Assembly: GCF_000757865.1 (NCBI RefSeq)
Contig: NZ_CP007754.1
Location: 1,590,001 to 1,622,000, forward strand
Reading direction: 5' to 3'
Origin: Prochlorococcus sp. MIT 0801
GTDB taxonomy: Bacteria; Cyanobacteriota; Cyanobacteriia; PCC-6307; Cyanobiaceae
Length of the DNA: 32,000 nucleotides
In this document: positions 1 through 32,000 of the stretch, one piece after another
Layout: the number at the start of each line of letters is the position of its first letter
How positions within the stretch are numbered: position 1 is the first letter of the stretch
Translations under genes and position numbers: made by a program
Notes under the pieces: model-generated
What the model was told of the DNA's origin: nothing
Database searches by the model: none
Seen by the model: the letters and a program-made list of their open reading frames with translations, nothing else

Positions 1-230
<230 letters not shown>

Positions 231-341
231 TTAATGTTTTAGTCTTATGTTAATCCACACTACCTCAAGACCATGAAGAAGATCTACATAAATCAAAATT
301 ACGGCATAAGATAATCAAATTGAACCAATAGCCAAAAGTTC

Positions 342-1691
342 ATGACACAAATAATTAATAAAGATGAGATTCAAGAGACCCCTTCAAAAAGATTGACTAT
401 AAAAACGGCTAATAATATTGATCAGGCTCAGCTTGAGCTCAAGATAATTACTGATAGAACATCTGGCAAAGTTCAAGATAAAGCAATAAAAGTAGTTGAC
501 GATATTCTTAAAAACATTAGTGAAAGAGGGGATGAAGCTCTTAAAGAATACACCTCTCGCTTTGATGGATTTCTAGCTGAAAAATTTCAAGTTCCATCAA
601 AATTAATACTGAAAGCTTGGGAAGAGACTCCCAAGGATTTACAAGATTCACTTTTATTGGCAAAAAAAAGAATTGAAAAATTTCATAGTCTTCAATTACC
701 AAGAAATATCAGTTATACTGGTCCCCATGGTGAATCATTAGGACGGAGATGGAGTCCTGTTGAAAAAGCGGGAATATATATTCCTGGCGGAAGGGCCGCC
801 TATCCAAGCACTGTTTTAATGAATGCGATTCCTGCTTTTGTTGCAGGAGTAAATCAAATCATCATGGTCTCGCCAGCTAACTCAAAAGGGGACTTAAACC
901 AAACCGTTCTAGCTGCGGCTCATATTACTGGAATAAACAAAGTTTTTCGTATTGGAGGCGCTCAGGCCATTGGAGCGCTTGCTAGTGGGACTCAATCAAT
1001 TCCAAAAGTAGATGTAATTACTGGACCAGGTAATATTTATGTAACTTTGGCAAAGAAAAAAGTTTATGGAAAGGTAGGAATTGATTCACTGGCTGGTCCA
1101 AGTGAGATCCTAATAATCGCTGACCAATCAGCCAAATTGGAACATGTTGCTTCTGATATGTTAGCTCAATCTGAACATGACCCTTTAGCTTCGGCAATAC
1201 TAATCACTACTAATAAAGAATTAGCAGAAAAATTACCTTCAGAAATTGAACGCCAATTAATTAATCATCCAAGATTAAAAATATGCCAAGAATCAATCTC
1301 TAAGTGGGGTTTAATAGTCATTTGTGATAGTTTAGAGACTTGCGCAAAATTAAGCAATACATTTGCTCCAGAACATCTTGAATTACTTGTAGAGGACCCA
1401 AAAGAATTATCTAAAAGCATCAATAATGCTGGAGCAATATTCATGGGACCATGGAGCCCAGAAGCTATTGGAGATTATCTTGGGGGGCCAAATCACACTC
1501 TTCCTACCTCAGGGACTGCAAGGTTTGCTGGTGCTCTTGGAGTAGAAACTTTTATGAAAAATACTTCAATTATTGATTTTTCAAGAGAAGCTTTTAATGA
1601 AAATAAAAATGCAGTTGTGCATTTAGCTAATAGCGAGGGATTGCATAGTCACGCAGAATCGATACGAATTAGAGATTCTAAATCTTGTTAA
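342..1691 (+). CDS. hisD: histidinol dehydrogenase
   Basis: 449-aa ORF with HisD hallmarks: [42 protein letters not shown]. The exact start was not verified. Confidence 0.95.
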
Positions 1692-2388
1692 GTGATTCAA
1701 CACCCACTGCGTCATTTTCTACTTTCCCAACTAATACTTGATCTGTCAGGTTAACAAAAAGTCCATTTTCAAGAACACCTGGAATGTTGTTAATTTGACT
1801 CTCCAATAGTTCAGGTTGGTCAATACCATTACTAAAAGATAAATCAAGTATCAAGTTTCCCTGATCAGTAACTATAGGTCCAGCTTTCTTCTGGGCCATT
1901 CTTAGATACCCTTCTCCTCCAAGATCTTCTAATGTTTTTTGGACTTGTTTCCAAGCAGAAGGAAGAACCTCTACTGGCAATTTGAAATCAAGGTTTAATT
2001 TGTCAACAAGTTTTGTGGAGTCAACCACAACTATAAATTTTCTGGCCAAAGCAGCCACTAGTTTTTCCTGAACATGACAAGCTCCTCCCCCTTTAATTAA
2101 TTGAAATTTGGGATCCACTTCATCTGCGCCATCAATTGCAAGGTCAATTTCTGAAACCGAGGAAAGAGATTTCAGTGGTATGCCTAATTCCGAAGCAAGA
2201 ACTTCACCCTGAAAAGATGTAGTGACTCCAACAACATCTTTTATTTCTCCTGATTTTATTTTCACAGCCAATGCTTCAATCATTAAAGCTGCTGTAGAAC
2301 CAGAGCCAAGGCCAAGAATCATCCCGTTTTCAATTTGATCTACAGCAGCTAGAGCAACTGCTTGTTTCATTTGATTTTGGAGATCCAT
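1678..2388 (-). CDS. rpiA: ribose-5-phosphate isomerase A
   Basis: 236-aa ORF with [15 protein letters not shown] and KGGGACH motifs typical of RpiA. It converges on hisD with a 14-nt overlap. Confidence 0.93.
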
Positions 2389-2424
2389 TTAGTCGTACCT
2401 TTTCGAAAGACAGTAGCAAGTTTT

Positions 2425-3654
<1,230 letters not shown>

Positions 3655-3749
3655 CTAGTAATATTTAGAAGCCTGACGGTACCTCTTTGAATAGGGGCGG
3701 GTCAAAACTTAAACCGCTCGGGCTTCCTGCCCGACTTCGACACTGCCTT

Positions 3750-4220
3750 TTGTCTAATCAAACCGTTTCAGAATTGAAGGTTCTTACAGCGAAATCAGCG
3801 ACTAATTATGGCTTTGATGTAACTGATTTTAAGATGTTAACTCATCTAAACCCCTTATCAATTCAGCTAAATATCCGACACAAAAATCCTGACAAGAAAG
3901 TCTCTATTGATGACTGTTCTATGCTTAGTCAACATATTGATGAAGCTATCCAAGGTTCTTCAATAATTGATCAACCTTTTAATCTTGAAATCAGCAGCGA
4001 GGGAATTGGTGATTTTTTAACAGATGAAAAAGATTTTAAAACATTCAAAGGTTTTCCTATTGAAGTTACTTATCAGGATTTAAAAAAAATTGAACAACAA
4101 ACAAACGGTTTGCTTCTAAAAAGGACAGATAATCAACTTCATATAAATCAAAAGGGGAAAACTCAACGAATTCCGGTTGAAGACGTTATCCAAGTCCGAC
4201 TCACAACACCCTCCGGTTAA
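3750..4220 (+). CDS. rimP: ribosome maturation factor RimP
   Basis: Lies immediately upstream of nusA, as in the conserved rimP-nusA-infB operon. Size and sequence (..ATNYGFDVTDFKMLTH..LSIQLNIRH..) fit RimP. The ORF is open from TTG 3687, but that 21-codon extension is unusually GC/Arg-rich and hairpin-forming, so TTG 3750 is preferred. The start is uncertain. Confidence 0.8.
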   Translation: MSNQTVSELKVLTAKSATNYGFDVTDFKMLTHLNPLSIQLNIRHKNPDKKVSIDDCSMLSQHIDEAIQGSSIIDQPFNLEISSEGIGDFLTDEKDFKTFKGFPIEVTYQDLKKIEQQTNGLLLKRTDNQLHINQKGKTQRIPVEDVIQVRLTTPSG

Positions 4221-4275
4221 AATCTAGATAGTAATTATCTAACCCAATCATTCTCATCTCTACATCCCATCATCG

Positions 4276-5715
4276 ATGGCTCTTGTTCTACTCCCAGGCT
4301 TAAATAACTTAATTGAAGACATTAGTGAGGAAAAAAAGCTTCCATCACAAGTCGTCGAAGCTGCTTTGAGAGAAGCACTTTTAAAAGGTTATGAACGATA
4401 TCGAAGAACTCTTTATTTAGGTATCAGTGAAGATCCTTTTGAAGAAGATTATTTTAGTAACTTTGATGTTGGATTGGATCTAGAAGAGGAGGGTTACAGA
4501 GTTTTAGCAAGTAAAATAATAGTTGAGGAGGTTGAGAGTGATGATCATCAAATAGCAATTGTTGAGGTTAAGCAAGTTGCTGATGACGCTCAAGTTGGCG
4601 ATACCGTTGTACTAGATGTGACTCCAGAGAAAGAAGATTTTGGAAGAATGGCTGCATCTACAACCAAGCAAGTTTTAGCTCAAAAATTGAGAGATCAGCA
4701 GAGAAGAATGATTCAAGAGGAGTTTGCTGACCTAGAAGATCCAGTTCTAACTGCCAGGGTCATTAGATTTGAAAGGCAGTCAGTTATTATGGCAGTTAGC
4801 TCTGGTTTAGGTAGACCAGAAGTAGAAGCAGAGCTTCCAAGACGAGATCAATTGCCAAATGATAATTATCGAGCAAACGCAACATTTAAAGTATTTCTCA
4901 AAGAAGTTAGTGAAATTCCTAGGAGAGGGCCTCAACTTTTTGTCAGCAGGTCAAACGCCGGATTGGTTGTATATTTATTTGAGAATGAAGTTCCTGAAAT
5001 TCAAGAAGGTTCAGTACGTATTGTTGCTGTTGCTCGTGAAGCAAATCCACCTTCAAGAGCAGTAGGTCCCAGAACAAAAGTAGCTGTTGACAGTATCGAA
5101 AGAGAGGTGGACCCTGTTGGAGCATGCATTGGTGCTAGAGGGGCTCGCATTCAACAAGTGGTAAATGAACTTCGTGGAGAAAAAATAGATGTAATTCGTT
5201 GGTCTTCAGACCCTGTTCAATACATCTGTAACTCATTAAGTCCTGCAAGAGTTGAAGTAGTTAGACTTGTTGATCCTGAAGGTCAGCATGCTCATGTCTT
5301 GGTTCCACCAGATCAACTTAGCCTCGCAATCGGAAGAGAAGGGCAAAATGTAAGACTTGCTGCAAGGCTCACAGGATGGAAAATAGATATCAAAAATTCA
5401 CAAGAATATGATCAAGCCACTGAAGATTCCGAGGTTGCAGAATTAATTTCTCAAAGAGAAGAAGAAGAATCTTTACAGAGAGAAGCTGAGAAGAGATTAG
5501 AAGCAGAACAAGCAGCTAGAGCTGAAGAAGATGCACGTTTAAGAGAGCTTTACCCCCTTCCAGAAGACGAAGAAGAGTTTCAAGATGAGCAGTTGTCAGA
5601 CATCGATAATAATGAAACAGAATCTGAATCTGAAGAAAGTGATATTGAAGAAACAATCGAAGAAGGGGTTGCTTCTGAAGATAAAATAATTACAGAAGAG
5701 GAAGGAACCCGGTGA
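4276..5715 (+). CDS. nusA: transcription termination/antitermination factor NusA with an acidic C-terminal tail
   Basis: 479 aa with an N-terminal domain, S1 and KH motifs (GACIGARGARIQ, LAIGREGQNVRLA). The last ~90 aa are a Glu/Asp-rich low-complexity tail. Confidence 0.95.
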   Translation: MALVLLPGLNNLIEDISEEKKLPSQVVEAALREALLKGYERYRRTLYLGISEDPFEEDYFSNFDVGLDLEEEGYRVLASKIIVEEVESDDHQIAIVEVKQVADDAQVGDTVVLDVTPEKEDFGRMAASTTKQVLAQKLRDQQRRMIQEEFADLEDPVLTARVIRFERQSVIMAVSSGLGRPEVEAELPRRDQLPNDNYRANATFKVFLKEVSEIPRRGPQLFVSRSNAGLVVYLFENEVPEIQEGSVRIVAVAREANPPSRAVGPRTKVAVDSIEREVDPVGACIGARGARIQQVVNELRGEKIDVIRWSSDPVQYICNSLSPARVEVVRLVDPEGQHAHVLVPPDQLSLAIGREGQNVRLAARLTGWKIDIKNSQEYDQATEDSEVAELISQREEEESLQREAEKRLEAEQAARAEEDARLRELYPLPEDEEEFQDEQLSDIDNNETESESEESDIEETIEEGVASEDKIITEEEGTR

Positions 5716-5987
5716 GTCAAAACCCCATTCTGCGAAGGTGTGTAGCTTGCAAAAAAGTTCTTGATCGCAAGTATTTTTTAAAAGTTACTAGAGATTTTCA
5801 GAATGGAGTAGTTTTCTCAGGCGGGATGGGAAGATCAGCCTATCTCTGTCCAACTGAGTCATGTTTTGAAGAAGCTTTGAAGCGTAAAAGATTACAAAAA
5901 GCTTTGAGATGTGATGTACACTCAAGCGTTTTCAATATGCTCCAAAAACAACTCAATACCTGCATTTATTCAGATACTGAGGCATGA
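5712..5987 (+). CDS. ylxR: YlxR/DUF448-family RNA-binding protein
   Basis: 91 aa with LRRCVACKK near the N-terminus and the conserved position between nusA and infB. Its GTG start overlaps the nusA stop (GTGA). Confidence 0.8.
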   Translation: MSQNPILRRCVACKKVLDRKYFLKVTRDFQNGVVFSGGMGRSAYLCPTESCFEEALKRKRLQKALRCDVHSSVFNMLQKQLNTCIYSDTEA

Positions 5988-6051
5988 TGTTCATTAAGAG
6001 AACTCAGTCAACTCAAAAACCAAATCTAAAGTTCAAGCACAACATTAATTA

Positions 6052-9000
6052 ATGACCAGCAGCGGTAAAATCAGAATTTATGAATTGTCCAAGGATTTAA
6101 ACCTTGACAATAAAGATGTGCTAGACGCAGCTCGAAAACTTGCAATAGCAGCAAAGAGCCACAGCAGCTCGATAAGCAGTCTTGAGGCAAATCAAATCAA
6201 AGATTTTCTAAAAACTAGCAATACTGAAAAAACCACTATTAAAGCCAGTAAGAAATTAGACAAACAAATTCTTTCTGTTAAAAAAAGTCCTGTCAAAACT
6301 CAAAAGAATCAGAAGAACGAATCTAAAAATACCCCCGATCAATCAGAACTTTCACAGGTAAAGTTAAATACCCCTTTAAAGCCAAGTCAAATTTTAGTTA
6401 CAAACCAAGGAGCTTCACAAGCAAATAACCAAAAAACTTTAAAAAATAAATTTCCTGCACAACAACAAATAACCGCACCCCCTAAACCAAATAAACCATT
6501 ACCTCCAAAGCCTAGAGAAGAAGTAAAACCAACTATTTCCAAGCCTTTAACTCAAACTGAGCGAAAGATTCCACATCCCGAACAAAAAAAAGATGAACAA
6601 TTCATCAACCAACCAAAAAGATCTGAATTAACTAAAAAACCAATTGGTCAACCACAGCAAATTAATCGTCAGGAACCAAAGAGAACATTAGCACCACCAA
6701 GCAGACCAAAAATAAATATTCAAGATAAAAAAAACTTACAACCTAATATCCAAAAAACAAAAACAAGAACGAATCAGGATGATATTTCTCCTCAGAAAGT
6801 TGGTCAAGGGAATATCCAAAGAAGTAAAAGTCAAAACAAACAGAATCCACCGTCGAGGACAACTCAGCCTCCAACCAAAGAAAATACTCTTGAACTTGTA
6901 GGTGCACCAATACGAAGAGAAAAGCCTGTAAATAAACCTCAGACGAACGAAGTAAGAACTAAGCCCGTAATGCCATTAAGGCCAGGCGCGCCAAAAAAAC
7001 CAACCTCTGCAAATCGTCAAGGATTATCAAATCGACCTAGTCCTAATAACAGAATGGGAGGGGCAGGTCGACCAGGTTCGCCAAATCGTCAAGGTCTCAA
7101 TCGAGGTGGAGTAGCAAATCGACCTACTCAAGGTCAAAACCGTCCAGGTGCTAATAATCGAGCTGGAGCGCCAGTGCGTACTGGGGCTCCAGCTCGAGGG
7201 GCTATACAAAACAGACCTGGAGTTCCTACCAGGTCCATTGGTGGGCCAAACCGTGCTAATAATCGACCAGGCGTTCCATCTGGTATGAGGAAACCAGTTG
7301 CACCTAGTGAATTGATGCAACTGCAAAAGCCACAAGCCAGACCAAAGGCTCCACAAAGAAAAACTGATTCTCCAACTAGCCCTAGGCCTAAAAGAGAAAA
7401 CTCAACTGGAGCAAGGCCACCGGTAAACAGGCCAACTCCAGCAGCTCCTAAAAAGCCAACTTATAGACCTGGTGGTACCGCTGCAGCACCAAGAAGGACA
7501 GGAAGACCTGATTGGGATGACAGTGCAAAGCTTGATGCTTTAAGAAATAAATCTCCTCAAAAACAGCGTCAAAAAGTCCATATTATTGGAGAAAATGATG
7601 ATGCACTAACTGCAGAAAGAGGTGGATTCGCAGGGGAACAACAAGCAGTTGTTCTCTCAGAGAGCTTGGCTCGACCATCAAAGCCCAAGGCTGGAAAGAG
7701 AAACAATGGGAAGCCTTTAACTGCTCTAAAAAAACGTAAAAAAGAAACAACTCGCCAAAGGCAAAGAAGACGTGCGATGGAATTAAGAGCAGCTAGAGAA
7801 GCAAAACTTGTAAGACCGGAAATGATTGTTGTCCCAGAAGACAATCTCACAGTTCAAGAGCTTGCTGACATGTTGAGTGTTGAAAGTTCCGAAATCATTA
7901 AATCATTATTTTTCAAAGGAATTACTGCAACCGTTACTCAATCACTAGATCTAGCGACAATCGAGACAGTTGCTGAGGAATTCGGAGTACCAGTTCTTCA
8001 AGATGATGTTGAAGAAGCAGCGAAGAAGACAGTTGAAATGATTGAGGAGGGAGATTTAAAATACTTAATTAGAAGACCTCCCGTCGTTACAGTGATGGGG
8101 CACGTTGATCATGGAAAAACATCTTTACTAGACGCTATTAGAAAAGCAAGAGTTGCAGCAGGGGAAGCTGGAGGAATTACTCAACACATCGGTGCTTATC
8201 AAATTGAGACTGAACATGATGGATCAACTAAAAAACTAACTTTTCTGGACACCCCTGGGCATGAAGCTTTTACAGCGATGAGAGCTAGAGGCACTAGGGT
8301 CACAGATGTAGCGATTTTAGTTGTAGCTGCTGATGATGGGGTTAGGCCTCAAACCCTAGAAGCTATTAGCCATGCAAGAGCAGCAAAAGTCCCCATTGTC
8401 GTAGCAATAAACAAAATTGATAAAGAAGGATCTTCTCCCGATCGTGTAAAACAAGAGTTATCAGAGCAGGATTTATTGTCAGAAGAATGGGGAGGAGACG
8501 TGGTAATGGTTCCCGTTAGTGCAATTAAAGGCGAAAACATCGATAAACTTTTAGAGATGGTTTTGCTCGTAACTGAAGTAGAGGATTTACAAGCAAACCC
8601 AGACAGATTGGCTAAAGGTACCGTTATCGAAGCCCACTTAGACAAAGCAAAAGGGCCTGTTGCAACATTATTAGTTCAAAATGGTACCCTCAAATCAGGA
8701 GATGTAGTCGCAGCTGGGCCAATACTTGGAAAAGTAAGAGCGATGGTGGATGAAAATGGATCCAGGATTAAAGAAGCAGGTCCATCTTTTCCAGTCGAAG
8801 CCCTTGGCTTTAGCGAAGTACCAACAGCTGGTGATGAGTTCGAAGTTTATCCAGATGAAAAAGCCGCGAGAGCAGTGGTTGGAGAACGAGCAAACGATGC
8901 TCGTGCAGCGCGACTTGCTCAGCAAATGGCTTCAAGACGAGTTTCACTTTCGTCGATGTCTGGGCAAGCAAGTGAGGGTGAACTTAAAGAATTAAATATT

Positions 9001-9600
9001 ATCCTCAAAGCTGATGTTCAAGGAAGCTTAGAAGCAATACTTGGTTCTCTAGAGCAGCTTCCTAAAGACGAAGTCCAAGTCAGAGTATTGCTCTCAGCTC
9101 CAGGTGAAATCACAGAGACTGATGTTGACTTAGCAGCGGCCTCTGGTGCTGTAATAGTTGGATTCAATACTTCAATGGCATCAGGCGCCAAACGAGCCGC
9201 TGATGCAAATGGCGTTGACGTAAGAGACTACGAGGTTATTTATAAGCTTTTAGAAGATATCCAATTAGCGATGGAGGGTCTTCTAGAACCAGAAATGATA
9301 GAAGAAGCTCTTGGGGTGGCTGAGGTTAGAGCAATATTCTCCATTGGTAAAAGTGCCGTTGCTGGTTGCTACGTAATAAATGGAAAGATACAACGTAATT
9401 GCCGAGCCAGAGTTAAAAGAGGAAAACAAGTAGTTTTCGAAGGCGATCTAGACTCATTGAAAAGGAATAAAGATGACGTCAAGGATGTATCAACAGGGTT
9501 CGAATGTGGAATAGGTTGTGATCGCTTTGCAAACTGGGAAGAAGGTGATCAAATTGAAGCATTCAAGCTTGTAACCCAAAGAAGAAAGTTAACAACTTAA
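6052..9600 (+). CDS. infB: translation initiation factor IF-2 with a long Pro/Asn/Arg/Gln-rich N-terminal region
   Basis: 1182 aa. G-domain motifs [20 protein letters not shown] and NKIDK, and a conserved C-terminal half. About 500 aa of low complexity (NRPG/NRQG-type repeats) precede the G domain. Confidence 0.97.
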
Positions 9601-9654
9601 TTTAGCTAATCAATCCAAACTCACCTCTAATATATCTCATTAATTAAAGCTAGA

Positions 9655-9924
9655 TTACTTATCTGCATCTTCTTTGCTTCTGTCTTTAAATAACAAAAAG
9701 CCGATAATTACTAATGCTGAAGTTTGGATTGCAAGGTCATTAATGGATACATTATCTCCCGCAATTACGTTGGTAACCATAATAAACAAGCCTAGGGCCG
9801 CTGACCCGAAGAGTGCAATCCAGACAGTTCTTCTTAATCCCCGATAAGGATTTTTAGTCTCCTTCAACAGTCGAGCTTTTAAATTTGGATCCAAATTGGA
9901 ATCAGGCTTATTAGAATTACTCAA
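9655..9924 (-). CDS. small membrane protein, DUF3493-like (family assigned from memory)
   Basis: The track ORF 9655-10020 runs into the tRNA, so only the part downstream of TTG 9924 (or TTG 9936) is plausible. It has two hydrophobic segments (VWIALFGSAALGLFIMV, SALVIIGFLLF) after a basic PYRGLRR motif. Confidence 0.55.
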   Translation of the reverse strand: MSNSNKPDSNLDPNLKARLLKETKNPYRGLRRTVWIALFGSAALGLFIMVTNVIAGDNVSINDLAIQTSALVIIGFLLFKDRSKEDADK

Positions 9925-9957
9925 AAATAAATTCAAAGATGATAACTTTATTCTAGT

Positions 9958-10029
9958 GCCGGTGTAGCTCAGGGGTAGAGCAACTGATTCGTAACCAGTA
10001 GGTCGGTGGTTCAATTCCACTCATCGGCA
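9958..10029 (+). tRNA. tRNA-Thr (anticodon CGU)
   Basis: Hand-folded cloverleaf. The acceptor stem GCCGGTG/CATCGGC has one G-T pair. D arm GCTC-AGGGGTA-GAGC. Anticodon loop TT-CGT-AA. T arm GGTGG-TTCAATT-CCACT. Discriminator A. CCA is not encoded. Confidence 0.9.
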
Positions 10030-10279
10030 TATAGTTATTAAAGGGCTTTAGAAGGAATTTGCTTCAGAGAAGGTGACCTTAATTAAAGTTTTTATTAAAA
10101 TTTTTCTTCTTTTATAAAAACTTATAGAAGACTAAGATCCTTTCTCAAAAATCAACTGTGTCCAATGATTCTAGTAAAAGCGTCTAGTTATTCTGTTCAT
10201 AACGAAAGTCATCTCGATATGTTAGGGTCTTAGCGCTGTAAATGTATGTCATCGGTTTTTACCCTTACAAATAAAGGTT

Positions 10280-11026
10280 ATGACTTCTACTGCTCCTAAT
10301 GAGAATGTTAAGGATAATTTAAAAGATAAAATTTCTTGCAAATTAGTCTCAGAAATAATTCGTGAACGTATAAAAGCCAATGGAGCTAGATTCCATGCAA
10401 ATGATAATATTTCTGATTTCATTCAGCCTGGAGAACTAGAAACTCTTGAGAGAGAAGTTGCAACCAGAGTTAGAGATTTGCTGAAAACTTTATTGATTGA
10501 TGTTGATAATGACCACAACACTCAAGAAACTGCAGAACGAGTTTCCAGAATGTATCTAAATGAAGTATTTAAAGGCAGATATCACCCTCAACCTAAGGTT
10601 ACTAATTTTCCTAACGATAGAAATTTAGATGAGATCTATACACTTGGACCAATCACTGTTCGATCAGCATGTTCTCATCACTTTGTTCCAATTCTTGGAG
10701 ATTGCTGGATAGGAATAAAACCTGGAGAAAAAGTTATTGGAATATCGAAGTTTGCAAGAGTAGCTGATTGGGTCTTTTCTAGGCCACATATTCAAGAAGA
10801 AGCTGTCATGATTCTTGCTGATGAAATAGAGAGATTATGTGAACCCAAAGGTCTTGCAATCCTTGTTAAAGCACAACATTATTGTATGAAATGGCGAGGA
10901 GTCAAAGAGCCTGAAACCAGCATGATCAACTCAATCGTTAGGGGTGATTTTCGCCATGATGCAAGTTTGAAGCAGGAGTTCTTTGAACTTGTTAAGCAAC
11001 AATCCAATTTCGGTAAAAATTACTAA
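10280..11026 (+). CDS. folE: GTP cyclohydrolase I (FolE type IA, zinc-dependent type)
   Basis: 248 aa with QETAERVSRMY, the Zn-ligand motif CSHHFVP and the downstream HYCMKWRGV Cys. Confidence 0.93.
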   Translation: MTSTAPNENVKDNLKDKISCKLVSEIIRERIKANGARFHANDNISDFIQPGELETLEREVATRVRDLLKTLLIDVDNDHNTQETAERVSRMYLNEVFKGRYHPQPKVTNFPNDRNLDEIYTLGPITVRSACSHHFVPILGDCWIGIKPGEKVIGISKFARVADWVFSRPHIQEEAVMILADEIERLCEPKGLAILVKAQHYCMKWRGVKEPETSMINSIVRGDFRHDASLKQEFFELVKQQSNFGKNY

Positions 11027-11284
11027 ATCAAGTGGCATTTTGCGTGGTTACTTCAACTTTTGAATAAATCTCTAATAGCGAAAAAAGTGTTCTAATAACA
11101 AGGGAGGATAAGTAAGCAAAATTGCTTTAATAGCTATCAACTCAGACAGTTACATTATCAACTGTATGTCTAATCAATTATTGATGAAATGATCTATCTT
11201 TAACATAATCATTGTGCCCAACCGGAGGAGCAAAATATAAGGTAATCCTACTAAGACTTCAGCTTGAATGTTTTAACATGCAAA

Positions 11285-11305
11285 TGAAAATGGAAATCAT
11301 TTTCA
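11285..11305. promoter_or_regulatory. candidate Zur (Fur-family) operator upstream of the G3E-like/phosphoesterase operon
   Basis: Perfect 8-5-8 inverted repeat TGAAAATG-GAAAT-CATTTTCA, 41 nt upstream of ATG 11347 and just upstream of a TATATT -10-like hexamer (11316-11321). The stretch 11282-11303 matches 19458-19479 in the znuC/znuA intergenic region at 18/22 positions. Confidence 0.5.
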
Positions 11306-11346
11306 AAATGGATGTATATTCTTTTACGTTATTCCATATCTTTTGA

Positions 11347-12123
11347 ATGCGTCAGGTCTGGTTAATTTCAGGTCCTCCAGGTTGTGGTAAAACCAGTTGG
11401 ATCCTTGATAGATTAAAAAAACATAATAGTTCTTGTGGTTTTCTTCGCCTTTCAGGATTCTCAGAGAACTCTTTGGAACAGGCAAACTCTAATGAGATTG
11501 ATTATGTATTTCTTAAAGATCAAATACCACAGCTAATAGATTTATCTAAATCCTCTGATCAACTCTGTACTGATCAAGATGGTTTGTTGTTATTCATTGA
11601 GCTTCCACAGTTTTATCTTCCTAAGGAATCTGGATTGGCTGGCATTGATCGACGTGTTATTAACCAGCTTGAGAATTTAAAACTTATACCTGATAAATAT
11701 CTCCATTTTGGCCGTGACAATGAATTGCCAATTGTTGACACATTAAACTTTGAAAAGATCGAATCCTTAAGTATCAACCTCAATGAAACTGTTTGGGATC
11801 CGCCAAGCCTAAATACTTTTTGGTTTGAATTAGTTAATGGTGCATATGGAGATGTATATCGAGCAAAAGCCCTGATGAATATCATTGATGGACGATTTAT
11901 GTTGTTCAACTGGATTGTTAGTCGAAATGGTTCGCAGTTTTTGCAACTAAATAATTTTGCGCCACCCAAAGGGAGACCTCAGCGAATATCGCAACTAATT
12001 ATTCAAGGAAGAAATCTTGATTTTGTAAGCATTAAATCTACTGTCAATCTTTGTCTTGTAAATGATGCTGTATTGCAGTTCCATCAAGCTTCTCTTGGCA
12101 ATCAACAATTAGCAGCAACTTAA
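11347..12123 (+). CDS. degenerate G3E/COG0523-like P-loop protein (Walker A present, no CxCC or NKxD)
   Basis: 258 aa. N-terminal GPPGCGKTSW Walker A, a FIELP segment at the Walker-B position, and a C-terminal part resembling a CobW_C domain (..FWFELVNGAYGDVYRAKALMNI..ISQLIIQGRNLD). The family assignment rests on motif inspection only. Confidence 0.65.
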   Translation: MRQVWLISGPPGCGKTSWILDRLKKHNSSCGFLRLSGFSENSLEQANSNEIDYVFLKDQIPQLIDLSKSSDQLCTDQDGLLLFIELPQFYLPKESGLAGIDRRVINQLENLKLIPDKYLHFGRDNELPIVDTLNFEKIESLSINLNETVWDPPSLNTFWFELVNGAYGDVYRAKALMNIIDGRFMLFNWIVSRNGSQFLQLNNFAPPKGRPQRISQLIIQGRNLDFVSIKSTVNLCLVNDAVLQFHQASLGNQQLAAT

Positions 12124-12135
12124 TAAAGTTTACTT

Positions 12136-12951
12136 ATGAAACAAGCAGTTATCTCATGTTTACATGCCAACCTCCCTGCTGTAGAGGCTGTACTTAACGA
12201 CATCGATCGTCAAGGAATTGATATCATTACTTGCCTTGGTGACTTGGTGGGCTATGGACCGCATCCAAATGAGGTTGTGGAGTTAATAAGAGAGCGTAAT
12301 ATTGCCACCTGTCAGGGTTGTTGGGACGAAGATGTTGTCGATGGACTTGATGCCTGTGATTGTAGCTATCCCTCCCAACTTGCCGAAAGACGTGGACACG
12401 AAGCTCACAAATGGACTACTACAAAGTTGTCGAATAAAAATAAGAGTTTTCTAGCTAGCCTTCCAAAATCTATACGTAGAAATAAATTGCTTTTTGTTCA
12501 TGGCAGCCCTAATAGTCAACATGAATATCTCCTTCCAGATATGGATGCATTTGCAGCGTTAGAAAGAGTAGAAATGGCTGGAGCTGAAACTTTATTTTGT
12601 GGTCATACACACTTACCTTATCTTCGTGAATTAGGAAATGGAACAATTCGAGTAAGTCTTAAAAACAGTCCTAAGAATAAATTAGAAAATAAAGAAATGA
12701 ATTTACCTATGAGAAGGATAGTCAATGCAGGGTCTGTTGGCGAACCGCGTCATGGAGGGATTAATGCTACCTATGTGATTTACGACGATGAAACAAACAA
12801 TATTGATATAAAAGAAGTTTCATATGATATTAATCGAACCTGCAAAGCTATCATAGAAGTTGGGCTACCTCATATATTTGCATGGCGCCTGAGTCATGGC
12901 TTTGAATTTGCAGAACTGGCCGAGGATGCTAGTCATGTGTGTGAAAGATGA
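12136..12951 (+). CDS. metallophosphoesterase (YfcE/MJ0936-like) with Cys substitutions at canonical metal-ligand positions
   Basis: 271 aa. Motif II GDLVGYG, motif IV FVHGSP and motif V CGHTHLPY are intact. Motif I reads SCLHAN (Asp replaced by Cys). Motif III reads GCWDED instead of GNHD/GNCD. There is an extra DACDC pair. Confidence 0.85.
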   Translation: MKQAVISCLHANLPAVEAVLNDIDRQGIDIITCLGDLVGYGPHPNEVVELIRERNIATCQGCWDEDVVDGLDACDCSYPSQLAERRGHEAHKWTTTKLSNKNKSFLASLPKSIRRNKLLFVHGSPNSQHEYLLPDMDAFAALERVEMAGAETLFCGHTHLPYLRELGNGTIRVSLKNSPKNKLENKEMNLPMRRIVNAGSVGEPRHGGINATYVIYDDETNNIDIKEVSYDINRTCKAIIEVGLPHIFAWRLSHGFEFAELAEDASHVCER

Positions 12952-13661
12952 TTGAACGCTGGGCATTAATAAGTGGTTTAAAGGGCGACCTTGAGACTTA
13001 TGCACTTATTCAAAAGAATTTAAAAAAAATTCAAGGAGATATAAAATTATTTGTTTTGGGTGACATGGTAGGAGCAGCAAGAAATTGCGATGCATTGATC
13101 GACCGTCTAATCAATCCTCTCCCTGGCGATTTCAAGCCCCAATGTATTTATGGTTGGTGGGAAGATCAGCTACTTGCAGAACGGGGTTATCGTGGAGAAC
13201 AAAAGGCAGATGCTTTAAGACTAAATGAAGGAGAAAGCGTAGTTAAAGCTCTTGTAAATGCGGTTGATCCGTATTATTTAAATTGGTTGGCTTCTCTTGA
13301 ATTTGGATTTGTCGAATTGGATTGCGGATTGATTCATGGAAGTTCTAAAGACGTTGGAGATTCTCTAACAAAGGACACACCTCCTCTTATCCTTTTGGAC
13401 CGTCTTACTCGACTTGGTGTGAATAGATTGTTTACAGCAAGAAGTGCTCAACAATTTCATCTTGAATTGACTGACGCTGTAGTTAACTCATACGTCAAAG
13501 ATTTAGGTGGTAATCGTAAGCAAGAACAGAGAATGCCTAAGAGAGGAGTTATAGGAATTGGTGCTGGCGCTTATTACACTCTTTATGATGTTGGAAGTGA
13601 TAAAACTCACTTTCTTAATGTTCTTGATCAGCCTAAATCAACTGCAAGGGGATTTGGGTAA
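12948..13661 (+). CDS. metallophosphoesterase-like paralogue, apparently catalytically degenerate
   Basis: 237 aa. Its start overlaps the upstream stop (ATGA). It keeps GDMVG (motif II) and LIHGSS (motif IV). Motif I is ISGLKGD (no Asp or His), motif III is YGWWED, and no GHxH motif V is present. Confidence 0.7.
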   Translation: MIERWALISGLKGDLETYALIQKNLKKIQGDIKLFVLGDMVGAARNCDALIDRLINPLPGDFKPQCIYGWWEDQLLAERGYRGEQKADALRLNEGESVVKALVNAVDPYYLNWLASLEFGFVELDCGLIHGSSKDVGDSLTKDTPPLILLDRLTRLGVNRLFTARSAQQFHLELTDAVVNSYVKDLGGNRKQEQRMPKRGVIGIGAGAYYTLYDVGSDKTHFLNVLDQPKSTARGFG

Positions 13662-13682
13662 TTAAATTTTTAAAAACTTCTG

Positions 13683-14165
13683 TTATAGAAAAGAGGGATC
13701 TAAAAGTGATGGTCGATAAGAAAGCACAAATGGACGATGCTCACTTTTAACTGCCACAATCACATCTTCTCCCGTATGCCAAATCCATTGTTGCTGAGGA
13801 GAGCCACCTTCAACATTAACACTTGTACCAACTGGAGGACCAAAGCGATACCTTAATCCTGCCAAGACTTCAGTCATGTTTTCATTGTCTATTTCATAAG
13901 CCAGTTGCTTTAATCCGTCCTCATTTTCAATTCGAACTCGAAGAACCTCTACAGGTAATCCACTGATCTGAATATCTTTAACCTCGAAAAGATTCCGGGT
14001 TATTTCTTCTTTGATGGGACTGAAAGATATACCAAGATGGCTCTCTATCTTTTGAAGGTCCATTCCCCACGTCAAACCCTCAACACATGCAAATACTGGC
14101 TGAGAACAAATCTGAATAAGAAAAGCAAAAACTATAATCAAAATATATTTAGAAGCCTTATTCAT
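13683..14165 (-). CDS. secreted protein or possible lipoprotein of unknown function
   Basis: 160 aa with a clear signal peptide (KYILIIVFAFLIQICSQPVFA/C). I did not recognise a domain. Confidence 0.6.
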   Translation of the reverse strand: MNKASKYILIIVFAFLIQICSQPVFACVEGLTWGMDLQKIESHLGISFSPIKEEITRNLFEVKDIQISGLPVEVLRVRIENEDGLKQLAYEIDNENMTEVLAGLRYRFGPPVGTSVNVEGGSPQQQWIWHTGEDVIVAVKSEHRPFVLSYRPSLLDPSFL

Positions 14166-14257
14166 AGTTGAATTGAACCCTTATTAATCTTGATAATAGA
14201 TCTTTAAATATAAATAGTCATTATTGTCACTCTTCAGACATTAGATCTCCACTATAG

Positions 14258-14280
14258 AGATAATATCTTTTATATTATCT
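14258..14280. promoter_or_regulatory. AT-only 9-5-9 inverted repeat with GATAAT/ATTATC arms (Fur-box-like operator or weak hairpin)
   Basis: AGATAATAT-CTTTT-ATATTATCT is a perfect inverted repeat. It lies between the porin 3' end (14320) and the start of the 13683-14165 gene. Confidence 0.3.
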
Positions 14281-14319
14281 ACGCAATTAGCTTAATCAAA
14301 GTATAAGCAAACATTAGCA

Positions 14320-15518
14320 TCAGAACTCGAAAGTGGTTTTCACCAAAGCTCCATTAACGTCCTCTTTACCATCTTGTTCAATAACAAAAATAGCTGGAGT
14401 AACTGTGACGCTATCGTTCACCGTAAAATCATAAAAAGCTTCCCAAGCCAAAGGATCATCATAACCACTGTCATCTCTATGAGTTTCGGCTGTTCCAATA
14501 CCAAATCCAAACTTATTTCCCTCAATAAACGCATCATTCCATAGGAAGCCAACAGACCATGTATTGCCATCCTCCACCTTATTCATTGCAGTATCAGGAT
14601 TATCCTCGTTTTCAGGATTCTTCCAACCAATACCAGCACTCAAGCTGTAGTCGTCTCCGAATTGATAGCTACCACTAATTCCATAAGACGAGTAATCATT
14701 CACATCAGGAGAATTATCAGTATTCCCGTTATCCGCTTGGGTATAGGCCGCTGCAAGAGTAAATTTATCATCAACCCATGCCAACTGAGTCGTTATGTGA
14801 TCTTTACCTTCATCAGTTAAAAAACCAATCGAAGAATTTGATGCGTCTTCTGAAACGAAGAGAGCAGAAGCAACTAATTTGTCATGAGACCAAGTAATAC
14901 CAGCACCCGCTCCCATTTTTTTGGAATAAGTATCATTGGCCCCTGCCTGGTTTAGTACAAATAAAACTCCATCGCTTGGGTAATCACTTGGCCACACACC
15001 AAGTAAATCATCTTGACGAAGCTTGGGACCAAAAGTTACTTGAATATCATCTCCCAAGGAAACTGATAATAAGCCTTGTGAAGTTCCAACGAATCACTAC
15101 TACTAAAAGCAGTATCTAATCTTGCCTCACCCATCATTCCGAAGGGTTCCATCATGCCAAAATTACCTATCCGAACAGCAGTTTTAAGCATGTCTTGACC
15201 TGTGAAACTGGTCATAAACATTAACTTTGTATCGTAGTGAAAAACTGTCCCATCCTTGTCCTCAGAAGTAGACATTCCACCCATTCCACCCATTCCACCC
15301 ATTCCACCCATTCCAGAATCACTTACGCCATCTATTCCACCCAAAACAAAAGTTGTTTTTCCCATAAACATAGTTGAAGGATATGAATCTCCCATATTCA
15401 TGTGACCACCATGGTGATCATGATGACCTTTGTTCTTTTCACTTCCTGCTTCAACAGCCATTGGAGCCATGAAACCTAAGGCAGTAGGGATTGAAAGTAA
15501 TTGAGCAAAGAGCCTCAT
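14320..15518 (-). pseudogene. outer-membrane porin (cyanobacterial OprB-like beta-barrel, no SLH domain seen) split by a 1-nt frameshift
   Basis: ORFs 15036-15518 and 14320-15057 are the N- and C-terminal parts of one protein. The N part has a signal peptide, HHDHHGGH and (GMG)n. The C part is Gly/Asp/aromatic-rich and ends ..TTFEF, a terminal Phe typical of OM barrels. Adding one T to the minus-strand cagtttccTTggg (about 15056-15060) would give ..YYQFPLGDDIQVTFGPK... Confidence 0.75.
15273..15315 (-). repeat. 9-nt tandem repeat (CATTCCACC, ~4.8 copies) encoding (GMG)n in the porin
   Basis: Direct reading: cattccacc occurs 4 times followed by cattcca. It is in frame and encodes GMGGMGGMGGMGGM on the minus strand. 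Confidence 0.9.
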
Positions 15519-15528
15519 AGGTCTAAAG

Positions 15529-15560
15529 AACTAGCAAAACTAGCAAAACTAGCAAAACTA
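15529..15560. repeat. 9-nt tandem repeat (AACTAGCAA, ~3.5 copies) immediately upstream of the porin start codon
   Basis: aactagcaa occurs 3 times followed by aacta, beginning 11 nt from the porin ATG (15518, minus strand). It therefore lies in the porin 5' leader/RBS region. Confidence 0.9.
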
Positions 15561-15658
15561 TTCATGTGTCATGAAGATAACTTCTCAGGCTTGTTAAAGG
15601 CATTAAATATGTGTCTTTAGATACAAAGAATTTTTTTTAGTCTTTGCCAGAAAAAAGC

Positions 15659-15681
15659 TGAAAATCAATTTCCATCAAAAT
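15659..15681. promoter_or_regulatory. weak, half-site-level match to the Zur-box-like motif in the porin / WMPC-lipoprotein divergent region
   Basis: TGAAAATCAATTTCCATCAAAAT shares TGAAAAT with both stronger boxes. Its reverse complement (..ATGGAAATTGATTTTCA) resembles 11290-11305 (ATGGAAATCATTTTCA) with a 1-nt insertion. It is followed by TATAGT. Confidence 0.25.
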
Positions 15682-15818
15682 ATAGTCTCACAAAGAAGAA
15701 ATAAAGGATAGTTGGATGATTTAATTACTTTTCTGTTCTAATTTTTCTGAAATACTCAATGACAAAGTTCTAGGCTTGATTAAGCTAAAGACTAGATTTA
15801 CTAGCTAAAACTAGATAA

Positions 15819-16076
15819 ATGGACAAACTTAAGCCTATTCTCTCCACAATTATTCTTTCTTTATCATTTTCACTAATAGGATGTTCAGATAATAGTCAAA
15901 CACAAGGTACTCCCTCTCTTTTTGAGACAAAAATAGAAGCCGAAAAAGCAGCCAAGGATTTCAATTGCACTGGAGCTCATAAAATGGGTGACAAATGGAT
16001 GCCTTGTAAAAGTCATTCTGCTCATGAAGATAAAGAGAATAACAACTCAAGAAATGAACATCACCATCATCACTAG
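15819..16076 (+). CDS. small lipoprotein with a Cys/His/Met 'WMPC' mini-domain (DUF3721-like, from memory) and a C-terminal His5 tail
   Basis: 85 aa. Lipobox SLIGC. Motif FNCTGAHKMGDKWMPCKSH. Ends NEHHHHH. Confidence 0.75.
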   Translation: MDKLKPILSTIILSLSFSLIGCSDNSQTQGTPSLFETKIEAEKAAKDFNCTGAHKMGDKWMPCKSHSAHEDKENNNSRNEHHHHH

Positions 16077-16091
16077 ATTTTCGAACAATAA

Positions 16092-16535
16092 ATGACAACC
16101 AACAATAGTACTAATCAAAAAGAGATCGAAGGTCCTTCGCATTGTGGAAGCAAACCAAAAAAAATTGCATTTGGCATAGCACCACTTGGATTCATTTCCA
16201 TTGGAATTGTTCCCATGGGGATTGTTAGCATTGGAATTGTTCCCATGGGTGTCGTTTCTATTGGCGCTGTAGCCATGGGAGTATTGAATGCATCAATAAT
16301 CGGTATGGGAATATTTTCTGCCGGAATAACAACCATGGGTCTAAAGGTATGGAGTCCAGAAAACAATGCTCTTCAGGAGTCAATCAATCGTTCTAATTCT
16401 TCGTCTTCAAAAAATATATATGCATATCCAACCAAAGCTCAGGCAGAGATCGAAGCCAAAAAGATCGGATGCAATGGTGTCCATAAGATGGGTAAATTAT
16501 GGATGCCTTGTGCAATCCATATAAACCCTAACTAA
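16092..16535 (+). CDS. membrane protein with six tandem Gly/Met decapeptide repeats plus a C-terminal WMPC (DUF3721-like) mini-domain
   Basis: 147 aa. Residues ~27-86 read FGIAPLGFIS IGIVPMGIVS IGIVPMGVVS IGAVAMGVLN ASIIGMGIFS AGITTMGLKV. The C-terminus IGCNGVHKMGKLWMPCAIH is paralogous to the upstream gene. It lies 15 nt downstream of the previous stop. Confidence 0.7.
   Translation: MTTNNSTNQKEIEGPSHCGSKPKKIAFGIAPLGFISIGIVPMGIVSIGIVPMGVVSIGAVAMGVLNASIIGMGIFSAGITTMGLKVWSPENNALQESINRSNSSSSKNIYAYPTKAQAEIEAKKIGCNGVHKMGKLWMPCAIHINPN
16199..16249 (+). repeat. exact 21-nt direct repeat with a 30-nt period inside the decapeptide-repeat region
   Basis: cattggaattgttcccatggg occurs at 16199-16219 and again at 16229-16249. 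Confidence 0.9.
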
Positions 16536-16667
16536 TCTTGAAGTAATTAAGAATTTAAAGTTGTGGTATAAAGTTCTTGGCAATATATCTAAAAAAGAAT
16601 AAATTCATCCCCCTGTTTTGTAACAAATCAGGATTTAATTAACTTTCAAAAAGTGATCTTAATTGGT

Positions 16668-17285
16668 CTAAGAATATATATCTTCAACTAACTTTGAACC
16701 CTTTTCGCAAATTTGCTCCTGTGAAGGGAACTCTTTATCGGAGCAACAACATTCTCCTTTATCTGAATTGTTGATCCAATTAATAATTCCTGTTCGAATT
16801 GGTTGAGGACATACGTCTCCTTCTTTGAGGTGATTAATTTCTTCGCTTGTTAAAGGATCAGCATGTTCAATAAAAAGAGACTCTTTAAGCCTAAAAGAAC
16901 ATGTCTCATTCCATTGTTCAAAACAATTTATATGGTTTATAAAATCATTCCATGCTTCTTTCATTGATCTATATCCCTTCCTTTTTAACTCTTTGCTGAA
17001 AACAGCTTTAATGAATTCATTGAAATTCTGCAATTCATGAGGTGTAAAAGATGGTGTGACATGGCTTGCATAATTAGGAAAGTCAAGTTTCTTCTCTATT
17101 GATTGCAGTCTTTGTTCAATCGTGTGAAATCGAGAATCTATCGATTCAACAGGTATATTATCTATTTGATTAACAAAACAATCAGAGACATAACTAACCA
17201 ATGATTTTCCCGAAATCCTCGCACTCTCTTTAATCTTTTCTAAAAGTTTTGGGTCAATACTTACATTGAGTTGCGTTCTCTTCAT
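16668..17285 (-). CDS. ribbon-helix-helix (CopG/Arc-like) N-terminal domain protein with a Cys-rich C-terminal region
   Basis: 205 aa. The N-terminus KRTQLNVSIDPKLLEKIKESARISGKSLVSYVSDCF fits a strand-helix-helix RHH pattern. The C-terminal half carries NCFEQWNETC, DVCPQP and GECCCSD...ICEKG. Confidence 0.6.
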   Translation of the reverse strand: MKRTQLNVSIDPKLLEKIKESARISGKSLVSYVSDCFVNQIDNIPVESIDSRFHTIEQRLQSIEKKLDFPNYASHVTPSFTPHELQNFNEFIKAVFSKELKRKGYRSMKEAWNDFINHINCFEQWNETCSFRLKESLFIEHADPLTSEEINHLKEGDVCPQPIRTGIINWINNSDKGECCCSDKEFPSQEQICEKGSKLVEDIYS

Positions 17286-17446
17286 GAGTTAATCAATGAA
17301 AGGGTGGAAAATATCCAAGTAATTAATATTTTATTGAATTCAAAAACATATCGTTACCATTTTTAGATTTCTTGATCTTTAAGAAACTATCTCTTTTCAT
17401 CCATCCACAAAGCAACTCTTAGAAGCAATTAAGAGTAAAAATAAAT

Positions 17447-18232
17447 CTATCTATTGTTTGGTAGCAAAATCAATGAAATTACACAAAGAACACTAATAAG
17501 AGGGCCAGGAGGCAAATTCATAACCATAGCAAGCGAAAAACCAATGATCGATAAAGCTAATCCAAATATGGAAGATCGAACCATAGCAACCCTCAGAGAT
17601 CTAGCTTTCTGTAAACCCAACAAAGTTGGTGTTGAGAGTAACGCAATCACAAGGATGACCCCAACTGCTGACATTGAGCTCACAATGACAAGTGCAGTGG
17701 TAAATCCCAGAGCTAAATTTAAAAAAGACACATTAACGCCACTTGAAGCAGCTCCTTCTGGGTCTAAACCAATATGAACAAGCTTGTCGTAACCAAAAAG
17801 CATTAAGCAAATGAATGCCGAGAACGCAATCAAAGTTCTTAACAAATCGCTCAAATTTGAAGTTAATAAATCTCCAAACAAAACAGCCTCCAAATCAATC
17901 CTGATTCCAAGTAGAGGTATAAGCAAAACACCAAGTCCCATCGAACCAGCAAGAATTGTATTCATTACAGCTTCATAATTTTGATTTTTTTTATTTGTCA
18001 AACTCTCTGCTGCAATAGCTCCCACTAATCCGCTTAAGACACCTCCAATAGATGGGTCAATCCCAAGCGCCATAGCCAAGGCAAGTCCTGGCAAAACACA
18101 GTGTGAAATTAAATTTACTTGAAGAAGCCTTTTATGAGTTATCAATACAGTTCCCATGGCAGGGCAAAGCACTCCTGAAAAAGAAGTTATCAGAAGAGGA
18201 ATGATCCACCAATTTGTATTGATAAAAGACAT
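17447..18232 (-). CDS. znuB: zinc/manganese ABC transporter permease (ABC-3 family)
   Basis: 261 aa, polytopic, with ZnuB/ABC-3-type sequence (..VLITHKRLL..ISHCVLPGLALA..). It sits in a cluster with zur, znuC and znuA. Confidence 0.9.
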   Translation of the reverse strand: MSFINTNWWIIPLLITSFSGVLCPAMGTVLITHKRLLQVNLISHCVLPGLALAMALGIDPSIGGVLSGLVGAIAAESLTNKKNQNYEAVMNTILAGSMGLGVLLIPLLGIRIDLEAVLFGDLLTSNLSDLLRTLIAFSAFICLMLFGYDKLVHIGLDPEGAASSGVNVSFLNLALGFTTALVIVSSMSAVGVILVIALLSTPTLLGLQKARSLRVAMVRSSIFGLALSIIGFSLAMVMNLPPGPLISVLCVISLILLPNNR

Positions 18233-18285
18233 TAAGCAAATGATTTAGTATGGTCAGTTAGACAGATCAAATTAAGATCTTGCTA

Positions 18286-18687
18286 ATGAATACAAGCAAG
18301 CCTGACATAACTAAGAGACAGCAACAACTTCTCAATGAACTCAAGAGATGTCCTGATGAGTTGAGTGGACAAGAACTGCATAGAAAATTTCATAATGGTC
18401 AAAAGGCAATGGGTCTGACGACTGTATATAGGAACTTGCAAGTGTTAGTAAAGCAAGGTTTGATCCGCTCGAGACACCTCCCTAACGGCGAGGTCCTTTA
18501 TGCCCCAGTTGAAAGAGATATTCATCATTTAACTTGCGTAAGCTGCGGGGAAACTACTCGATTGCAGGGATGCCCCGTCAAAACAATGCACATACCCCAG
18601 AAAGCCTCTAAAAAATTTGAGCTGTTGTTTCATACTCTTGAATACTTTGGCCTCTGCCAAAATTGTTCCCAAGGATTGAATGCTTGA
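18286..18687 (+). CDS. zur: Fur-family metalloregulator, Zur-like
   Basis: Winged-helix region (GLTTVYRNLQVLVKQGLI), then HHLTCVSCG and LCQNCSQ CxxC pairs typical of Fur/Zur. Divergent from znuB. The track ORF begins at TTG 18280; ATG 18286 is preferred. Confidence 0.88.
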   Translation: MNTSKPDITKRQQQLLNELKRCPDELSGQELHRKFHNGQKAMGLTTVYRNLQVLVKQGLIRSRHLPNGEVLYAPVERDIHHLTCVSCGETTRLQGCPVKTMHIPQKASKKFELLFHTLEYFGLCQNCSQGLNA

Positions 18688-18714
18688 TCGAATTGCATAA
18701 ATATCAATACACAA

Positions 18715-19410
18715 CTATATTTTCCATCTCAGATAATTAATTGAACTAAGTTTTTCCTGCACCTCTTCAGGGTTACCAGAAGCCAAAATAATCTTATCTA
18801 GAACAACAACCTTGTCATAAGCATTTAATGATGTTCCCCAATCGTGACTACTGACGAACACTGTCAATCCAGAATCAGCTAACTGACGGATGATTAATAG
18901 GAAATCTTCCTTTGCGGGGGGATCAAATGCGGCACAAGGTTCATCAAGTAGAAATATTTCGGCAGGATTCATCAAGGTTTTTGCGAGTAATGCTCTTTGT
19001 TGCTGACCACCGGATAAAGAATCAAGTCGCCTTTTTGCTAAATGAGATATTCCAACACGTTGAAGAGCCGCTTCTAATTCACAACAAGTTGATTTCGAAT
19101 GATTGACTCGACCTAAAGAAACTAATCCTTCAACAGTAATTGGAAAATTCCAATTAAGCTTCCCCCTCTGAGGCATTAAAGCCACTTGAGATCGATTATT
19201 TCTAAGTGGTTTTCCGTCAACAGTAATTTCTCCTTGATCCGGCTTACTACTTCCTTGCAGCAAGCTTAATAATGTGGACTTACCAGCACCATTGGGACCA
19301 ACAAGAGCAGTCAAAGTACCTTGCTCAAGCTTAAGAGAAACCTTGCTTAAAGCAGGTTTGATTTTACTCGAATAGGAATATGTCACATTTTCAGCAATCA
19401 AACTAGACAT
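18715..19410 (-). CDS. znuC: zinc ABC transporter ATP-binding protein
   Basis: Walker A GPNGAGKST, signature LSGGQQQR, Walker B FLLDEP. ATG at 19410; the track adds one TTG codon at 19413. Confidence 0.92.
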   Translation of the reverse strand: MSSLIAENVTYSYSSKIKPALSKVSLKLEQGTLTALVGPNGAGKSTLLSLLQGSSKPDQGEITVDGKPLRNNRSQVALMPQRGKLNWNFPITVEGLVSLGRVNHSKSTCCELEAALQRVGISHLAKRRLDSLSGGQQQRALLAKTLMNPAEIFLLDEPCAAFDPPAKEDFLLIIRQLADSGLTVFVSSHDWGTSLNAYDKVVVLDKIILASGNPEEVQEKLSSINYLRWKI

Positions 19411-19460
19411 CAATTAGAGGATTTGCTGACAAGAAACATAATATACTTGCCAAGACCAAA

Positions 19461-19479
19461 TGAAAATGATTATCGTTTT
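19461..19479. promoter_or_regulatory. probable Zur box in the znuC/znuA divergent promoter region
   Basis: TGAAAATGATTATCGTTTT contains an 8-1-8 near-palindrome, AAAATGAT-T-ATCGTTTT, with 7/8 arm complementarity. It lies 21 nt upstream of the znuA ATG and 48 nt upstream of the znuC start. Fur-family operators are typically AT-rich palindromes at this location. Confidence 0.6.
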
Positions 19480-19499
19480 AGATACGCTAAATATTCTTG

Positions 19500-21017
19500 A
19501 TGTCGAATTTTTCTAATCAGTCCAAAAAGGCTAAACCCATAATCAATAAAACATTTCTCAAAAGTTCTCTTGTTGCTGGAGCATTTTTATTTTCTGGAAT
19601 TAATCAAAGTGCACAGGCAAATTCAAAACCAATTGTTGCCGTAGAGCCATTAGTCTGCGATGTCGTTTCTGCGATTGCACCACCTTCAACACCTGTAACC
19701 TGCTTAATTGATAGAAAACAAGATGTTCATGATGTCAAAATCACTCCAAGGCAAGCTCAAACACTAAAGAGTGCAAACCAAGTATTTACTCTTGGTTCAG
19801 AGATGACCCCTGCAATGAAAAAATGGTTAGATAATCCTTTAACTGTTGTTGTCGGCGTAAGTGCAATAGAAATAGACGATCATCATGACGATCACGATGA
19901 TCATTCAGCTTCTAAGGATGATGACCACGATGATCATTCAGCTGCTAAACATGACGATCATGATGACCATGATGATCATAGCGATAGCCACGGAGAAGGA
20001 GATTTTGAATGGGCTGGTGTTTTTGATCTTTCAGCAGGAACATACAAATGGTCTTTTGCCAAAGTTGATGGAGACTATGCTGATCCTGCAATGAAAATGG
20101 TTATTCTCAACTCTGGTGATATTGAAGCATCAGAAGAGCTTGCTAAAGAATTATTAGGTTCTAAGAATTCAGAAACCAAACGCAATAATGACAAACTTGT
20201 TGCGCAGGAAAAAGCTTATTTTCTTTCATTCAATGAAAAGAGAGATACCACAACATTTACTGTAGAAATCAAAAAAGCTGGTAAATATGCATTCTTTACT
20301 GAGCATATGCCTTTTGAATTTGAAGCCGACGAACATTTCTTTAAGGATATTTCAGGCGACGATGTTGAACCGATTGCTCAAGTCCCAGATGAAGGCGATC
20401 ACCATCATCACCATGACCATGGTGGGCTAGATCCTCATATCTGGCATGACCCTCATAACATCATCAAGATGGGAAATGTCATTTCTAAAAATATCAATAA
20501 GAAAATTTCCTTCTTTGACAGAGAAACAAAAAAAGTTTTAAAAGAGAGGACTGAAGCCGTTAATTCTATTTTGGAAGATCTCGATTTATGGACTCAAAAA
20601 CAAGTTGCCACAATTCCTACTGATCGAAGGACAATCGTTTCTAAGCACAAAGCGATGGAATATTACGGAGATGCATTTGGCTTGAAGACTTTGAGTCTAT
20701 TAGATTTCCTTGGTGATTCTTCCAGCCTTAGACCAGAGACTATTTCAACGGTAATAGCTGAGTTGAAAGAAGAAAACGTGAACGTATTATTCGCTGAGCA
20801 AAAGCCTCCTTCCAAGCTATTGAAAAATCTGAGCAGACAAACTTCCACCCCTATTGCAAGAAATCAGATCTTTGTTGATGGTCTAATGCTAGAGGGGAAT
20901 ACTGTTTCAGTAGCAGTACACAACACATGTACAATTGTGGATTCACTTGGTGGAGAATGTGACGAGAAAGAGGGTGATGAACTTGAGAGTAAATGGAATG
21001 ATTTAACTAACCCTTAA
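19500..21017 (+). CDS. znuA: zinc ABC transporter substrate-binding protein with a split His/Asp-rich loop and a ~105-aa inserted domain
   Basis: About 505 aa, versus the ~300-340 aa I recall as typical for ZnuA. It has a signal sequence, cluster A-I SBP motifs (DVHDV, GLDPHIWHDP, KHKAMEYYG) and His/Asp tracts DDHHDDHDDH...HDDHDDHDDH and DHHHHHDH. These tracts flank an extra domain starting at FEWAGVF. Confidence 0.9.
   Translation: MSNFSNQSKKAKPIINKTFLKSSLVAGAFLFSGINQSAQANSKPIVAVEPLVCDVVSAIAPPSTPVTCLIDRKQDVHDVKITPRQAQTLKSANQVFTLGSEMTPAMKKWLDNPLTVVVGVSAIEIDDHHDDHDDHSASKDDDHDDHSAAKHDDHDDHDDHSDSHGEGDFEWAGVFDLSAGTYKWSFAKVDGDYADPAMKMVILNSGDIEASEELAKELLGSKNSETKRNNDKLVAQEKAYFLSFNEKRDTTTFTVEIKKAGKYAFFTEHMPFEFEADEHFFKDISGDDVEPIAQVPDEGDHHHHHDHGGLDPHIWHDPHNIIKMGNVISKNINKKISFFDRETKKVLKERTEAVNSILEDLDLWTQKQVATIPTDRRTIVSKHKAMEYYGDAFGLKTLSLLDFLGDSSSLRPETISTVIAELKEENVNVLFAEQKPPSKLLKNLSRQTSTPIARNQIFVDGLMLEGNTVSVAVHNTCTIVDSLGGECDEKEGDELESKWNDLTNP
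19875..19991 (+). repeat. repetitive coding DNA for the His/Asp-rich loop (18-nt exact repeat with a 33-nt period)
   Basis: cacgatgatcattcagct occurs at 19893-19910 and at 19926-19943. The surrounding sequence is gat/cat-rich and encodes (D/H)n. Confidence 0.85.
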
Positions 21018-21074
21018 CTTTTACAAATACAATCCTGTCTACATTGATAAAATGCAGACAGTATTGACACAAAA

Positions 21075-21392
21075 ATGTTTCCAACTAAAGGGTTTAACGC
21101 CTATAGACAACACTGGGAAGATCAGGCAAGTTTTATGGATAAAGCGCCATGGGATAGAGATAAAATCTTAAAACTTACTATCTCAACTGACTTCGATGAC
21201 AATTTAAAAGAACTTCAATTTTCAAATCATTCGCTTAAGAAAGAAAATGGAAAAAATACAGTAAGATTAAAAGTTCCATACAATTATTTTGAGCTAGATG
21301 ATTTTGAATCAAAGTCCCTAGATTTATTGGGAATACAAGAGAATTGGCTAACTGATATTTCTTTTGACAACTCTCATTGTTCACATTATTAG
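21075..21392 (+). CDS. hypothetical protein (105 aa) between znuA and the COG0523 gene
   Basis: ORF only, with no recognised domain or signal peptide. It ends ..NSHCSHY. It fits the gap between neighbouring genes on the same strand. Confidence 0.4.
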   Translation: MFPTKGFNAYRQHWEDQASFMDKAPWDRDKILKLTISTDFDDNLKELQFSNHSLKKENGKNTVRLKVPYNYFELDDFESKSLDLLGIQENWLTDISFDNSHCSHY

Positions 21393-21400
21393 TTAAAGAA

Positions 21401-22783
21401 ATGAGCATTAAGCAAAAAGTACCGGTTACCATATTGACTGGTTTCCTAGGATCTGGAAAAACTACTCTACTTAATCGAATCTTGAGCGAAGAACACGGTA
21501 AAAAAATAGCTGTTATTGAAAATGAATATGGTGAAGTTGGTATTGATCAAGGATTAGTCATCAATGCTGATGAAGAGGTCTTCGAGATGTCGAATGGTTG
21601 CATTTGCTGCACCGTTCGGGGTGATCTTATTCGTGTACTTGGAAACCTCATGAAGAGGCGAGACAAATTTGACTATGTATTAGTTGAAACTACTGGCCTT
21701 GCTGATCCTGGTCCTGTCGCTCAGACATTCTTTATGGACGATGAAATCCGTGAGGAGTTTTCACTTGATGGAATAGTCACACTTGTTGATGCAGCCCATA
21801 TAGAGCAACAACTTGGTCGAAGTGATGAGAGTTCGGAGCAAGTTGCCTTTGCTGACGTCCTTGTCCTAAATAAAACCGATCTAGTTTCAGATGAATCACT
21901 CGACAACTTAGAATCACGGCTACGCGATATGAATCGTATGGCTCGTGTCATACGCAGTAAACAAGCAGACGTCTCAATTGATACTGTGCTAAATCTAAGT
22001 GCTTTTGATTTAGATCAAGTACTTCAGCGTCGTCCAACTTTTCTTGAACCAGAATACCCATTTGAGTGGACAGGTGTTTTTTCACTTGAAAAAGGTCGCT
22101 ATGAACTTACGCTCGAAGAAGGTCCAGACCCCACAATGTCTCTCGTCCAGTTATTAGATCAAGGTAAAGACGAGACAGCTCTTAACACAGGTGCTGAATC
22201 ATGCGTGAGACTCTACGCAGAACAAGAACAACTTATAAATCCAGGGGATTTGGTTCCAATCGGCAAGCATGTGAGCCTTCAACTTCAATCCGAAGGGACT
22301 AAGTCCTTCTTCATAGATGTTGATAAGGCAAGGGATATAGGTCTATTCACGCAACATACAGCTGAAGAATTTAATATGAAATTAACGAAAGTAAATACTC
22401 CTTCTACAGACCATATAGATAATGATCAGAACATCTCTACAATTTCTCCAATAGCTGAGAGGGTTTGGGTAGCTGAACACGAACATGATGACGAAGTAGG
22501 TTCATTCGCTATCGAGCGAGACGGTAACGTAGATCCAGAAAAACTCAATAGATGGCTAAGTCGACTTTTGTCTGAGAAAGGTGTGGATATATTTCGCACT
22601 AAAGGTTTCATTAGTTATGCGGGTGAATCTAAGCGAATAGTTTTTCAAGGAGTACACATGCTCTTCACAGCACAACCTGATAAAGAATGGGGCAATGAAC
22701 CTCGCCGTAACCAACTCGTCTTTATCGGTAGAAATCTTGATGAAGTAGAAATGAGAAAGGAGTTTGATAAATGTCTGGTATAG
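21401..22783 (+). CDS. COG0523 (CobW/YjiA/ZigA-type) G3E metallochaperone GTPase with an inserted ~105-aa domain
   Basis: GFLGSGKTTLLN (Walker A), ENEYGE, the GCICCTV metal motif, VETTGLADP, LNKTD, and a C-terminal CobW_C-like region (..RTKGFISYAG..IVFQGVH..). Between the G domain and the C-domain lies an insert starting at FEWTGVF, followed by AEHEHDDE. ATG 21401 is preferred over the track start at 21377. Confidence 0.9.
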   Translation: MSIKQKVPVTILTGFLGSGKTTLLNRILSEEHGKKIAVIENEYGEVGIDQGLVINADEEVFEMSNGCICCTVRGDLIRVLGNLMKRRDKFDYVLVETTGLADPGPVAQTFFMDDEIREEFSLDGIVTLVDAAHIEQQLGRSDESSEQVAFADVLVLNKTDLVSDESLDNLESRLRDMNRMARVIRSKQADVSIDTVLNLSAFDLDQVLQRRPTFLEPEYPFEWTGVFSLEKGRYELTLEEGPDPTMSLVQLLDQGKDETALNTGAESCVRLYAEQEQLINPGDLVPIGKHVSLQLQSEGTKSFFIDVDKARDIGLFTQHTAEEFNMKLTKVNTPSTDHIDNDQNISTISPIAERVWVAEHEHDDEVGSFAIERDGNVDPEKLNRWLSRLLSEKGVDIFRTKGFISYAGESKRIVFQGVHMLFTAQPDKEWGNEPRRNQLVFIGRNLDEVEMRKEFDKCLV

Positions 22784-23844
22784 AAGCATTTAGTCCAAAG
22801 GGAATGCTTCATGAAAGTTGGTCTGCTCAAGCTAGCGACTACGCGATTGTCTGCGGCTGGGCACTACAAGGTAAAACTTTTTTAGTAGGTGACGTCGCTG
22901 GTGGGCTTTATGCATTTGAGGGAATATCTGGAAAGCTCATTTGGCAAATAAAAGACATACATAAAGGCGGCTTACTCGCAATGTCTATACATCCAAATGG
23001 AAAGACTTTTGCAACTGCTGGCCAAGATGGACATGTAAATATATGGGAAAGCCAAGAGGGTACGTCAACTAAAACTATAGAACTTGGGAAAGGTTGGGTT
23101 GAGCACATCAAGTGGTCCCCAGACGGAAAATTTTTAGCTGTAGTTTTTACTAAATACGTCTATGTTTTTGATGATCAAGGTCAAGAACATTGGCGATCAG
23201 AGGAGCATCCCAGCACTGTCAGCGCGATTGCTTGGTCTAATTCAAATGAATTAGCAACAGCATGCTATGGCCAAGTAACTTTTTTTGATGTCGTAAACGA
23301 CAAGATCAATCAAAAGTTGGAATGGAGAGGCTCACTAGTATCTATGGTGCTTAGTCCAGATGGTGACATAGTGGCATGCGGCAGCCAAGATAATTCTGTT
23401 CATTTCTGGCGTCGTTCAACTGATCAAGATTCAGAGATGACAGGCTACCCAGGTAAACCAAGCCACCTAGCTTTTGATCAAACCGGCACAGTCCTTGCTA
23501 CTGGGGGTAGTGATCGAGTGACGGTTTGGAGTTTTCAAGGCGATGGTCCTGAGGGCACTGTACCAGGAGAGTTAATGCTTCATACGGAACCCATTTCATG
23601 CCTTTCTTTCTCACATAGCGGGATGCTTTTAGCTTCTGGCGCGAGAGATGGTTCAGTTTTTTCTTGGTTTCTCCAAAAAGATGGTCAGGGTGATCCAGTT
23701 GGTGGTGCATTTGCAGGTGACCTTGTAAGCCAAATCGCTTGGCATCCTGATGACACTGCCTTGGCTGCAATAAATGCAAACGGAGGAATTACGGTTTGGG
23801 AGTTTAAGGTTCGGACGAAAACCTCACCTCAAGGAATCGGATAA
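22771..23844 (+). CDS. WD40-repeat (beta-propeller) protein translationally coupled to the COG0523 gene
   Basis: 357 aa with repeated WD-type units (DGHVNIWE, DNSVHFWR, DRVTVWSF, DGSVFSWF, GGITVWEF). Its ATG lies 13 nt inside the 3' end of the COG0523 ORF. Confidence 0.85.
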   Translation: MSGIEAFSPKGMLHESWSAQASDYAIVCGWALQGKTFLVGDVAGGLYAFEGISGKLIWQIKDIHKGGLLAMSIHPNGKTFATAGQDGHVNIWESQEGTSTKTIELGKGWVEHIKWSPDGKFLAVVFTKYVYVFDDQGQEHWRSEEHPSTVSAIAWSNSNELATACYGQVTFFDVVNDKINQKLEWRGSLVSMVLSPDGDIVACGSQDNSVHFWRRSTDQDSEMTGYPGKPSHLAFDQTGTVLATGGSDRVTVWSFQGDGPEGTVPGELMLHTEPISCLSFSHSGMLLASGARDGSVFSWFLQKDGQGDPVGGAFAGDLVSQIAWHPDDTALAAINANGGITVWEFKVRTKTSPQGIG

Positions 23845-23991
23845 GATCAAAATTTCTTATTTCCAATAGATTCGCGAGAGCTGCTCGATTGCTATTGCCT
23901 AGAAAATTAAAAATCCAACAAGAGGAGTTTTTACTGATGTATAAATATTCCACGTAACTTATATATATGGTTATGTCCCCCAGAGGAATCA

Positions 23992-24135
23992 ATGAAAAAA
24001 ACAATTCTTTGGCTTCAAGAATTACTCATTTCAATGGGAAATGCTCTATTTCATCCTTATAAAGATAACTCACCTCCAAGTTTTGAGGCACAGCCTTTCA
24101 GAGATGACCCTTATAAGAACCGAGGAATTGCATAG
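23992..24135 (+). CDS. possible small protein (47 aa), unknown function
   Basis: Hand-translated as MKKTILWLQELLISMGNALFHPYKDNSPPSFEAQPFRDDPYKNRGIA. An AGAGGA lies 6 nt upstream of the ATG, and a hairpin plus T-run lies ~30 nt downstream. No homology recognised. Confidence 0.3.
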   Translation: MKKTILWLQELLISMGNALFHPYKDNSPPSFEAQPFRDDPYKNRGIA

Positions 24136-24166
24136 GTTAAGGTCAAAATTGTTTTAAATTTCAAAG

Positions 24167-24191
24167 AGAGGTTCAACTGGGCCTCTTTTTT
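24167..24191 (+). terminator. rho-independent terminator candidate
   Basis: Stem AGAGG (24167-24171) pairs with CCTCT (24182-24186), with a 10-nt loop and a following T-run (24187-24191). Confidence 0.45.
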
Positions 24192-24262
24192 AGTATCCAT
24201 TTACAAGAAGAGAAAGTAACGACCGAACCATAAAAAATTAGAGAATGTGCTTTAATAAGCCC

Positions 24263-24418
24263 ATGAATACACAGATTAAGAAGAAGTTAAGCACAAGCAA
24301 TTCTGGCGTTAACTTAAAAAAAACCGACAACAAACAACCTACTTGGCATTTTGAAGTTGAAGGTAGCGGTCAAAGGAAGAGATACTTAAGATCTCTTAAA
24401 GATAAGGCTGTAGCTTAA
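24263..24418 (+). CDS. possible small basic protein (51 aa; 57 aa if started at ATG 24245)
   Basis: Hand-translated as MNTQIKKKLSTSNSGVNLKKTDNKQPTWHFEVEGSGQRKRYLRSLKDKAVA. The stop codon sits inside a hairpin, AAGGCT (24404-24409) pairing with AGCCTT (24424-24429). No homology recognised. Confidence 0.3.
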   Translation: MNTQIKKKLSTSNSGVNLKKTDNKQPTWHFEVEGSGQRKRYLRSLKDKAVA

Positions 24419-24567
24419 TTTATAGCCTTTTAATAAAACAACTTCATCTAAATCAAACAGACCGCTAGCCAACCAAAAGAGGGCAGAAGTCCATATAGGA
24501 TTTTTATTGAAATGGTACTTTCAAGGGATTTAAAGTATCCAGAGCCCGAAAAACCCTTAAAAATTCT

Positions 24568-25197
24568 ATGAATTTAATAGCTAGTTATAGGAATAAAGGT
24601 TTTGAATCTGTTGCTGATGGTGTGATGTCATTTTTTGATCGTCGCACAGACTTGCATCGCAATGGAATCGCCTTCAGTAATGGATCAAATAATGATTCAG
24701 AACCTGCAAAAATTTCAACTGATATCAGCCTTGTATCCATAGATCGTACTGACCCAGAAGCATTTGCACTCTCTGAGGTCATTATAAGAGGAGTCGATGC
24801 TGGGCTTCAAAAATACCTCCAAGATCGTCCTCTTTTAAGTAAATGCTCCCCAGAACAATCACTATTTGTCAATCCAATTTTCAACATACAACGATACGCC
24901 CCTGGAGAAGGATTTAAGAAATGGCACTGTGACTGGACGATTAGCGAAGAAGCAACTGAACCGGTTCATAGAGTTTTAGCTTGGATTCTCTATTGCAATG
25001 ATGTCGAATCTGGAGGTACAGAATTCCACTGGCAGGAACATCATGAGACAGCTGAAAGAGGAAAATTAGTTATTTTCCCTGCGGGATTGACACATATACA
25101 TAGAGGCAGAGTTAACAAAATTCATTCCAAAACAATTGCAACTGGTTGGATAAATGCAGGTTCAAGAGACTCATACATTTCCAGACTGGCAAGTTAA
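24568..25197 (+). CDS. 2OG-Fe(II) oxygenase superfamily protein (the type common in cyanophages and picocyanobacterial islands)
   Basis: 209 aa. HxD facial-triad motif in KKWHCDW, a distal His in GLTHIHRG, and a jelly-roll-like spacing. Confidence 0.75.
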   Translation: MNLIASYRNKGFESVADGVMSFFDRRTDLHRNGIAFSNGSNNDSEPAKISTDISLVSIDRTDPEAFALSEVIIRGVDAGLQKYLQDRPLLSKCSPEQSLFVNPIFNIQRYAPGEGFKKWHCDWTISEEATEPVHRVLAWILYCNDVESGGTEFHWQEHHETAERGKLVIFPAGLTHIHRGRVNKIHSKTIATGWINAGSRDSYISRLAS

Positions 25198-25468
25198 TTA
25201 ATAGAAAAATATTCTTACACAGTTATTTTTCAAGATATAGACAAGATTGTTCCATCTCTCCATAGAGTCCATAAGCAATAATTTTTACCCAATCAGACTT
25301 TATGCTTGAAAAGACAAAAAGTTTCTGATCTAAATTGATAATAATTTTTGAAGAAACTTCAACAGATTGAGAATGAATTGTGTATTATCTACAAACGTTC
25401 AGCTCTATCCGAGTCGCAGTTAGATTCAAGCCATGGAACGGGGACTTGAACAATGACAATTTTTTCTA

Positions 25469-25609
25469 ATGGCTGAACTAACTTACAGAGGACTTAAGTA
25501 CTCTCAAAATAAATCTGCTAAAAGCTCTCAAGAATTGCACTTGCAATATTGTGGTCATGAAATCATGAGTAAGAGAATCCATGAAGCCATGAAAGCTGAA
25601 ATGGGTTGA
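25469..25609 (+). CDS. DUF4278-like small protein (46 aa)
   Basis: Hand-translated as MAELTYRGLKYSQNKSAKSSQELHLQYCGHEIMSKRIHEAMKAEMG. The N-terminal M.L.YRG..Y is the signature I recall for cyanobacterial DUF4278 peptides. Confidence 0.5.
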   Translation: MAELTYRGLKYSQNKSAKSSQELHLQYCGHEIMSKRIHEAMKAEMG

Positions 25610-25777
25610 GAAAGAATTAAAAAAAGTCTTTCCATTAGTTAAATATAGTTTTTAATTATATATTTGAATTTTATTATTTACAAACTAAATAATGAAATAG
25701 CTTACAAACATATTGAATCAATCACTACAGATATAATTTAATTAATGCCTTAAAAGTAAACATTATTCAAATTTAAC

Positions 25778-25972
25778 ATGCAATATGAGCCGGGGACGAT
25801 AGATTGCCATGTCTTCCTAGACTGCAAAGAGCAAATAGAGAAGATGCTACTTAGATTAGACAAAGTAGAGAATACTGAGCACATTTGCAACCAACTTCAA
25901 TCTGTTTACCAACAAATAGAAGGTATGCATGAGTTAAAGAAAGTTAAACGAAAAAAAATTTATACTAATTAA
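25778..25972 (+). CDS. hypothetical protein (64 aa)
   Basis: ORF only, in a very AT-rich region. No recognised motif. Confidence 0.25.
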   Translation: MQYEPGTIDCHVFLDCKEQIEKMLLRLDKVENTEHICNQLQSVYQQIEGMHELKKVKRKKIYTN

Positions 25973-26078
25973 GCTTTAAGCAAATAAATTCAAAACTTAC
26001 TTTAATTTTTTATAGATTTTTAATTCTGTATCAATTATGTCTTAACTTATTTAAGTAAATTAACTATAACTGTTTTAT

Positions 26079-26152
26079 CAGAAAACCCGTTCCAAAGTTT
26101 TCTGTAGGGAGGTCACAACTACTGGGAAGGGTTTTGACCTCCCTCTATTTTT
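26079..26152 (+). terminator. tandem hairpins ending in a T-run (strong terminator and/or 3' end of a small RNA)
   Basis: Hairpin 1 is CAGAAAAC (26079-26086) pairing with GTTTTCTG (26097-26104). Hairpin 2 is a perfect 10-bp GC-rich stem, AGGGAGGTCA (26106-26115) pairing with TGACCTCCCT (26135-26144), followed by CTATTTTT. Only the + strand orientation is followed by a T-run. Confidence 0.55.
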
Positions 26153-26183
26153 AAAGAAAAAAGTTATTAATTTAATAAATTTA

Positions 26184-26390
26184 CTAATTAAATCCTAATT
26201 TCAAAGTTCCCCAAAGATCAAAGGCGCCAAACAAAAAAGCTATAAAAACCAAGTCCCATGCTTTCTGTTTAATAGCCCAAGGAGCAAAAAATACTTCACC
26301 AAGGCCATGAAGAGCTGCTCCTATTCCTAGATGATCTAAAACCAGAAGACCATGAGATAATAAAAATAATCCGCTCGCAAAGTATCTCAA
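26184..26390 (-). CDS. possible small membrane protein (68 aa)
   Basis: Two hydrophobic segments (FASGLFLLSHGLLVLDHLGIGAAL and WDLVFIAFLFGAFDLW). ORF only. Confidence 0.35.
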   Translation of the reverse strand: MRYFASGLFLLSHGLLVLDHLGIGAALHGLGEVFFAPWAIKQKAWDLVFIAFLFGAFDLWGTLKLGFN

Positions 26391-26744
26391 AAAGGTATCG
26401 TAGGTTATGCGTTTAATTTTTTTTTATGTTCGAAAAAGTGATCGCTGTTTCGGGAAGAGATTTAAAGGTTTTGACCATCAAGTCAACCAAGAGTTTTTTA
26501 TTTTTAATGCCTGATTTAGTCATAACCTAATAGCTTATTATGGTTAAATTTATAAATATTTTTTATAATCTTGTGTATCATTAATTGCTTTGTGAGCTAA
26601 ATAAAACAAATCATATTTGATGGCTTTTAGTATATTTAAATACTATTACTCTTGCCTCAAAGATAATTAATTCGATCAAAGTGAATCAATTAATACAGTT
26701 AGATACATTTATTCACGTAATATTCGGTACAAATAAAATTTTTA

Positions 26745-27254
26745 ATGAAACTCAATTTTGTACCGGTTAATATTTTTCGAGAGACTCCTGAAGTAACTTT
26801 TTTAGATGCCAGTGTTCAAGATTCAAATGGTAGTGACGTTGTTATTCATAGAGGAGGAGCAACTTCACCACCTGATTTAAATAGCTTCGAGCAATATTAT
26901 GTACACTATCATCAAACAGATAATAATCTGGTACTTGAGGGAGATAGGATTTTCACGCTATTAAATCCTCTTTGGGATGAACCTCATCATATAATTTATC
27001 TCAATAGATTCATGGGTGCACTACAAATACCTATAGGTACTTTTCATAGATCAATATCTGGAAAGGATGGAAGTATTGTTATCAATCAGGCAATCAGAGA
27101 TAAACAATTTGAGGCGAAAACAGAATTTAATCCTATAAGTATTGAAAATAGAATTGATCTACAAATAGCAAAGTCTAAAGAACCTATTATCTGGTTATGG
27201 AAAGATGGAGAAATTAAGCGAATAAAAGATTCTCTATTCCTGAAAGTAGCTTAA
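26745..27254 (+). CDS. cupin-fold protein, unknown function
   Basis: 169 aa. VHYHQTDNNLVLEG resembles cupin motif 1 (HxH...). GALQIPIGTFHRSIS closely follows cupin motif 2 (G..PxGxxHxxx). Confidence 0.55.
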   Translation: MKLNFVPVNIFRETPEVTFLDASVQDSNGSDVVIHRGGATSPPDLNSFEQYYVHYHQTDNNLVLEGDRIFTLLNPLWDEPHHIIYLNRFMGALQIPIGTFHRSISGKDGSIVINQAIRDKQFEAKTEFNPISIENRIDLQIAKSKEPIIWLWKDGEIKRIKDSLFLKVA

Positions 27255-27562
27255 CTTGAGTATTCCTTAAAAAAATTAATTAAATAGATATAGTATCTAA
27301 GAAATATTTATTTTAAATACTATTTCTAGGAATAAAACAAATAATACAGTTGTCATTGCAATCCTGCCATGAACTATTTCAGTTTTGCTTAGTCTCTCGA
27401 AAGACATGAACTAAAAACAAGCTAGTCAGGTTATAACAAAGTAAATAAATCGAACAAGTATCCAAAAATGCTTTTTTCAGGTTAATTAAATTATTCAATT
27501 TTATTTATAAAAAAAAGACTACTACCCAAAAGATATTGTATCTTTTATGACAGACTAAAATA

Positions 27563-27581
27563 GTATGATAATTAATCATAC
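27563..27581. promoter_or_regulatory. 19-bp near-perfect palindrome (Fur-family-operator-like) just upstream of the zinc-ribbon mini-ORF
   Basis: In GTATGATAA-T-TAATCATAC, 8 of the 9 arm positions are complementary. It ends 20 nt before ATG 27601 and overlaps a TAGTAT -10-like hexamer. Confidence 0.35.
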
Positions 27582-27600
27582 AAAAAATATTAAGTAATAA

Positions 27601-27744
27601 ATGAGTCCACTCTTTAAATGCCTTGGCTGTGGACAAAATATCGAAAGGTCAACAAAGACTTTTTGGAAAAAGAAAGGCCATATTCTTTGCTCTACTTGCC
27701 AAGACAGAATAGAGAAAGAGACTGCTTTCTCTCAAACAAAATAG
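27601..27744 (+). CDS. C4 zinc-ribbon mini-protein (47 aa)
   Basis: Hand-translated as MSPLFKCLGCGQNIERSTKTFWKKKGHILCSTCQDRIEKETAFSQTK. The two CxxC pairs are spaced 20 residues apart. It converges on urtE. Confidence 0.45.
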   Translation: MSPLFKCLGCGQNIERSTKTFWKKKGHILCSTCQDRIEKETAFSQTK

Positions 27745-27746
27745 AC

Positions 27747-28454
27747 TTAAACACTAAGGAATTTCTCTACCACCGCTTTACTTAATTCACTAGTTGGGCC
27801 ATTTGCCACTATTCCTCCACGTTGCATTGCATAATAACGATCAGCTTGCCTCACAAAATGCAGATGTTGCTCTACTAATAAAACTCCAACACCAGTCTCA
27901 CTAATAATCCTTTTGACTGCTGACTCAATATCTTGAACGATATTCGGTTGTATTCCTTCAGTTGGTTCATCAAGTAAAAGCAACTTTGGTTTTCCCAGTA
28001 GTGCTCGCGCAATGGCAAGTTGTTGCTGTTGTCCACCGCTTAAGTCACCCCCTTTACGATCTAGAAATTGTTTTAAGACAGGGAATAGTTCATATACAAG
28101 TTCATCAATCTTTTTATGTTTTGCTAAACCTCCAGGCAAAGCTTCCAGTCCAAGTTGAAGATTTTCCTCGACAGTTAAATAAGGTATTATTTCTCGTCCT
28201 TGAGGAACATATCCAATTCCTGAACGAGCTCTTTGATGAGGTAGCTTTCTATTTACTAAATCTCCATTAAAAATAATCTCTCCACGCCGTGGAGTTAATA
28301 AACCTATTAAGGATTTAAGCAAAGTTGTTTTACCTACTCCATTTCGACCTATAAGACAAATCATCTCACCTTGATTGATATTCATATCAACATCTCGAAG
28401 GATATGACTCTCGCCATAATATGTATTCAAGCCTTTTATCTGTAGCATAGTCAT
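27747..28454 (-). CDS. urtE: urea ABC transporter ATP-binding protein UrtE
   Basis: 235 aa. Walker A GRNGVGKTT, LSGGQQQQLAIARAL, LLLDEP. It is the last gene of the urtABCDE order. Confidence 0.92.
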   Translation of the reverse strand: MTMLQIKGLNTYYGESHILRDVDMNINQGEMICLIGRNGVGKTTLLKSLIGLLTPRRGEIIFNGDLVNRKLPHQRARSGIGYVPQGREIIPYLTVEENLQLGLEALPGGLAKHKKIDELVYELFPVLKQFLDRKGGDLSGGQQQQLAIARALLGKPKLLLLDEPTEGIQPNIVQDIESAVKRIISETGVGVLLVEQHLHFVRQADRYYAMQRGGIVANGPTSELSKAVVEKFLSV

Positions 28455-29206
28455 TATTCTTCCTCCTCAGATTGTCCTAGATAAACCTCTATCACCAAAG
28501 GATCTTTTTGTATTTCGCTCATAGAGCCTTCCTTCAATACATGTCCTTGGTGTAAAACACTCACAGGGCAATCAAGTCTACGAATAAATTCCATATCATG
28601 ATCAATAACTAAAACAGTATGATCACCCGCTAGAGATTTAAGAAGATCAGCAGTTAAATCTGTTTCTTCATCAGTCAAGCCAGCCACAGGTTCATCAACT
28701 AGTAACAGGTCAGGGTCTTGTCCAACTAGCATAGCGATCTCAAGCCATTGTTTTTGACCATGAGAGAGAGCTCCTGCCCTGATATTGGCTTTTGATTGAA
28801 GGTTCACAATGCTCATCAAATGTTGCATTTGATCTAATTGCTTAACCTTTAAATTATCAATCAATAATGAAAAAGGAGTTTTAGGCCTGCTAACTGATAG
28901 AGCTAGATTTTCTCGAACAGATAGATTTTCAAATATCCTAGGACTTTGAAATTTTCTTCCGATCCCTTTACGCGCTATACGAAACTCCTTTTGACCAAGC
29001 AACGATTTTTCTTTAAAAATCACATCACCTTTTGTCGGTAATACTTTGCCAGTAATTACATCTAAAAATGTAGTTTTACCAGCGCCATTGGGACCAATAA
29101 CTGCTCTAAGATCGCCTTTATTCAAAACCAGATCAAGATCTCTAAGTGCAAGAAATCCTTCAAAGCTAACTGAGATTTTTTTTAGCTCTAGCAATGGAGA
29201 ACTCAT
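28454..29206 (-). CDS. urtD: urea ABC transporter ATP-binding protein UrtD
   Basis: 250 aa. GPNGAGKTT, LSHGQKQWLEIAM, LLVDEP. Its stop overlaps the urtE start by 1 nt. Confidence 0.92.
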   Translation of the reverse strand: MSSPLLELKKISVSFEGFLALRDLDLVLNKGDLRAVIGPNGAGKTTFLDVITGKVLPTKGDVIFKEKSLLGQKEFRIARKGIGRKFQSPRIFENLSVRENLALSVSRPKTPFSLLIDNLKVKQLDQMQHLMSIVNLQSKANIRAGALSHGQKQWLEIAMLVGQDPDLLLVDEPVAGLTDEETDLTADLLKSLAGDHTVLVIDHDMEFIRRLDCPVSVLHQGHVLKEGSMSEIQKDPLVIEVYLGQSEEEE

Positions 29207-30330
29207 GATTTCACCTCACCTTGTTCATTAACTTCAAGACTTGGATATGTCTCCAGTTTTTTAGTAATTCCAATTAAAAAGAGTAATTTCTTTAGACCTC
29301 CTTTTCGGATCCATCCAAGTACCCCTTCTGGAAGAGCTGTTACAACAAGAATAAATAATCCACCTTGAATAAACATCCAGCTTGCTGGTAATGCTTCACT
29401 CACTAAACTTTTTGCATAATTGATAAAAACAGCTCCAAGAATTGCGCCTAGCAAAGTTCCTCTACCCCCAACCGCAACCCAAACGACCATTTCGATAGAG
29501 AACGGGACAGTCATAAATTGAGGAGAAACTATTCCAGATTGAACTGTGTACAAAGCCCCTGAAATTCCAGCTAAGCCTCCTGCTATTGAGAAAATTATTG
29601 TTTTAAAAATTACTGGATTATATCCAGTGAAACGAACTCGAGCTTCATCATCTCTAATTCCGATAAGGATATTTCCAAATCTATCTCGAACAATCCACCT
29701 CGCAAAAACCCATGCAAATATTACTAAAATAGCTGATATCCAAAAGAACCATCTTTGCATTATTTCAGAACCTACCATTTGTCCAAAAAGTTGAGTTACG
29801 TCTGTTTTTAAACCATTTGTTCCATTTATCAATTTCTGTTGACCATTAAAGAAATTGAAAAAAACCAAAAGAGCCGCTTGTGTAAGGATTGAAAAATAAA
29901 CACCTTTAATTCTATTTCTAAAAACTAAATAACCTAGAAGACCAGCAATTATTGCTGGAAGCAACCAAATGGAAATAAGAGTAAAAATTGAACTTTTAAA
30001 AGGTTCCCAGAAAAATGGAAGTTTTTCGACTCCATATAAACCAAAAAACTCGGGGATACCATTTGGAAATTGTCCTGAACTATTCAATTGGAGGAACATT
30101 GCAGCGCAATATCCACCAAGAGCAAAGAAAATTCCTTGGCCTAAGCTCAACATTCCTGTAAATCCCCAAATCAAATCAACTCCTAGAGCCACTATTGCAA
30201 GAGATAGATATCTACCTAAGAGATTTAATCTAAAAACAGGAAGTAATGTAGGAGCAGCAATAATTAATGCAATGATTATCACCCAAATAGTTAAGTGAAT
30301 CCAACTTTTTTTTGTAGAAAAAATACTCAT
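29203..30330 (-). CDS. urtC: urea ABC transporter permease UrtC
   Basis: 375 aa, polytopic, branched-chain-amino-acid-type permease. It overlaps the urtD start by 4 nt. Confidence 0.92.
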   Translation of the reverse strand: MSIFSTKKSWIHLTIWVIIIALIIAAPTLLPVFRLNLLGRYLSLAIVALGVDLIWGFTGMLSLGQGIFFALGGYCAAMFLQLNSSGQFPNGIPEFFGLYGVEKLPFFWEPFKSSIFTLISIWLLPAIIAGLLGYLVFRNRIKGVYFSILTQAALLVFFNFFNGQQKLINGTNGLKTDVTQLFGQMVGSEIMQRWFFWISAILVIFAWVFARWIVRDRFGNILIGIRDDEARVRFTGYNPVIFKTIIFSIAGGLAGISGALYTVQSGIVSPQFMTVPFSIEMVVWVAVGGRGTLLGAILGAVFINYAKSLVSEALPASWMFIQGGLFILVVTALPEGVLGWIRKGGLKKLLFLIGITKKLETYPSLEVNEQGEVKS

Positions 30331-30333
30331 AAG

Positions 30334-31491
30334 TTAAGACTCCACCATTCTTCCTTTTTGAGGGAACATCCCAGTTGGTCGGAATTGCAAGAATATGACT
30401 ATTAGTGCAAATATCATCACTCTAGCCATACTTGTTGTCGCAAAAAAATCTATTGTTGATGCCAGAGGTGAAGGCATATCTGGCCAAATGGTAAGGAGTC
30501 TCCCTGCTCCAATTAAATCAGTCATAATTCCTATAGAGAAAGAAGCAAGAATTGTGCCTAGCAAATTACCTACTCCACCAAGAACGACAACCATAAAACA
30601 TCCAACAATATAATTTCCGCCAACATTTGGGCCTACTGAACCAAGAAGTGAAACGGCAACACCAGCGACACCAGCAAGACCAGAGCCAATTCCAAAAGTA
30701 ATAATATCTACTGTTTCTGTTGATATACCTAAACAATCACTCATAGGTCTATTTTGAGTTACTGCTCTAATTCTCATTCCCCACGCTGTTTTATCAAGAA
30801 AGAAAATCACTACTAAAACAGATATTACGGTGATAAGGATTATTAATAAACGTGTTTTAGGAAAAGTAATTCCAACAAAATCTATTCCACCTCTCATCCA
30901 AGAAGGGGCAGTAACATCAACATTTCTTGCACTTGCGCGACTGAGTTTACTTACTAAAGAAGATAAAATACCTCCTGTTGTGACACCTAGCAAGGCAGAA
31001 AAGCCCCAGGTACATGCCCTTATTAATTTACCTTTTGCGCCAGAAAGTAAGTCATCAGAAATAAATAATGGCGAAAACAATCCAAAGAAAAGTGCTACAA
31101 CCAAACCACTTCCATAAGCCAGAGGAACACTTCTAACAAATTGTTGAAGTATTAGGCTAACTCCCCATGTAGCTAAAAGTGTTTCAAGAGGACTTCCATA
31201 GAGACGTCTAATAACTGTTCGTTCTAAAAGAATCCCAACTGTTCCACTAACTAAAAAAGCAATAAAAATAGCTACTATGACATACGAATCATAAAAAGGT
31301 TTTAAAAAAGAAACTTGTTTAAAAATTAATTGAGTTATGTATGTTGAATAAGCACCAAGCATCATCAATTCGCCATGAGCAAGATTGATGACACCCATTA
31401 AACCGAAGACAATTGCTAGTCCCAGTGCTGCGACAAGCAAAACTGAGCCAATAGCAACGCCATTAAAGAGGCTTTCAAGAAAAAGTTGCAC
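30334..31491 (-). CDS. urtB: urea ABC transporter permease UrtB
   Basis: 385 aa polytopic permease, LivH-like, positioned between urtA and urtC. Confidence 0.92.
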   Translation of the reverse strand: MQLFLESLFNGVAIGSVLLVAALGLAIVFGLMGVINLAHGELMMLGAYSTYITQLIFKQVSFLKPFYDSYVIVAIFIAFLVSGTVGILLERTVIRRLYGSPLETLLATWGVSLILQQFVRSVPLAYGSGLVVALFFGLFSPLFISDDLLSGAKGKLIRACTWGFSALLGVTTGGILSSLVSKLSRASARNVDVTAPSWMRGGIDFVGITFPKTRLLIILITVISVLVVIFFLDKTAWGMRIRAVTQNRPMSDCLGISTETVDIITFGIGSGLAGVAGVAVSLLGSVGPNVGGNYIVGCFMVVVLGGVGNLLGTILASFSIGIMTDLIGAGRLLTIWPDMPSPLASTIDFFATTSMARVMIFALIVIFLQFRPTGMFPQKGRMVES

Positions 31492-31515
31492 TAGCTTGGT
31501 TGTTTTTTTAAAGAA

Positions 31516-31539
31516 ATAAGGAGCCCGAAGGCTCCTTAT
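31516..31539 (-). terminator. perfect 10-bp hairpin with a UUCG tetraloop between urtA and urtB (attenuator or partial terminator)
   Basis: On the + strand this reads ATAAGGAGCC-cgaa-GGCTCCTTAT. On the coding (minus) strand the loop is TTCG and the stem is followed by TTCTTTAAAAAAA, which is only partly U-rich. Confidence 0.55.
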
Positions 31540-31568
31540 TAGAATCTATTTATAAGTCAAAAATTGAA

Positions 31569-32000
31569 TTACATCCTATATTTTTCACCTTTCTTAGGAT
31601 CAGTCCAATCACAAGCATAACCTTTTGAACTTGGATGTTTTTGGTTCCATGCTTGTGGCTCAACTACTCCAGTTTCTTCAAGGATTGTAAATCCACCTTC
31701 AGAGTTGATTTCACCGATTCTCACTGTTTGAGATAGATGATGATTTGGCATAACTTCTACTGGTCCTTGTGGAGCATCGAATGTCTGGCCAACCAATGCT
31801 TCTCTAACAGCATTGTCATCAAATGTACCTGCATCTTCAACTGCCTGCTTCCAAAGGTAAACCATATTGTAAGCAGATTCTTGAGGATCAGCTACAACAC
31901 GGTCGCTACCCCATCTCTTCTTAAAGCTCTTAGCAAATTTCTTTGAGGCTGGAGTATCAATAGACATCATGTAGTTCCAAGCACCATAATGCCCCTCAAG
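31569..32000 (-). CDS. urtA: urea ABC transporter substrate-binding protein UrtA (C-terminal part; the 5' end is beyond the window)
   Basis: The frame stays open upstream of the track's Met to the window edge (..LEGHYGAWNYMMSIDTP..). The C-terminal sequence ..PNHHLSQTVRIGEIN..AWNQ..YACDW is UrtA-like. Confidence 0.9.
   Translation of the reverse strand, partial: LEGHYGAWNYMMSIDTPASKKFAKSFKKRWGSDRVVADPQESAYNMVYLWKQAVEDAGTFDDNAVREALVGQTFDAPQGPVEVMPNHHLSQTVRIGEINSEGGFTILEETGVVEPQAWNQKHPSSKGYACDWTDPKKGEKYRM

Follow-up and report, generated by a model that had tools for sequence, protein, structure and literature searches.

A zinc neighbourhood of probably composite make-up around zur in a low-light Prochlorococcus, with a second, apparently undescribed Zur-boxed operon

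The window analyzed here, a stretch of 32,000 nucleotides from a low-light Prochlorococcus of the LLI clade, carries a zinc neighbourhood between 11.3 and 23.8 kb, which is described below as three modules. Module A (17.4-23.8 kb) holds znuB, zur, znuC, a Zur box, znuA, orf105, COG0523 and WD40; module B (11.3-13.7 kb) holds P-loop258, MPE1 and MPE2; and module C (13.7-17.3 kb), a clade-specific set of envelope and presumed regulatory proteins that bear metal-ligand motifs and lie between the other two, holds sec160, a porin, DUF3721a, DUF3721b and an RHH/Cys protein. ORF and family searches found all of the genes listed in a previous sequence-only reading at the places given there. The neighbourhood is preceded by a tRNA-Thr(CGU) gene (9957..10030, plus strand; ARAGORN and Rfam) and, as a context gene, by a folE-type GTP cyclohydrolase I (10280..11026, plus strand; PF01227, E 3.8e-42), which the NCBIfam FolE models match below their cut-offs.

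Module A was found in all of the Prochlorococcus loci compared (80/80). The permease gene znuB (17447..18232, minus strand; ABC-3, E 1.2e-42) is followed by zur (18280..18687, plus strand), a FUR-family gene whose product is closely homologous to SynZur, which has been characterised experimentally (E 3.4e-44 against solved SynZur 7NE9). The ATPase gene znuC (18715..19413, minus strand; ABC_tran) and znuA (19497..21017, plus strand) diverge from Zur box 1, TGAAAATGATTATCGTTTT (19461..19479), which is conserved across all clades, scores 29.0 bits with a matrix derived from znuC/znuA boxes in related loci, and has already been published for strains SS120 and MED4. ZnuA is a protein of 506 aa that Pfam ZnuA matches in two stretches and that contains a His/Asp-rich loop. 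Downstream lie the small ORF orf105 (21075..21392, plus strand), the COG0523 GTPase gene (21401..22783, plus strand; cobW and CobW_C) and its partner gene, encoding a WD40 β-propeller protein (22771..23844, plus strand; WD40 match). Conservation of orf105 extends over LLI and one further low-light group, and the ORF corresponds to 'X' in the published znuA-X-COG0523-WD40 operon, with a counterpart in the supplement of Haas 2009 (PMC2770081). The COG0523 protein, which most likely starts at ATG 21401, matches YjiA (E 1.6e-63), and the COG0523/WD40 pairing was described by Barnett 2012 (PMC3323870). Homologous inserts forming a β-sandwich domain are common to ZnuA (nt 19989-20372) and COG0523 (nt 22049-22411); elsewhere, this domain occurs as a fusion with ZIP zinc transporters.

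Module A is an already known zinc-uptake cluster. Its gene order is identical to that of the Zur-regulated znuC<>znuA-X-COG0523-WD40 cluster (Haas 2009, PMC2770081; Barnett 2012, PMC3323870; Mikhaylina 2022, PMC9337993), with which it has in common the box between znuC and znuA, ORF X, the WD40 partner, the way in which zur is embedded, and a COG0523 of subfamily 5 / branch 1a with an insert of ~150 aa. The core shows no essential difference from the published cluster, and what the window has in addition is a second boxed operon at a distance of 7 kb and neighbours specific to LLI. Regulation of the orthologous znu cluster by Zur and zinc has been shown in WH8102. In the window, zinc-loaded Zur would bind the znuC-znuA palindrome and repress the ABC importer as well as the znuA-orf105-COG0523-WD40 operon, and low zinc would release this repression. 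On this point the earlier reading is borne out: Zur, ZnuABC and COG0523/WD40 make up a Zur-boxed zinc core.

The second boxed operon, module B, is apparently undescribed. Zur box 2, GAAAATGGAAATCATTTTC (11286..11304), is a perfect 7-5-7 palindrome situated 42 nt upstream of the P-loop258 gene, where it overlaps a -35-like hexamer; a promoter-like site (11291-11320) spans the same region. It scores 19.2 bits, against a 95th percentile of 16.4 bits for the window maximum in 200 shuffles, and both of the operator copies noticed earlier are therefore real. The box is also present in L007 and L017 (L numbers denote compared loci), is almost identical to the published Zur box of CC9311 bmtA, and agrees with Zur boxes published for Synechococcus.

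The first gene of the cassette, P-loop258 (11347..12123, plus strand), encodes an NTPase domain with a Walker-A motif (GPPGCGKT) and, after it, a CobW_C-like domain. The protein itself has no Pfam match; its C-terminal part shows similarity to the CobW_C region of the window COG0523 (E 5e-6), and Pfam CobW_C is found in 19 of the 26 members of its family and the cobW G-domain model in none (0/26). A G3E assignment of the N-terminal domain was not demonstrable, with hhalign aligning the C-terminal domain only, at 9% probability. The second gene, MPE1 (12136..12951, plus strand), encodes a calcineurin-like phosphoesterase (Metallophos_2, E 8e-20) that is 70-76% identical to full-length orthologues from high-GC Synechococcus. 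Like the YfcE / 3RQZ / SapH-type phosphoesterases (Metallophos_2), MPE1 retains the GD, HGSP and GHTH motifs, and it aligns over its full length with PDB 3RQZ (E 5e-27). It differs from them in that Cys replaces two metal ligands (CLH rather than DxH in motif I, GCWD rather than GNHD in motif III), that further Cys residues are invariant among 18 orthologues (C59, C62, C73 and C75), that it ends in an invariant DASHVCER, and that it is paired with a degenerate paralogue. This paralogue, MPE2 (12948..13661, plus strand; BLASTP E 5e-8 against MPE1), shares its first 4 nt with the end of MPE1, has no Pfam match, and has lost most catalytic motifs.

It should be noted that a Zur-box prediction can be misleading by itself. 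In approximately 30 loci from different Prochlorococcus and Synechococcus lineages, a Zur-box palindrome precedes the cassette or a COG0523 gene that is fused to the cassette front, which makes the cassette a strong candidate member of the Zur regulon. A strict 13-nt pattern, for which we estimate fewer than one chance occurrence in the 190 kb scanned, was matched there only upstream of the cassette or fused COG0523, upstream of a detached MPE2 that has its own Zur box (L089), and in znu/COG0523/zur intergenic regions; L111, L113, L115 and L116 display the same restricted placement. The cassette is kept as a three-gene unit at unrelated positions in RCC307, LLIV, LLII/III-like and LLI genomes. 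It sits beside COG0523, znuABC, zur or WD40 in L085, L087, L088, L090 and L095, and a canonical His-rich COG0523 of L085 has 4 nt in common with the start of the P-loop gene. Because of such neighbours in several lineages, together with the recurrent box, the suggestion of a G3E-type P-loop protein with candidate clients under Zur was a good reading, except that the N-terminal domain is not demonstrably G3E. RNA-seq of WH8102 found only the znu cluster and bmtA, a result that bears on the cassette only if WH8102 carries one. The literature searched contained no description of the cassette or of any such Zur-regulon member.

The link of module C to zinc is circumstantial. The 160-aa secreted protein sec160 (13683..14165, minus strand; ORF) is probably a small lipoprotein, and its orthologues (36-89% identity) adjoin the cassette or znuB in L030, L082, L092, L103, L111 and L113. 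The porin (14320..15518, minus strand) is a distant Som-type relative that NCBIfam por_somb matches below its cut-off. Its C-terminal β-barrel is homologous to that of cyanobacterial Som/OprB-type porins ('iron uptake porin' NF033921), and L036 and L103 have orthologues that are complete Som porins including an SLH domain, whereas the LLI form has an N-terminal HHDHHGGH and (GGM)n stretch in place of SLH. In comparison with intact orthologues (e.g., L001), a 1-nt deletion near 15045 shifts the frame and splits the window porin into two ORFs. DUF3721a (15819..16076, plus strand; PF12518, E 2.8e-19) is a LIGC-lipobox lipoprotein that contains a Cys/His/Met mini-domain and ends in a His5 tail (HHHHH), and DUF3721b (16092..16535, plus strand; PF12518 and PF01744) consists of GLTT-type Gly/Met repeats followed by the DUF3721 domain. 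The RHH/Cys protein (16668..17285, minus strand; UniRef name 'Protein family PM-12') has an RHH-like N-terminus, for which a weak DUF6364 match (E 0.002) is the sole family support, and a Cys-rich C-terminus. It was found only in LLI; among its homologues, the best 120 listed show 75% identity or more, all organism-named ones being Prochlorococcus, and no relative was found in the PDB.

Across 26 LLI loci, neither the porin nor DUF3721a/b, RHH/Cys or sec160 is preceded by a Zur box. A third box considered in the porin/DUF3721a intergenic region scores below 8 bits and was rejected; some LLI loci contain a decayed box-like sequence in this region. Other elements are conserved there. Three CTAG copies with a 9-nt period (15531..15552) lie directly upstream of the porin start codon and three more (15792..15814) directly upstream of that of DUF3721a. 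Within the window, such repeats occur only at the two start codons of this divergent pair; they are conserved in LLI, and those of DUF3721a are also present in L113. An alignment of 19 LLI intergenic regions and a pattern search identified an NtcA/CRP-type (GT-N10-AC) site, TGTG-N8-TACA (15610..15625), with conserved outer and variable inner bases. Module C would thus probably be controlled via the CTAG repeats and the GT-N10-AC site, with the adjacent RHH protein as a possible regulator. In L036, a Zur-like box is located 33 nt upstream of a porin adjoining znuB, and porins may therefore be Zur-controlled in some clades.

The neighbourhood can be read in different ways. One integrated zinc system, in which the genes from 11.3 to 23.8 kb all work together and respond to Zur directly or indirectly, would have the porin and DUF3721/sec160 capture zinc in the envelope, ZnuABC import it, and COG0523 and P-loop258 allocate it. 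This scenario is consistent with the His-, Met- and Cys-rich motifs of the proteins, with the L036 box, and with the recurrence of sec160, porin and DUF3721 beside the Zur-boxed cassette or znuB in independent lineages and shuffled orders (L030, L036, L082, L086, L089, L092, L103, L110 and L113), which indicates that the neighbourhood is more than chance; in L113, module C travels with the cassette without znu. We nevertheless regard it as quite improbable. Zur boxes are missing from module C throughout LLI, other conserved elements occupy the porin/DUF3721a region, and seven long-flank cassette loci have none of these neighbours. Among LLI loci with enough flank, DUF3721a/b are linked in 24/24, RHH/Cys in 23/24, the porin in 19/24, sec160 in 12/24 and the cassette in 1/24, whereas the 41 loci from other clades contain one sec160, one porin and no other gene of modules B and C (0/41). 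DUF3721a/b and RHH/Cys are linked to znuB within LLI only. The single conserved supercluster envisaged earlier is contradicted by these counts, and the 'complete envelope-spanning system' is not intact in this genome, since its porin is disrupted.

The adjacency to zur may, on the other hand, be functionally meaningless, with the zinc core abutting a variable stretch on the tRNA side that gathers accessory genes for several metals: zinc via the cassette, cobalt via HupE elsewhere, and possibly copper via DUF3721/DUF411/DUF305. The tRNA-Thr gene adjoins just such a stretch, reaching to DUF3721a, whose content varies among LLI genomes not only in the porin, sec160 and cassette but also in folE (20/24) and in a deletion remnant in L007. 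In other lineages, module C genes neighbour a cobalamin-riboswitch-controlled HupE (a cobalt link), DUF411 and DUF305, the latter two representing families that are commonly associated with copper. Judging from general coordination chemistry, Cu(I) would also fit the Cys/His/Met motif of DUF3721 and the Met-rich tracts. Since the cassette is missing at this site in 23 of 24 LLI genomes, it may adjoin zur here by accident. Accretion without functional meaning is still unlikely: in no fewer than five other lineages the cassette adjoins COG0523, znuABC or zur, and DUF3721a/b and RHH/Cys are not variable within the clade.

We therefore favor, as reasonably probable, a composite of modules A, B and C, for which the gene identities, the conservation of the boxes and the synteny are shown, and the zinc-dependent regulation, the chaperone-client relation and the regulator of module C are predicted. 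From the supercluster interpretation, it keeps the zinc core, the second boxed operon and the non-chance neighbourhood, and drops the single unit and Zur control of the middle genes. With a Zur box over its promoter, module B would most likely be switched on by zinc scarcity as well, and the P-loop258 NTPase may be dedicated to metal insertion into, or assembly of, an MPE1/MPE2 enzyme working when zinc is short; MPE1/MPE2 could alternatively be regulatory or alarmone hydrolases instead of 'clients'. Zur-controlled COG0523 chaperones and zinc-sparing paralogues are known from B. subtilis (YciC/ZagA with FolE) and from the Anabaena Zur regulon (Napolitano 2012, as presented in PMC3323870). Compared with these, P-loop258 lacks the cobW G-domain signature and the CxCC and NKxD motifs, and its partners are metallophosphoesterases in which Cys replaces Asp and Asn ligands. 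As a Zur-boxed operon that combines a CobW_C NTPase with candidate metalloenzyme targets, the cassette would nonetheless fit the logic of a chaperone plus an alternative enzyme under zinc limitation.

The sequence-only reading had treated positions 11282-23844 as a single 12.5-kb metal "supercluster" centred on zur. Part of this interpretation stands, as a zinc core and a second operon preceded by a Zur box are both present, but the genes do not form a single conserved, co-regulated system. The region is the known Zur core (module A, 17.4-23.8 kb), a second Zur-boxed operon (the cassette, or module B, 11.3-13.7 kb) and a clade-specific, probably differently controlled envelope block (the middle block, or module C, 13.7-17.3 kb) in a variable stretch. 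The gene inventory itself was accurate, every gene being found where it had been placed. The source of the window is a member of the low-light LLI clade of Prochlorococcus; its ZnuB shares 99% identity with the ZnuB of single-cell genome AG-402-P16 and 98% with that of strain MIT 1012, and its GC content is ~38%.

The core, which lies rightward of the gene for an RHH-like, Cys-rich protein (RHH/Cys), comprises znuB, zur, znuC, znuA (506 aa), orf105, COG0523 and WD40. The zur product belongs to the FUR family (PF01475) and has a close homologue in the Zur of Synechococcus WH8102 (7NE9), a protein of solved structure that has been characterised experimentally; the match has an E-value of 3.4e-44 across residues 4-130. 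ZnuABC is complete, with a ZnuA-type binding protein (PF01297), an ABC-3 permease (PF00950) and an ABC ATPase (PF00005) encoded together. ZnuA matches the NCBIfam models AztC, MntC and ZnuA, each below its cut-off; its His/Asp-rich loop and the Zur box are consistent with zinc as the substrate. The COG0523 protein (21401-22783) matches cobW (PF02492, E 1e-61), CobW_C (PF07683, E 3e-26) and YjiA (E 1.6e-63), and carries NGCICCT, an instance of the GCxCC motif. The znuB-zur-znuC-znuA-COG0523-WD40 set is found in all 80 of the 80 genome loci centred on znuB. This core is an already-published Zur cluster: Haas et al. 2009 (PMC2770081) give the arrangement "znuC <> znuA-X-COG0523-5-WD40" with a Zur site for SS120 and MED4 in their supplement, Barnett et al. 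2012 (PMC3323870) give an account of the cluster, of the WD40 pairing and of the ~150-aa insert of branch-1a COG0523 proteins, and Zur- and zinc-dependent control of the orthologous WH8102 cluster was shown by Mikhaylina et al. 2022 (PMC9337993).

Some further features of the core and its surroundings were observed. The zur gene lies antisense between znuC and znuB (18233-18714) with spacers of just 47 nt and 27 nt; znuB either has its own promoter region, which would be very short, or relies on read-through from znuC across zur. A hairpin with an 11-bp stem (21035-21061) separates the znuA stop codon from the orf105 start codon, a glutamine-II riboswitch aptamer (66.8 bits, 25393-25450, plus strand) lies downstream of a 2OG-Fe(II) oxygenase gene, and one comparison locus (L036) holds two tandem znu clusters (800-14302).

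The znuC/znuA intergenic box is kept across all Prochlorococcus clades, with the consensus TGAAAAYGATTATCRTTTT. A 19-nt matrix derived from 14 distinct znuC/znuA boxes gives 29.0 bits for 19461-19479 and 19.2 bits for the cassette site (about 11286-11305); over 200 shuffles the window maximum has a 95th percentile of 16.4 bits, and the two operator copies that had been proposed are thereby both upheld. Both boxes are conserved in orthologous loci, and both are overlapped by promoter-like hexamers, in a promoter scan that was overall not above chance. On the minus strand the cassette box reads TGAAAATGATTTCCATTTTC and nearly matches the Zur box published for CC9311 bmtA, gtgaaaatgattcccatttc. 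No other intergenic region of 11282-23844 reaches a matrix score of 8 bits, and in every LLI locus scanned a Zur box is absent upstream of the porin, DUF3721a/b, RHH/Cys and sec160 genes of the middle block. A sequence between porin and DUF3721a (15658-15680) is similar to the cassette box except for one inserted nucleotide; it was rejected as a third Zur box, scoring below 8 bits and being conserved in only five LLI loci.

Across the 190 kb scanned, a strict 13-nt pattern (GA[AG]AA[CT][GC][AG]TT[ACT][CT]C), for which we estimate a chance expectation of less than one site, is confined to four settings: directly upstream of the P-loop gene that opens the cassette; upstream of a canonical COG0523 gene preceding the P-loop gene (L085, L087, L088 and L090), the two genes sharing a 4-nt overlap in L085; upstream of a detached copy of the third cassette gene, MPE2 (L089); and in znu/COG0523/zur intergenic regions. 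Four more loci show the same placement of Zur boxes. A box-like site of 15.3 bits also lies 33 nt upstream of the start of the Som-type porin adjoining znuB in L036. It should be noted that the HL and other clades (L037-L080) have a second Zur-like box, TAAAAACGGTTTTCATTTC, of 15-20 bits and ~49 nt upstream of COG0523; this znuA-COG0523 box occurs in clades without orf105, and in LLI genomes orf105 is present and the box absent. Additional strong boxes (24-25 bits) in L113 (1359-1379), L052 (3153-3171) and L072 (54-118), which adjoin unannotated sequence or sit ~1.1 kb beyond WD40, may mark further Zur targets.

The cassette consists of a P-loop protein gene (P-loop258, 11347-12123) and two metallophosphoesterase-like genes, MPE1 (12136-12951) and MPE2 (12948-13661). 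The trio is kept together, at unrelated genomic positions, in Synechococcus RCC307, an LLIV genome, a 1.79-Mb Prochlorococcus genome, several single-cell genomes and metagenome contigs; window MPE1 is 70-76% identical to full-length orthologues from high-GC Synechococcus. At the znuB site the cassette is present in one of 24 LLI loci (MIT 0916), and L007 retains a remnant made up of the box and the initial 23 codons. No description of a P-loop/MPE1/MPE2 operon was found in the literature search, and the cassette is a second operon behind a Zur box that has apparently gone undescribed. The alternative that it is a defence system was rejected after a PADLOC search, in which no defence-system profile matched it. 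Beside the cassette lies a folE gene (10280-11026) which scores below all NCBIfam FolE cut-offs and is missing at this site from 4/24 LLI genomes, and which may therefore be an accessory copy; FolE is a client of COG0523 in Bacillus.

The description of P-loop258 as G3E-like applies to its C-terminal domain and fails for a cobW-type G-domain, of which it has the Walker A motif only. The family (~260 aa; Prochlorococcus and marine and freshwater Synechococcus) matches Pfam CobW_C (PF07683) in 19 of 26 members, with a best E-value of 4e-8, and the cobW G-domain model PF02492 in none of the 26. Its invariant Walker A, GPPGCGKT, is the sole G-domain motif present, neither CxCC nor NKxD being seen in the family alignment. 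Likewise, P-loop258 aligns with the CobW_C region of the window's own COG0523 protein (E 5e-6), a weak hhalign comparison of the family with COG0523 aligned the C-terminal domain alone, and PDB matches were limited to the Walker A of AAA ATPases. The two atypical metallophosphoesterases were correctly recognised. MPE1 has the family fold (Metallophos_2, PF12850, E 8e-20), can be aligned over its whole length with 3RQZ, a metallophosphoesterase from structural genomics (E 5e-27), and carries the motifs CLH, GD, GCWD, HGSP and GHTH in place of the canonical DxH, GD, GNH(D/E), H and GHxH. The substitutions of motif I (DxH to CLH) and motif III (GNHD to GCWD) are invariant in 18 orthologues, and C59, C62, C73, C75 and a C-terminal DASHVCER are invariant as well. 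MPE2 is a degenerate paralogue, recognisable only by BLASTP against MPE1 (E 5e-8), in which DxH and GHxH have been lost and for which no Pfam or NCBIfam match was found.

The middle block contains, on the minus strand, genes for a secreted 160-aa protein (sec160, 13683-14165) and a porin with HHDHHGGH and (GGM)n (14320-15518), followed by DUF3721a, a lipoprotein with a His5 tail (15819-16076), DUF3721b, a GLTT-repeat/DUF3721 protein (16092-16535), and RHH/Cys (16668-17285, minus strand). The linkage of these genes to zur/znuABC holds within LLI and is nearly absent outside it. In the LLI loci that extend 5 kb or more past znuB, 24 in number, DUF3721a and DUF3721b occur in 24/24, RHH/Cys in 23/24, folE in 20/24, porin in 19/24 and sec160 in 12/24, whereas in 41 loci of other clades sec160 adjoins znuB in one (L030), porin in one (L036), and the remaining left-hand genes were not found beside znuB. 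The variable stretch starts beside a tRNA-Thr(CGU) gene (9957-10030); because the DUF3493 ORF, as called mechanically (9655-10020), shares its 5' part with this gene, the DUF3493 gene probably starts further in. Beyond the core the "supercluster" is mostly clade-specific or mobile, which narrows the original claim.

The middle-block genes are not random neighbours, since sec160, porin and/or DUF3721 genes recur beside the cassette in other loci (L082, L086, L089, L092, L103, L110, L111 and L113). For example, L113, away from znu, has the order cassette, intact porin, DUF3721a, DUF3721b, sec160. A HupE/UreJ gene behind a cobalamin riboswitch also recurs near the cassette (riboswitches at L103 6606-6754 and L111 4-146), with a porin following hupE on the same strand in L103, and DUF411 and DUF305 genes are other recurrent neighbours. 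These neighbours suggest that cobalt, and possibly copper, is involved and not zinc alone. A functional metal neighbourhood gains support from this recurrence of the genes together in other lineages.

DUF3721a and DUF3721b share a 33-residue Cys/His/Met domain (PF12518, E 2.8e-19 and 8.9e-18), of which the searched literature yielded no mention. The proposal of a complete envelope-spanning system does not hold for the window, where the porin is frameshifted: a 1-nt deletion near 15045 on the minus strand (TTCCT-TGGGAG, versus TTCCTGTTGGAG in L001) gives two ORFs, reflecting either a pseudogene or a sequencing error. As encoded here, the porin is without an SLH domain and scores 46.7 and 33.4 bits against Som/OprB NF033921 (cut-off 100). 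RHH/Cys has a DUF6364 match below cut-off (E 0.002), and no relative was found in a PDB search; it corresponds to UniRef "Protein family PM-12", which is limited to LLI among the matches listed, the best 120 listed homologues all being at least 75% identical. In the intergenic region between the divergent porin and DUF3721a genes, each start codon has three CTAG copies next to it, repeated with a 9-nt period (15531-15552 on the porin side, 15792-15814 on the DUF3721a side). CTAG-N4-7-CTAG occurs five times in the window against 1.1 expected, with one match inside infB and its sole intergenic occurrences in this region. The triplets are kept in 19 aligned LLI regions, make up 57 of 75 such sites in LLI loci and are also carried by L113. 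They may form an operator, and we would guess that the adjacent RHH/Cys protein perhaps binds it. A TGTG-N8-TACA sequence (15610-15625), ~100 nt upstream of the porin start, is of NtcA/CRP type, as its outer bases are conserved and its inner bases variable in 19 LLI loci; this hints at nitrogen control or at a CRP-family regulator.

ZnuA and COG0523 share an inserted domain of ~125 aa (19989-20372 and 22049-22411), residues ~165-292 of ZnuA being homologous to residues ~225-345 of COG0523 (E 2e-8); the former carrier is periplasmic and the latter cytoplasmic. A homologue search with the ZnuA insert alone returned mostly gene fragments. An exhaustive search gave 408 clusters with the domain in four arrangements: within ZnuA, N-terminally in ZIP transporters, in COG0523, and as secreted stand-alone proteins whose tails are rich in His. 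It is covered by no Pfam model. Its predicted fold is a β-sandwich with one helix (pLDDT 95.3, 48-sequence alignment), and no significant PDB neighbour was found for this model; a single-sequence prediction of ZnuA was unusable (pLDDT 35), only the domain model with alignment being usable. The COG0523 insert was called unassignable by Barnett et al. 2012 (PMC3323870), whose passages on inserts and ZnuA do not mention that ZnuA shares the domain. ZepA (PMC10957091) and diatom ZCRP-A/B (PMC9010474) are unrelated to the window proteins. Several genomes of a second low-light group (L028, L032 and L033) have a ZnuA without the inserted domain.

These observations allow a tentative scheme. MPE1 and MPE2 may work as a catalytic/pseudo-catalytic pair with an altered metal site that contains thiolate, and under zinc scarcity the CobW_C NTPase would serve this site. 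The NTPase would supply a scarce or substitute metal to a binuclear phosphoesterase that has Cys where Asp and Asn ligands are usual, and in marine as well as freshwater picocyanobacteria Zur would switch the cassette on when zinc is low. We consider it possible, while holding it to be rather doubtful, that the P-loop protein with MPE1/MPE2 is a hard-wired metallochaperone-client set under Zur and that, in parallel, the β-sandwich of ZnuA, COG0523 and, in other plankton, ZIP proteins is a hitherto unrecognised zinc-handling domain.

Prochlorococcus and Synechococcus live at picomolar zinc, and to our knowledge the clients of COG0523-type chaperones have been established in very few cases. A conserved Zur-boxed operon that combines a CobW_C NTPase with two unusual phosphoesterases is a testable chaperone-client candidate, and might serve as a zinc-stress biomarker in ocean metatranscriptomes and metaproteomes. 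The presence of one domain in ZnuA, COG0523 and ZIP proteins suggests that marine phytoplankton have a zinc-handling module in common.

Follow-up and report, generated by a model that had tools for sequence, protein, structure and literature searches.

The cyanobacterial Zur regulon is known from RegPrecise, from the 7-1-7 box of Anabaena, from the box between the divergent znuC and znuA genes (Haas 2009) and from SynZur of Synechococcus WH8102, and the locus considered here shares with these described systems the palindrome and, by prediction, the geometry over the promoter. The znuB-zur-znuC-znuA cluster itself has already been described for Prochlorococcus, as has the znuC/znuA box (Haas 2009; Barnett 2012). 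A box was predicted at the position of our box 2 in P. marinus CCMP1375 and CCMP1986, and for CCMP1375 the full architecture, znuC <> znuA-X-COG0523-WD40 with its predicted Zur box, was reported (Haas 2009). The same architecture is found in the window analyzed in this work, a stretch of 32,000 nucleotides from Prochlorococcus sp. MIT 0801 with a G+C content of about 37% (Table 1). There, a 105-aa open reading frame separates znuA from the canonical COG0523 gene, which is probably cotranscribed with znuA, and zur, znuABC, the COG0523-WD40 pair and a further predicted box, box 1, all lie within the same 12 kb. The predicted target of box 1 is an operon of three genes (11347-13661) encoding a P-loop protein and two phosphoesterase-like proteins. 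It thus holds a COG0523-type protein, a classic class of Zur target; unlike the genes of the known regulons, however, this combination of a P-loop protein, a Cys-variant phosphoesterase and a pseudo-phosphoesterase does not appear in Haas 2009, Barnett 2012 or Mikhaylina 2018/2022. Several small His/Met-rich proteins are also encoded between the 237-aa gene that ends the operon and znuB.

Table 1. Features of the window, in nucleotides from its first position
Feature	Coordinates	Strand	Remarks
tRNA-Thr	9957-10030		
folE	10280-11026		
Zur box 1	11285-11305	.	TGAAAATGGAAATCATTTTCA; predicted operator of the P-loop/phosphoesterase operon
Candidate -10 hexamer	11315-11320	+	TATATT with TG just before it; pattern scan; 9 nt 3' of box 1
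P-loop protein	11347-12123	+	258 aa; diverged COG0523-like NTPase (Walker A and CobW_C-like C-terminal domain)
Metallophosphoesterase	12136-12951	+	271 aa; Metallophos_2; Cys-substituted metal ligands
Degenerate phosphoesterase paralogue	12948-13661	+	237 aa; start overlaps the preceding stop (ATGA)
znuB	17447-18232	-	ABC-3 permease; Pfam ABC-3
zur	18280-18687	+	Fur-family regulator; Pfam FUR, E 1.1e-16; ATG at 18286 likely start
znuC	18715-19413	-	ABC ATPase; Pfam ABC_tran
Zur box 2	19461-19481	.	TGAAAATGATTATCGTTTTAG; divergent znuC/znuA promoter region
znuA	19497-21017	+	periplasmic Zn-binding protein with His/Asp-rich insert; Pfam ZnuA
Canonical COG0523 GTPase	21377-22783	+	cobW and CobW_C; Pfam
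WD40 gene	22771-23844		follows the COG0523 gene

A preliminary description of the window had pointed to the likeness between a site in the znuC/znuA promoter and another ahead of the three-gene operon. Recounting upholds its figures: AAATGAAAATGGAAATCATTTT (11282-11303) and AAATGAAAATGATTATCGTTTT (19458-19479) agree in 18 of their 22 bases, or in 19 of 23 when the preceding c (11281, 19457) is included, and both fit the pattern AAAATGrw-w-ATCrTTTT. The segment 11285-11305, TGAAAATG-GAAAT-CATTTTCA, is the flawless 8-5-8 inverted repeat that had been claimed; read in the consensus register, it has 8 of 10 positions paired around the central base. Its end stands 41 nt from the ATG at 11347, with the neighboring TATATT in place, exactly as described. 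To judge from the sequence, the 9-nt gap between box 1 and this candidate hexamer is the geometry expected for repression.

The degenerate pattern of that description is circular as a statistic, and we therefore replaced it with a fixed-query simulation and an independent yardstick. When the znuC/znuA site was used as the query against 300 first-order Markov copies of the 32-kb window, 2.3% of the simulated sequences contained, at any position, a stretch agreeing with it in 18 or more of the 22 bases (P ~0.02). The pairwise likeness of the two sites, taken alone, is only modestly significant. The yardstick was the RegPrecise cyanobacterial Zur consensus, TNANAATGATNATCATTNTNA / NTNANAATGATNATCATTNTNAN, in the form quoted in PMC9337993. 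Boxes 1 and 2 are the top two matches to it in the window, each at 14 of the 16 specified positions; the weaker ones, which are probably due to chance, fall within the coding regions of folE (at 10396) and znuA (in its His/Asp repeats). Scanning of the region 15519-15818 gave no convincing box.

The decisive evidence comes from conservation in other genomes and not from pairwise likeness. A profile of the P-loop family, searched against genome contigs, recovered at least 78 loci from species-representative Prochlorococcus, marine Synechococcus and Cyanobium; one of these, that of Prochlorococcus sp. MIT 0916 (L001), is ~98% identical to the window at the protein level. The order P-loop gene, phosphoesterase gene, 237-aa gene is kept in nearly all listed loci that are long enough, and the operon was present in all Prochlorococcus lineages of the sample as well as in many genomes of Synechococcus and Cyanobium, with echoes in Nostocales and Picosynechococcus. 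Of the listed Prochlorococcus and marine Synechococcus loci, 57 have no COG0523 gene upstream, and each of these was scanned with the consensus over its full length of about 5-20 kb. In 53 of them the best or tied-best match falls no more than 200 nt ahead of the P-loop gene, against a chance expectation of ~1. Measured from the P-loop start, the box occupies positions between -56 and -72 in Prochlorococcus and between -36 and -162 in Synechococcus. In an anchored alignment of 54 distinct upstream regions, high information content is confined to the AATGAT.ATCATT core and to a TGTAWATT-like -10 element in Prochlorococcus; most Prochlorococcus orthologues shown carry an element of the form TGTATATT/TGTAAATT/TGATATTT at 8-9 nt downstream of the box. 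The flanking sequence, by contrast, is not conserved: the G+C content ahead of the P-loop gene varies among loci between 17 and 68%, and the neighboring upstream gene varies between lineages in both identity and orientation while the box stays, which indicates that the box travels with the operon.

The Cyanobium-type loci present a different arrangement with the same motif. In all 20 of those listed, the operon is headed by a true COG0523 gene whose stop codon overlaps the start of the P-loop gene (ATGA), and ~45 nt before this leading gene stands a perfect palindrome, GAGAACCGTTCTC. Other matches to the GAGAACCGTTCTC 13-mer in the ~1 Mb of loci are nearly all near zur, znuC or COG0523/WD40 genes, one example being between a divergently transcribed COG0523 gene and zur, and this clustering ties the motif to zinc and not to iron. 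The operon is itself linked to the zinc genes in some lineages: it directly adjoins zur-znuC-znuA in one locus (L018) and comes after znuA-znuC-zur-znuB in another (L078).

These comparisons bear directly on the most skeptical reading of box 1, namely that it is a chance AT-rich match, or that the repeat acts as an RNA hairpin, for instance as an end signal for folE read-through, and not as a DNA site. Apart from the simulated probability of ~0.02 per window, this reading can draw on the predicted folding of the repeat at -11.6 kcal/mol (z = -2.9). Yet the orthologues keep the specific bases of the half-sites (AATGAT/ATCATT), not base pairing through compensatory changes, and in them the 8-5-8 stem is no longer perfect. 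The repeat has neither a G+C-rich stem nor a T-run, and no terminator was called there; moreover, folE is upstream only in the MIT 0916 lineage, but the box accompanies the P-loop gene everywhere. On these sequence grounds, the chance or hairpin reading is effectively refuted, and we assign it almost no probability.

The cassette extends beyond the picocyanobacteria. Searches of plasmids with tblastn detected all three genes in Picosynechococcus PCC 73109, PCC 7117 and NIES-970, in Trichormus variabilis ATCC 29413 and in a Dolichospermum metagenome-assembled genome. Their phosphoesterases are 57-59% identical to that of the window and their P-loop proteins ~27%; the intact P-loop protein of PCC 73109 is matched to the window's by hhalign with a probability of 99.8%, and the third protein is 34% identical to a Picosynechococcus "metallophosphatase" (E 3e-47). 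The neighbors of the Trichormus cassette are hemB, thrS, a DUF1636 gene, a COG0523 gene and a gene for a zinc ABC binding protein. In Dolichospermum the order is thrS-COG0523-folE-Ploop-MPE-metallophosphatase, all in one direction, and in Picosynechococcus the cassette adjoins hemB-II and folE-II. The genes hemB2, folE2 and thrS2, among which the cassette is found, are classic Zur targets. Boxes that match the consensus at 14-15 of 16 positions precede the cassette or its operon in all three lineages: that of T. variabilis, AAAATGATTATCATTAC, ends a few nucleotides before the ATG, that of Picosynechococcus is a perfect TGATAAT-T-ATTATCA, and that of Dolichospermum precedes the enclosing thrS operon. 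With these, the phylogenetic footprinting that the preliminary description had proposed as a check comes out in its favor, the motif being kept before orthologous operons in Prochlorococcus, marine Synechococcus, Cyanobium, Picosynechococcus and Nostocales.

A precedent for the regulation itself comes from a decayed copy of this cassette. In Synechococcus PCC 7002 the P-loop gene has been cut to 165 aa, the phosphoesterase gene has been deleted and replaced, and the paralogue is truncated; what remains of the P-loop protein is 99% identical to the first 147 residues of the PCC 73109 copy. Ludwig 2015 (PMC4628125) reported that in this strain a zur mutation derepresses hemB-II, folE-II, G0131 ("similarities to GTPases") and G0132, and that the zinc chelator TPEN sharply induces them. 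We assign G0131 as the truncated P-loop orthologue by its position in the cluster, since the sequence record carries new-style locus tags only. The two best consensus matches of the PCC 7002 locus are in the G0132<>G0131 intergenic region (the promoter box of G0131, at 15 of 16 positions) and upstream of hemB-II, and both coincide with the Zur- and TPEN-responsive units of PMC4628125. This coincidence implies that the orthologous promoter is Zur-controlled in one cyanobacterium and that the consensus predicts real Zur targets. The cluster of hemB-II, folE-II, G0131 and G0132 on plasmid pAQ7 thus resembles the window in having a P-loop orthologue behind a Zur box, but differs from it in that the cassette is degraded and the P-loop proteins are only ~27% identical. 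The same study found the downstream remnants G0129 ("phosphoesterase") and G0130 to be neither derepressed nor induced; as regards the operon reading, we observe that the phosphoesterase gene proper has itself been deleted and replaced in PCC 7002. The three-gene conserved unit was not recognized in that work, which recorded the remnant "phosphoesterase" as uninduced.

The operators of Fur, Zur and PerR are all AT-rich palindromes of hexamer repeats, from which the paralogue that binds is not fully separable by sequence alone, and a second rival reading therefore deserves consideration, namely that another Fur-family member, Fur itself or a PerR-like protein, binds the box and that the operon answers iron or oxidative stress. 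Zur-like boxes near iron genes have been noted in Prochlorococcus MED4 (Barnett 2012), and the regulator of the window scores higher against the PerR and Fur models of NCBIfam than against the enterobacterial Zur model, although all of these scores are below cutoff. The weight of the evidence is nonetheless on the side of Zur: box 1 has its 18-of-22 counterpart at the znuC/znuA site of the same genome, further copies of this box type are confined almost entirely to the surroundings of zur, znu and COG0523 genes in all lineages, the orthologous promoter of PCC 7002 responds to both zur deletion and TPEN (PMC4628125), and in several lineages the operon is linked to zur-znuABC or headed by a COG0523 gene. 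We consider control by another Fur paralogue improbable.

We predict that 11285-11305 is a genuine Zur operator: the site matches the consensus, has the form of a Fur-type inverted repeat and is conserved before orthologues, and zur is encoded in the same genome. The consensus match and the conservation of the box across lineages also support, at the level of sequence, the earlier proposal that the P-loop and phosphoesterase-like genes belong to the zinc-uptake regulon, and since marine and freshwater picocyanobacteria alike have kept the site at this operon, its genes very probably take part in the response to zinc starvation. We further hold, with high though not complete confidence, that zinc-bound Zur occupies 11285-11305, a site that takes in the -35 region and lies directly before the candidate -10 element, and keeps the operon repressed until zinc becomes scarce. 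Under zinc sufficiency, dimers of zinc-loaded Zur would sit on the palindrome and, from this position over the promoter, would block RNA polymerase. When zinc becomes scarce, Zur would shed its sensory zinc and leave the DNA, and the operon would then be transcribed along with znuABC and the COG0523-WD40 genes. A binding Zur might instead activate, as it does at bmtA of Synechococcus WH8102, a marine Synechococcus for which Zur-dependent activation is documented (PMC9337993). Three observations speak for repression: the box, placed directly upstream of the candidate -10 and over the -35, has the geometry that has been described for repression at znuA/znuC, expression of the orthologous unit rises and does not fall in the zur mutant of PCC 7002 (PMC4628125), and a COG0523-like gene content is typical of derepressed zinc-starvation genes. 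Activation at this promoter accordingly seems to us very improbable. Both the binding and repression by Zur in Prochlorococcus and the biochemical role of the encoded proteins, to which we now turn, are what we infer from these data.

The first protein of the operon is a COG0523 relative that falls outside the sequence definition of that family. Its Walker A motif, GPPGCGKT, is invariant across the P-loop family, whose only conserved cysteines are C13, inside Walker A, and C236. With the window's own sequence, Pfam returned no match, CobW_C remaining below threshold, although 71 of 79 members of the P-loop family match CobW_C (PF07683) with E values up to 0.01; the CobW/HypB/UreG nucleotide-binding domain (PF02492) was not detected by Pfam. 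Alignment by hhalign with the window's own COG0523 protein covers the Walker A region only (probability 22%), the GCxCC and NKxD motifs are absent from both the sequence and the conserved columns of the family, and a profile of the family against PDB sequences gave only Walker A matches to AAA+ proteins. The structural comparison goes further. The AF2 model (pLDDT 89), as compared by Foldseek, has the two-domain G3E/COG0523 fold, and its top three PDB matches are YjiA structures (among them 1nij and 4ixm) with E values of 5e-7 to 4e-6 and a probability of 1.0; the TM-scores are low, about 0.3, because the orientation of the domains differs. The label "G3E-like" used in the preliminary description is thus right at the level of the modeled fold, for which YjiA is the best structural match. 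With the COG0523 metallochaperones (YjiA, YeiR, ZigA, ZagA, Zng1) the protein shares this fold, Walker A, a CobW_C-like domain and, by prediction, Zur-controlled expression, and in Cyanobium its gene is translationally coupled to that of a true COG0523 protein. Unlike them, it is without PF02492, GCxCC and NKxD and is only about 258 aa long, and it may be an ATPase or a noncatalytic adaptor instead of a GTP-dependent chaperone.

The second gene encodes a metallophosphoesterase that scores above the gathering thresholds of the Pfam models Metallophos/Metallophos_2 (71.8 bits with a threshold of 27, and 38.7 with one of 21.5) and shares the fold family of PDB 3rqz, its closest solved relative (E 5e-27). 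Its metal ligands were mapped by HMMER alignment to 3rqz, as the single-sequence AF2 model of this protein was useless (pLDDT 35). Like the YfcE/MJ0936/3rqz-type enzymes, it retains motifs II, IV and V (G35-D36, H122 and G156-H157-T-H159), which are invariant. It departs from them in motif I, where DxH is replaced by C8-L-H10 (Asp to Cys), and in motif III, where GNHD is replaced by G61-C62-W63-D64 (Asn-His to Cys-Trp); these two motifs normally supply metal ligands and the catalytic His, and the dinuclear metal site would here have gained Cys ligands. C59, C74 and C76 are additional invariant cysteines. The residues of this Cys variant are invariant in two sets of orthologues, of 64 and 31 sequences. 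Among 135 representatives of related clusters at 50% identity, the canonical residues of motifs I and III are present in 126 and 125, respectively, and the Cys variant is confined to roughly the eight nearest clusters, the one with named members being cyanobacterial (Leptolyngbya PCC 7376 and Limnothrix). Most clusters are canonical; a sister group combines GNYD with CxC, so that the CxC insertion of the operon's phosphoesterase is shared with this GNYD subfamily.

The 237-aa protein gave no match to Pfam or NCBIfam, but is 21-24% identical to the neighboring phosphoesterase by tblastn. In it DxH has become SGL and GHxH has become TARS, two motifs being lost relative to the YfcE/MJ0936/3rqz-type enzymes, and GD and one His are retained. 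The earlier characterization of the operon's last two products as phosphoesterase-like is thereby confirmed, one as a Metallophos_2 protein and the other as its degenerate paralogue. Tandem metallophosphoesterase pairs are known elsewhere from the ars operons of Bacteroidota, such as arsR-ACR3-MPE-MPE in Pedobacter.

For the operon as a whole, we infer as the most likely role that of a chaperone-plus-client module, in which, under zinc limitation, the NTPase supplies the two phosphoesterase-like proteins with their metal or swaps it for another. In its more specific form, this would be a dedicated module in which the COG0523 relative inserts metal into, or remodels, a phosphoesterase heterodimer composed of the Cys-substituted enzyme and the pseudo-enzyme, and so links zinc scarcity to nucleotide, pterin or phosphorus metabolism. 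We offer this form tentatively and think it rather unlikely to hold as stated. Candidate activities within it are the hydrolysis of Ap4A-like or ZTP-like nucleotides and the dephosphorylation of dihydroneopterin triphosphate. The latter compound is the product of FolE, and the cassette adjoins folE in three lineages.

As to novelty, the preliminary description had stated that the link between this operon and zinc uptake was not known to have been described. This stands for Prochlorococcus and marine Synechococcus, for which our literature search, including full-text searches, found neither the second box nor a connection of the operon to Zur; it does not stand for PCC 7002, where the truncated P-loop orthologue had already been seen to respond (PMC4628125). 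A metallophosphoesterase as a Zur target was likewise not found in the literature searched. Among marine picocyanobacteria, WH8102 alone has a Zur regulon that was defined by experiment; it comprises eight genes and is without such an operon (PMC9337993); the supplements of that paper do not mention such genes, and the RegPrecise set for WH8102, to the extent that it is quoted there, has no box for one. No protein named for WH8102 was among the matches listed in our protein searches, which included marine Synechococcus orthologues. A guess that PMM1027-1029 might be the MED4 counterpart of the operon led only to a table on the yfr5 noncoding RNA and was dropped.

The significance of these observations lies in the setting in which the organisms live. 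The oligotrophic ocean contains vanishingly little zinc, and the Zur regulon so far known from marine picocyanobacteria is very small, consisting of znuABC, the COG0523-WD40 pair and, in some strains, bmtA. With one more operon under Zur control, the list of cytoplasmic functions that serve these organisms in zinc starvation would become about twice as long. The operon would also provide a tractable candidate for what COG0523-type proteins act on, a question that is open for most members of the family. A phosphoesterase-like protein under zinc control would, furthermore, bear on the debated colimitation of marine cyanobacteria by zinc and phosphorus. If the module reading is true, the phosphoesterase would be the first defined client of a bacterial COG0523-type protein to belong to that class of enzymes, and the operon would constitute a core zinc-response function in the most abundant phototroph of the ocean.

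The P-loop/phosphoesterase cassette of the window is directly adjoined by folE, the gene for GTP cyclohydrolase I, in three separate lineages (see table), and this repeated adjacency hints that the cassette is functionally tied to pterin or folate metabolism. The folE of the window itself has no Zur box upstream. The picocyanobacterial cassette, 54-57% identical and amid cyanobacterial neighbours, is also present on two contigs, L040 and L046, whose deposits name them as metagenome-assembled genomes of Blastopirellula and Sphingobacterium thalpophilum; both probably come from Synechococcus or Cyanobium and were mis-binned.

Coordinates of the features discussed in the window and at loci from other genomes and plasmids
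Feature	Locus	Position	Strand	Remark
folE next to cassette	window	10280-11026		MIT 0916 and window lineage
folE next to cassette	L083	5566-6213		Dolichospermum plasmid
folE-II next to cassette	L079	9664-10302		Picosynechococcus
Small protein gene	window	15036-15518	-	between the operon and znuB
Small protein gene	window	15819-16076	+	between the operon and znuB
Small protein gene	window	16092-16535	+	between the operon and znuB
znuA	window	19497-21017	+	product unusually long, 506 aa
Glutamine-II riboswitch aptamer	window	25393-25450	+	Rfam RF01704, 66.8 bits vs gathering score 33
Palindrome between COG0523-WD40 unit and zur	L043, L077	about +7940 to +7983 from P-loop start
Degraded cassette	L081	2925-4696		Picosynechococcus PCC 7002 plasmid pAQ7
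Tandem phosphoesterase gene pair	L082	2040-5512		Pedobacter plasmid pA27BH1

Within Picosynechococcus, intact copies of the cassette are kept in PCC 73109 and PCC 7117. In the model strain PCC 7002, the P-loop gene is shortened to 165 aa, an unrelated 235-aa ORF stands in place of the phosphoesterase gene, and the phosphoesterase paralogue is shortened to 111 aa. This degradation may be the reason why induction of the “phosphoesterase” of PCC 7002 was not seen in the zur mutant/TPEN expression study of Ludwig 2015 (PMC4628125).

Other box-like sequences were also found. In some Cyanobium-type genomes (L043, L077), the GAGAAT/CGGTTCTC-type palindrome recurs between zur and a divergent COG0523-WD40 unit, a placement suggesting that Zur in such genomes would autoregulate and also control that unit. 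On plasmid A of Trichormus variabilis (L080), the precursor gene of a mersacidin/lichenicidin-type lantibiotic, adjoined by LanM and transporter genes, has upstream of it, at 12084-12110, a sequence that matches the cyanobacterial Zur consensus at 15/16 positions; the match may reflect the AT-rich composition of the DNA and be due to chance, or it may mark a Zur target that was not expected. The weak consensus matches at 19893-19984 of the window are spurious, arising from the DNA of repeats in ZnuA, whose large insert includes DHHDDHDDH runs that recur, as well as a stretch of HHHHHDH.

Among the three small proteins encoded between the operon and znuB, one has the sequence GHHDHHGGH together with a series of GMG repeats, one ends C-terminally in HHHHH, and two have in common an HKMG(D/K)(K/L)WMPC motif, features that by sequence look metal-binding. 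None of the three matched Pfam or NCBIfam, and the upstream stretch 15519-15818 showed no convincing Zur box. The window also contains a riboswitch aptamer of the Glutamine-II type, an already described Rfam family.

Beyond cyanobacteria, the closest plasmid-borne relatives of the phosphoesterase show about 35% identity and the GNYD + CGC motif. In Pedobacter they form a tandem gene pair in an arsR-DUF6428-ACR3 arsenic-resistance operon, and a relative on a Mucilaginibacter plasmid likewise adjoins ACR3. Thus, outside the cyanobacterial phylum, tandem pairs of this subfamily are associated with stress from metals or metalloids.

Follow-up and report, generated by a model that had tools for sequence, protein, structure and literature searches.

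A predicted Zur-controlled operon of Prochlorococcus encoding a doubly Cys-substituted metallophosphoesterase and a COG0523-like protein

Gene content, predicted regulation and conservation of the operon

A cluster of three genes was identified in the window (the whole 32,000-nucleotide stretch of Prochlorococcus sp. MIT 0801 DNA that was analysed). The genes encode the proteins designated P1, P2 and P3 (Table 1). The original prediction described three packed open reading frames with a 12-nt gap and an ATGA overlap, and the coordinates and the junction agree with it: the spacer between P1 and P2 covers positions 12124-12135, and the stop codon of P2 and the start codon of P3 overlap at the junction AGATGATTG. 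Every motif that had been listed for the three proteins was also present as described. An Rfam scan near the operon revealed no riboswitch, and no prior description of the operon was found in the literature on metallophosphoesterases with Zur, COG0523 or Prochlorococcus.

Table 1. Positions of the operon, its predicted control elements and further sites and genes in the window
Feature	Position	Strand	Length	Remarks
Zur-type operator AAAATGGAAATCATTTT	11287-11303			Imperfect palindrome with arms TGAAAATG and CATTTTCA
Promoter-like TGGAAA-18-TATATT	11291-11320	+		9/12 in a consensus scan, weak alone; overlapped by the operator
P1	11347-12123	+	258 aa	Degenerate COG0523/G3E-like protein
P2	12136-12951	+	271 aa	Car1-lineage metallophosphoesterase (MPE)
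P3	12948-13661	+	237 aa	MPE-fold paralogue of P2, predicted to be catalytically dead
Fur-family gene, predicted Zur	18280-18687	+		Pfam FUR 1e-16; flanked by ABC-3, ABC_tran and ZnuA genes
Reference Zur box AAAATGATTATCGTTTT	19463-19479			Between znuC and znuA; agrees with the Zur sites published for znuC<>znuA
Canonical COG0523 gene	21377-22783	+		cobW and CobW_C domains; downstream of znuA
WD40 gene	22771-23844	+		Follows the COG0523 gene; such a pair also lies beside non-cyanobacterial Cys-clade MPEs

The operator upstream of P1 has two mismatches to the pattern AAAAYGATWATCRTTTT, which was derived from the znuC/znuA box of the window, and its motif equals the published Zur sites of Prochlorococcus. 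The position of zur within this znuABC cluster in Prochlorococcus has been reported (Barnett 2012). The operator count in the window alone is not significant (three sites vs 1.2 expected), and phylogenetic footprinting was therefore used. A box with at most two mismatches was found at -54 to -62 from the P1 ATG in 66 of 70 Prochlorococcus loci, compared with 7 of 8523 background windows. Eight other such boxes were detected, three between znuC and znuA and five beside no identified gene. In other Prochlorococcus loci the box is followed by a conserved -10-like TATA(T/C) block, in Cyanobium and Synechococcus GC-rich versions of the box precede the COG0523-P1-P2-P3 genes, and among further triad-bearing metagenomic loci (group B) a box is present in 21/39, against 45/1663 background windows. 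No box was found near P1 in two marine Synechococcus genomes sampled, UW140 (loci L011 and L088 are the same contig) and MIT S9451. The Zur-like operator noted in the original prediction is thus strongly conserved in Prochlorococcus loci, and this conservation suggests that Zur controls the operon in vivo. Control by iron is possible because the Fur box resembles the Zur box. The measured Zur regulon of Synechococcus WH8102, a strain that may or may not carry the triad, consists of eight genes only; the operon is not reported there, and the supplements contain no relevant entry.

The genes P1, P2 and P3 are co-conserved in all 78 complete picocyanobacterial loci. Their order and tight spacing are the same in all 80 picocyanobacterial loci, two of which are on contigs that end before P3. 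The triad is also present in Leptolyngbya PCC 7376 and in 59 group B loci, probably from other cyanobacteria, where P1 was found in 48/49 and P3 in 43/45 of the loci with room for the respective gene. This co-occurrence across picocyanobacterial and metagenomic loci supports the original view of the three genes as an operon. If Zur control is correct, the predicted Zur regulon gains a near-universal Prochlorococcus operon, which is relevant to the survival of the most abundant phototroph at picomolar zinc.

Features of the encoded proteins

The COG0523/G3E metallochaperone GTPases include YjiA of E. coli, ZagA of B. subtilis, vertebrate ZNG1 and Nha3, which serves nitrile hydratase. P1 resembles them in having a P-loop domain and a CobW_C-like domain, but it is about 100 residues shorter and lacks CxCC, NKxD, the Gly of ExxG and the His-rich stretch. 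The Walker A motif of P1 is GPPGCGKT, in which G9, C13, G14 and K15 are invariant among 118 sequences. The Walker-B-like motif is IELPQ with an invariant E85, and FGRD, with a nearly invariant D124, stands in the place of NKxD as judged from the secondary structure of the model. The C-terminal part of P1 matches the CobW_C domain of the COG0523 protein encoded in the window (BLASTP E 5e-6). An hhalign comparison of P1 with COG0523 aligned the C-terminal domain only (E 2.9e-4, 41% probability), and the N-terminal domain gave no significant match to the COG0523 profile. Many P1 homologues are annotated with PF07683 (CobW_C); P1 of Leptolyngbya scores 22.8 bits at a cut-off of 22, and P1 of the window falls below the Pfam threshold. 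Foldseek searches against the PDB gave E. coli YjiA entries as the only matches below E 1e-3 (4e-7, probability 1.0). As the global TM-score of P1 and YjiA is 0.32, either the domain orientation or the N-terminal domain differs between the two.

The Walker A motif, the CobW_C-like domain and the YjiA fold matches are in line with the degenerate G3E/COG0523-like protein that had been proposed. The suggested role of P1 as a dedicated maturation factor is doubtful. The most conserved part of P1 is its C-terminal domain, and in one lineage this domain alone is encoded after a full COG0523 gene, as a 115-aa protein (L146). Together with the absence of CxCC, this suggests that P1 is an adaptor rather than a maturation factor that carries metal. 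The nitrile hydratase served by Nha3 has a Cys-ligated metal site, and P2, the presumed client, may be analogous to it in this respect.

P2 scores well above the curated Pfam cut-offs for Metallophos_2 (PF12850, 8e-20, 71.8 bits, cut-off 27) and Metallophos (PF00149, 2e-9, 38.7 bits, cut-off 21.5). Its closest solved structure by pairwise HMM alignment is 3rqz (5e-27). The AF2 model of P2 has a pLDDT of 92.7, and its Foldseek matches include 3rqz (1.6e-21), SapH (2.5e-16) and Vps29. In fold and overall sequence P2 thus resembles the small cytosolic metallophosphoesterases of the SapH/3RQZ/PF1291 type (PF12850). The members with intact sites have Asp and Asn ligands and GNHD, and none of these proteins carries the Cys substitutions, the CxC motif or the Cys tail of P2. 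P2 fails the canonical set D-x-H/GD/GNH[DE]/H/GHxH at motif I, which is C-x-H, and at motif III, which is G-C-W-D; motifs II, IV and V are kept, as originally described (GDLVGYG, VHGSP with H122, and GHTH). A register shift as the cause of the two Cys residues was ruled out by the 3rqz HMM alignment, in which ISCLHANL stands opposite ISDVHANL and GCWDED opposite GNHDWA, and by an alignment of 132 sequences. The motif I Asp-to-Cys and motif III Asn-to-Cys replacements reported in the original prediction are therefore genuine.

Among 121 picocyanobacterial sequences, C8, H10, D36, C62, W63, C74, C76 and H159 of P2 are invariant and D64, H122 and H157 nearly so, and the remaining ligands and R205 are all invariant or nearly invariant. 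The Cys residues of P2 are C8 in motif I, C62 (followed by W63) in motif III, the pair C74-x-C76 and C269 in the tail, and they probably cluster around the metal site. The general-acid His of motif III is replaced by Trp, and in the Car1-like group by Tyr at the same place. The Asp-to-Cys and Asn-to-Cys changes always co-occur and are found only on a CxC background; this coupling and the retention of the other ligands and R205 may be read as signs of retained catalysis. A thiolate in a bimetallic hydrolase site, as proposed for P2, has precedents in PhoD, with an Fe-Cys bond in an MPE-like fold, and in the B1 metallo-beta-lactamases, with an Asp-Cys-His zinc site. Neither group is related to P2 in sequence; both have a single Cys where P2 has two, and they lack an adjacent redox CxC pair and chaperone-like partners.

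A close comparison is provided by Car1 of Rufibacter tibetensis, an arsenate reductase with the MPE fold, whose residues Cys74 and Cys76 are reported as essential for the reductase activity (Shen et al. 2024, Mol Microbiol 122:201, as cited in PMC12124457). The DACDC pair of P2 is indeed present, but it is not the incidental extra that it was first taken for, since its CxC at 74/76 matches these catalytic residues. The numbering is also that of most Car1-like representatives, which are about 40-46% identical to P2, belong to the same MPE subfamily and likewise lack the motif III His. In a neighbour-joining tree the Cys clade, which contains P2, lies within or beside the Car1-like group, and P2 is accordingly placed, by sequence, in a small clade at this position. 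All 22 Car1-like representatives have DxH and GNY (GNYD), whereas P2 has CxH and GCWD. The Cys clade has also acquired a C-terminal Cys tail, which is disordered, and its representatives contain 7-11 Cys each, compared with a mean of about 4-5 in relatives. If the proposed site is correct, the MPE fold shows a second evolutionary step, in which the Car1 reductase, itself derived from a hydrolase, gave rise to a site with two Cys substitutions.

P3 is homologous to P2 over its full length (BLASTP E 5e-8; hhalign 99.5% probability, E 3e-22, 211 columns). It retains only D39, the motif II Asp, and H130, the motif IV His. In 114 sequences the altered motifs I (SGLKG), III (GWWE) and V (ARS-Q) are all invariant, as are C66 and C126, and C47 is nearly so. 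Judged from these substitutions and their conservation, P3 is an MPE pseudo-enzyme under purifying selection that has lost its metal ligands; the profile homology and the lost ligands agree with the non-catalytic paralogue originally suggested. Inactive MPE-fold scaffolds are known in Vps29 and in the B-subunits of replicative DNA polymerases. Like them, P3 has the fold but not the metal ligands, and a role in binding other proteins is implied. Its gene differs in that it adjoins and overlaps that of a presumably active paralogue in a bacterial operon, and its partner is putative.

Metal-related gene neighbourhoods

Canonical COG0523 genes, whose products contain GCICC, NKxD and a His-rich stretch, are found next to the triad in several lineages. 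Such a gene is located directly upstream of the triad in Cyanobium and some Synechococcus, and in eight loci it overlaps the start of P1, so that the two genes are translationally coupled in several genomes. In group B a COG0523 gene lies no more than 6 kb away in 24 of the 59 loci. In most loci from high-light Prochlorococcus, no zinc gene is found up to 10 kb away. A functional link between folE and P1, on the analogy of ZagA and FolE, was considered and rejected, the adjacency being confined to the nearest relative (L013).

The non-cyanobacterial relatives in the Cys clade are encoded without P1 and P3. Their genes adjoin short FeoB-like genes in 12 of 21 loci, and are also found beside COG0523-WD40 pairs and Fur/Zur-like regulators. 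The link to metal homeostasis extends to these distant relatives, and the Cys-clade MPE module spans Prochlorococcus to non-cyanobacterial lineages.

Proposed function and alternative explanations

The operon most likely represents a metalloenzyme module that is induced when zinc is scarce and is serviced by proteins of the COG0523 type, a family whose members are induced in zinc-starved organisms of all kingdoms. In the proposed model, Zur represses the three genes and zinc starvation would turn them on. P2 would be the working subunit, an MPE-fold protein of the Car1 lineage in which the binuclear site has been rebuilt with a thiolate at each metal position (C8/H10/D36/H159 and D36/C62/H122/H157), flanked by the redox-competent C74-x-C76 pair and the flexible Cys tail. 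The dead P3 is most likely a scaffold that forms a pair with P2. The CobW_C-like domain of P1 may dock on P2 and thereby link it to a metal-carrying COG0523 GTPase, which would be encoded directly upstream in Cyanobium and some Synechococcus, or elsewhere in the zinc island, as in the window, where the product of the COG0523 gene downstream of znuA is a possible metal donor. Thiolate ligation of the metals and the P1-P2 and P2-P3 contacts are predicted from sequence features. The chemistry of P2 is more probably thiol-dependent than ordinary phosphoester hydrolysis, and could be a Car1-like reduction or transfer acting on a bound oxyanion or metal. The whole model, with a Zur-repressed operon, P2 as catalyst, P3 as scaffold and P1 as COG0523-derived adaptor, is given an even chance of being correct.

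The alternative-metal phosphoesterase of the original prediction is not favoured over this thiol chemistry. According to this reading, P2/P3 is an ordinary phosphoesterase, such as a SapH-like hydrolase of Ap4A or nucleotides, which uses a metal other than zinc and stands in during zinc shortage, with P1 as metal insertase. P2 is a clear MPE whose nearest characterized structural relative is the Ap4A hydrolase/phosphodiesterase SapH, it keeps R205 and five of the seven canonical ligands, and the Zur operator and COG0523 neighbours fit the pattern of a low-zinc paralogue with its chaperone. Efficient hydrolysis is nevertheless less likely because the motif III His has been lost and the Cys tail gained, and the Car1 redox pair is kept. 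Car1 itself is reportedly a weak phosphatase, with only limited activity in the study that described it. Thiolates would raise the affinity for Zn, Co, Cd or Ni with a metal still needed, so that zinc sparing is not implied; P1 has no CxCC metal site, and no canonical zinc-dependent counterpart of P2 was identified. An ordinary phosphoesterase is thus considered unlikely.

A non-catalytic P2 is quite unlikely as well. In that case the protein would serve as a thiolate-rich cytosolic metal acceptor or buffer between an importer (ZnuABC here, FeoB-like elsewhere) and COG0523, with the Cys tail as a transfer arm. The Cys-rich composition of the clade and its disordered tail would suit such a role, and so would the operonic association of Cys-clade genes with FeoB-like transporter genes in at least 10 independent contigs, their position beside COG0523-WD40 and Fur-family genes, and a metallothionein gene near the triad in L010. 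However, the GSVGEPRHG loop, which binds the oxyanion and includes R205, is conserved in all clades as stringently as in an enzyme, and so is the active-site framework as a whole; a dead paralogue and an NTPase-like adaptor would be superfluous for a simple buffer. It is also very improbable that P2 is a plain cyanobacterial Car1-type arsenate reductase with an incidental zinc link, although arsenate stress is real in phosphate-poor oceans, the CxC is placed as in Car1, and P2 groups with Car1-like proteins. The genes of the latter are found with ArsD-ArsA-ArsR-Acr3, MIP-ArsR or pstSCAB-phoU (three loci), whereas P2 lies under a Zur box beside P1 and P3, for which these three loci contain no counterparts. 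No ars-operon neighbour was found in the Cys-clade loci with gene content examined, the 160 loci of the larger sets having been screened for metal-homeostasis genes and not for ars genes. Two Car1 metal ligands are swapped in P2, Tyr is replaced by Trp, the Cys tail is added, and conservation extends to the Zur operator and the COG0523 partners. Inheritance of the MPE pair from ars operons was also rejected, as the Car1-like gene in L094 is followed by two genes that encode no MPE homologue.

A broader form of the preferred thiol-chemistry model is put forward tentatively and is rather doubtful. The Cys-clade MPEs may constitute an unrecognized class of COG0523-dependent metalloproteins, a dedicated and, among bacteria, widely conserved client or partner of zinc-type COG0523 proteins. 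With the thiolate-rebuilt binuclear centre, the CxC pair and the Cys tail, they would carry out the redox or metal-transfer chemistry by which metal is acquired or re-allocated in zinc starvation, and they would be linked to ZnuABC in cyanobacteria and, in other bacteria, to a new importer of the short FeoB-like type. To our knowledge, very few COG0523 clients are known, namely FolE for ZagA and MetAP1 for ZNG1. For this chaperone family, most of whose targets have yet to be found, the module is a tangible candidate partner with a genetic link, and the short FeoB-like genes paired with it in other bacteria may be the sign of an unrecognized metal importer.

Operon layout and conservation of the triad

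The three genes of the operon (P1, P2 and P3) are tightly packed, with a 12-nt gap between P1 and P2 and an ATGA stop/start overlap between P2 and P3, and their coordinates are exactly those of the original prediction. The P1 protein is 98% identical to its counterpart in Prochlorococcus sp. MIT 0916, and a znuB-zur-znuC-znuA-COG0523-WD40 cluster is located 4 kb from the triad. Directly upstream of the operon and its Zur-type box is folE, which encodes a GTP cyclohydrolase I of the zinc type. The arrangement recalls the COG0523 (ZagA)-FolE link of Bacillus subtilis; this adjacency was found only in the closest relative.

Features of the window
Feature	Coordinates	Strand	Basis or position
ORF with DUF3493/LPA1-like domain	9655-10020	-	mechanical call
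tRNA-Thr (CGT)	9957-10030	+	
folE	10280-11026	+	
Zur-type palindrome upstream of P1	11287-11303		across-genome conservation
P1	11347-12123	+	ORF call
P2	12136-12951	+	ORF call
P3	12948-13661	+	ORF call
OprB-like ORF pair	14320-15518	-	
Two DUF3721 proteins	15819-16535	+	
Zur-box-like site, AAATTGATAATAATTTT	25332-25348	+	intergenic, before glutamine riboswitch
Glutamine-II riboswitch	25393-25450	+	Rfam RF01704, 66.8 bits
46-aa ORF	25469-25609		just downstream of riboswitch

Several other genes were observed nearby. Two overlapping ORFs (245 and 160 aa), which may represent a frameshift or split gene, jointly resemble one OprB-like porin with GMGGM repeats and a stretch rich in His (HHDHHGGH) in the N-terminal part; MIT 0916 has the pair at this locus too, and several Synechococcus loci have it close to the triad. 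The DUF3721 proteins, one with an HHHHH terminus and the other with GLTT repeats, are encoded between the operon and znuB; Synechococcus UW140 and MIT S9451 likewise have DUF3721 genes close to the triad and znuB. The tRNA gene overlaps the 5' end of the DUF3493/LPA1-like ORF, whose start probably lies further in than called.

A scan for P1 using one genome per species detected relatives in 168 genomes. The best 80, all Prochlorococcus, Synechococcus or Cyanobium, were examined and have P1, P2 and P3 arranged identically in order and spacing (80/80; in two the contig ends before P3), bearing out the expected co-conservation. A metagenome scan keyed to peptides of the Cys clade of metallophosphoesterases (MPEs), to which P2 belongs, yielded two groups. 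Among loci long enough to hold these genes, group B (59 loci, P2 at 55-63% identity) has P1 in 48/49 and P3 in 43/45; it probably represents other cyanobacteria, since its P1 and P3 are closest to the Leptolyngbya PCC 7376 copies. Group A (21 loci, P2 at 39-46% identity) appears non-cyanobacterial, with P1 in 0/16 and P3 in 0/13 loci. One contig, JAESGG010000015.1, carries the module twice, once as a complete triad and once as P1-P2 without P3; in the latter copy, P2 has no variable hairpin insert.

Predicted Zur-type operator

The palindrome upstream of P1 had no significance from the window alone. A box within two mismatches of AAAAYGATWATCRTTTT, at -54 to -62 of the P1 ATG, was found in 66/70 Prochlorococcus loci, which span 30-44% GC, against only 7 of 8523 background windows by the same criterion; the proposed Zur-like operator is thus supported at the sequence level. 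Eight other such sites occur in those loci, three between znuC and znuA and five next to no identified gene. Published Zur sites from the Prochlorococcus znuC<>znuA-COG0523-WD40 region have the same motif, and the window box overlaps a promoter-like element. GC-rich counterparts of this palindrome occur in Cyanobium and part of Synechococcus, about 50 nt ahead of the COG0523 gene that precedes P1; loci L083 and L087 also have one between zur and COG0523-WD40. In Leptolyngbya PCC 7376 a box precedes P1 by about 100 nt, and group B has one in 21/39 loci versus 45/1663 background windows. No box was found near P1 in the two marine Synechococcus genomes sampled, and the WH8102 Zur regulon determined by RNA-seq comprises only eight genes, with no such operon reported. 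A third site in the window, before the glutamine riboswitch and likewise no more than two mismatches from the Zur-box pattern, may be a chance match.

The three proteins and their relatives

P2 matches PF12850 at 8e-20, and its best solved relative is 3rqz (5e-27). The 3rqz alignment places ISCLHANL opposite ISDVHANL and GCWDED opposite GNHDWA; since it pairs these motifs, the Asp-to-Cys (motif I) and Asn-to-Cys (motif III) substitutions originally predicted are real, and an alignment artefact as their source was ruled out. GD, VHGSP and GHTH are retained, as had been read. Residues C8, C33, C59, C62, C74, C76, C269, H10, D36, H159 and R205 do not vary across 121 P2 sequences from picocyanobacteria.

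From a search of 1.84 billion cluster representatives, P2 was aligned with 131 full-length matches. Canonical relatives (DxH, GNH, no CxC) number 89; another 22, here termed Car1-like, combine DxH and GNY with a CGC pair whose usual position is residues 74 and 76, and six sequences including P2 (the Cys clade) have CxH, GCW and a CxC pair, the remainder being scattered variants. Neither ligand substitution occurs without the other, and both are confined to a CxC background. In a neighbour-joining tree built without the diagnostic columns, the Cys clade falls inside or beside the Car1-like group. Cys-clade proteins are extended at the C-terminus by 15-20 residues with a terminal Cys motif (CxC outside cyanobacteria, VCER in P2), an extension that is disordered in the P2 structure model and absent from the aligned Car1-like and canonical relatives.

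Three Car1-like members placed on contigs have the contexts ArsD-ArsA-ArsR-Acr3, MIP-ArsR and pstSCAB-phoU. In the last (L093:6001-6762), the MPE (DxH/GNYD/CGC) lies between pstB and phoU, an arrangement that suggests arsenate handling coupled to phosphate uptake. A 2025 paper (PMC12124457) describes an ars-operon MPE about 40% identical to Car1, the MPE-fold As(V) reductase of Rufibacter tibetensis, with Cys74 and Cys76, a pair essential for Car1 reductase activity. On that description, C74 and C76 of P2 correspond in sequence to the Car1 catalytic pair; the DACDC pair of the original prediction is therefore present, but is not a mere extra.

As had been proposed, P1 has a Walker A motif and no CxCC or NKxD. 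The last third of the protein aligns with CobW_C of the COG0523 protein encoded in the window (E 5e-6). Many P1 homologues contain the PF07683 domain and bear the name G3E GTPase in their source annotation. The only matches of the P1 AF2 model (pLDDT 88) below E 1e-3 are to E. coli YjiA; the N-terminal domain, with no profile match to COG0523, is too diverged for one. A triad-lineage contig (L146:15-2311) encodes a full COG0523 protein, a 115-aa P1 consisting of the CobW_C-like domain alone, and P2, which suggests that the C-terminal domain is what matters most in P1; P3 was not found in the remaining 800 nt.

P3 has no Pfam match and is a full-length homologue of P2 (BLASTP E 5e-8; profile-profile probability 99.5%, E 3e-22), retaining only the bridging Asp (D39) and motif IV His (H130) as ligands, in agreement with the predicted non-catalytic paralogue. 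Its replacement residues SGLKG, GWWE and ARS are invariant in 114 sequences, which argues for a constrained pseudo-enzyme and rules out a decaying copy.

Metal-gene neighbourhoods and proposed function

Cyanobium and some Synechococcus encode a canonical COG0523 protein (GCICC, NKxD, His-rich) whose gene overlaps the P1 start, and one triad (L010) has a metallothionein gene and two COG0523 genes as neighbours. On at least 10 independent contigs of group A, the Cys-clade MPE directly adjoins a same-strand short FeoB-like GTPase/permease gene, often with COG0523-WD40 pairs and Fur/Zur-like genes divergent next door. These shared neighbours indicate that the association of the MPE clade with COG0523-type GTPases and with metal transport under Fur-family control predates the cyanobacterial triad. 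The short FeoB-like family (about 380-590 aa, MMR_HSR1/FeoB_N and Gate domains; L004:6346-7992, L005:8869-10521, L009:4441-5709, L097-L114) adjoins Cys-clade MPEs, COG0523-WD40 pairs and Fur-family genes on non-cyanobacterial contigs and may be an unrecognised metal importer.

The evidence supports a putative zinc-starvation module in which P2 would be the active component, P3 a scaffold and P1 a COG0523-derived adaptor. By standard MPE geometry, C8, H10, D36 and H159 are assigned to one metal position and D36, C62, H122 and H157 to the other; each would gain one thiolate, favouring Zn, Co, Cd or Ni over Mn or Mg.

For P2, a thiol-dependent reaction at a bound oxyanion or metal, or metal hand-off there, is favoured over plain phosphoester hydrolysis, because the protein has Trp in place of the general-acid His, retains the oxyanion-binding Arg loop, and keeps the Car1 redox pair with a mobile Cys tail added. 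A hydrolytic low-zinc paralogue, which the retained motifs would suit and the lost general acid would not, is considered unlikely. A non-catalytic metal acceptor would accommodate the added thiolates but not the conserved Arg loop, and is slightly less probable still; a plain arsenate reductase would use the Car1 pair, but not the substituted ligands or zinc-linked setting, and is improbable.

The triad appears to combine known kinds, a Car1-type MPE and a COG0523 protein with its client, and is of real interest to metal-homeostasis specialists. A literature search pairing COG0523 with metallophosphoesterase found no paper, and the zinc-homeostasis genome surveys searched do not list the operon. 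Judged by its description, a predicted Crocosphaera watsonii operon in which porphobilinogen synthase is accompanied by two unknown genes and a metallophosphoesterase gene (PMC9009326) may be a related zinc-linked arrangement.

Follow-up and report, generated by a model that had tools for sequence, protein, structure and literature searches.

A Prochlorococcus gene pair sharing the DUF3721 mini-domain as a possible envelope module for a soft metal

Two adjacent genes of Prochlorococcus sp. MIT 0801, here called ORF1 and ORF2, each encode one copy of the same Cys/His/Met-rich mini-domain, DUF3721. The best reading of the pair is a putative module of the envelope that would handle a soft metal, preferably Cu(I), though zinc is possible. 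That the two genes form an operon for an extracytoplasmic metal-handling pair is a tentative proposal, to which the conserved residues of the domain and the genes around it lend slightly less than even odds (about 0.45). The pair lies in a window of 32,000 nt (NZ_CP007754.1, positions 1,590,001-1,622,000, forward strand), within which all positions below are counted. All sequence elements listed in an earlier note on this DNA are present at the positions it gave.

The route that we infer, with its metal, its topology, its direction of transfer and its regulator, would be as follows. The DUF3721 domain, a helix of a ~33-residue fold followed by a β-hairpin, would be displayed once by each protein and would offer His22, Met24 and Met29, with the addition of His34, as a soft-ligand site whose chemistry resembles that of periplasmic Cu(I) proteins; the alternative ligation would be Zn(II) held by Cys2His2. 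ORF1 would be periplasmic, tethered by its lipid anchor and equipped with a poly-His capture tail. ORF2 would be anchored in the membrane through its Gly/Met repeat, 60 residues without a break, placing the N-terminus, with its invariant His-Cys motif and Lys cluster, in the cytoplasm and the DUF3721 domain in the periplasm. In Prochlorococcus, the pair would cooperate with a divergent outer-membrane porin carrying a His/Met-rich N-terminal extension, and a neighbouring protein, hyp205, would control pair and porin through CTAG-triplet operators; in Cyanobium, a heavy-metal-type MerR would take the place of hyp205. The metal would pass from the porin to ORF1 and on to ORF2, after which it would either cross the inner membrane or be sequestered.

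The mini-domain and the two proteins that carry it

The pair comprises the following features:
15819-16076, + strand: ORF1, predicted 85-aa lipoprotein with a signal peptide, one DUF3721 domain and a His-rich tail
15921-16019 (aa 35-67), + strand: DUF3721 domain of ORF1 (Pfam PF12518, 69.0 bits)
16092-16535, + strand: ORF2, 147 aa, with an N-terminal motif, six repeat units, a Ser/Asn linker and a C-terminal DUF3721 domain
16170-16349 (aa 27-86), + strand: Gly/Met decapeptide repeat of ORF2, six 10-residue units
16425-16523 (aa 112-143), + strand: DUF3721 domain of ORF2 (Pfam, 64.2 bits)

ORF2 starts 15 nt after the stop of ORF1, no terminator-like site is found between them on the + strand, and the two genes are probably one operon. 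Of 80 Prochlorococcus loci, about 70 have the two genes together; Cyanobium PCC 7001, Synechococcus CBW1107 and C. gracile carry the pair as well, and ORF2 is conserved throughout the Synechococcus/Prochlorococcus/Cyanobium clade. A phage origin of the locus is set aside: the phage collection gives no DNA match to it. For known RNAs in the intergenic regions, Rfam gives noise only, and an antisense ORF (16115-16366, 83 aa) mirrors the repeat codons and is not counted as a gene.

ORF1 is a predicted lipoprotein. Its N-terminus, MDKLKP-ILSTIILSLSFS-LIGC, combines the positively charged n-region, the hydrophobic h-region and the lipobox (SLIGC/LIGC; consensus [LVI][ASTVI][GAS]C) of bacterial lipoproteins, and its C-terminal end is HHHHH, just as the earlier note had read the protein. 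The lipobox cysteine, Cys22, is invariant in an alignment of 72 homologues, where G21 and L19 each reach 90% or more and the poly-His tail is also kept; the Cyanobium homologue has a signal peptide lacking the lipobox Cys.

The mini-domain said to be common to both proteins is identical at 17 of 32 positions (BLASTP E=1e-11), and its assignment to DUF3721 is confirmed by an HMM search with PF12518, in which both proteins exceed the gathering threshold of 27 bits. WMPC is present in each, and with it the WMP and the near-invariant Ala and Gly that mark the family. Conservation was scored on 166 domain copies. They come from 150 clusters (50% identity), the top-ranking ones among 360 matches to a query-built profile, which biases the sample towards the motif; its consensus is C-x3-H-x-M-x3-W-M-P-C-x2-H, with each position 80-100% conserved (A9 98%, C18 98%, G20 100%, H22 95%, M24 87%, W28 93%, M29 89%, P30 87%, C31 97%, H34 80%). 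The earlier note would have counted His and Met that vary in a wider alignment against its reading; in the 166 copies, Cys, His, Met, Trp, Met, Pro, Cys and His are kept at 80-98%, so this check does not refute it. In ORF2, the corresponding residues are C127, H131, M133, W137, M138, P139, C140 and H143. Losses of M24 and M29 coincide (Fisher p=3e-7, the kinship of the sequences being ignored), and the residues that replace them are K, R, G, S or A, which argues that they are exposed positions kept for function and not for core packing.

AlphaFold models of both domains agree on a helix plus a β-hairpin at pLDDT 81-87 (84-87 in ORF1; 81-84 in ORF2, with the helix at 115-125 and the hairpin at 130-133/136-139). 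Judging from the strand register only, the two Cys would sit at the hairpin base, where they could form a disulfide, and His22, Met24 and Met29 would share one face, with His34 just after. Searched with this model, Foldseek finds nothing significant in the PDB (best E=0.78, TM-score 0.35-0.47), and a PDB sequence search with the domain gives no match.

The family extends beyond the envelope. A hydrophobic N-terminus is present in 78 of the 150 family representatives and a His-rich tail in 40, while DUF3721 also occurs in phage proteins made in the cytoplasm, e.g. XkdF protease fusions, and is therefore not intrinsically an envelope metal domain. The C, H and C of the motif persist in these cytoplasmic copies, where a disulfide is unlikely, which favours the Cys as metal ligands. 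Further architectures include a 2'-5' RNA ligase-like protein and a thioredoxin-like protein, one Prochlorococcus protein joining DUF3721 to a thioredoxin-like CPHC domain. In the unrelated protein P0375, the domain is joined to a Ctr copper transporter (Ctr 54 bits); this is a single sequence on a 1.5-kb contig, and no second DUF3721-Ctr fusion is found, P0375 being a singleton cluster and the metagenome scan giving no relative, so that the fusion counts as weak evidence. A literature search for DUF3721, PM-24, the GLTT repeat and SYNW2400/2402 found no paper, and the earlier statement that DUF3721 has no known function still holds.

In ORF2, the N-terminus carries a PSHCGSKPKK motif whose Cys18 is invariant in a 150-sequence alignment. 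It is followed by the six decapeptide units already recognised in the earlier note (FGIAPLGFIS/IGIVPMGIVS/IGIVPMGVVS/IGAVAMGVLN/ASIIGMGIFS/AGITTMGLKV), and the exact 21-nt duplication said to encode part of them, CATTGGAATTGTTCCCATGGG, is indeed present at 16199-16219 and 16229-16249, within a tandem array of 30-nt period (16195-16264). The hydrophobic stretch contains no Cys. Across the family, a protein has 5-8 units, [M/L]G returns after exactly 10 residues in 602 of 616 successive pairs, the Met of each unit is at least 90% conserved (150 sequences), and the linker holds at least three His in 73 of 108 proteins.

The repeat had been called unassignable to any known fold. This stands insofar as we know of no structure or function for the GLTT family (PF01744); it does not extend to the family level, where PF01744 matches the repeat at 57.2 bits against a cut-off of 21. 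The ORF2 unit is a strict decapeptide, [SN]-[IA]-G-[IAV]-V-[PA]-M-G-[IV]-[VL], from which the GLTT consensus is absent, and the PF01744 unit is a five-residue xGLTT, so that the match may come from Gly periodicity and composition and not from common descent. Some sources call ORF2-type proteins 'GLTT repeat-containing protein'. AlphaFold draws the repeat as β-strands of low confidence (pLDDT 50-64) and not as transmembrane helices. With such a model and a varying number of units, a conventional three-helix membrane topology is unsupported, and the periplasmic placement of the ORF2 domain is accordingly provisional.

Porin, candidate regulators and upstream elements

Upstream and downstream of the pair, the window contains:
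14320-15518, - strand: Som/OprB-type porin, with NCBIfam por_somb matches in both halves
15531-15552, no strand: candidate operator, a CTAG-N5-CTAG-N5-CTAG triplet located 12 nt before the start codon of the divergent porin
15792-15814, no strand: candidate operator, a CTAG-N5-CTAG-N6-CTAG triplet whose end is 4 nt short of the ORF1 start codon
16668-17285, - strand: hyp205, 205 aa, with a ribbon-helix-helix-like N-terminus, Cys/His-rich

The N-terminus of the porin, GHHDHHGGHMNMG ... GMGGMGGMGGMGGM, is rich in His and Met. A frameshift near 15057 splits the porin of this window, where tblastn shows two frames; the same comparison finds one intact 385-aa frame in six loci (L001, L002, L007, L010, L030 and L046), the intact N-terminus being GGMNHHDHHMHNDSHMNM. 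In 23 of 77 loci, the porin adjoins the ORF1-ORF2 pair in divergent orientation.

The starts of ORF1 and of the porin share an upstream element. The two CTAG triplets are the only ones in the 32 kb, against ~0.003 expected, and the one on the porin side is a tandem of (AACTAGCAA) x3.6. Their position is conserved in related loci: relatives have 22 triplets in 1.37 Mb, and 17 of these are likewise located at ORF1 or porin starts. The density of CTAG follows hyp205, at 4.9 per 335 nt with the gene and 1.1 without it (p=3e-12, with the kinship of loci ignored). Conserved residues of hyp205 are H118, C121, H141, C159, C179 and C181; its weak ribbon-helix-helix matches, all below the cut-offs, are to DUF6364 (10 of 10 members, best E=2e-5), RHH_1 (5 of 10), ParD (4 of 10) and CopG_antitoxin (2 of 10). 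These features make hyp205 a candidate metal-sensing regulator of the module. Since the CTAG repeats lie very close to the start codons, they might also act at the RNA level.

In two genomes only, Cyanobium PCC 7001 and Synechococcus CBW1107, the gene divergent from the pair encodes a MerR of the ZntR/CueR/CadR/MerR clade; the window has no MerR. The palindrome between MerR and the pair shows compensating changes between those two genomes. The ZntR, CueR, CadR and MerR models each score at about half of their cut-offs on this protein, so they do not assign the metal it senses. Taken with the porin, the His tails and linkers and the Ctr fusion, the MerR gives independent circumstantial support to the periplasmic or membrane metal-handling role that the earlier note had drawn from the genomic context. 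Compared with the zinc genes discussed below, the porin, hyp205, the CTAG triplets and, in Cyanobium, the MerR are the more constant companions of the pair.

Alternative readings and significance

The alternative that survives best, unlikely as it is, holds DUF3721 to be an adaptor that binds no metal: a disulfide-stapled mini-fold making protein or envelope contacts (e.g. to peptidoglycan or the outer membrane) through a Trp/Met/His surface, with the metal-related neighbours left over from inherited synteny. It agrees with a Cys pair that flanks the hairpin, as in single-disulfide-stapled mini-proteins, and with nearest topologies, all non-significant, that are cysteine-stabilised α/β peptides. 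The occurrence of the domain in phage structural and protease proteins and in RNA ligase-like and thioredoxin-like proteins also suits an adaptor, as do the restriction of the znuABC linkage to some lineages and the contexts free of metal genes, among them the surroundings in BIOS-E4-1. However, an adaptor leaves unexplained why His-rich tails and linkers keep recurring, why the exposed Met24 and Met29 are conserved jointly in cellular members, why the His-Cys motif at the ORF2 N-terminus never varies, and why three kinds of metal-sensor-type regulators or His/Met-rich partners accompany the pair by lineage.

The zinc question depends on a second group of features:
15659-15673, + strand: Zur-box-like palindrome TGAAAATCAATTTCC, considered a chance match; it overlaps with a predicted -35/-10 promoter
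17447-18232, - strand: znuB, in the neighbouring zinc-uptake locus (17447-21017)
18280-18687, + strand: zur, zinc-uptake locus
18715-19413, - strand: znuC, zinc-uptake locus
19461-19475: conserved Zur box between znuC and znuA
19497-21017, + strand: znuA, zinc-uptake locus

In a rather improbable second alternative, the pair would be a zinc-acquisition accessory of Zur/ZnuABC, capturing Zn(II) by its Cys2His2 set (C-x3-H-x8-C-x2-H) together with the His tail, and feeding ZnuA in scarcity, in the manner of ZinT, ZrgA or AztD. In the window, the pair is two genes away from znuB, zur, znuC, znuA and a COG0523 GTPase; in ~40% of loci it adjoins these genes, and znuABC with zur falls within 10 kb, in the same gene order, in 30-35 of 80. 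The zur gene here is a genuine orthologue of the one characterised in Synechococcus, matching the WH8102 structure 7NE9 at 153 bits. The spacing of the two Cys and two His fits a tetrahedral site, the Cys and His22 are retained in the cytoplasmic phage copies, and His-rich tails, typical of zinc and nickel proteins, are present.

Against this, the pair is away from znuABC in more than half of the loci, including those of high-light Prochlorococcus, all Synechococcus and Cyanobium. No conserved Zur box lies upstream of the pair, while the znuC/znuA box, a 7-1-7 palindrome taken as positive control, is conserved in 28 of 28 loci; the palindrome at 15659 has 2 mismatches to TGAAAATNATTTTCA, related loci have 3-6 at best, equal to background, and Zur control of the pair is rejected. 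A first tblastn impression that zur adjoins ORF2 in Synechococcus is likewise discarded, the Fur-family protein there fitting PerR/Fur better than the WH8102 Zur structure. Methionine is an unusual zinc ligand, and the two Met are conserved at ~88%; the MerR-type control in Cyanobium points to metal excess and not to starvation. The published zinc regulon of WH8102 Zur comprises only synw0970-0973 and bmtA/synw0360, and neither the paper nor its supplements mention a DUF3721 gene (PMC9337993). The zinc link is thus weaker than the earlier note held: the zinc-uptake neighbourhood, confined to a minority of loci and with a Fur-family neighbour in marine Synechococcus that is not Zur, is a weak argument for the role of the pair.

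A periplasmic redox or oxidative-stress role, in which the exposed Met and the two Cys would serve for sacrificial or signalling redox chemistry (e.g. a methionine sulfoxide reductase substrate or thiol-disulfide exchange), is very unlikely: the CPHC fusion, the adjoining Fur/PerR-like paralogue of marine Synechococcus, and the MsrQ/MsrP-like genes (Ni_hydr_CYTB plus Oxidored_molyb) and DsbD/redoxin gene within 3-6 kb in Cyanobium gracile and a related genome speak for it, but the Fur/PerR-like gene is convergent with ORF2 and so shares no promoter with it, the redox genes are several genes off and in few genomes only, and the His tails, the His/Met-rich porin and the heavy-metal-type MerR go unexplained.

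The soft-metal module remains the preferred reading. Prochlorococcus and marine Synechococcus perform a large share of ocean photosynthesis where Cu, Zn and Co are scarce yet potentially toxic. Their passage through the cyanobacterial outer membrane and periplasm is a recognised gap in knowledge; for zinc, Barnett et al. 2012 (PMC3323870) state that no mechanism is known. The clade-wide ORF2, its lipoprotein partner ORF1, the His/Met-tipped porin and the candidate regulator with its operator offer handles on metal passage through the envelope. If it binds metal, the 33-residue DUF3721 would be among the smallest natural metal-binding folds, and metal binding would account for its copies in marine phages. 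A more far-reaching version of the soft-metal reading is a long shot: DUF3721 would be an unrecognised metal-binding mini-fold and the ORF2 repeat a membrane 'methionine ladder', not made of conventional helices, along which Cu(I) or another soft cation would move from the periplasmic DUF3721 to the cytoplasmic His-Cys motif. Together with the porin, ORF1 and a NikR-like CTAG regulator, such a ladder would complete a hitherto undescribed path for trace metals through the envelope of picocyanobacteria.

Comparison with known systems

CopB/PcoB, CopC/PcoC and CopD/PcoD are copper handlers of Pseudomonas syringae and of E. coli plasmids. The proposed module resembles them in layout, with an outer-membrane barrel bearing a disordered Met/His-rich N-terminus, a small periplasmic His/Met protein for copper and an inner-membrane partner; metal-responsive expression is counted as part of the same layout. 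In contrast, there is no relation of sequence or fold: Pfam gives only DUF3721 and GLTT on ORF1 and ORF2, and neither Pfam nor NCBIfam yields a Cop/Pco match. No multicopper oxidase is present here, and a 33-residue helix-hairpin and a Gly/Met repeat stand in place of the cupredoxin-like β-sandwich and the eight-helix CopD.

The arrangement in PCC 7001 and CBW1107, with MerR divergent from a small periplasmic Cys protein followed by a small membrane protein, recalls the mercury-uptake module MerR/MerP/MerT. Unlike MerP and MerT, however, the pair has no HMA or MerT match, no GMTCxxC or CxxC and no Cys-paired transmembrane helices, and MerA is absent. ZinT, ZrgA and AztD, zinc chaperones that serve ZnuABC/AztABC, are likewise small, often His-rich periplasmic proteins encoded beside Zur-controlled znuABC; the pair differs from them in showing no homology (no NCBIfam match for ORF1 or ORF2 at E<=0.01), no conserved Zur box, conserved Met, and znu linkage in some Prochlorococcus clades only. 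As for zinc-finger or zinc-knuckle mini-domains, C-x3-H-x8-C-x2-H is conserved in DUF3721, and the Pfam, PDB sequence and Foldseek searches give no match to a known zinc-finger fold or family. DUF3721 has two Cys only, whereas defensins and scorpion toxins have three or four disulfides (Foldseek E=0.78).

NikR joins a ribbon-helix-helix DNA-binding domain to a C-terminal metal-sensing domain, and TrpR and MetJ bind tandem operators. Similarly, hyp205 has a putative ribbon-helix-helix-like N-terminus followed by a conserved His/Cys-rich domain, and the short palindromic CTAG cores are arranged in tandem at a fixed 9-10-bp spacing, as in TrpR/MetJ operators. Unlike NikR, hyp205 is a candidate DNA-binder through sub-threshold matches, and its C-terminal domain has no detectable relative.

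Ctr1 consists of an extracellular metal-capturing ectodomain, a Met/Gly-rich membrane segment and a C-terminal cytosolic HCH motif. ORF2 lacks a PF04145 match and has the reverse order, with the His-Cys motif N-terminal and the domain C-terminal, yet it combines the same kinds of element, a putative capture domain, a Met/Gly-rich segment and a His-Cys motif; in P0375, DUF3721 occupies the place of the ectodomain. Among periplasmic Cu(I) chaperones, CusF binds through His and two Met, with a Trp as cap; PCuAC has a His2Met2 site, and Sco-type proteins a Cys-x3-Cys plus His. DUF3721 differs from CusF, CopC/PcoC and PCuAC in fold and size, being modelled as a helix and one hairpin and not as an OB or cupredoxin-like fold. 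What it would have in common with CusF, PCuAC and Sco is the ligand chemistry, with C, H, M, W, M, C and H brought together within 17 residues on a β-hairpin.

The ORF1-ORF2 pair

In the window (G+C 37.5%; closest genomes, uncultured and cultured Prochlorococcus), two small genes lie in tandem, with 15 nt between the stop of ORF1 and the start of ORF2.

15819-16076, + strand: ORF1, 85 aa, ending in EHHHHH, with a signal peptide, the lipobox LSFSLIGC and, at aa 35-67, a DUF3721 domain
16092-16535, + strand: ORF2, 147 aa, with a run of six decapeptides at aa 27-86 (FGIAPLGFIS ... AGITTMGLKV) and, at aa 112-143, a DUF3721 domain

The two domains are identical at 17 of 32 positions (BLASTP E=1e-11) and score 69 bits (ORF1) and 64 bits (ORF2) against PF12518, above the threshold of 27 bits. 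An exact 21-nt duplication, with copies at 16199 and 16229, is located within an array of 30-nt period. Since domains, scores, repeat and duplication all checked out, the observation in the earlier note is confirmed in full: two adjacent proteins, one a His5-tailed lipoprotein and the other bearing six decapeptides, share a mini-domain assigned to DUF3721.

A species-representative genome scan yielded 342 relatives, and context was drawn from the best 80 loci. Among these, the ORF1-then-ORF2 tandem is present in about 70, mostly with a gap of 4-27 nt, and ORF2 stands without ORF1 in about 10. ORF2-type proteins are found throughout marine Synechococcus, Cyanobium and freshwater Synechococcus. 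The pair is probably ancestral to the clade, since Cyanobium too combines ORF2 with a small protein carrying ORF1's FNCTGAH signature.

The hydrophobic repeat of ORF2 passes the Pfam GLTT-repeat model (57 bits), a family whose fold is not known. AlphaFold2 gives a low-confidence model of it (pLDDT 50-64), in which six short strands turn at P-M-G. In the 150 ORF2-type proteins compared, the repeat consists of 5 to 8 units, 602 of 616 consecutive [M/L]-G pairs are spaced by exactly 10 residues, and the Met of each unit is at least 90% conserved, as are Pro31, Pro41 and Pro51. Cys18 near the N-terminus is invariant in the same set, with the motif P-x-H-C-G-x-K-P-K. The uncharged stretch spans 55-81 residues without a polar loop, and the linker ahead of DUF3721 holds at least three His in 73 of 108 proteins. 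Because the number of units changes in ten-residue steps, these sequences are hard to square with transmembrane helices of fixed number. An antisense ORF of 83 aa (16115-16366, - strand), containing IPMGTIPMLTIPMGTIPME, runs across the repeat, and comparable ORFs are present in the related loci L046 and L079; the one in the window is most likely no gene but a side effect of the periodic codons.

Conservation and predicted structure of DUF3721

DUF3721 is already catalogued as a family, yet uncharacterised, and a literature search found no paper mentioning it. A profile run exhaustively against 1.84 billion representative proteins matched 360 clusters at E<=1e-3. The best 150 of these clusters supplied 166 domain copies, a sample biased towards the motif by its query-derived profile; their pattern is [FY]-x-T-[KR]-x-E-A-E-x-A-A-x-x-F-G-C-x-G-A-H-x-M-G-x-x-W-M-P-C-x-x-H, with conservation of C18 (98%), G20 (100%), H22 (95%), M24 (87%), W28 (93%), M29 (89%), P30 (87%), C31 (97%) and H34 (80%, the rest of the column being mostly gaps). 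Non-conservation of His and Met in a wider alignment, named in the earlier note as counter-evidence to a metal-handling role, was not seen in this motif-biased sample. Members from the best 150 clusters are typically 55-110 aa long, with a hydrophobic N-terminus in 78, a lipobox in 19 and a His-rich tail in 40.

Some lipoproteins carry two or three copies of the domain, and fusions join it to a 2'-5' RNA ligase-like protein, to a thioredoxin-like protein (Prochlorococcus MIT 1342) and to a phage XkdF-type protease; it also lies inside other long phage-like proteins. The domain is present on 31 viral contigs and is common in marine phage proteins (L088-L118; proteins P0284, P0355, P0335 and P0371), including XkdF-type prohead protease fusions and two-copy proteins of about 700 aa. 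Phage-type copies keep Cys, His, Trp and Cys, with both Met often gone. Where copies are divergent and mostly of phage type, M24 and M29 disappear jointly (Fisher p=3e-7, kinship ignored), giving way to K, R, G, S or A; the H34 column shows gaps, and C18, H22, W28 and C31 are retained. Because the Met pair is lost together while these four residues stay, we read the domain as two layers, in which Cys, His, Trp and Cys would form a scaffold and Met24, Met29 and His34 a separable, surface-exposed functional set.

AlphaFold2 models built from diverse alignments agree (pLDDT 81-87) that a helix leads through the first Cys into two four-residue strands, A/V-H-K-M and x-W-M-P, which are joined by a two-residue turn and followed by the second Cys. 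Since the strands alternate, their register would place His22, Met24 and Met29 on one face, probably with the two Cys, and pack Trp28 and Pro30 opposite. A sequence search of solved structures returned no relative of DUF3721, and Foldseek no significant fold match; the top match, to cysteine-stabilised alpha/beta peptides (E-value 0.78), is a resemblance only.

Neighbouring genes and candidate regulatory sites

The metal-gene context invoked in the earlier note stands in the window, where the pair adjoins znuB, zur, znuC, znuA and a COG0523 GTPase, but not as a general rule: the linkage is found in only 30-35 of the best 80 loci of 342, and the Zur-box-like site upstream of ORF1 is not conserved. 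The zur gene of the window is truly orthologous to the Zur characterised in Synechococcus WH8102, scoring 153 bits against 7NE9.

15659-15673: Zur-box-like palindrome, overlapping a predicted promoter

In relatives this palindrome is degraded to background level, versus retention of the znuC/znuA box AATGAAAATGATTATCGTTT in 28 of 28 loci, and Zur control of the pair through it is rejected. The published Zur/zinc regulon of WH8102 lacks a DUF3721-type gene (PMC9337993). After the znuC/znuA box, the best Zur-box-like palindrome of the window is TGGAAATCATTTTCA (11291-11305, 1 mismatch), 42 nt upstream of a 258-aa ORF without a Pfam match, with a metallophosphoesterase and a 237-aa ORF next in line; this three-gene block (11347-13661) looks like an insertion, since it is present in 0-1 of 80 related loci. 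The ZnuA homologue (19497-21017, + strand) is unusually long at 506 aa; its Pfam ZnuA match falls into two stretches, and aa 88-167 weakly resemble ZrgA (24 bits), which together suggest a large insertion or an additional module at the N-terminus.

A porin, the 205-aa protein hyp205 and, in Cyanobium, a MerR are steadier companions of the pair than the zinc-uptake genes. In high-light MIT 9302, the pair is distant from znuABC and divergent from an intact 385-aa porin with the mature N-terminus GGMNHHDHHMHNDSHMNM, with a homologue of the hypothetical protein hyp205 alongside. In the window the following features lie near the pair.

14320-15518, - strand: Som/OprB-type porin carrying GHHDHHGGHMNMG and GMGGMGGMGGMGGM, split by a frameshift
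15531-15552: CTAG triplet, 12 nt upstream of the porin start
15792-15814: CTAG triplet, 4 nt upstream of the ORF1 start
16668-17285, - strand: hyp205, 205 aa, with the conserved N-terminus KRTQLNVSIDPxLL...GKS

The window porin consists of two overlapping frames with a junction near 15036-15057, and is thus a pseudogene unless the split stems from an error in sequencing or assembly; it is intact as one 385-aa frame in L001, L002, L007, L010, L030 and L046. The triplets (CTAG-N5/6-CTAG-N5/6-CTAG) are the only two in the 32-kb window (about 0.003 expected; 0 in 300 shuffles), and of the 22 found across 1.37 Mb of related loci, 17 are no more than 80 nt from the start of ORF1 or a porin. Low-light and high-light clades keep their position, with drift in the sequence of the spacers, and the triplets lie at 9-10-nt spacing immediately ahead of porin and ORF1 start codons in the window and also in L002, L007, L018, L024, L033, L046, L057 and L066. 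CTAG density averages 4.9 per 335 nt with a hyp205 homologue within 3.5 kb versus 1.1 without (p=3e-12, kinship ignored), and the clusters remain where hyp205 is present and the porin is not adjacent. Homologues of hyp205 are found in 36 of the best 80 loci of 342. Matches of hyp205 to ribbon-helix-helix families are weak, consistent and all below threshold, and its C-terminal half conserves H118, C121, H141, C159, C179 and C181; we infer that it may regulate the module as a NikR-like metal sensor. The repeats could instead act at the RNA level, as they lie so near start codons; this intergenic region matches no known RNA family.

In Cyanobium PCC 7001 and Synechococcus CBW1107, a heavy-metal-clade MerR is divergent from the pair, and in CBW1107 an OprB porin adjoins it too. 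The two loci share Cys positions in the regulator, and each has a perfect palindrome between the divergent genes, with compensating changes in its arms. The metal of this MerR cannot be assigned, because it scores 70-77 bits, roughly half the cut-off, against each of the ZntR, CueR, CadR/PbrR and MerR models. In Synechococcus BIOS-E4-1 the gene lies in a neighbourhood without metal genes.

Marine Synechococcus loci (L079 10461-10937, L081 7468-7923, L086 6504-6956) conserve the order radical-SAM/DUF3641, ORF2 and a convergent Fur-family gene, followed in two of the three by a metallophosphoesterase. The Fur-family protein, at about 76 bits to PerR and Fur versus 46 bits to SynZur, is a Fur/PerR-like paralogue, and its identity as Zur is rejected. 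In Cyanobium gracile and a related genome (L085 9501-10862, L087 8780-10104), the pair has an SBF-family transporter immediately upstream and, at a distance of 2-4 kb, MsrQ/MsrP-like genes (Ni_hydr_CYTB plus Oxidored_molyb), an ArsR-type regulator and TauE.

A putative envelope metal-handling module

The best-supported reading is a putative envelope metal-handling module, in which porin, ORF1 and ORF2 would act together. A soft metal, putatively Cu(I), is favoured because DUF3721 conserves two exposed Met with His and Trp, the porin N-terminus is rich in His and Met like that of CopB/PcoB, the ORF2 repeat has one Met per unit, and one fusion of DUF3721 to a Ctr copper transporter exists, an unreplicated singleton. 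A Met/His/Trp ligand set is typical of periplasmic copper proteins and not of zinc sites. Zinc bound via Cys2His2 of DUF3721 is possible, in keeping with the zinc-uptake genes beside the pair in the window and with the Cys residues retained in cytoplasmic phage copies. A redox role and a non-metal adaptor role for the pair are further rivals.

If envelope metal handling by porin, ORF1 and ORF2 is the true reading, the module would bring a new family and fold to an established task, the trafficking of metals in the periplasm; its membrane partner would be unusual and its regulator-operator pair new.

Follow-up and report, generated by a model that had tools for sequence, protein, structure and literature searches.

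An uncatalogued, mobile domain shared by ZnuA and a COG0523 GTPase in Prochlorococcus is probably a metal-capture module

Why should a zinc-binding protein and a GTPase, encoded side by side in Prochlorococcus sp. MIT 0801, carry inserts that look alike? The question arises from a 32,000-nucleotide stretch of this genome (the window, whose positions are used throughout), in which a first-pass annotation had pointed to one domain placed in both proteins. The open reading frames and coordinates given there agree with our own ORF check.

The first host is encoded by znuA (19497..21017, + strand, 506 aa) and is a cluster A-I zinc-type substrate-binding protein. Pfam ZnuA (PF01297) matches both of its lobes, in two stretches around the insert, at E=7.5e-47 (29-bit cutoff); NCBIfam AztC matches at E=1.4e-30, with the AztC, MntC and ZnuA models all scoring below their equivalog cutoffs. 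Divergent from znuA runs a gene for a znuC-like ABC ATPase (18715..19413, − strand) with the Walker A motif GPNGAGKST. A Fur-family regulator gene, probably zur (18280..18687, + strand; NCBIfam PerR/Fur/Zur models, E 4e-13 to 7e-6), adjoins znuA and is kept across Prochlorococcus loci. The znuB-like ABC permease gene (17447..18232, − strand), whose family was read from sequence and context rather than from a profile scan, belongs to what the text of PMC3323870 describes as a conserved zur-znuABC cluster. Between znuC and znuA, a Zur-box-like 7-1-7 palindrome, AAATGAT-T-ATCGTTT (19464..19478, + strand), is the window's best match to AAATGATNATCATTT, with one mismatch; the two promoter-like sites, which diverge, each have a −10-like hexamer that it overlaps. 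A Zur box is placed in this Prochlorococcus intergenic region in the text of PMC3323870, and Synechococcus WH8102 has the same layout, its equivalent cluster being Zur-repressed and zinc-responsive (PMC9337993). The palindrome may act as a Zur box.

When ZnuA is aligned with PsaA (4UTP), its insert falls between the N-lobe (~residue 125) and DPH314, the canonical position of the His-rich loop. His78 and His314 align with His67 and His139 of PsaA, His384 replaces Glu205, and Asp461 aligns with Asp280, these being the primary-site ligands of that structure. Three His and one Asp, with His at the third ligand position where PsaA has Glu, fit a zinc-type site. The other zinc-type traits are all present: His-rich loop arms, a signal-like N-terminus, linkage to znuB, znuC and zur, and the Zur-box-like site. 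The signal peptide, as we read it, appears to end at AQA, before N, at about residue 41. Within the loop, a His/Asp-rich upstream arm (residues 126–165, IDDHHDDHDDHSASKDDDHDDHSAAKHDDHDDHDDHSDSHGEG; 19872..19991, + strand) leads into the inserted module (residues 166–292; 19992..20372, + strand), which the module HMM matches at E=6.7e-40 over residues 169–292. A His-rich downstream arm (residues 298–310, DEGDHHHHHDHGG; 20388..20426, + strand) follows and immediately precedes the DPH314 ligand motif.

The second host is a G3E GTPase metallochaperone of COG0523 (21377..22783, + strand), 468 aa long from a TTG start, although the ATG at 21401 is the likelier start. It matches Pfam cobW (PF02492) over residues 16–192 (E=1.1e-61) and CobW_C (PF07683) over residues 375–467 (E=2.7e-26), as well as NCBIfam YjiA-like PRK11537 (E=1e-77) and ZigA (E=5e-59). 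Its translation contains the GTPase motifs GFLGSGKTT, ETTGLADP and NKTDL and, as GCICCT, the CxCC metal motif; its family suggests a putative role in GTP-dependent metal binding or delivery. Here the module (residues 225–350; 22049..22426, + strand; module HMM E=1.2e-54 over 228–351) occupies the linker that joins the G domain to CobW_C. An acidic/His patch, AEHEHDDE (residues 366–373; 22472..22495, + strand), follows the module and is conserved in homologues as AQHEHDDEVGS. A WD40 beta-propeller gene (22771..23844, + strand; Pfam WD40 E=2.4e-30) overlaps the COG0523 stop by 13 nt and adjoins COG0523 in essentially all examined Prochlorococcus loci, an association already noted in the text of PMC3323870.

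The Pfam split, the PsaA alignment and the linker coordinates together bear out the earlier proposal that both inserts lie at the flexible, His-rich position of their hosts. The host families are indeed unrelated. A signal peptide is read in ZnuA and none in the COG0523 protein, which places one copy outside the cytoplasm and the other inside it.

The two inserts, ZnuA ~167–292 and COG0523 ~225–345, are homologous. Whole-protein BLASTP aligns ZnuA 170–338 with COG0523 229–395 at E=2e-8 and 25% identity, with FEWAGVF beginning at ZnuA residue 170 and FEWTGVF at COG0523 residue 229. A comparison with shuffled sequences, the check that the first-pass annotation had proposed, gave a Smith–Waterman score of 95 for the two segments against 27.0 ± 4.7 (z=14.4; 0 of 2000 shuffles reached 95), and whole ZnuA against whole COG0523 gave z=14.0. 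Profiles agree in both directions: an HMM built from ZnuA/ZIP-type modules alone matches COG0523 residues 227–345 (E=6.5e-19), one built from COG0523-type modules alone matches ZnuA residues 169–277 (E=4.6e-20), and hhalign joins the two profiles with a probability of 99.8% (E=9.6e-29). With the family HMM, the two copies in the window reach 130 and 178 bits. The domain is thus shared, as claimed, but its true size is ~120–125 aa rather than the ~105 aa first given, with one extra C-terminal strand.

The family signature reads (F/W)-E-W-x-G ... G-x(0-3)-D-P-x-M ... F-T-x-H-x-P-x-E-F. Both window copies possess every residue of E-W-x-G, G..D-P-x-M and H-x-P-x-E-F. Their signature residues are E171, W172, G174, G192, D196, P197, M199, L243, F254, H270, E274 and F275 in ZnuA, and E230, W231, G233, G249, D251, P252, M254, H327, E331 and F332 in COG0523. 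Conservation of Trp, Gly, Met and Phe may reflect structure alone, a point against a metal role. The module is predicted to be a jelly-roll-like beta-sandwich of ~120 aa with one helix, in the order beta-beta-beta-alpha-beta(5-6). AF2 models of the ZnuA copy (pLDDT 82.1, pTM 0.76) and the COG0523 copy (pLDDT 83.9, pTM 0.73) have the same order of elements. Foldseek against the PDB gave no close solved relative of the models; the neighbours are weak ones, namely lectin, TNF/C1q and capsid jelly rolls, Epa1 PA14 and GOLD. These neighbours bind proteins or ligands and not metals, an observation that counts against a metal role.

The module family is uncatalogued and evolutionarily mobile. In scans of Pfam-A 2025 and NCBIfam 20.0, the ZnuA segment matched no family at E≤1, and the COG0523 segment matched APH_6_hur alone (E=0.011; 15.6 bits, short of the 27-bit cutoff). 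Pfam and NCBIfam likewise gave no match over the module in eight stand-alone members. The domain that the earlier reader had not recognized therefore matches no Pfam-A, NCBIfam or PDB entry, and its absence from the two scanned libraries makes it invisible to annotation based on them. One half of the finding has a precedent. Barnett et al. (2012) described a cyanobacterial COG0523 "branch 1a" with a ~150-aa non-His insert and considered it a possible extra domain of unknown type, according to the text of PMC3323870. These are the same proteins, in Prochlorococcus and Synechococcus WH8102, near WD40 and zur/znuABC. The searched text of that paper neither links the insert to ZnuA or other proteins nor defines a family, signature or distribution; what had been noted previously is the COG0523 insert only.

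A joint profile search of 1.84 billion proteins returned 638 cluster representatives at E≤1e-3, of which 254 also pass E≤1e-10. Among the organisms that carry the module are Cyanobacteria, Alphaproteobacteria, Paenibacillus, a Thermoplasmatota archaeon and a dinoflagellate. The module spans three domains of life, at least seven unrelated host families and both sides of the membrane. Open-ocean organisms (Prochlorococcus, SAR11 and eukaryotic plankton transcripts) are over-represented in the family. Beyond ZnuA and COG0523, nearly every partner serves in the transport or trafficking of transition metals. ZIP fusions account for 20 of 53 long unclassified members; a Paenibacillus CDF exporter has the module after its ZT_dimer domain, flanked by His-rich runs; a CusB/HlyD-type adaptor is also fused to it; and the cobalt-uptake components CbtA and CbiM carry it within a His-rich loop. 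Stand-alone forms have a signal peptide or lipoprotein signal and His-rich tails. A FUR/PRA-CH/DksA locus that resembles a Zur regulon contains one COG0523-type copy. His-rich flanks, counted as at least 3 His within ~30–40 residues, accompany 23 of 24 ZnuA-type domains, 38 of 43 stand-alone or other domains, 13 of 25 ZIP-type domains and 17 of 27 COG0523-type domains. Nearly all COG0523-type copies lack an upstream His-rich arm (present in 1 of 27), which speaks against a metal role.

What, then, does the module do? Given an uncatalogued domain fused to zinc and cobalt transport proteins, a new metal-capture module is probable. We consider it somewhat better than an even bet that the module is an accessory divalent-metal domain (Zn2+, possibly Co2+) working with flexible His-rich flanking arms. 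What the analysis shows is that the inserts are homologous, where they sit, how widely the family is spread, what it is fused to, which residues it conserves and what fold is predicted. We infer the metal binding, its ligand set and the direction of hand-off from the fusion partners, the His-rich flanks and a conserved Glu/Asp/His/Glu set. The ZIP, CDF, CbtA, CbiM, CusB-like and stand-alone His-tailed partners make this capture or hand-off reading, which had been offered as one option, much more plausible, and the zinc context of the locus (the Zur gene, the Zur-box-like site and adjacent znuBC) counts for metal binding as well. Over 162 full domains, the most conserved polar residues are His270 (98%), Glu274 (93%), Glu171 (92%) and Asp196 (88%) in ZnuA numbering (E230, D251, H327 and E331 in COG0523, in the order Glu171, Asp196, His270, Glu274), and they are kept in every class, including cytoplasmic ones. 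Both AF2 models place them where strands end, ahead of beta1 and beta3 and behind beta8, positions compatible with a single candidate site at one end of the sandwich.

In such a mechanism, the His-rich arms would gather metal ions, the folded module would hold one ion at a site probably formed by Glu171, Asp196, His270 and Glu274, and the ion would then move to the primary site of the host. In ZnuA, the cassette sits where the His78/His314/His384/Asp461 cleft opens, and as an antenna in the periplasm it would increase the probability of capture at very low zinc. ZnuA proteins carry one to three copies of the module (one or two within Prochlorococcus), a variation that one would expect if it served avidity or worked as an antenna. 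In COG0523, the module takes the place of the His-rich linker between the G domain, with its CxCC site, and CobW_C, and would there hold or relay the metal that clients receive or give up. Against this reading, one His and three carboxylates do not make a classical high-affinity Zn site, and the candidate tetrad would be no less suited to Mn, Fe or Co, or to low-affinity transit.

Alternatively, the module could be a docking or scaffolding domain with no metal binding of its own, which tethers the host to a partner or drives oligomerization; the partner could be, for example, an outer-membrane or periplasmic donor for ZnuA and a client or the WD40 protein for COG0523. The weak fold neighbours are recognition or trimerization jelly rolls (TNF family, C1q, Epa1 PA14, GOLD), in Prochlorococcus the COG0523 type is always accompanied by an overlapping WD40 gene, and the text of PMC11672702 treats the CobW_C region as a candidate protein-interaction domain. 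However, host families that number at least seven, are unrelated, lie on both membrane sides and occur in three domains of life all retain the polar tetrad, and no protein partner can be common to them; the stand-alone forms are the module plus His-rich tails and nothing more; and alphaproteobacterial ZnuA copies occur without a neighbouring COG0523 or WD40 gene. We therefore judge docking unlikely. In particular, the single shared docking surface suggested earlier is unlikely because the module occurs in many other hosts on both sides of the membrane.

A regulatory plug, whose metal occupancy would alter packing and so gate the ZnuA cleft or a ZIP/CDF pore, or tune the COG0523 GTPase, without feeding the primary site, seems quite improbable to us. 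Wei et al. (2007), as cited in PMC8786288, proposed that the ZnuA His-rich loop is regulatory, and the geometry of the linker between G domain and CTD, where the module lies, governs COG0523 GTP hydrolysis according to PMC13001444. The CDF exporter tail also suits this reading, since uptake capture is senseless there and cytoplasmic sensing is sensible, but tandem duplication or triplication and free secreted forms better fit capture or buffering. Recognition of an organic metal complex (a metallophore or seawater ligand with Zn or Co) that is stripped of its metal or passes it on strikes us as very improbable. Most open-ocean zinc is organically complexed, and both the lectin-like jelly-roll resemblance and the open-ocean enrichment would agree with such a role. 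However, the cytoplasmic copies (COG0523, CDF C-tail) and a soil Paenibacillus member do not fit, and the conserved residues are classic metal ligands rather than an aromatic/polar sugar-type pocket.

A similarity due to chance, low-complexity composition or recent local copying, which genes ~360 nt apart and abundant D, E and H near both regions might suggest, is refuted by z=14 against shuffles, reciprocal independent HMMs (~1e-19) and hhalign (~1e-28), by aligned blocks that are not low-complexity, and by 25% identity between separate subfamilies of which the COG0523 type often lacks an adjacent ZnuA. The module is 36% identical inside the COG0523 type and 22–25% identical to other types; the COG0523 type forms an ancient subfamily of its own, so the window copies are not a local duplication. 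It occurs in many genomes without a neighbouring ZnuA, and the alphaproteobacterial ZnuA loci examined had no adjacent COG0523 or WD40 gene. Thus, the ~400-nt proximity stressed in the first-pass annotation stands, but not as a sign of local exchange.

ZnuA-type modules of Prochlorococcus are ~70% identical to those of SAR11 or Rhodospirillales, on ZnuA scaffolds that are ~27% identical, and this difference points to cassette-level lateral transfer, a clean case of transfer at the domain level across phyla. More tentatively, the unit of His-rich arm, beta-sandwich and His-rich arm might be a self-contained "zinc antenna" cassette, open to lateral exchange in units smaller than a gene, among metal-handling proteins of unrelated families as well as among remote lineages (Prochlorococcus, SAR11, other Alphaproteobacteria, archaea, algae). 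Its presence and copy number could then aid picomolar zinc and cobalt uptake by the ocean's most abundant microbes, with the COG0523/CDF subtype as a second, intracellular adaptation.

Two questions are touched by this finding: how Prochlorococcus, SAR11 and eukaryotic phytoplankton acquire zinc and cobalt at the picomolar levels of seawater, and how the COG0523 "zinc chaperones" work mechanistically. For both, the module offers a concrete, testable element, common to an uptake protein, a cytoplasmic chaperone and at least five further metal-transport families, with a short list of candidate ligands. The one-or-two-module variation within Prochlorococcus could be correlated with ocean zinc regimes, and a family model would better annotate several hundred protein clusters at once.

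It is useful to compare the module with known zinc-handling elements. It shares with the ZnuA-type His-rich loop of Synechocystis and E. coli both its scaffold position, directly before the second His ligand in DPH, and a presumed role in raising local zinc or regulating access. However, known loops are disordered and His/Asp/Glu-rich, whereas here one to three folded ~120-aa domains are embedded. Likewise, the low-complexity His linker of zinc-related COG0523 proteins, regarded in the text of PMC3323870 as a hallmark of metallochaperone activity, is replaced by a His-poor folded domain, with the short AEHEHDDE remaining. The closest functional analogy is with ZinT/YodA and the ZinT-like C-terminal domain of AdcA, where, according to PMC7858048, a folded accessory domain binds zinc and is either joined to a cluster A-I zinc-binding protein or works alongside one. 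ZinT is appended to its host, whereas the module is inserted in a loop and is also present in cytoplasmic proteins; no sequence or fold relation between them appeared in the Pfam/NCBIfam scans over the module or among the Foldseek PDB matches, which included no ZinT/AdcA chain. ZrgA (PF10986) and AztD are likewise extra periplasmic zinc-binding components beside zinc ABC importers, and AztD transfers zinc directly to its binding protein (PMC6689063). Unlike the inserted module, both are separate polypeptides, and their families are unrelated to it. The module HMMs did not match a SAR11 ZrgA ORF, and a weak NCBIfam ZrgA match on ZnuA residues 88–167 is limited to the His/Asp-rich run. In that SAR11 genome, the ZrgA gene adjoins a module-bearing ZnuA.

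The first-pass annotation had placed one shared module in both the ZnuA and the neighboring COG0523 GTPase of the window, and both segments were found where it had put them. They are the only two copies in the window. The segments are homologous (BLASTP E=2e-8), with a similarity far above chance. In the shuffle control proposed there, their Smith-Waterman score was 95, whereas 2000 shuffles gave 27 ± 4.7 (z=14) and none of them reached it. As an independent test, we used two profiles, one built solely from ZnuA- and ZIP-type copies, the other solely from COG0523-type copies. The ZnuA/ZIP-only profile matches residues 227–345 of the window COG0523 (E=6.5e-19), and the COG0523-only profile matches residues 169–277 of the window ZnuA (E=4.6e-20). 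Aligned directly by hhalign, the two profiles gave a probability of 99.8% (E=9.6e-29).

The domain had gone unrecognized at first pass, and the library searches bear this out. Neither Pfam-A nor NCBIfam contains a model for it: Pfam-A (2025) has no family at or near threshold for either copy, NCBIfam 20.0 has none for the window copies even at E<=1, and the module regions of eight stand-alone relatives match no family in either release. The one candidate for the COG0523 segment, APH_6_hur, fell below the cutoff (E=0.011). The family profile found no match among PDB sequences (best E = 0.21). AlphaFold2, run on separate ZnuA-type and COG0523-type alignments, returned confident models with the same order of elements, namely three strands, one helix, and five to six strands (pLDDT 82.1 and pTM 0.76 for the ZnuA type; pLDDT 83.9 and pTM 0.73 for the COG0523 type). 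Foldseek found no PDB match for either model at E<=1e-3; the weak neighbors (TM <=0.43) are generic jelly rolls, including Epa1 PA14, GOLD, TNF/C1q, and capsid proteins.

Across 162 full-length domains, conservation is highest, in ZnuA numbering, at His270 (98%), Glu274, Phe275, and Trp172 (93% each), Glu171 and Gly192 (92% each), Gly174 (91%), Leu243 (90%), Asp196 (88%), and Met199 (86%). All ten are kept in each host class. Extracytoplasmic module types additionally carry Glu276 and His280, and the COG0523 type has an EPEYP lead-in. His-rich flanks accompany 23/24 ZnuA-type domains, 38/43 stand-alone or other domains, 13/25 ZIP-type domains, and 17/27 COG0523-type domains, in the last case downstream only. 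Since most domains are flanked in this way, the recurring unit is a module between His-rich arms, carried in the loops or termini of metal-handling proteins.

In both window proteins the module lies at the His-rich site, as the first-pass annotation had proposed. The Pfam ZnuA match falls in two pieces on the window protein, and alignment to PsaA puts the insert at the canonical His-rich-loop position, between the N-lobe and DPH314. The same alignment yields a primary site of the zinc type (His78, His314, His384, and Asp461); manganese-type proteins have Glu at the position corresponding to His384. The module splits the His/Asp-rich loop, with a 40-residue His/Asp-rich arm before it and DEGDHHHHHDHGG after it. 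An NCBIfam match of ZnuA residues 88–167 to ZrgA was treated as compositional because it is restricted to the His/Asp-rich run, and the module HMMs gave no match on a genuine ZrgA. In the COG0523 protein, whose GTPase and CxCC motifs are intact, the module occupies residues 225–345 of the linker between the G domain (16–192) and CobW_C (375–467) and is followed by AEHEHDDE. Barnett et al. (PMC3323870) describe this variable section between the domains as the site of His-rich stretches in other cyanobacterial COG0523 members.

The family extends well beyond these two hosts. Searched against 1.84 billion representative proteins, the joint profile yielded 638 matches at E<=1e-3, of which 254 reached E<=1e-10. 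We assigned host architectures from this search and from Pfam scans. The 138 new top matches comprise ∼22 ZnuA-type proteins, ∼33 COG0523 proteins, and 83 that are neither; among 53 long proteins of this last group, Pfam scans identified 20 ZIP transporters and 4 divergent ZnuA. Further hosts include a CDF exporter from Paenibacillus solisilvae (P0132), with the module in the cytoplasmic tail after ZT_dimer; a CusB/HlyD-type adaptor with an N-terminal module (P0156); and CbtA (P0101) and CbiM (P0103), each with the module within a His-rich loop. Many of the short members stand alone and combine the module with His-rich tails and either a signal peptide or a lipobox (for example, P0018, P0135, P0153, and P0168). 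The 185-aa P0018 (locus L001, 215–772, JGI 3300009373) joins the module to a membrane anchor and a His-rich tail, and the genes downstream of it encode a small membrane protein and sensor kinases, not a metal transporter. Two members, P0082 and P0200, have an extra N-terminal Cys-rich motif (CAC..A..LGF) past the signal peptide that matches nothing in Pfam and may be another uncharacterized extracellular element. The 1723-aa PKD/T9SS protein P0187, which showed six partial stretches in the representative search, has no domain over the HMM threshold and was not counted.

Named sources span three domains of life. They include Prochlorococcus, Pelagibacteraceae, Rhodospirillales and Rhizobiaceae MAGs, and Paenibacillus among bacteria; a Candidatus Thermoplasmatota archaeon; and the dinoflagellate Amphidinium massartii together with marine eukaryote transcript catalogs. 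Eukaryotic origin is assigned because of the MMETSP/EukProt (A. massartii) and MERC entries; a poly-A tail, sought on a ZIP-fusion contig as proof of such an origin, was not found there. Copy number also varies, from one to three modules in ZnuA and one or two in ZIP proteins. Two tandem modules occur in the ZnuA of eleven Prochlorococcus species-level genomes (L030, L034–L041, L046, L067), and those of L039 (ORF 3161–5029) share 72% identity. A metagenomic ZnuA of 816 aa (P0074) has three. This natural variation in ZnuA could track zinc regime.

We lean toward reading the module as an accessory domain that binds Zn or Co. In this reading, the flexible His-rich arms would collect metal ions, the folded module would hold one ion at a site formed by Glu171, Asp196, His270, and Glu274, and the ion would then be handed to the primary site of the host, be it the ZnuA cleft, the pore entrance of a ZIP or CDF protein, or the COG0523 CxCC site. 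Both AlphaFold2 models have these four residues at the ends of strands, an arrangement compatible with a single site. A non-metal docking domain seems unlikely, as the host families are too varied, and lie on both sides of the membrane, for any single protein partner. It is very unlikely that the module serves as a metal-sensing regulatory plug, since tandem copies and free-standing forms favor capture or buffering over gating. That it acts as a receptor for a metallophore complex strikes us as highly improbable. Because the accessory metal-handling domain that we favor would resemble ZinT/AdcA-C, His-rich loops, and other accessory metal domains in function and has no homology to them, we class it as new and unrelated, with a putative function. 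In 2012, Barnett et al. (PMC3323870) pointed to the COG0523 insert as possibly being a domain of unknown type. Our literature search, incomplete in coverage, found no account of the ZnuA link, the wider family, the signature, or the distribution; these may have been described elsewhere.

The idea that the similarity reflects chance or a local copy between neighboring genes is refuted. COG0523-type modules form a subfamily of their own, with a mean identity of 36% within the type and 22–25% to the others (the ZnuA, ZIP, and stand-alone types share 31–33% among one another), so a recent local duplication between znuA and COG0523 is ruled out. The window ZnuA module shares 97% identity with its counterpart in Prochlorococcus sp. 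AG-363-A03 and 94% with the one in MIT 0916. Within Prochlorococcus, the module and the ZnuA scaffold diverge alike (0.66–0.84 each, ratio ∼1.0). Between Prochlorococcus and alphaproteobacterial ZnuA, the module retains 60–73% identity and the scaffold 23–30% (ratio 2.2–2.9). Modules in the ZnuA of a Rhodospirillales MAG (L027, ORF 3026–4966), a Rhizobiaceae MAG (L042), and a Pelagibacteraceae SAG (L071, ORF 3392–4927) are 69–73% identical to the window ZnuA module, and the two MAGs share 80% identity in the module and 33% in the scaffold. A neighbor-joining tree without support values places the alphaproteobacterial modules inside or beside the Prochlorococcus clade. Because the module is not slower than the scaffold within Prochlorococcus, these sequence comparisons suggest sub-gene (cassette) lateral transfer of the module between different ZnuA scaffolds. 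The window (37.6% GC) holds no compositional trace of transfer, module GC and GC3 being those of the flanks. At the SAR11 locus L071, which also carries zur, znuB, and znuC, the module-bearing znuA is flanked by two genes (645–1325, minus strand; 4946–5590, plus strand), one for a zinc uptake protein of the ZrgA family (PF10986, E=1.6e-46) and the other for a DUF1826 protein.

In the window, a znuB-like permease gene (17447–18232, minus strand), a Fur-family regulator gene, probably zur (18280–18687, plus), and a znuC-like ATPase gene (18715–19413, minus) precede znuA (19497–21017, plus), which is followed on the plus strand by a 105-aa ORF (21075–21392), the COG0523 gene (21377–22783), and a WD40 protein gene (22771–23844) with a 13-nt overlap at the COG0523 stop codon. 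The order znuA(module)-COG0523(module)-WD40 holds in all Prochlorococcus loci that offer enough sequence, and the WD40 beta-propeller gene adjoins COG0523 in essentially all Prochlorococcus loci examined. The WD40 protein lacks a signal peptide and so is no periplasmic chaperone of the AztD kind; it may be a client or partner of the GTPase. The 105-aa ORF matches no Pfam or NCBIfam family and its conservation is confined to the Prochlorococcus clade of the window (L003–L025); other clades lack it and have ∼80 nt between znuA and COG0523. The listed COG0523 start, TTG at 21377, overlaps this ORF, and an in-frame ATG at 21401, directly past the ORF's stop codon (21390–21392), is the more plausible start. 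If so, our COG0523 residue numbers drop by 8.

Between znuC and znuA, a pattern search located a Zur-box-like 7-1-7 palindrome, AAATGAT-T-ATCGTTT (19464–19478), that overlaps −10-like hexamers of both directions. Its location agrees with the Prochlorococcus Zur box reported in PMC3323870 and with the experimentally characterized arrangement in Synechococcus WH8102, where Zur represses the cluster, low zinc induces it, and Zur also regulates two uncharacterized genes that lie downstream of znuA (PMC9337993). A hairpin with an 11-bp stem (CTGTCTAC...GCAGACAG; 21035–21061) lies 18 nt past the znuA stop and was flagged by the terminator scan on the minus strand only; it could serve for attenuation or processing between znuA and the genes that follow. 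A truncated COG0523-type copy lies elsewhere, in a FUR / PRA-CH / DksA locus (L083, GCA_028281605.1) typical of a Zur-regulon-like cluster. There (2595–3375), a 207-aa protein with the COG0523-type module alone comes before a 57-aa CobW_C fragment, and the pair resembles a COG0523 gene that has decayed or been split.
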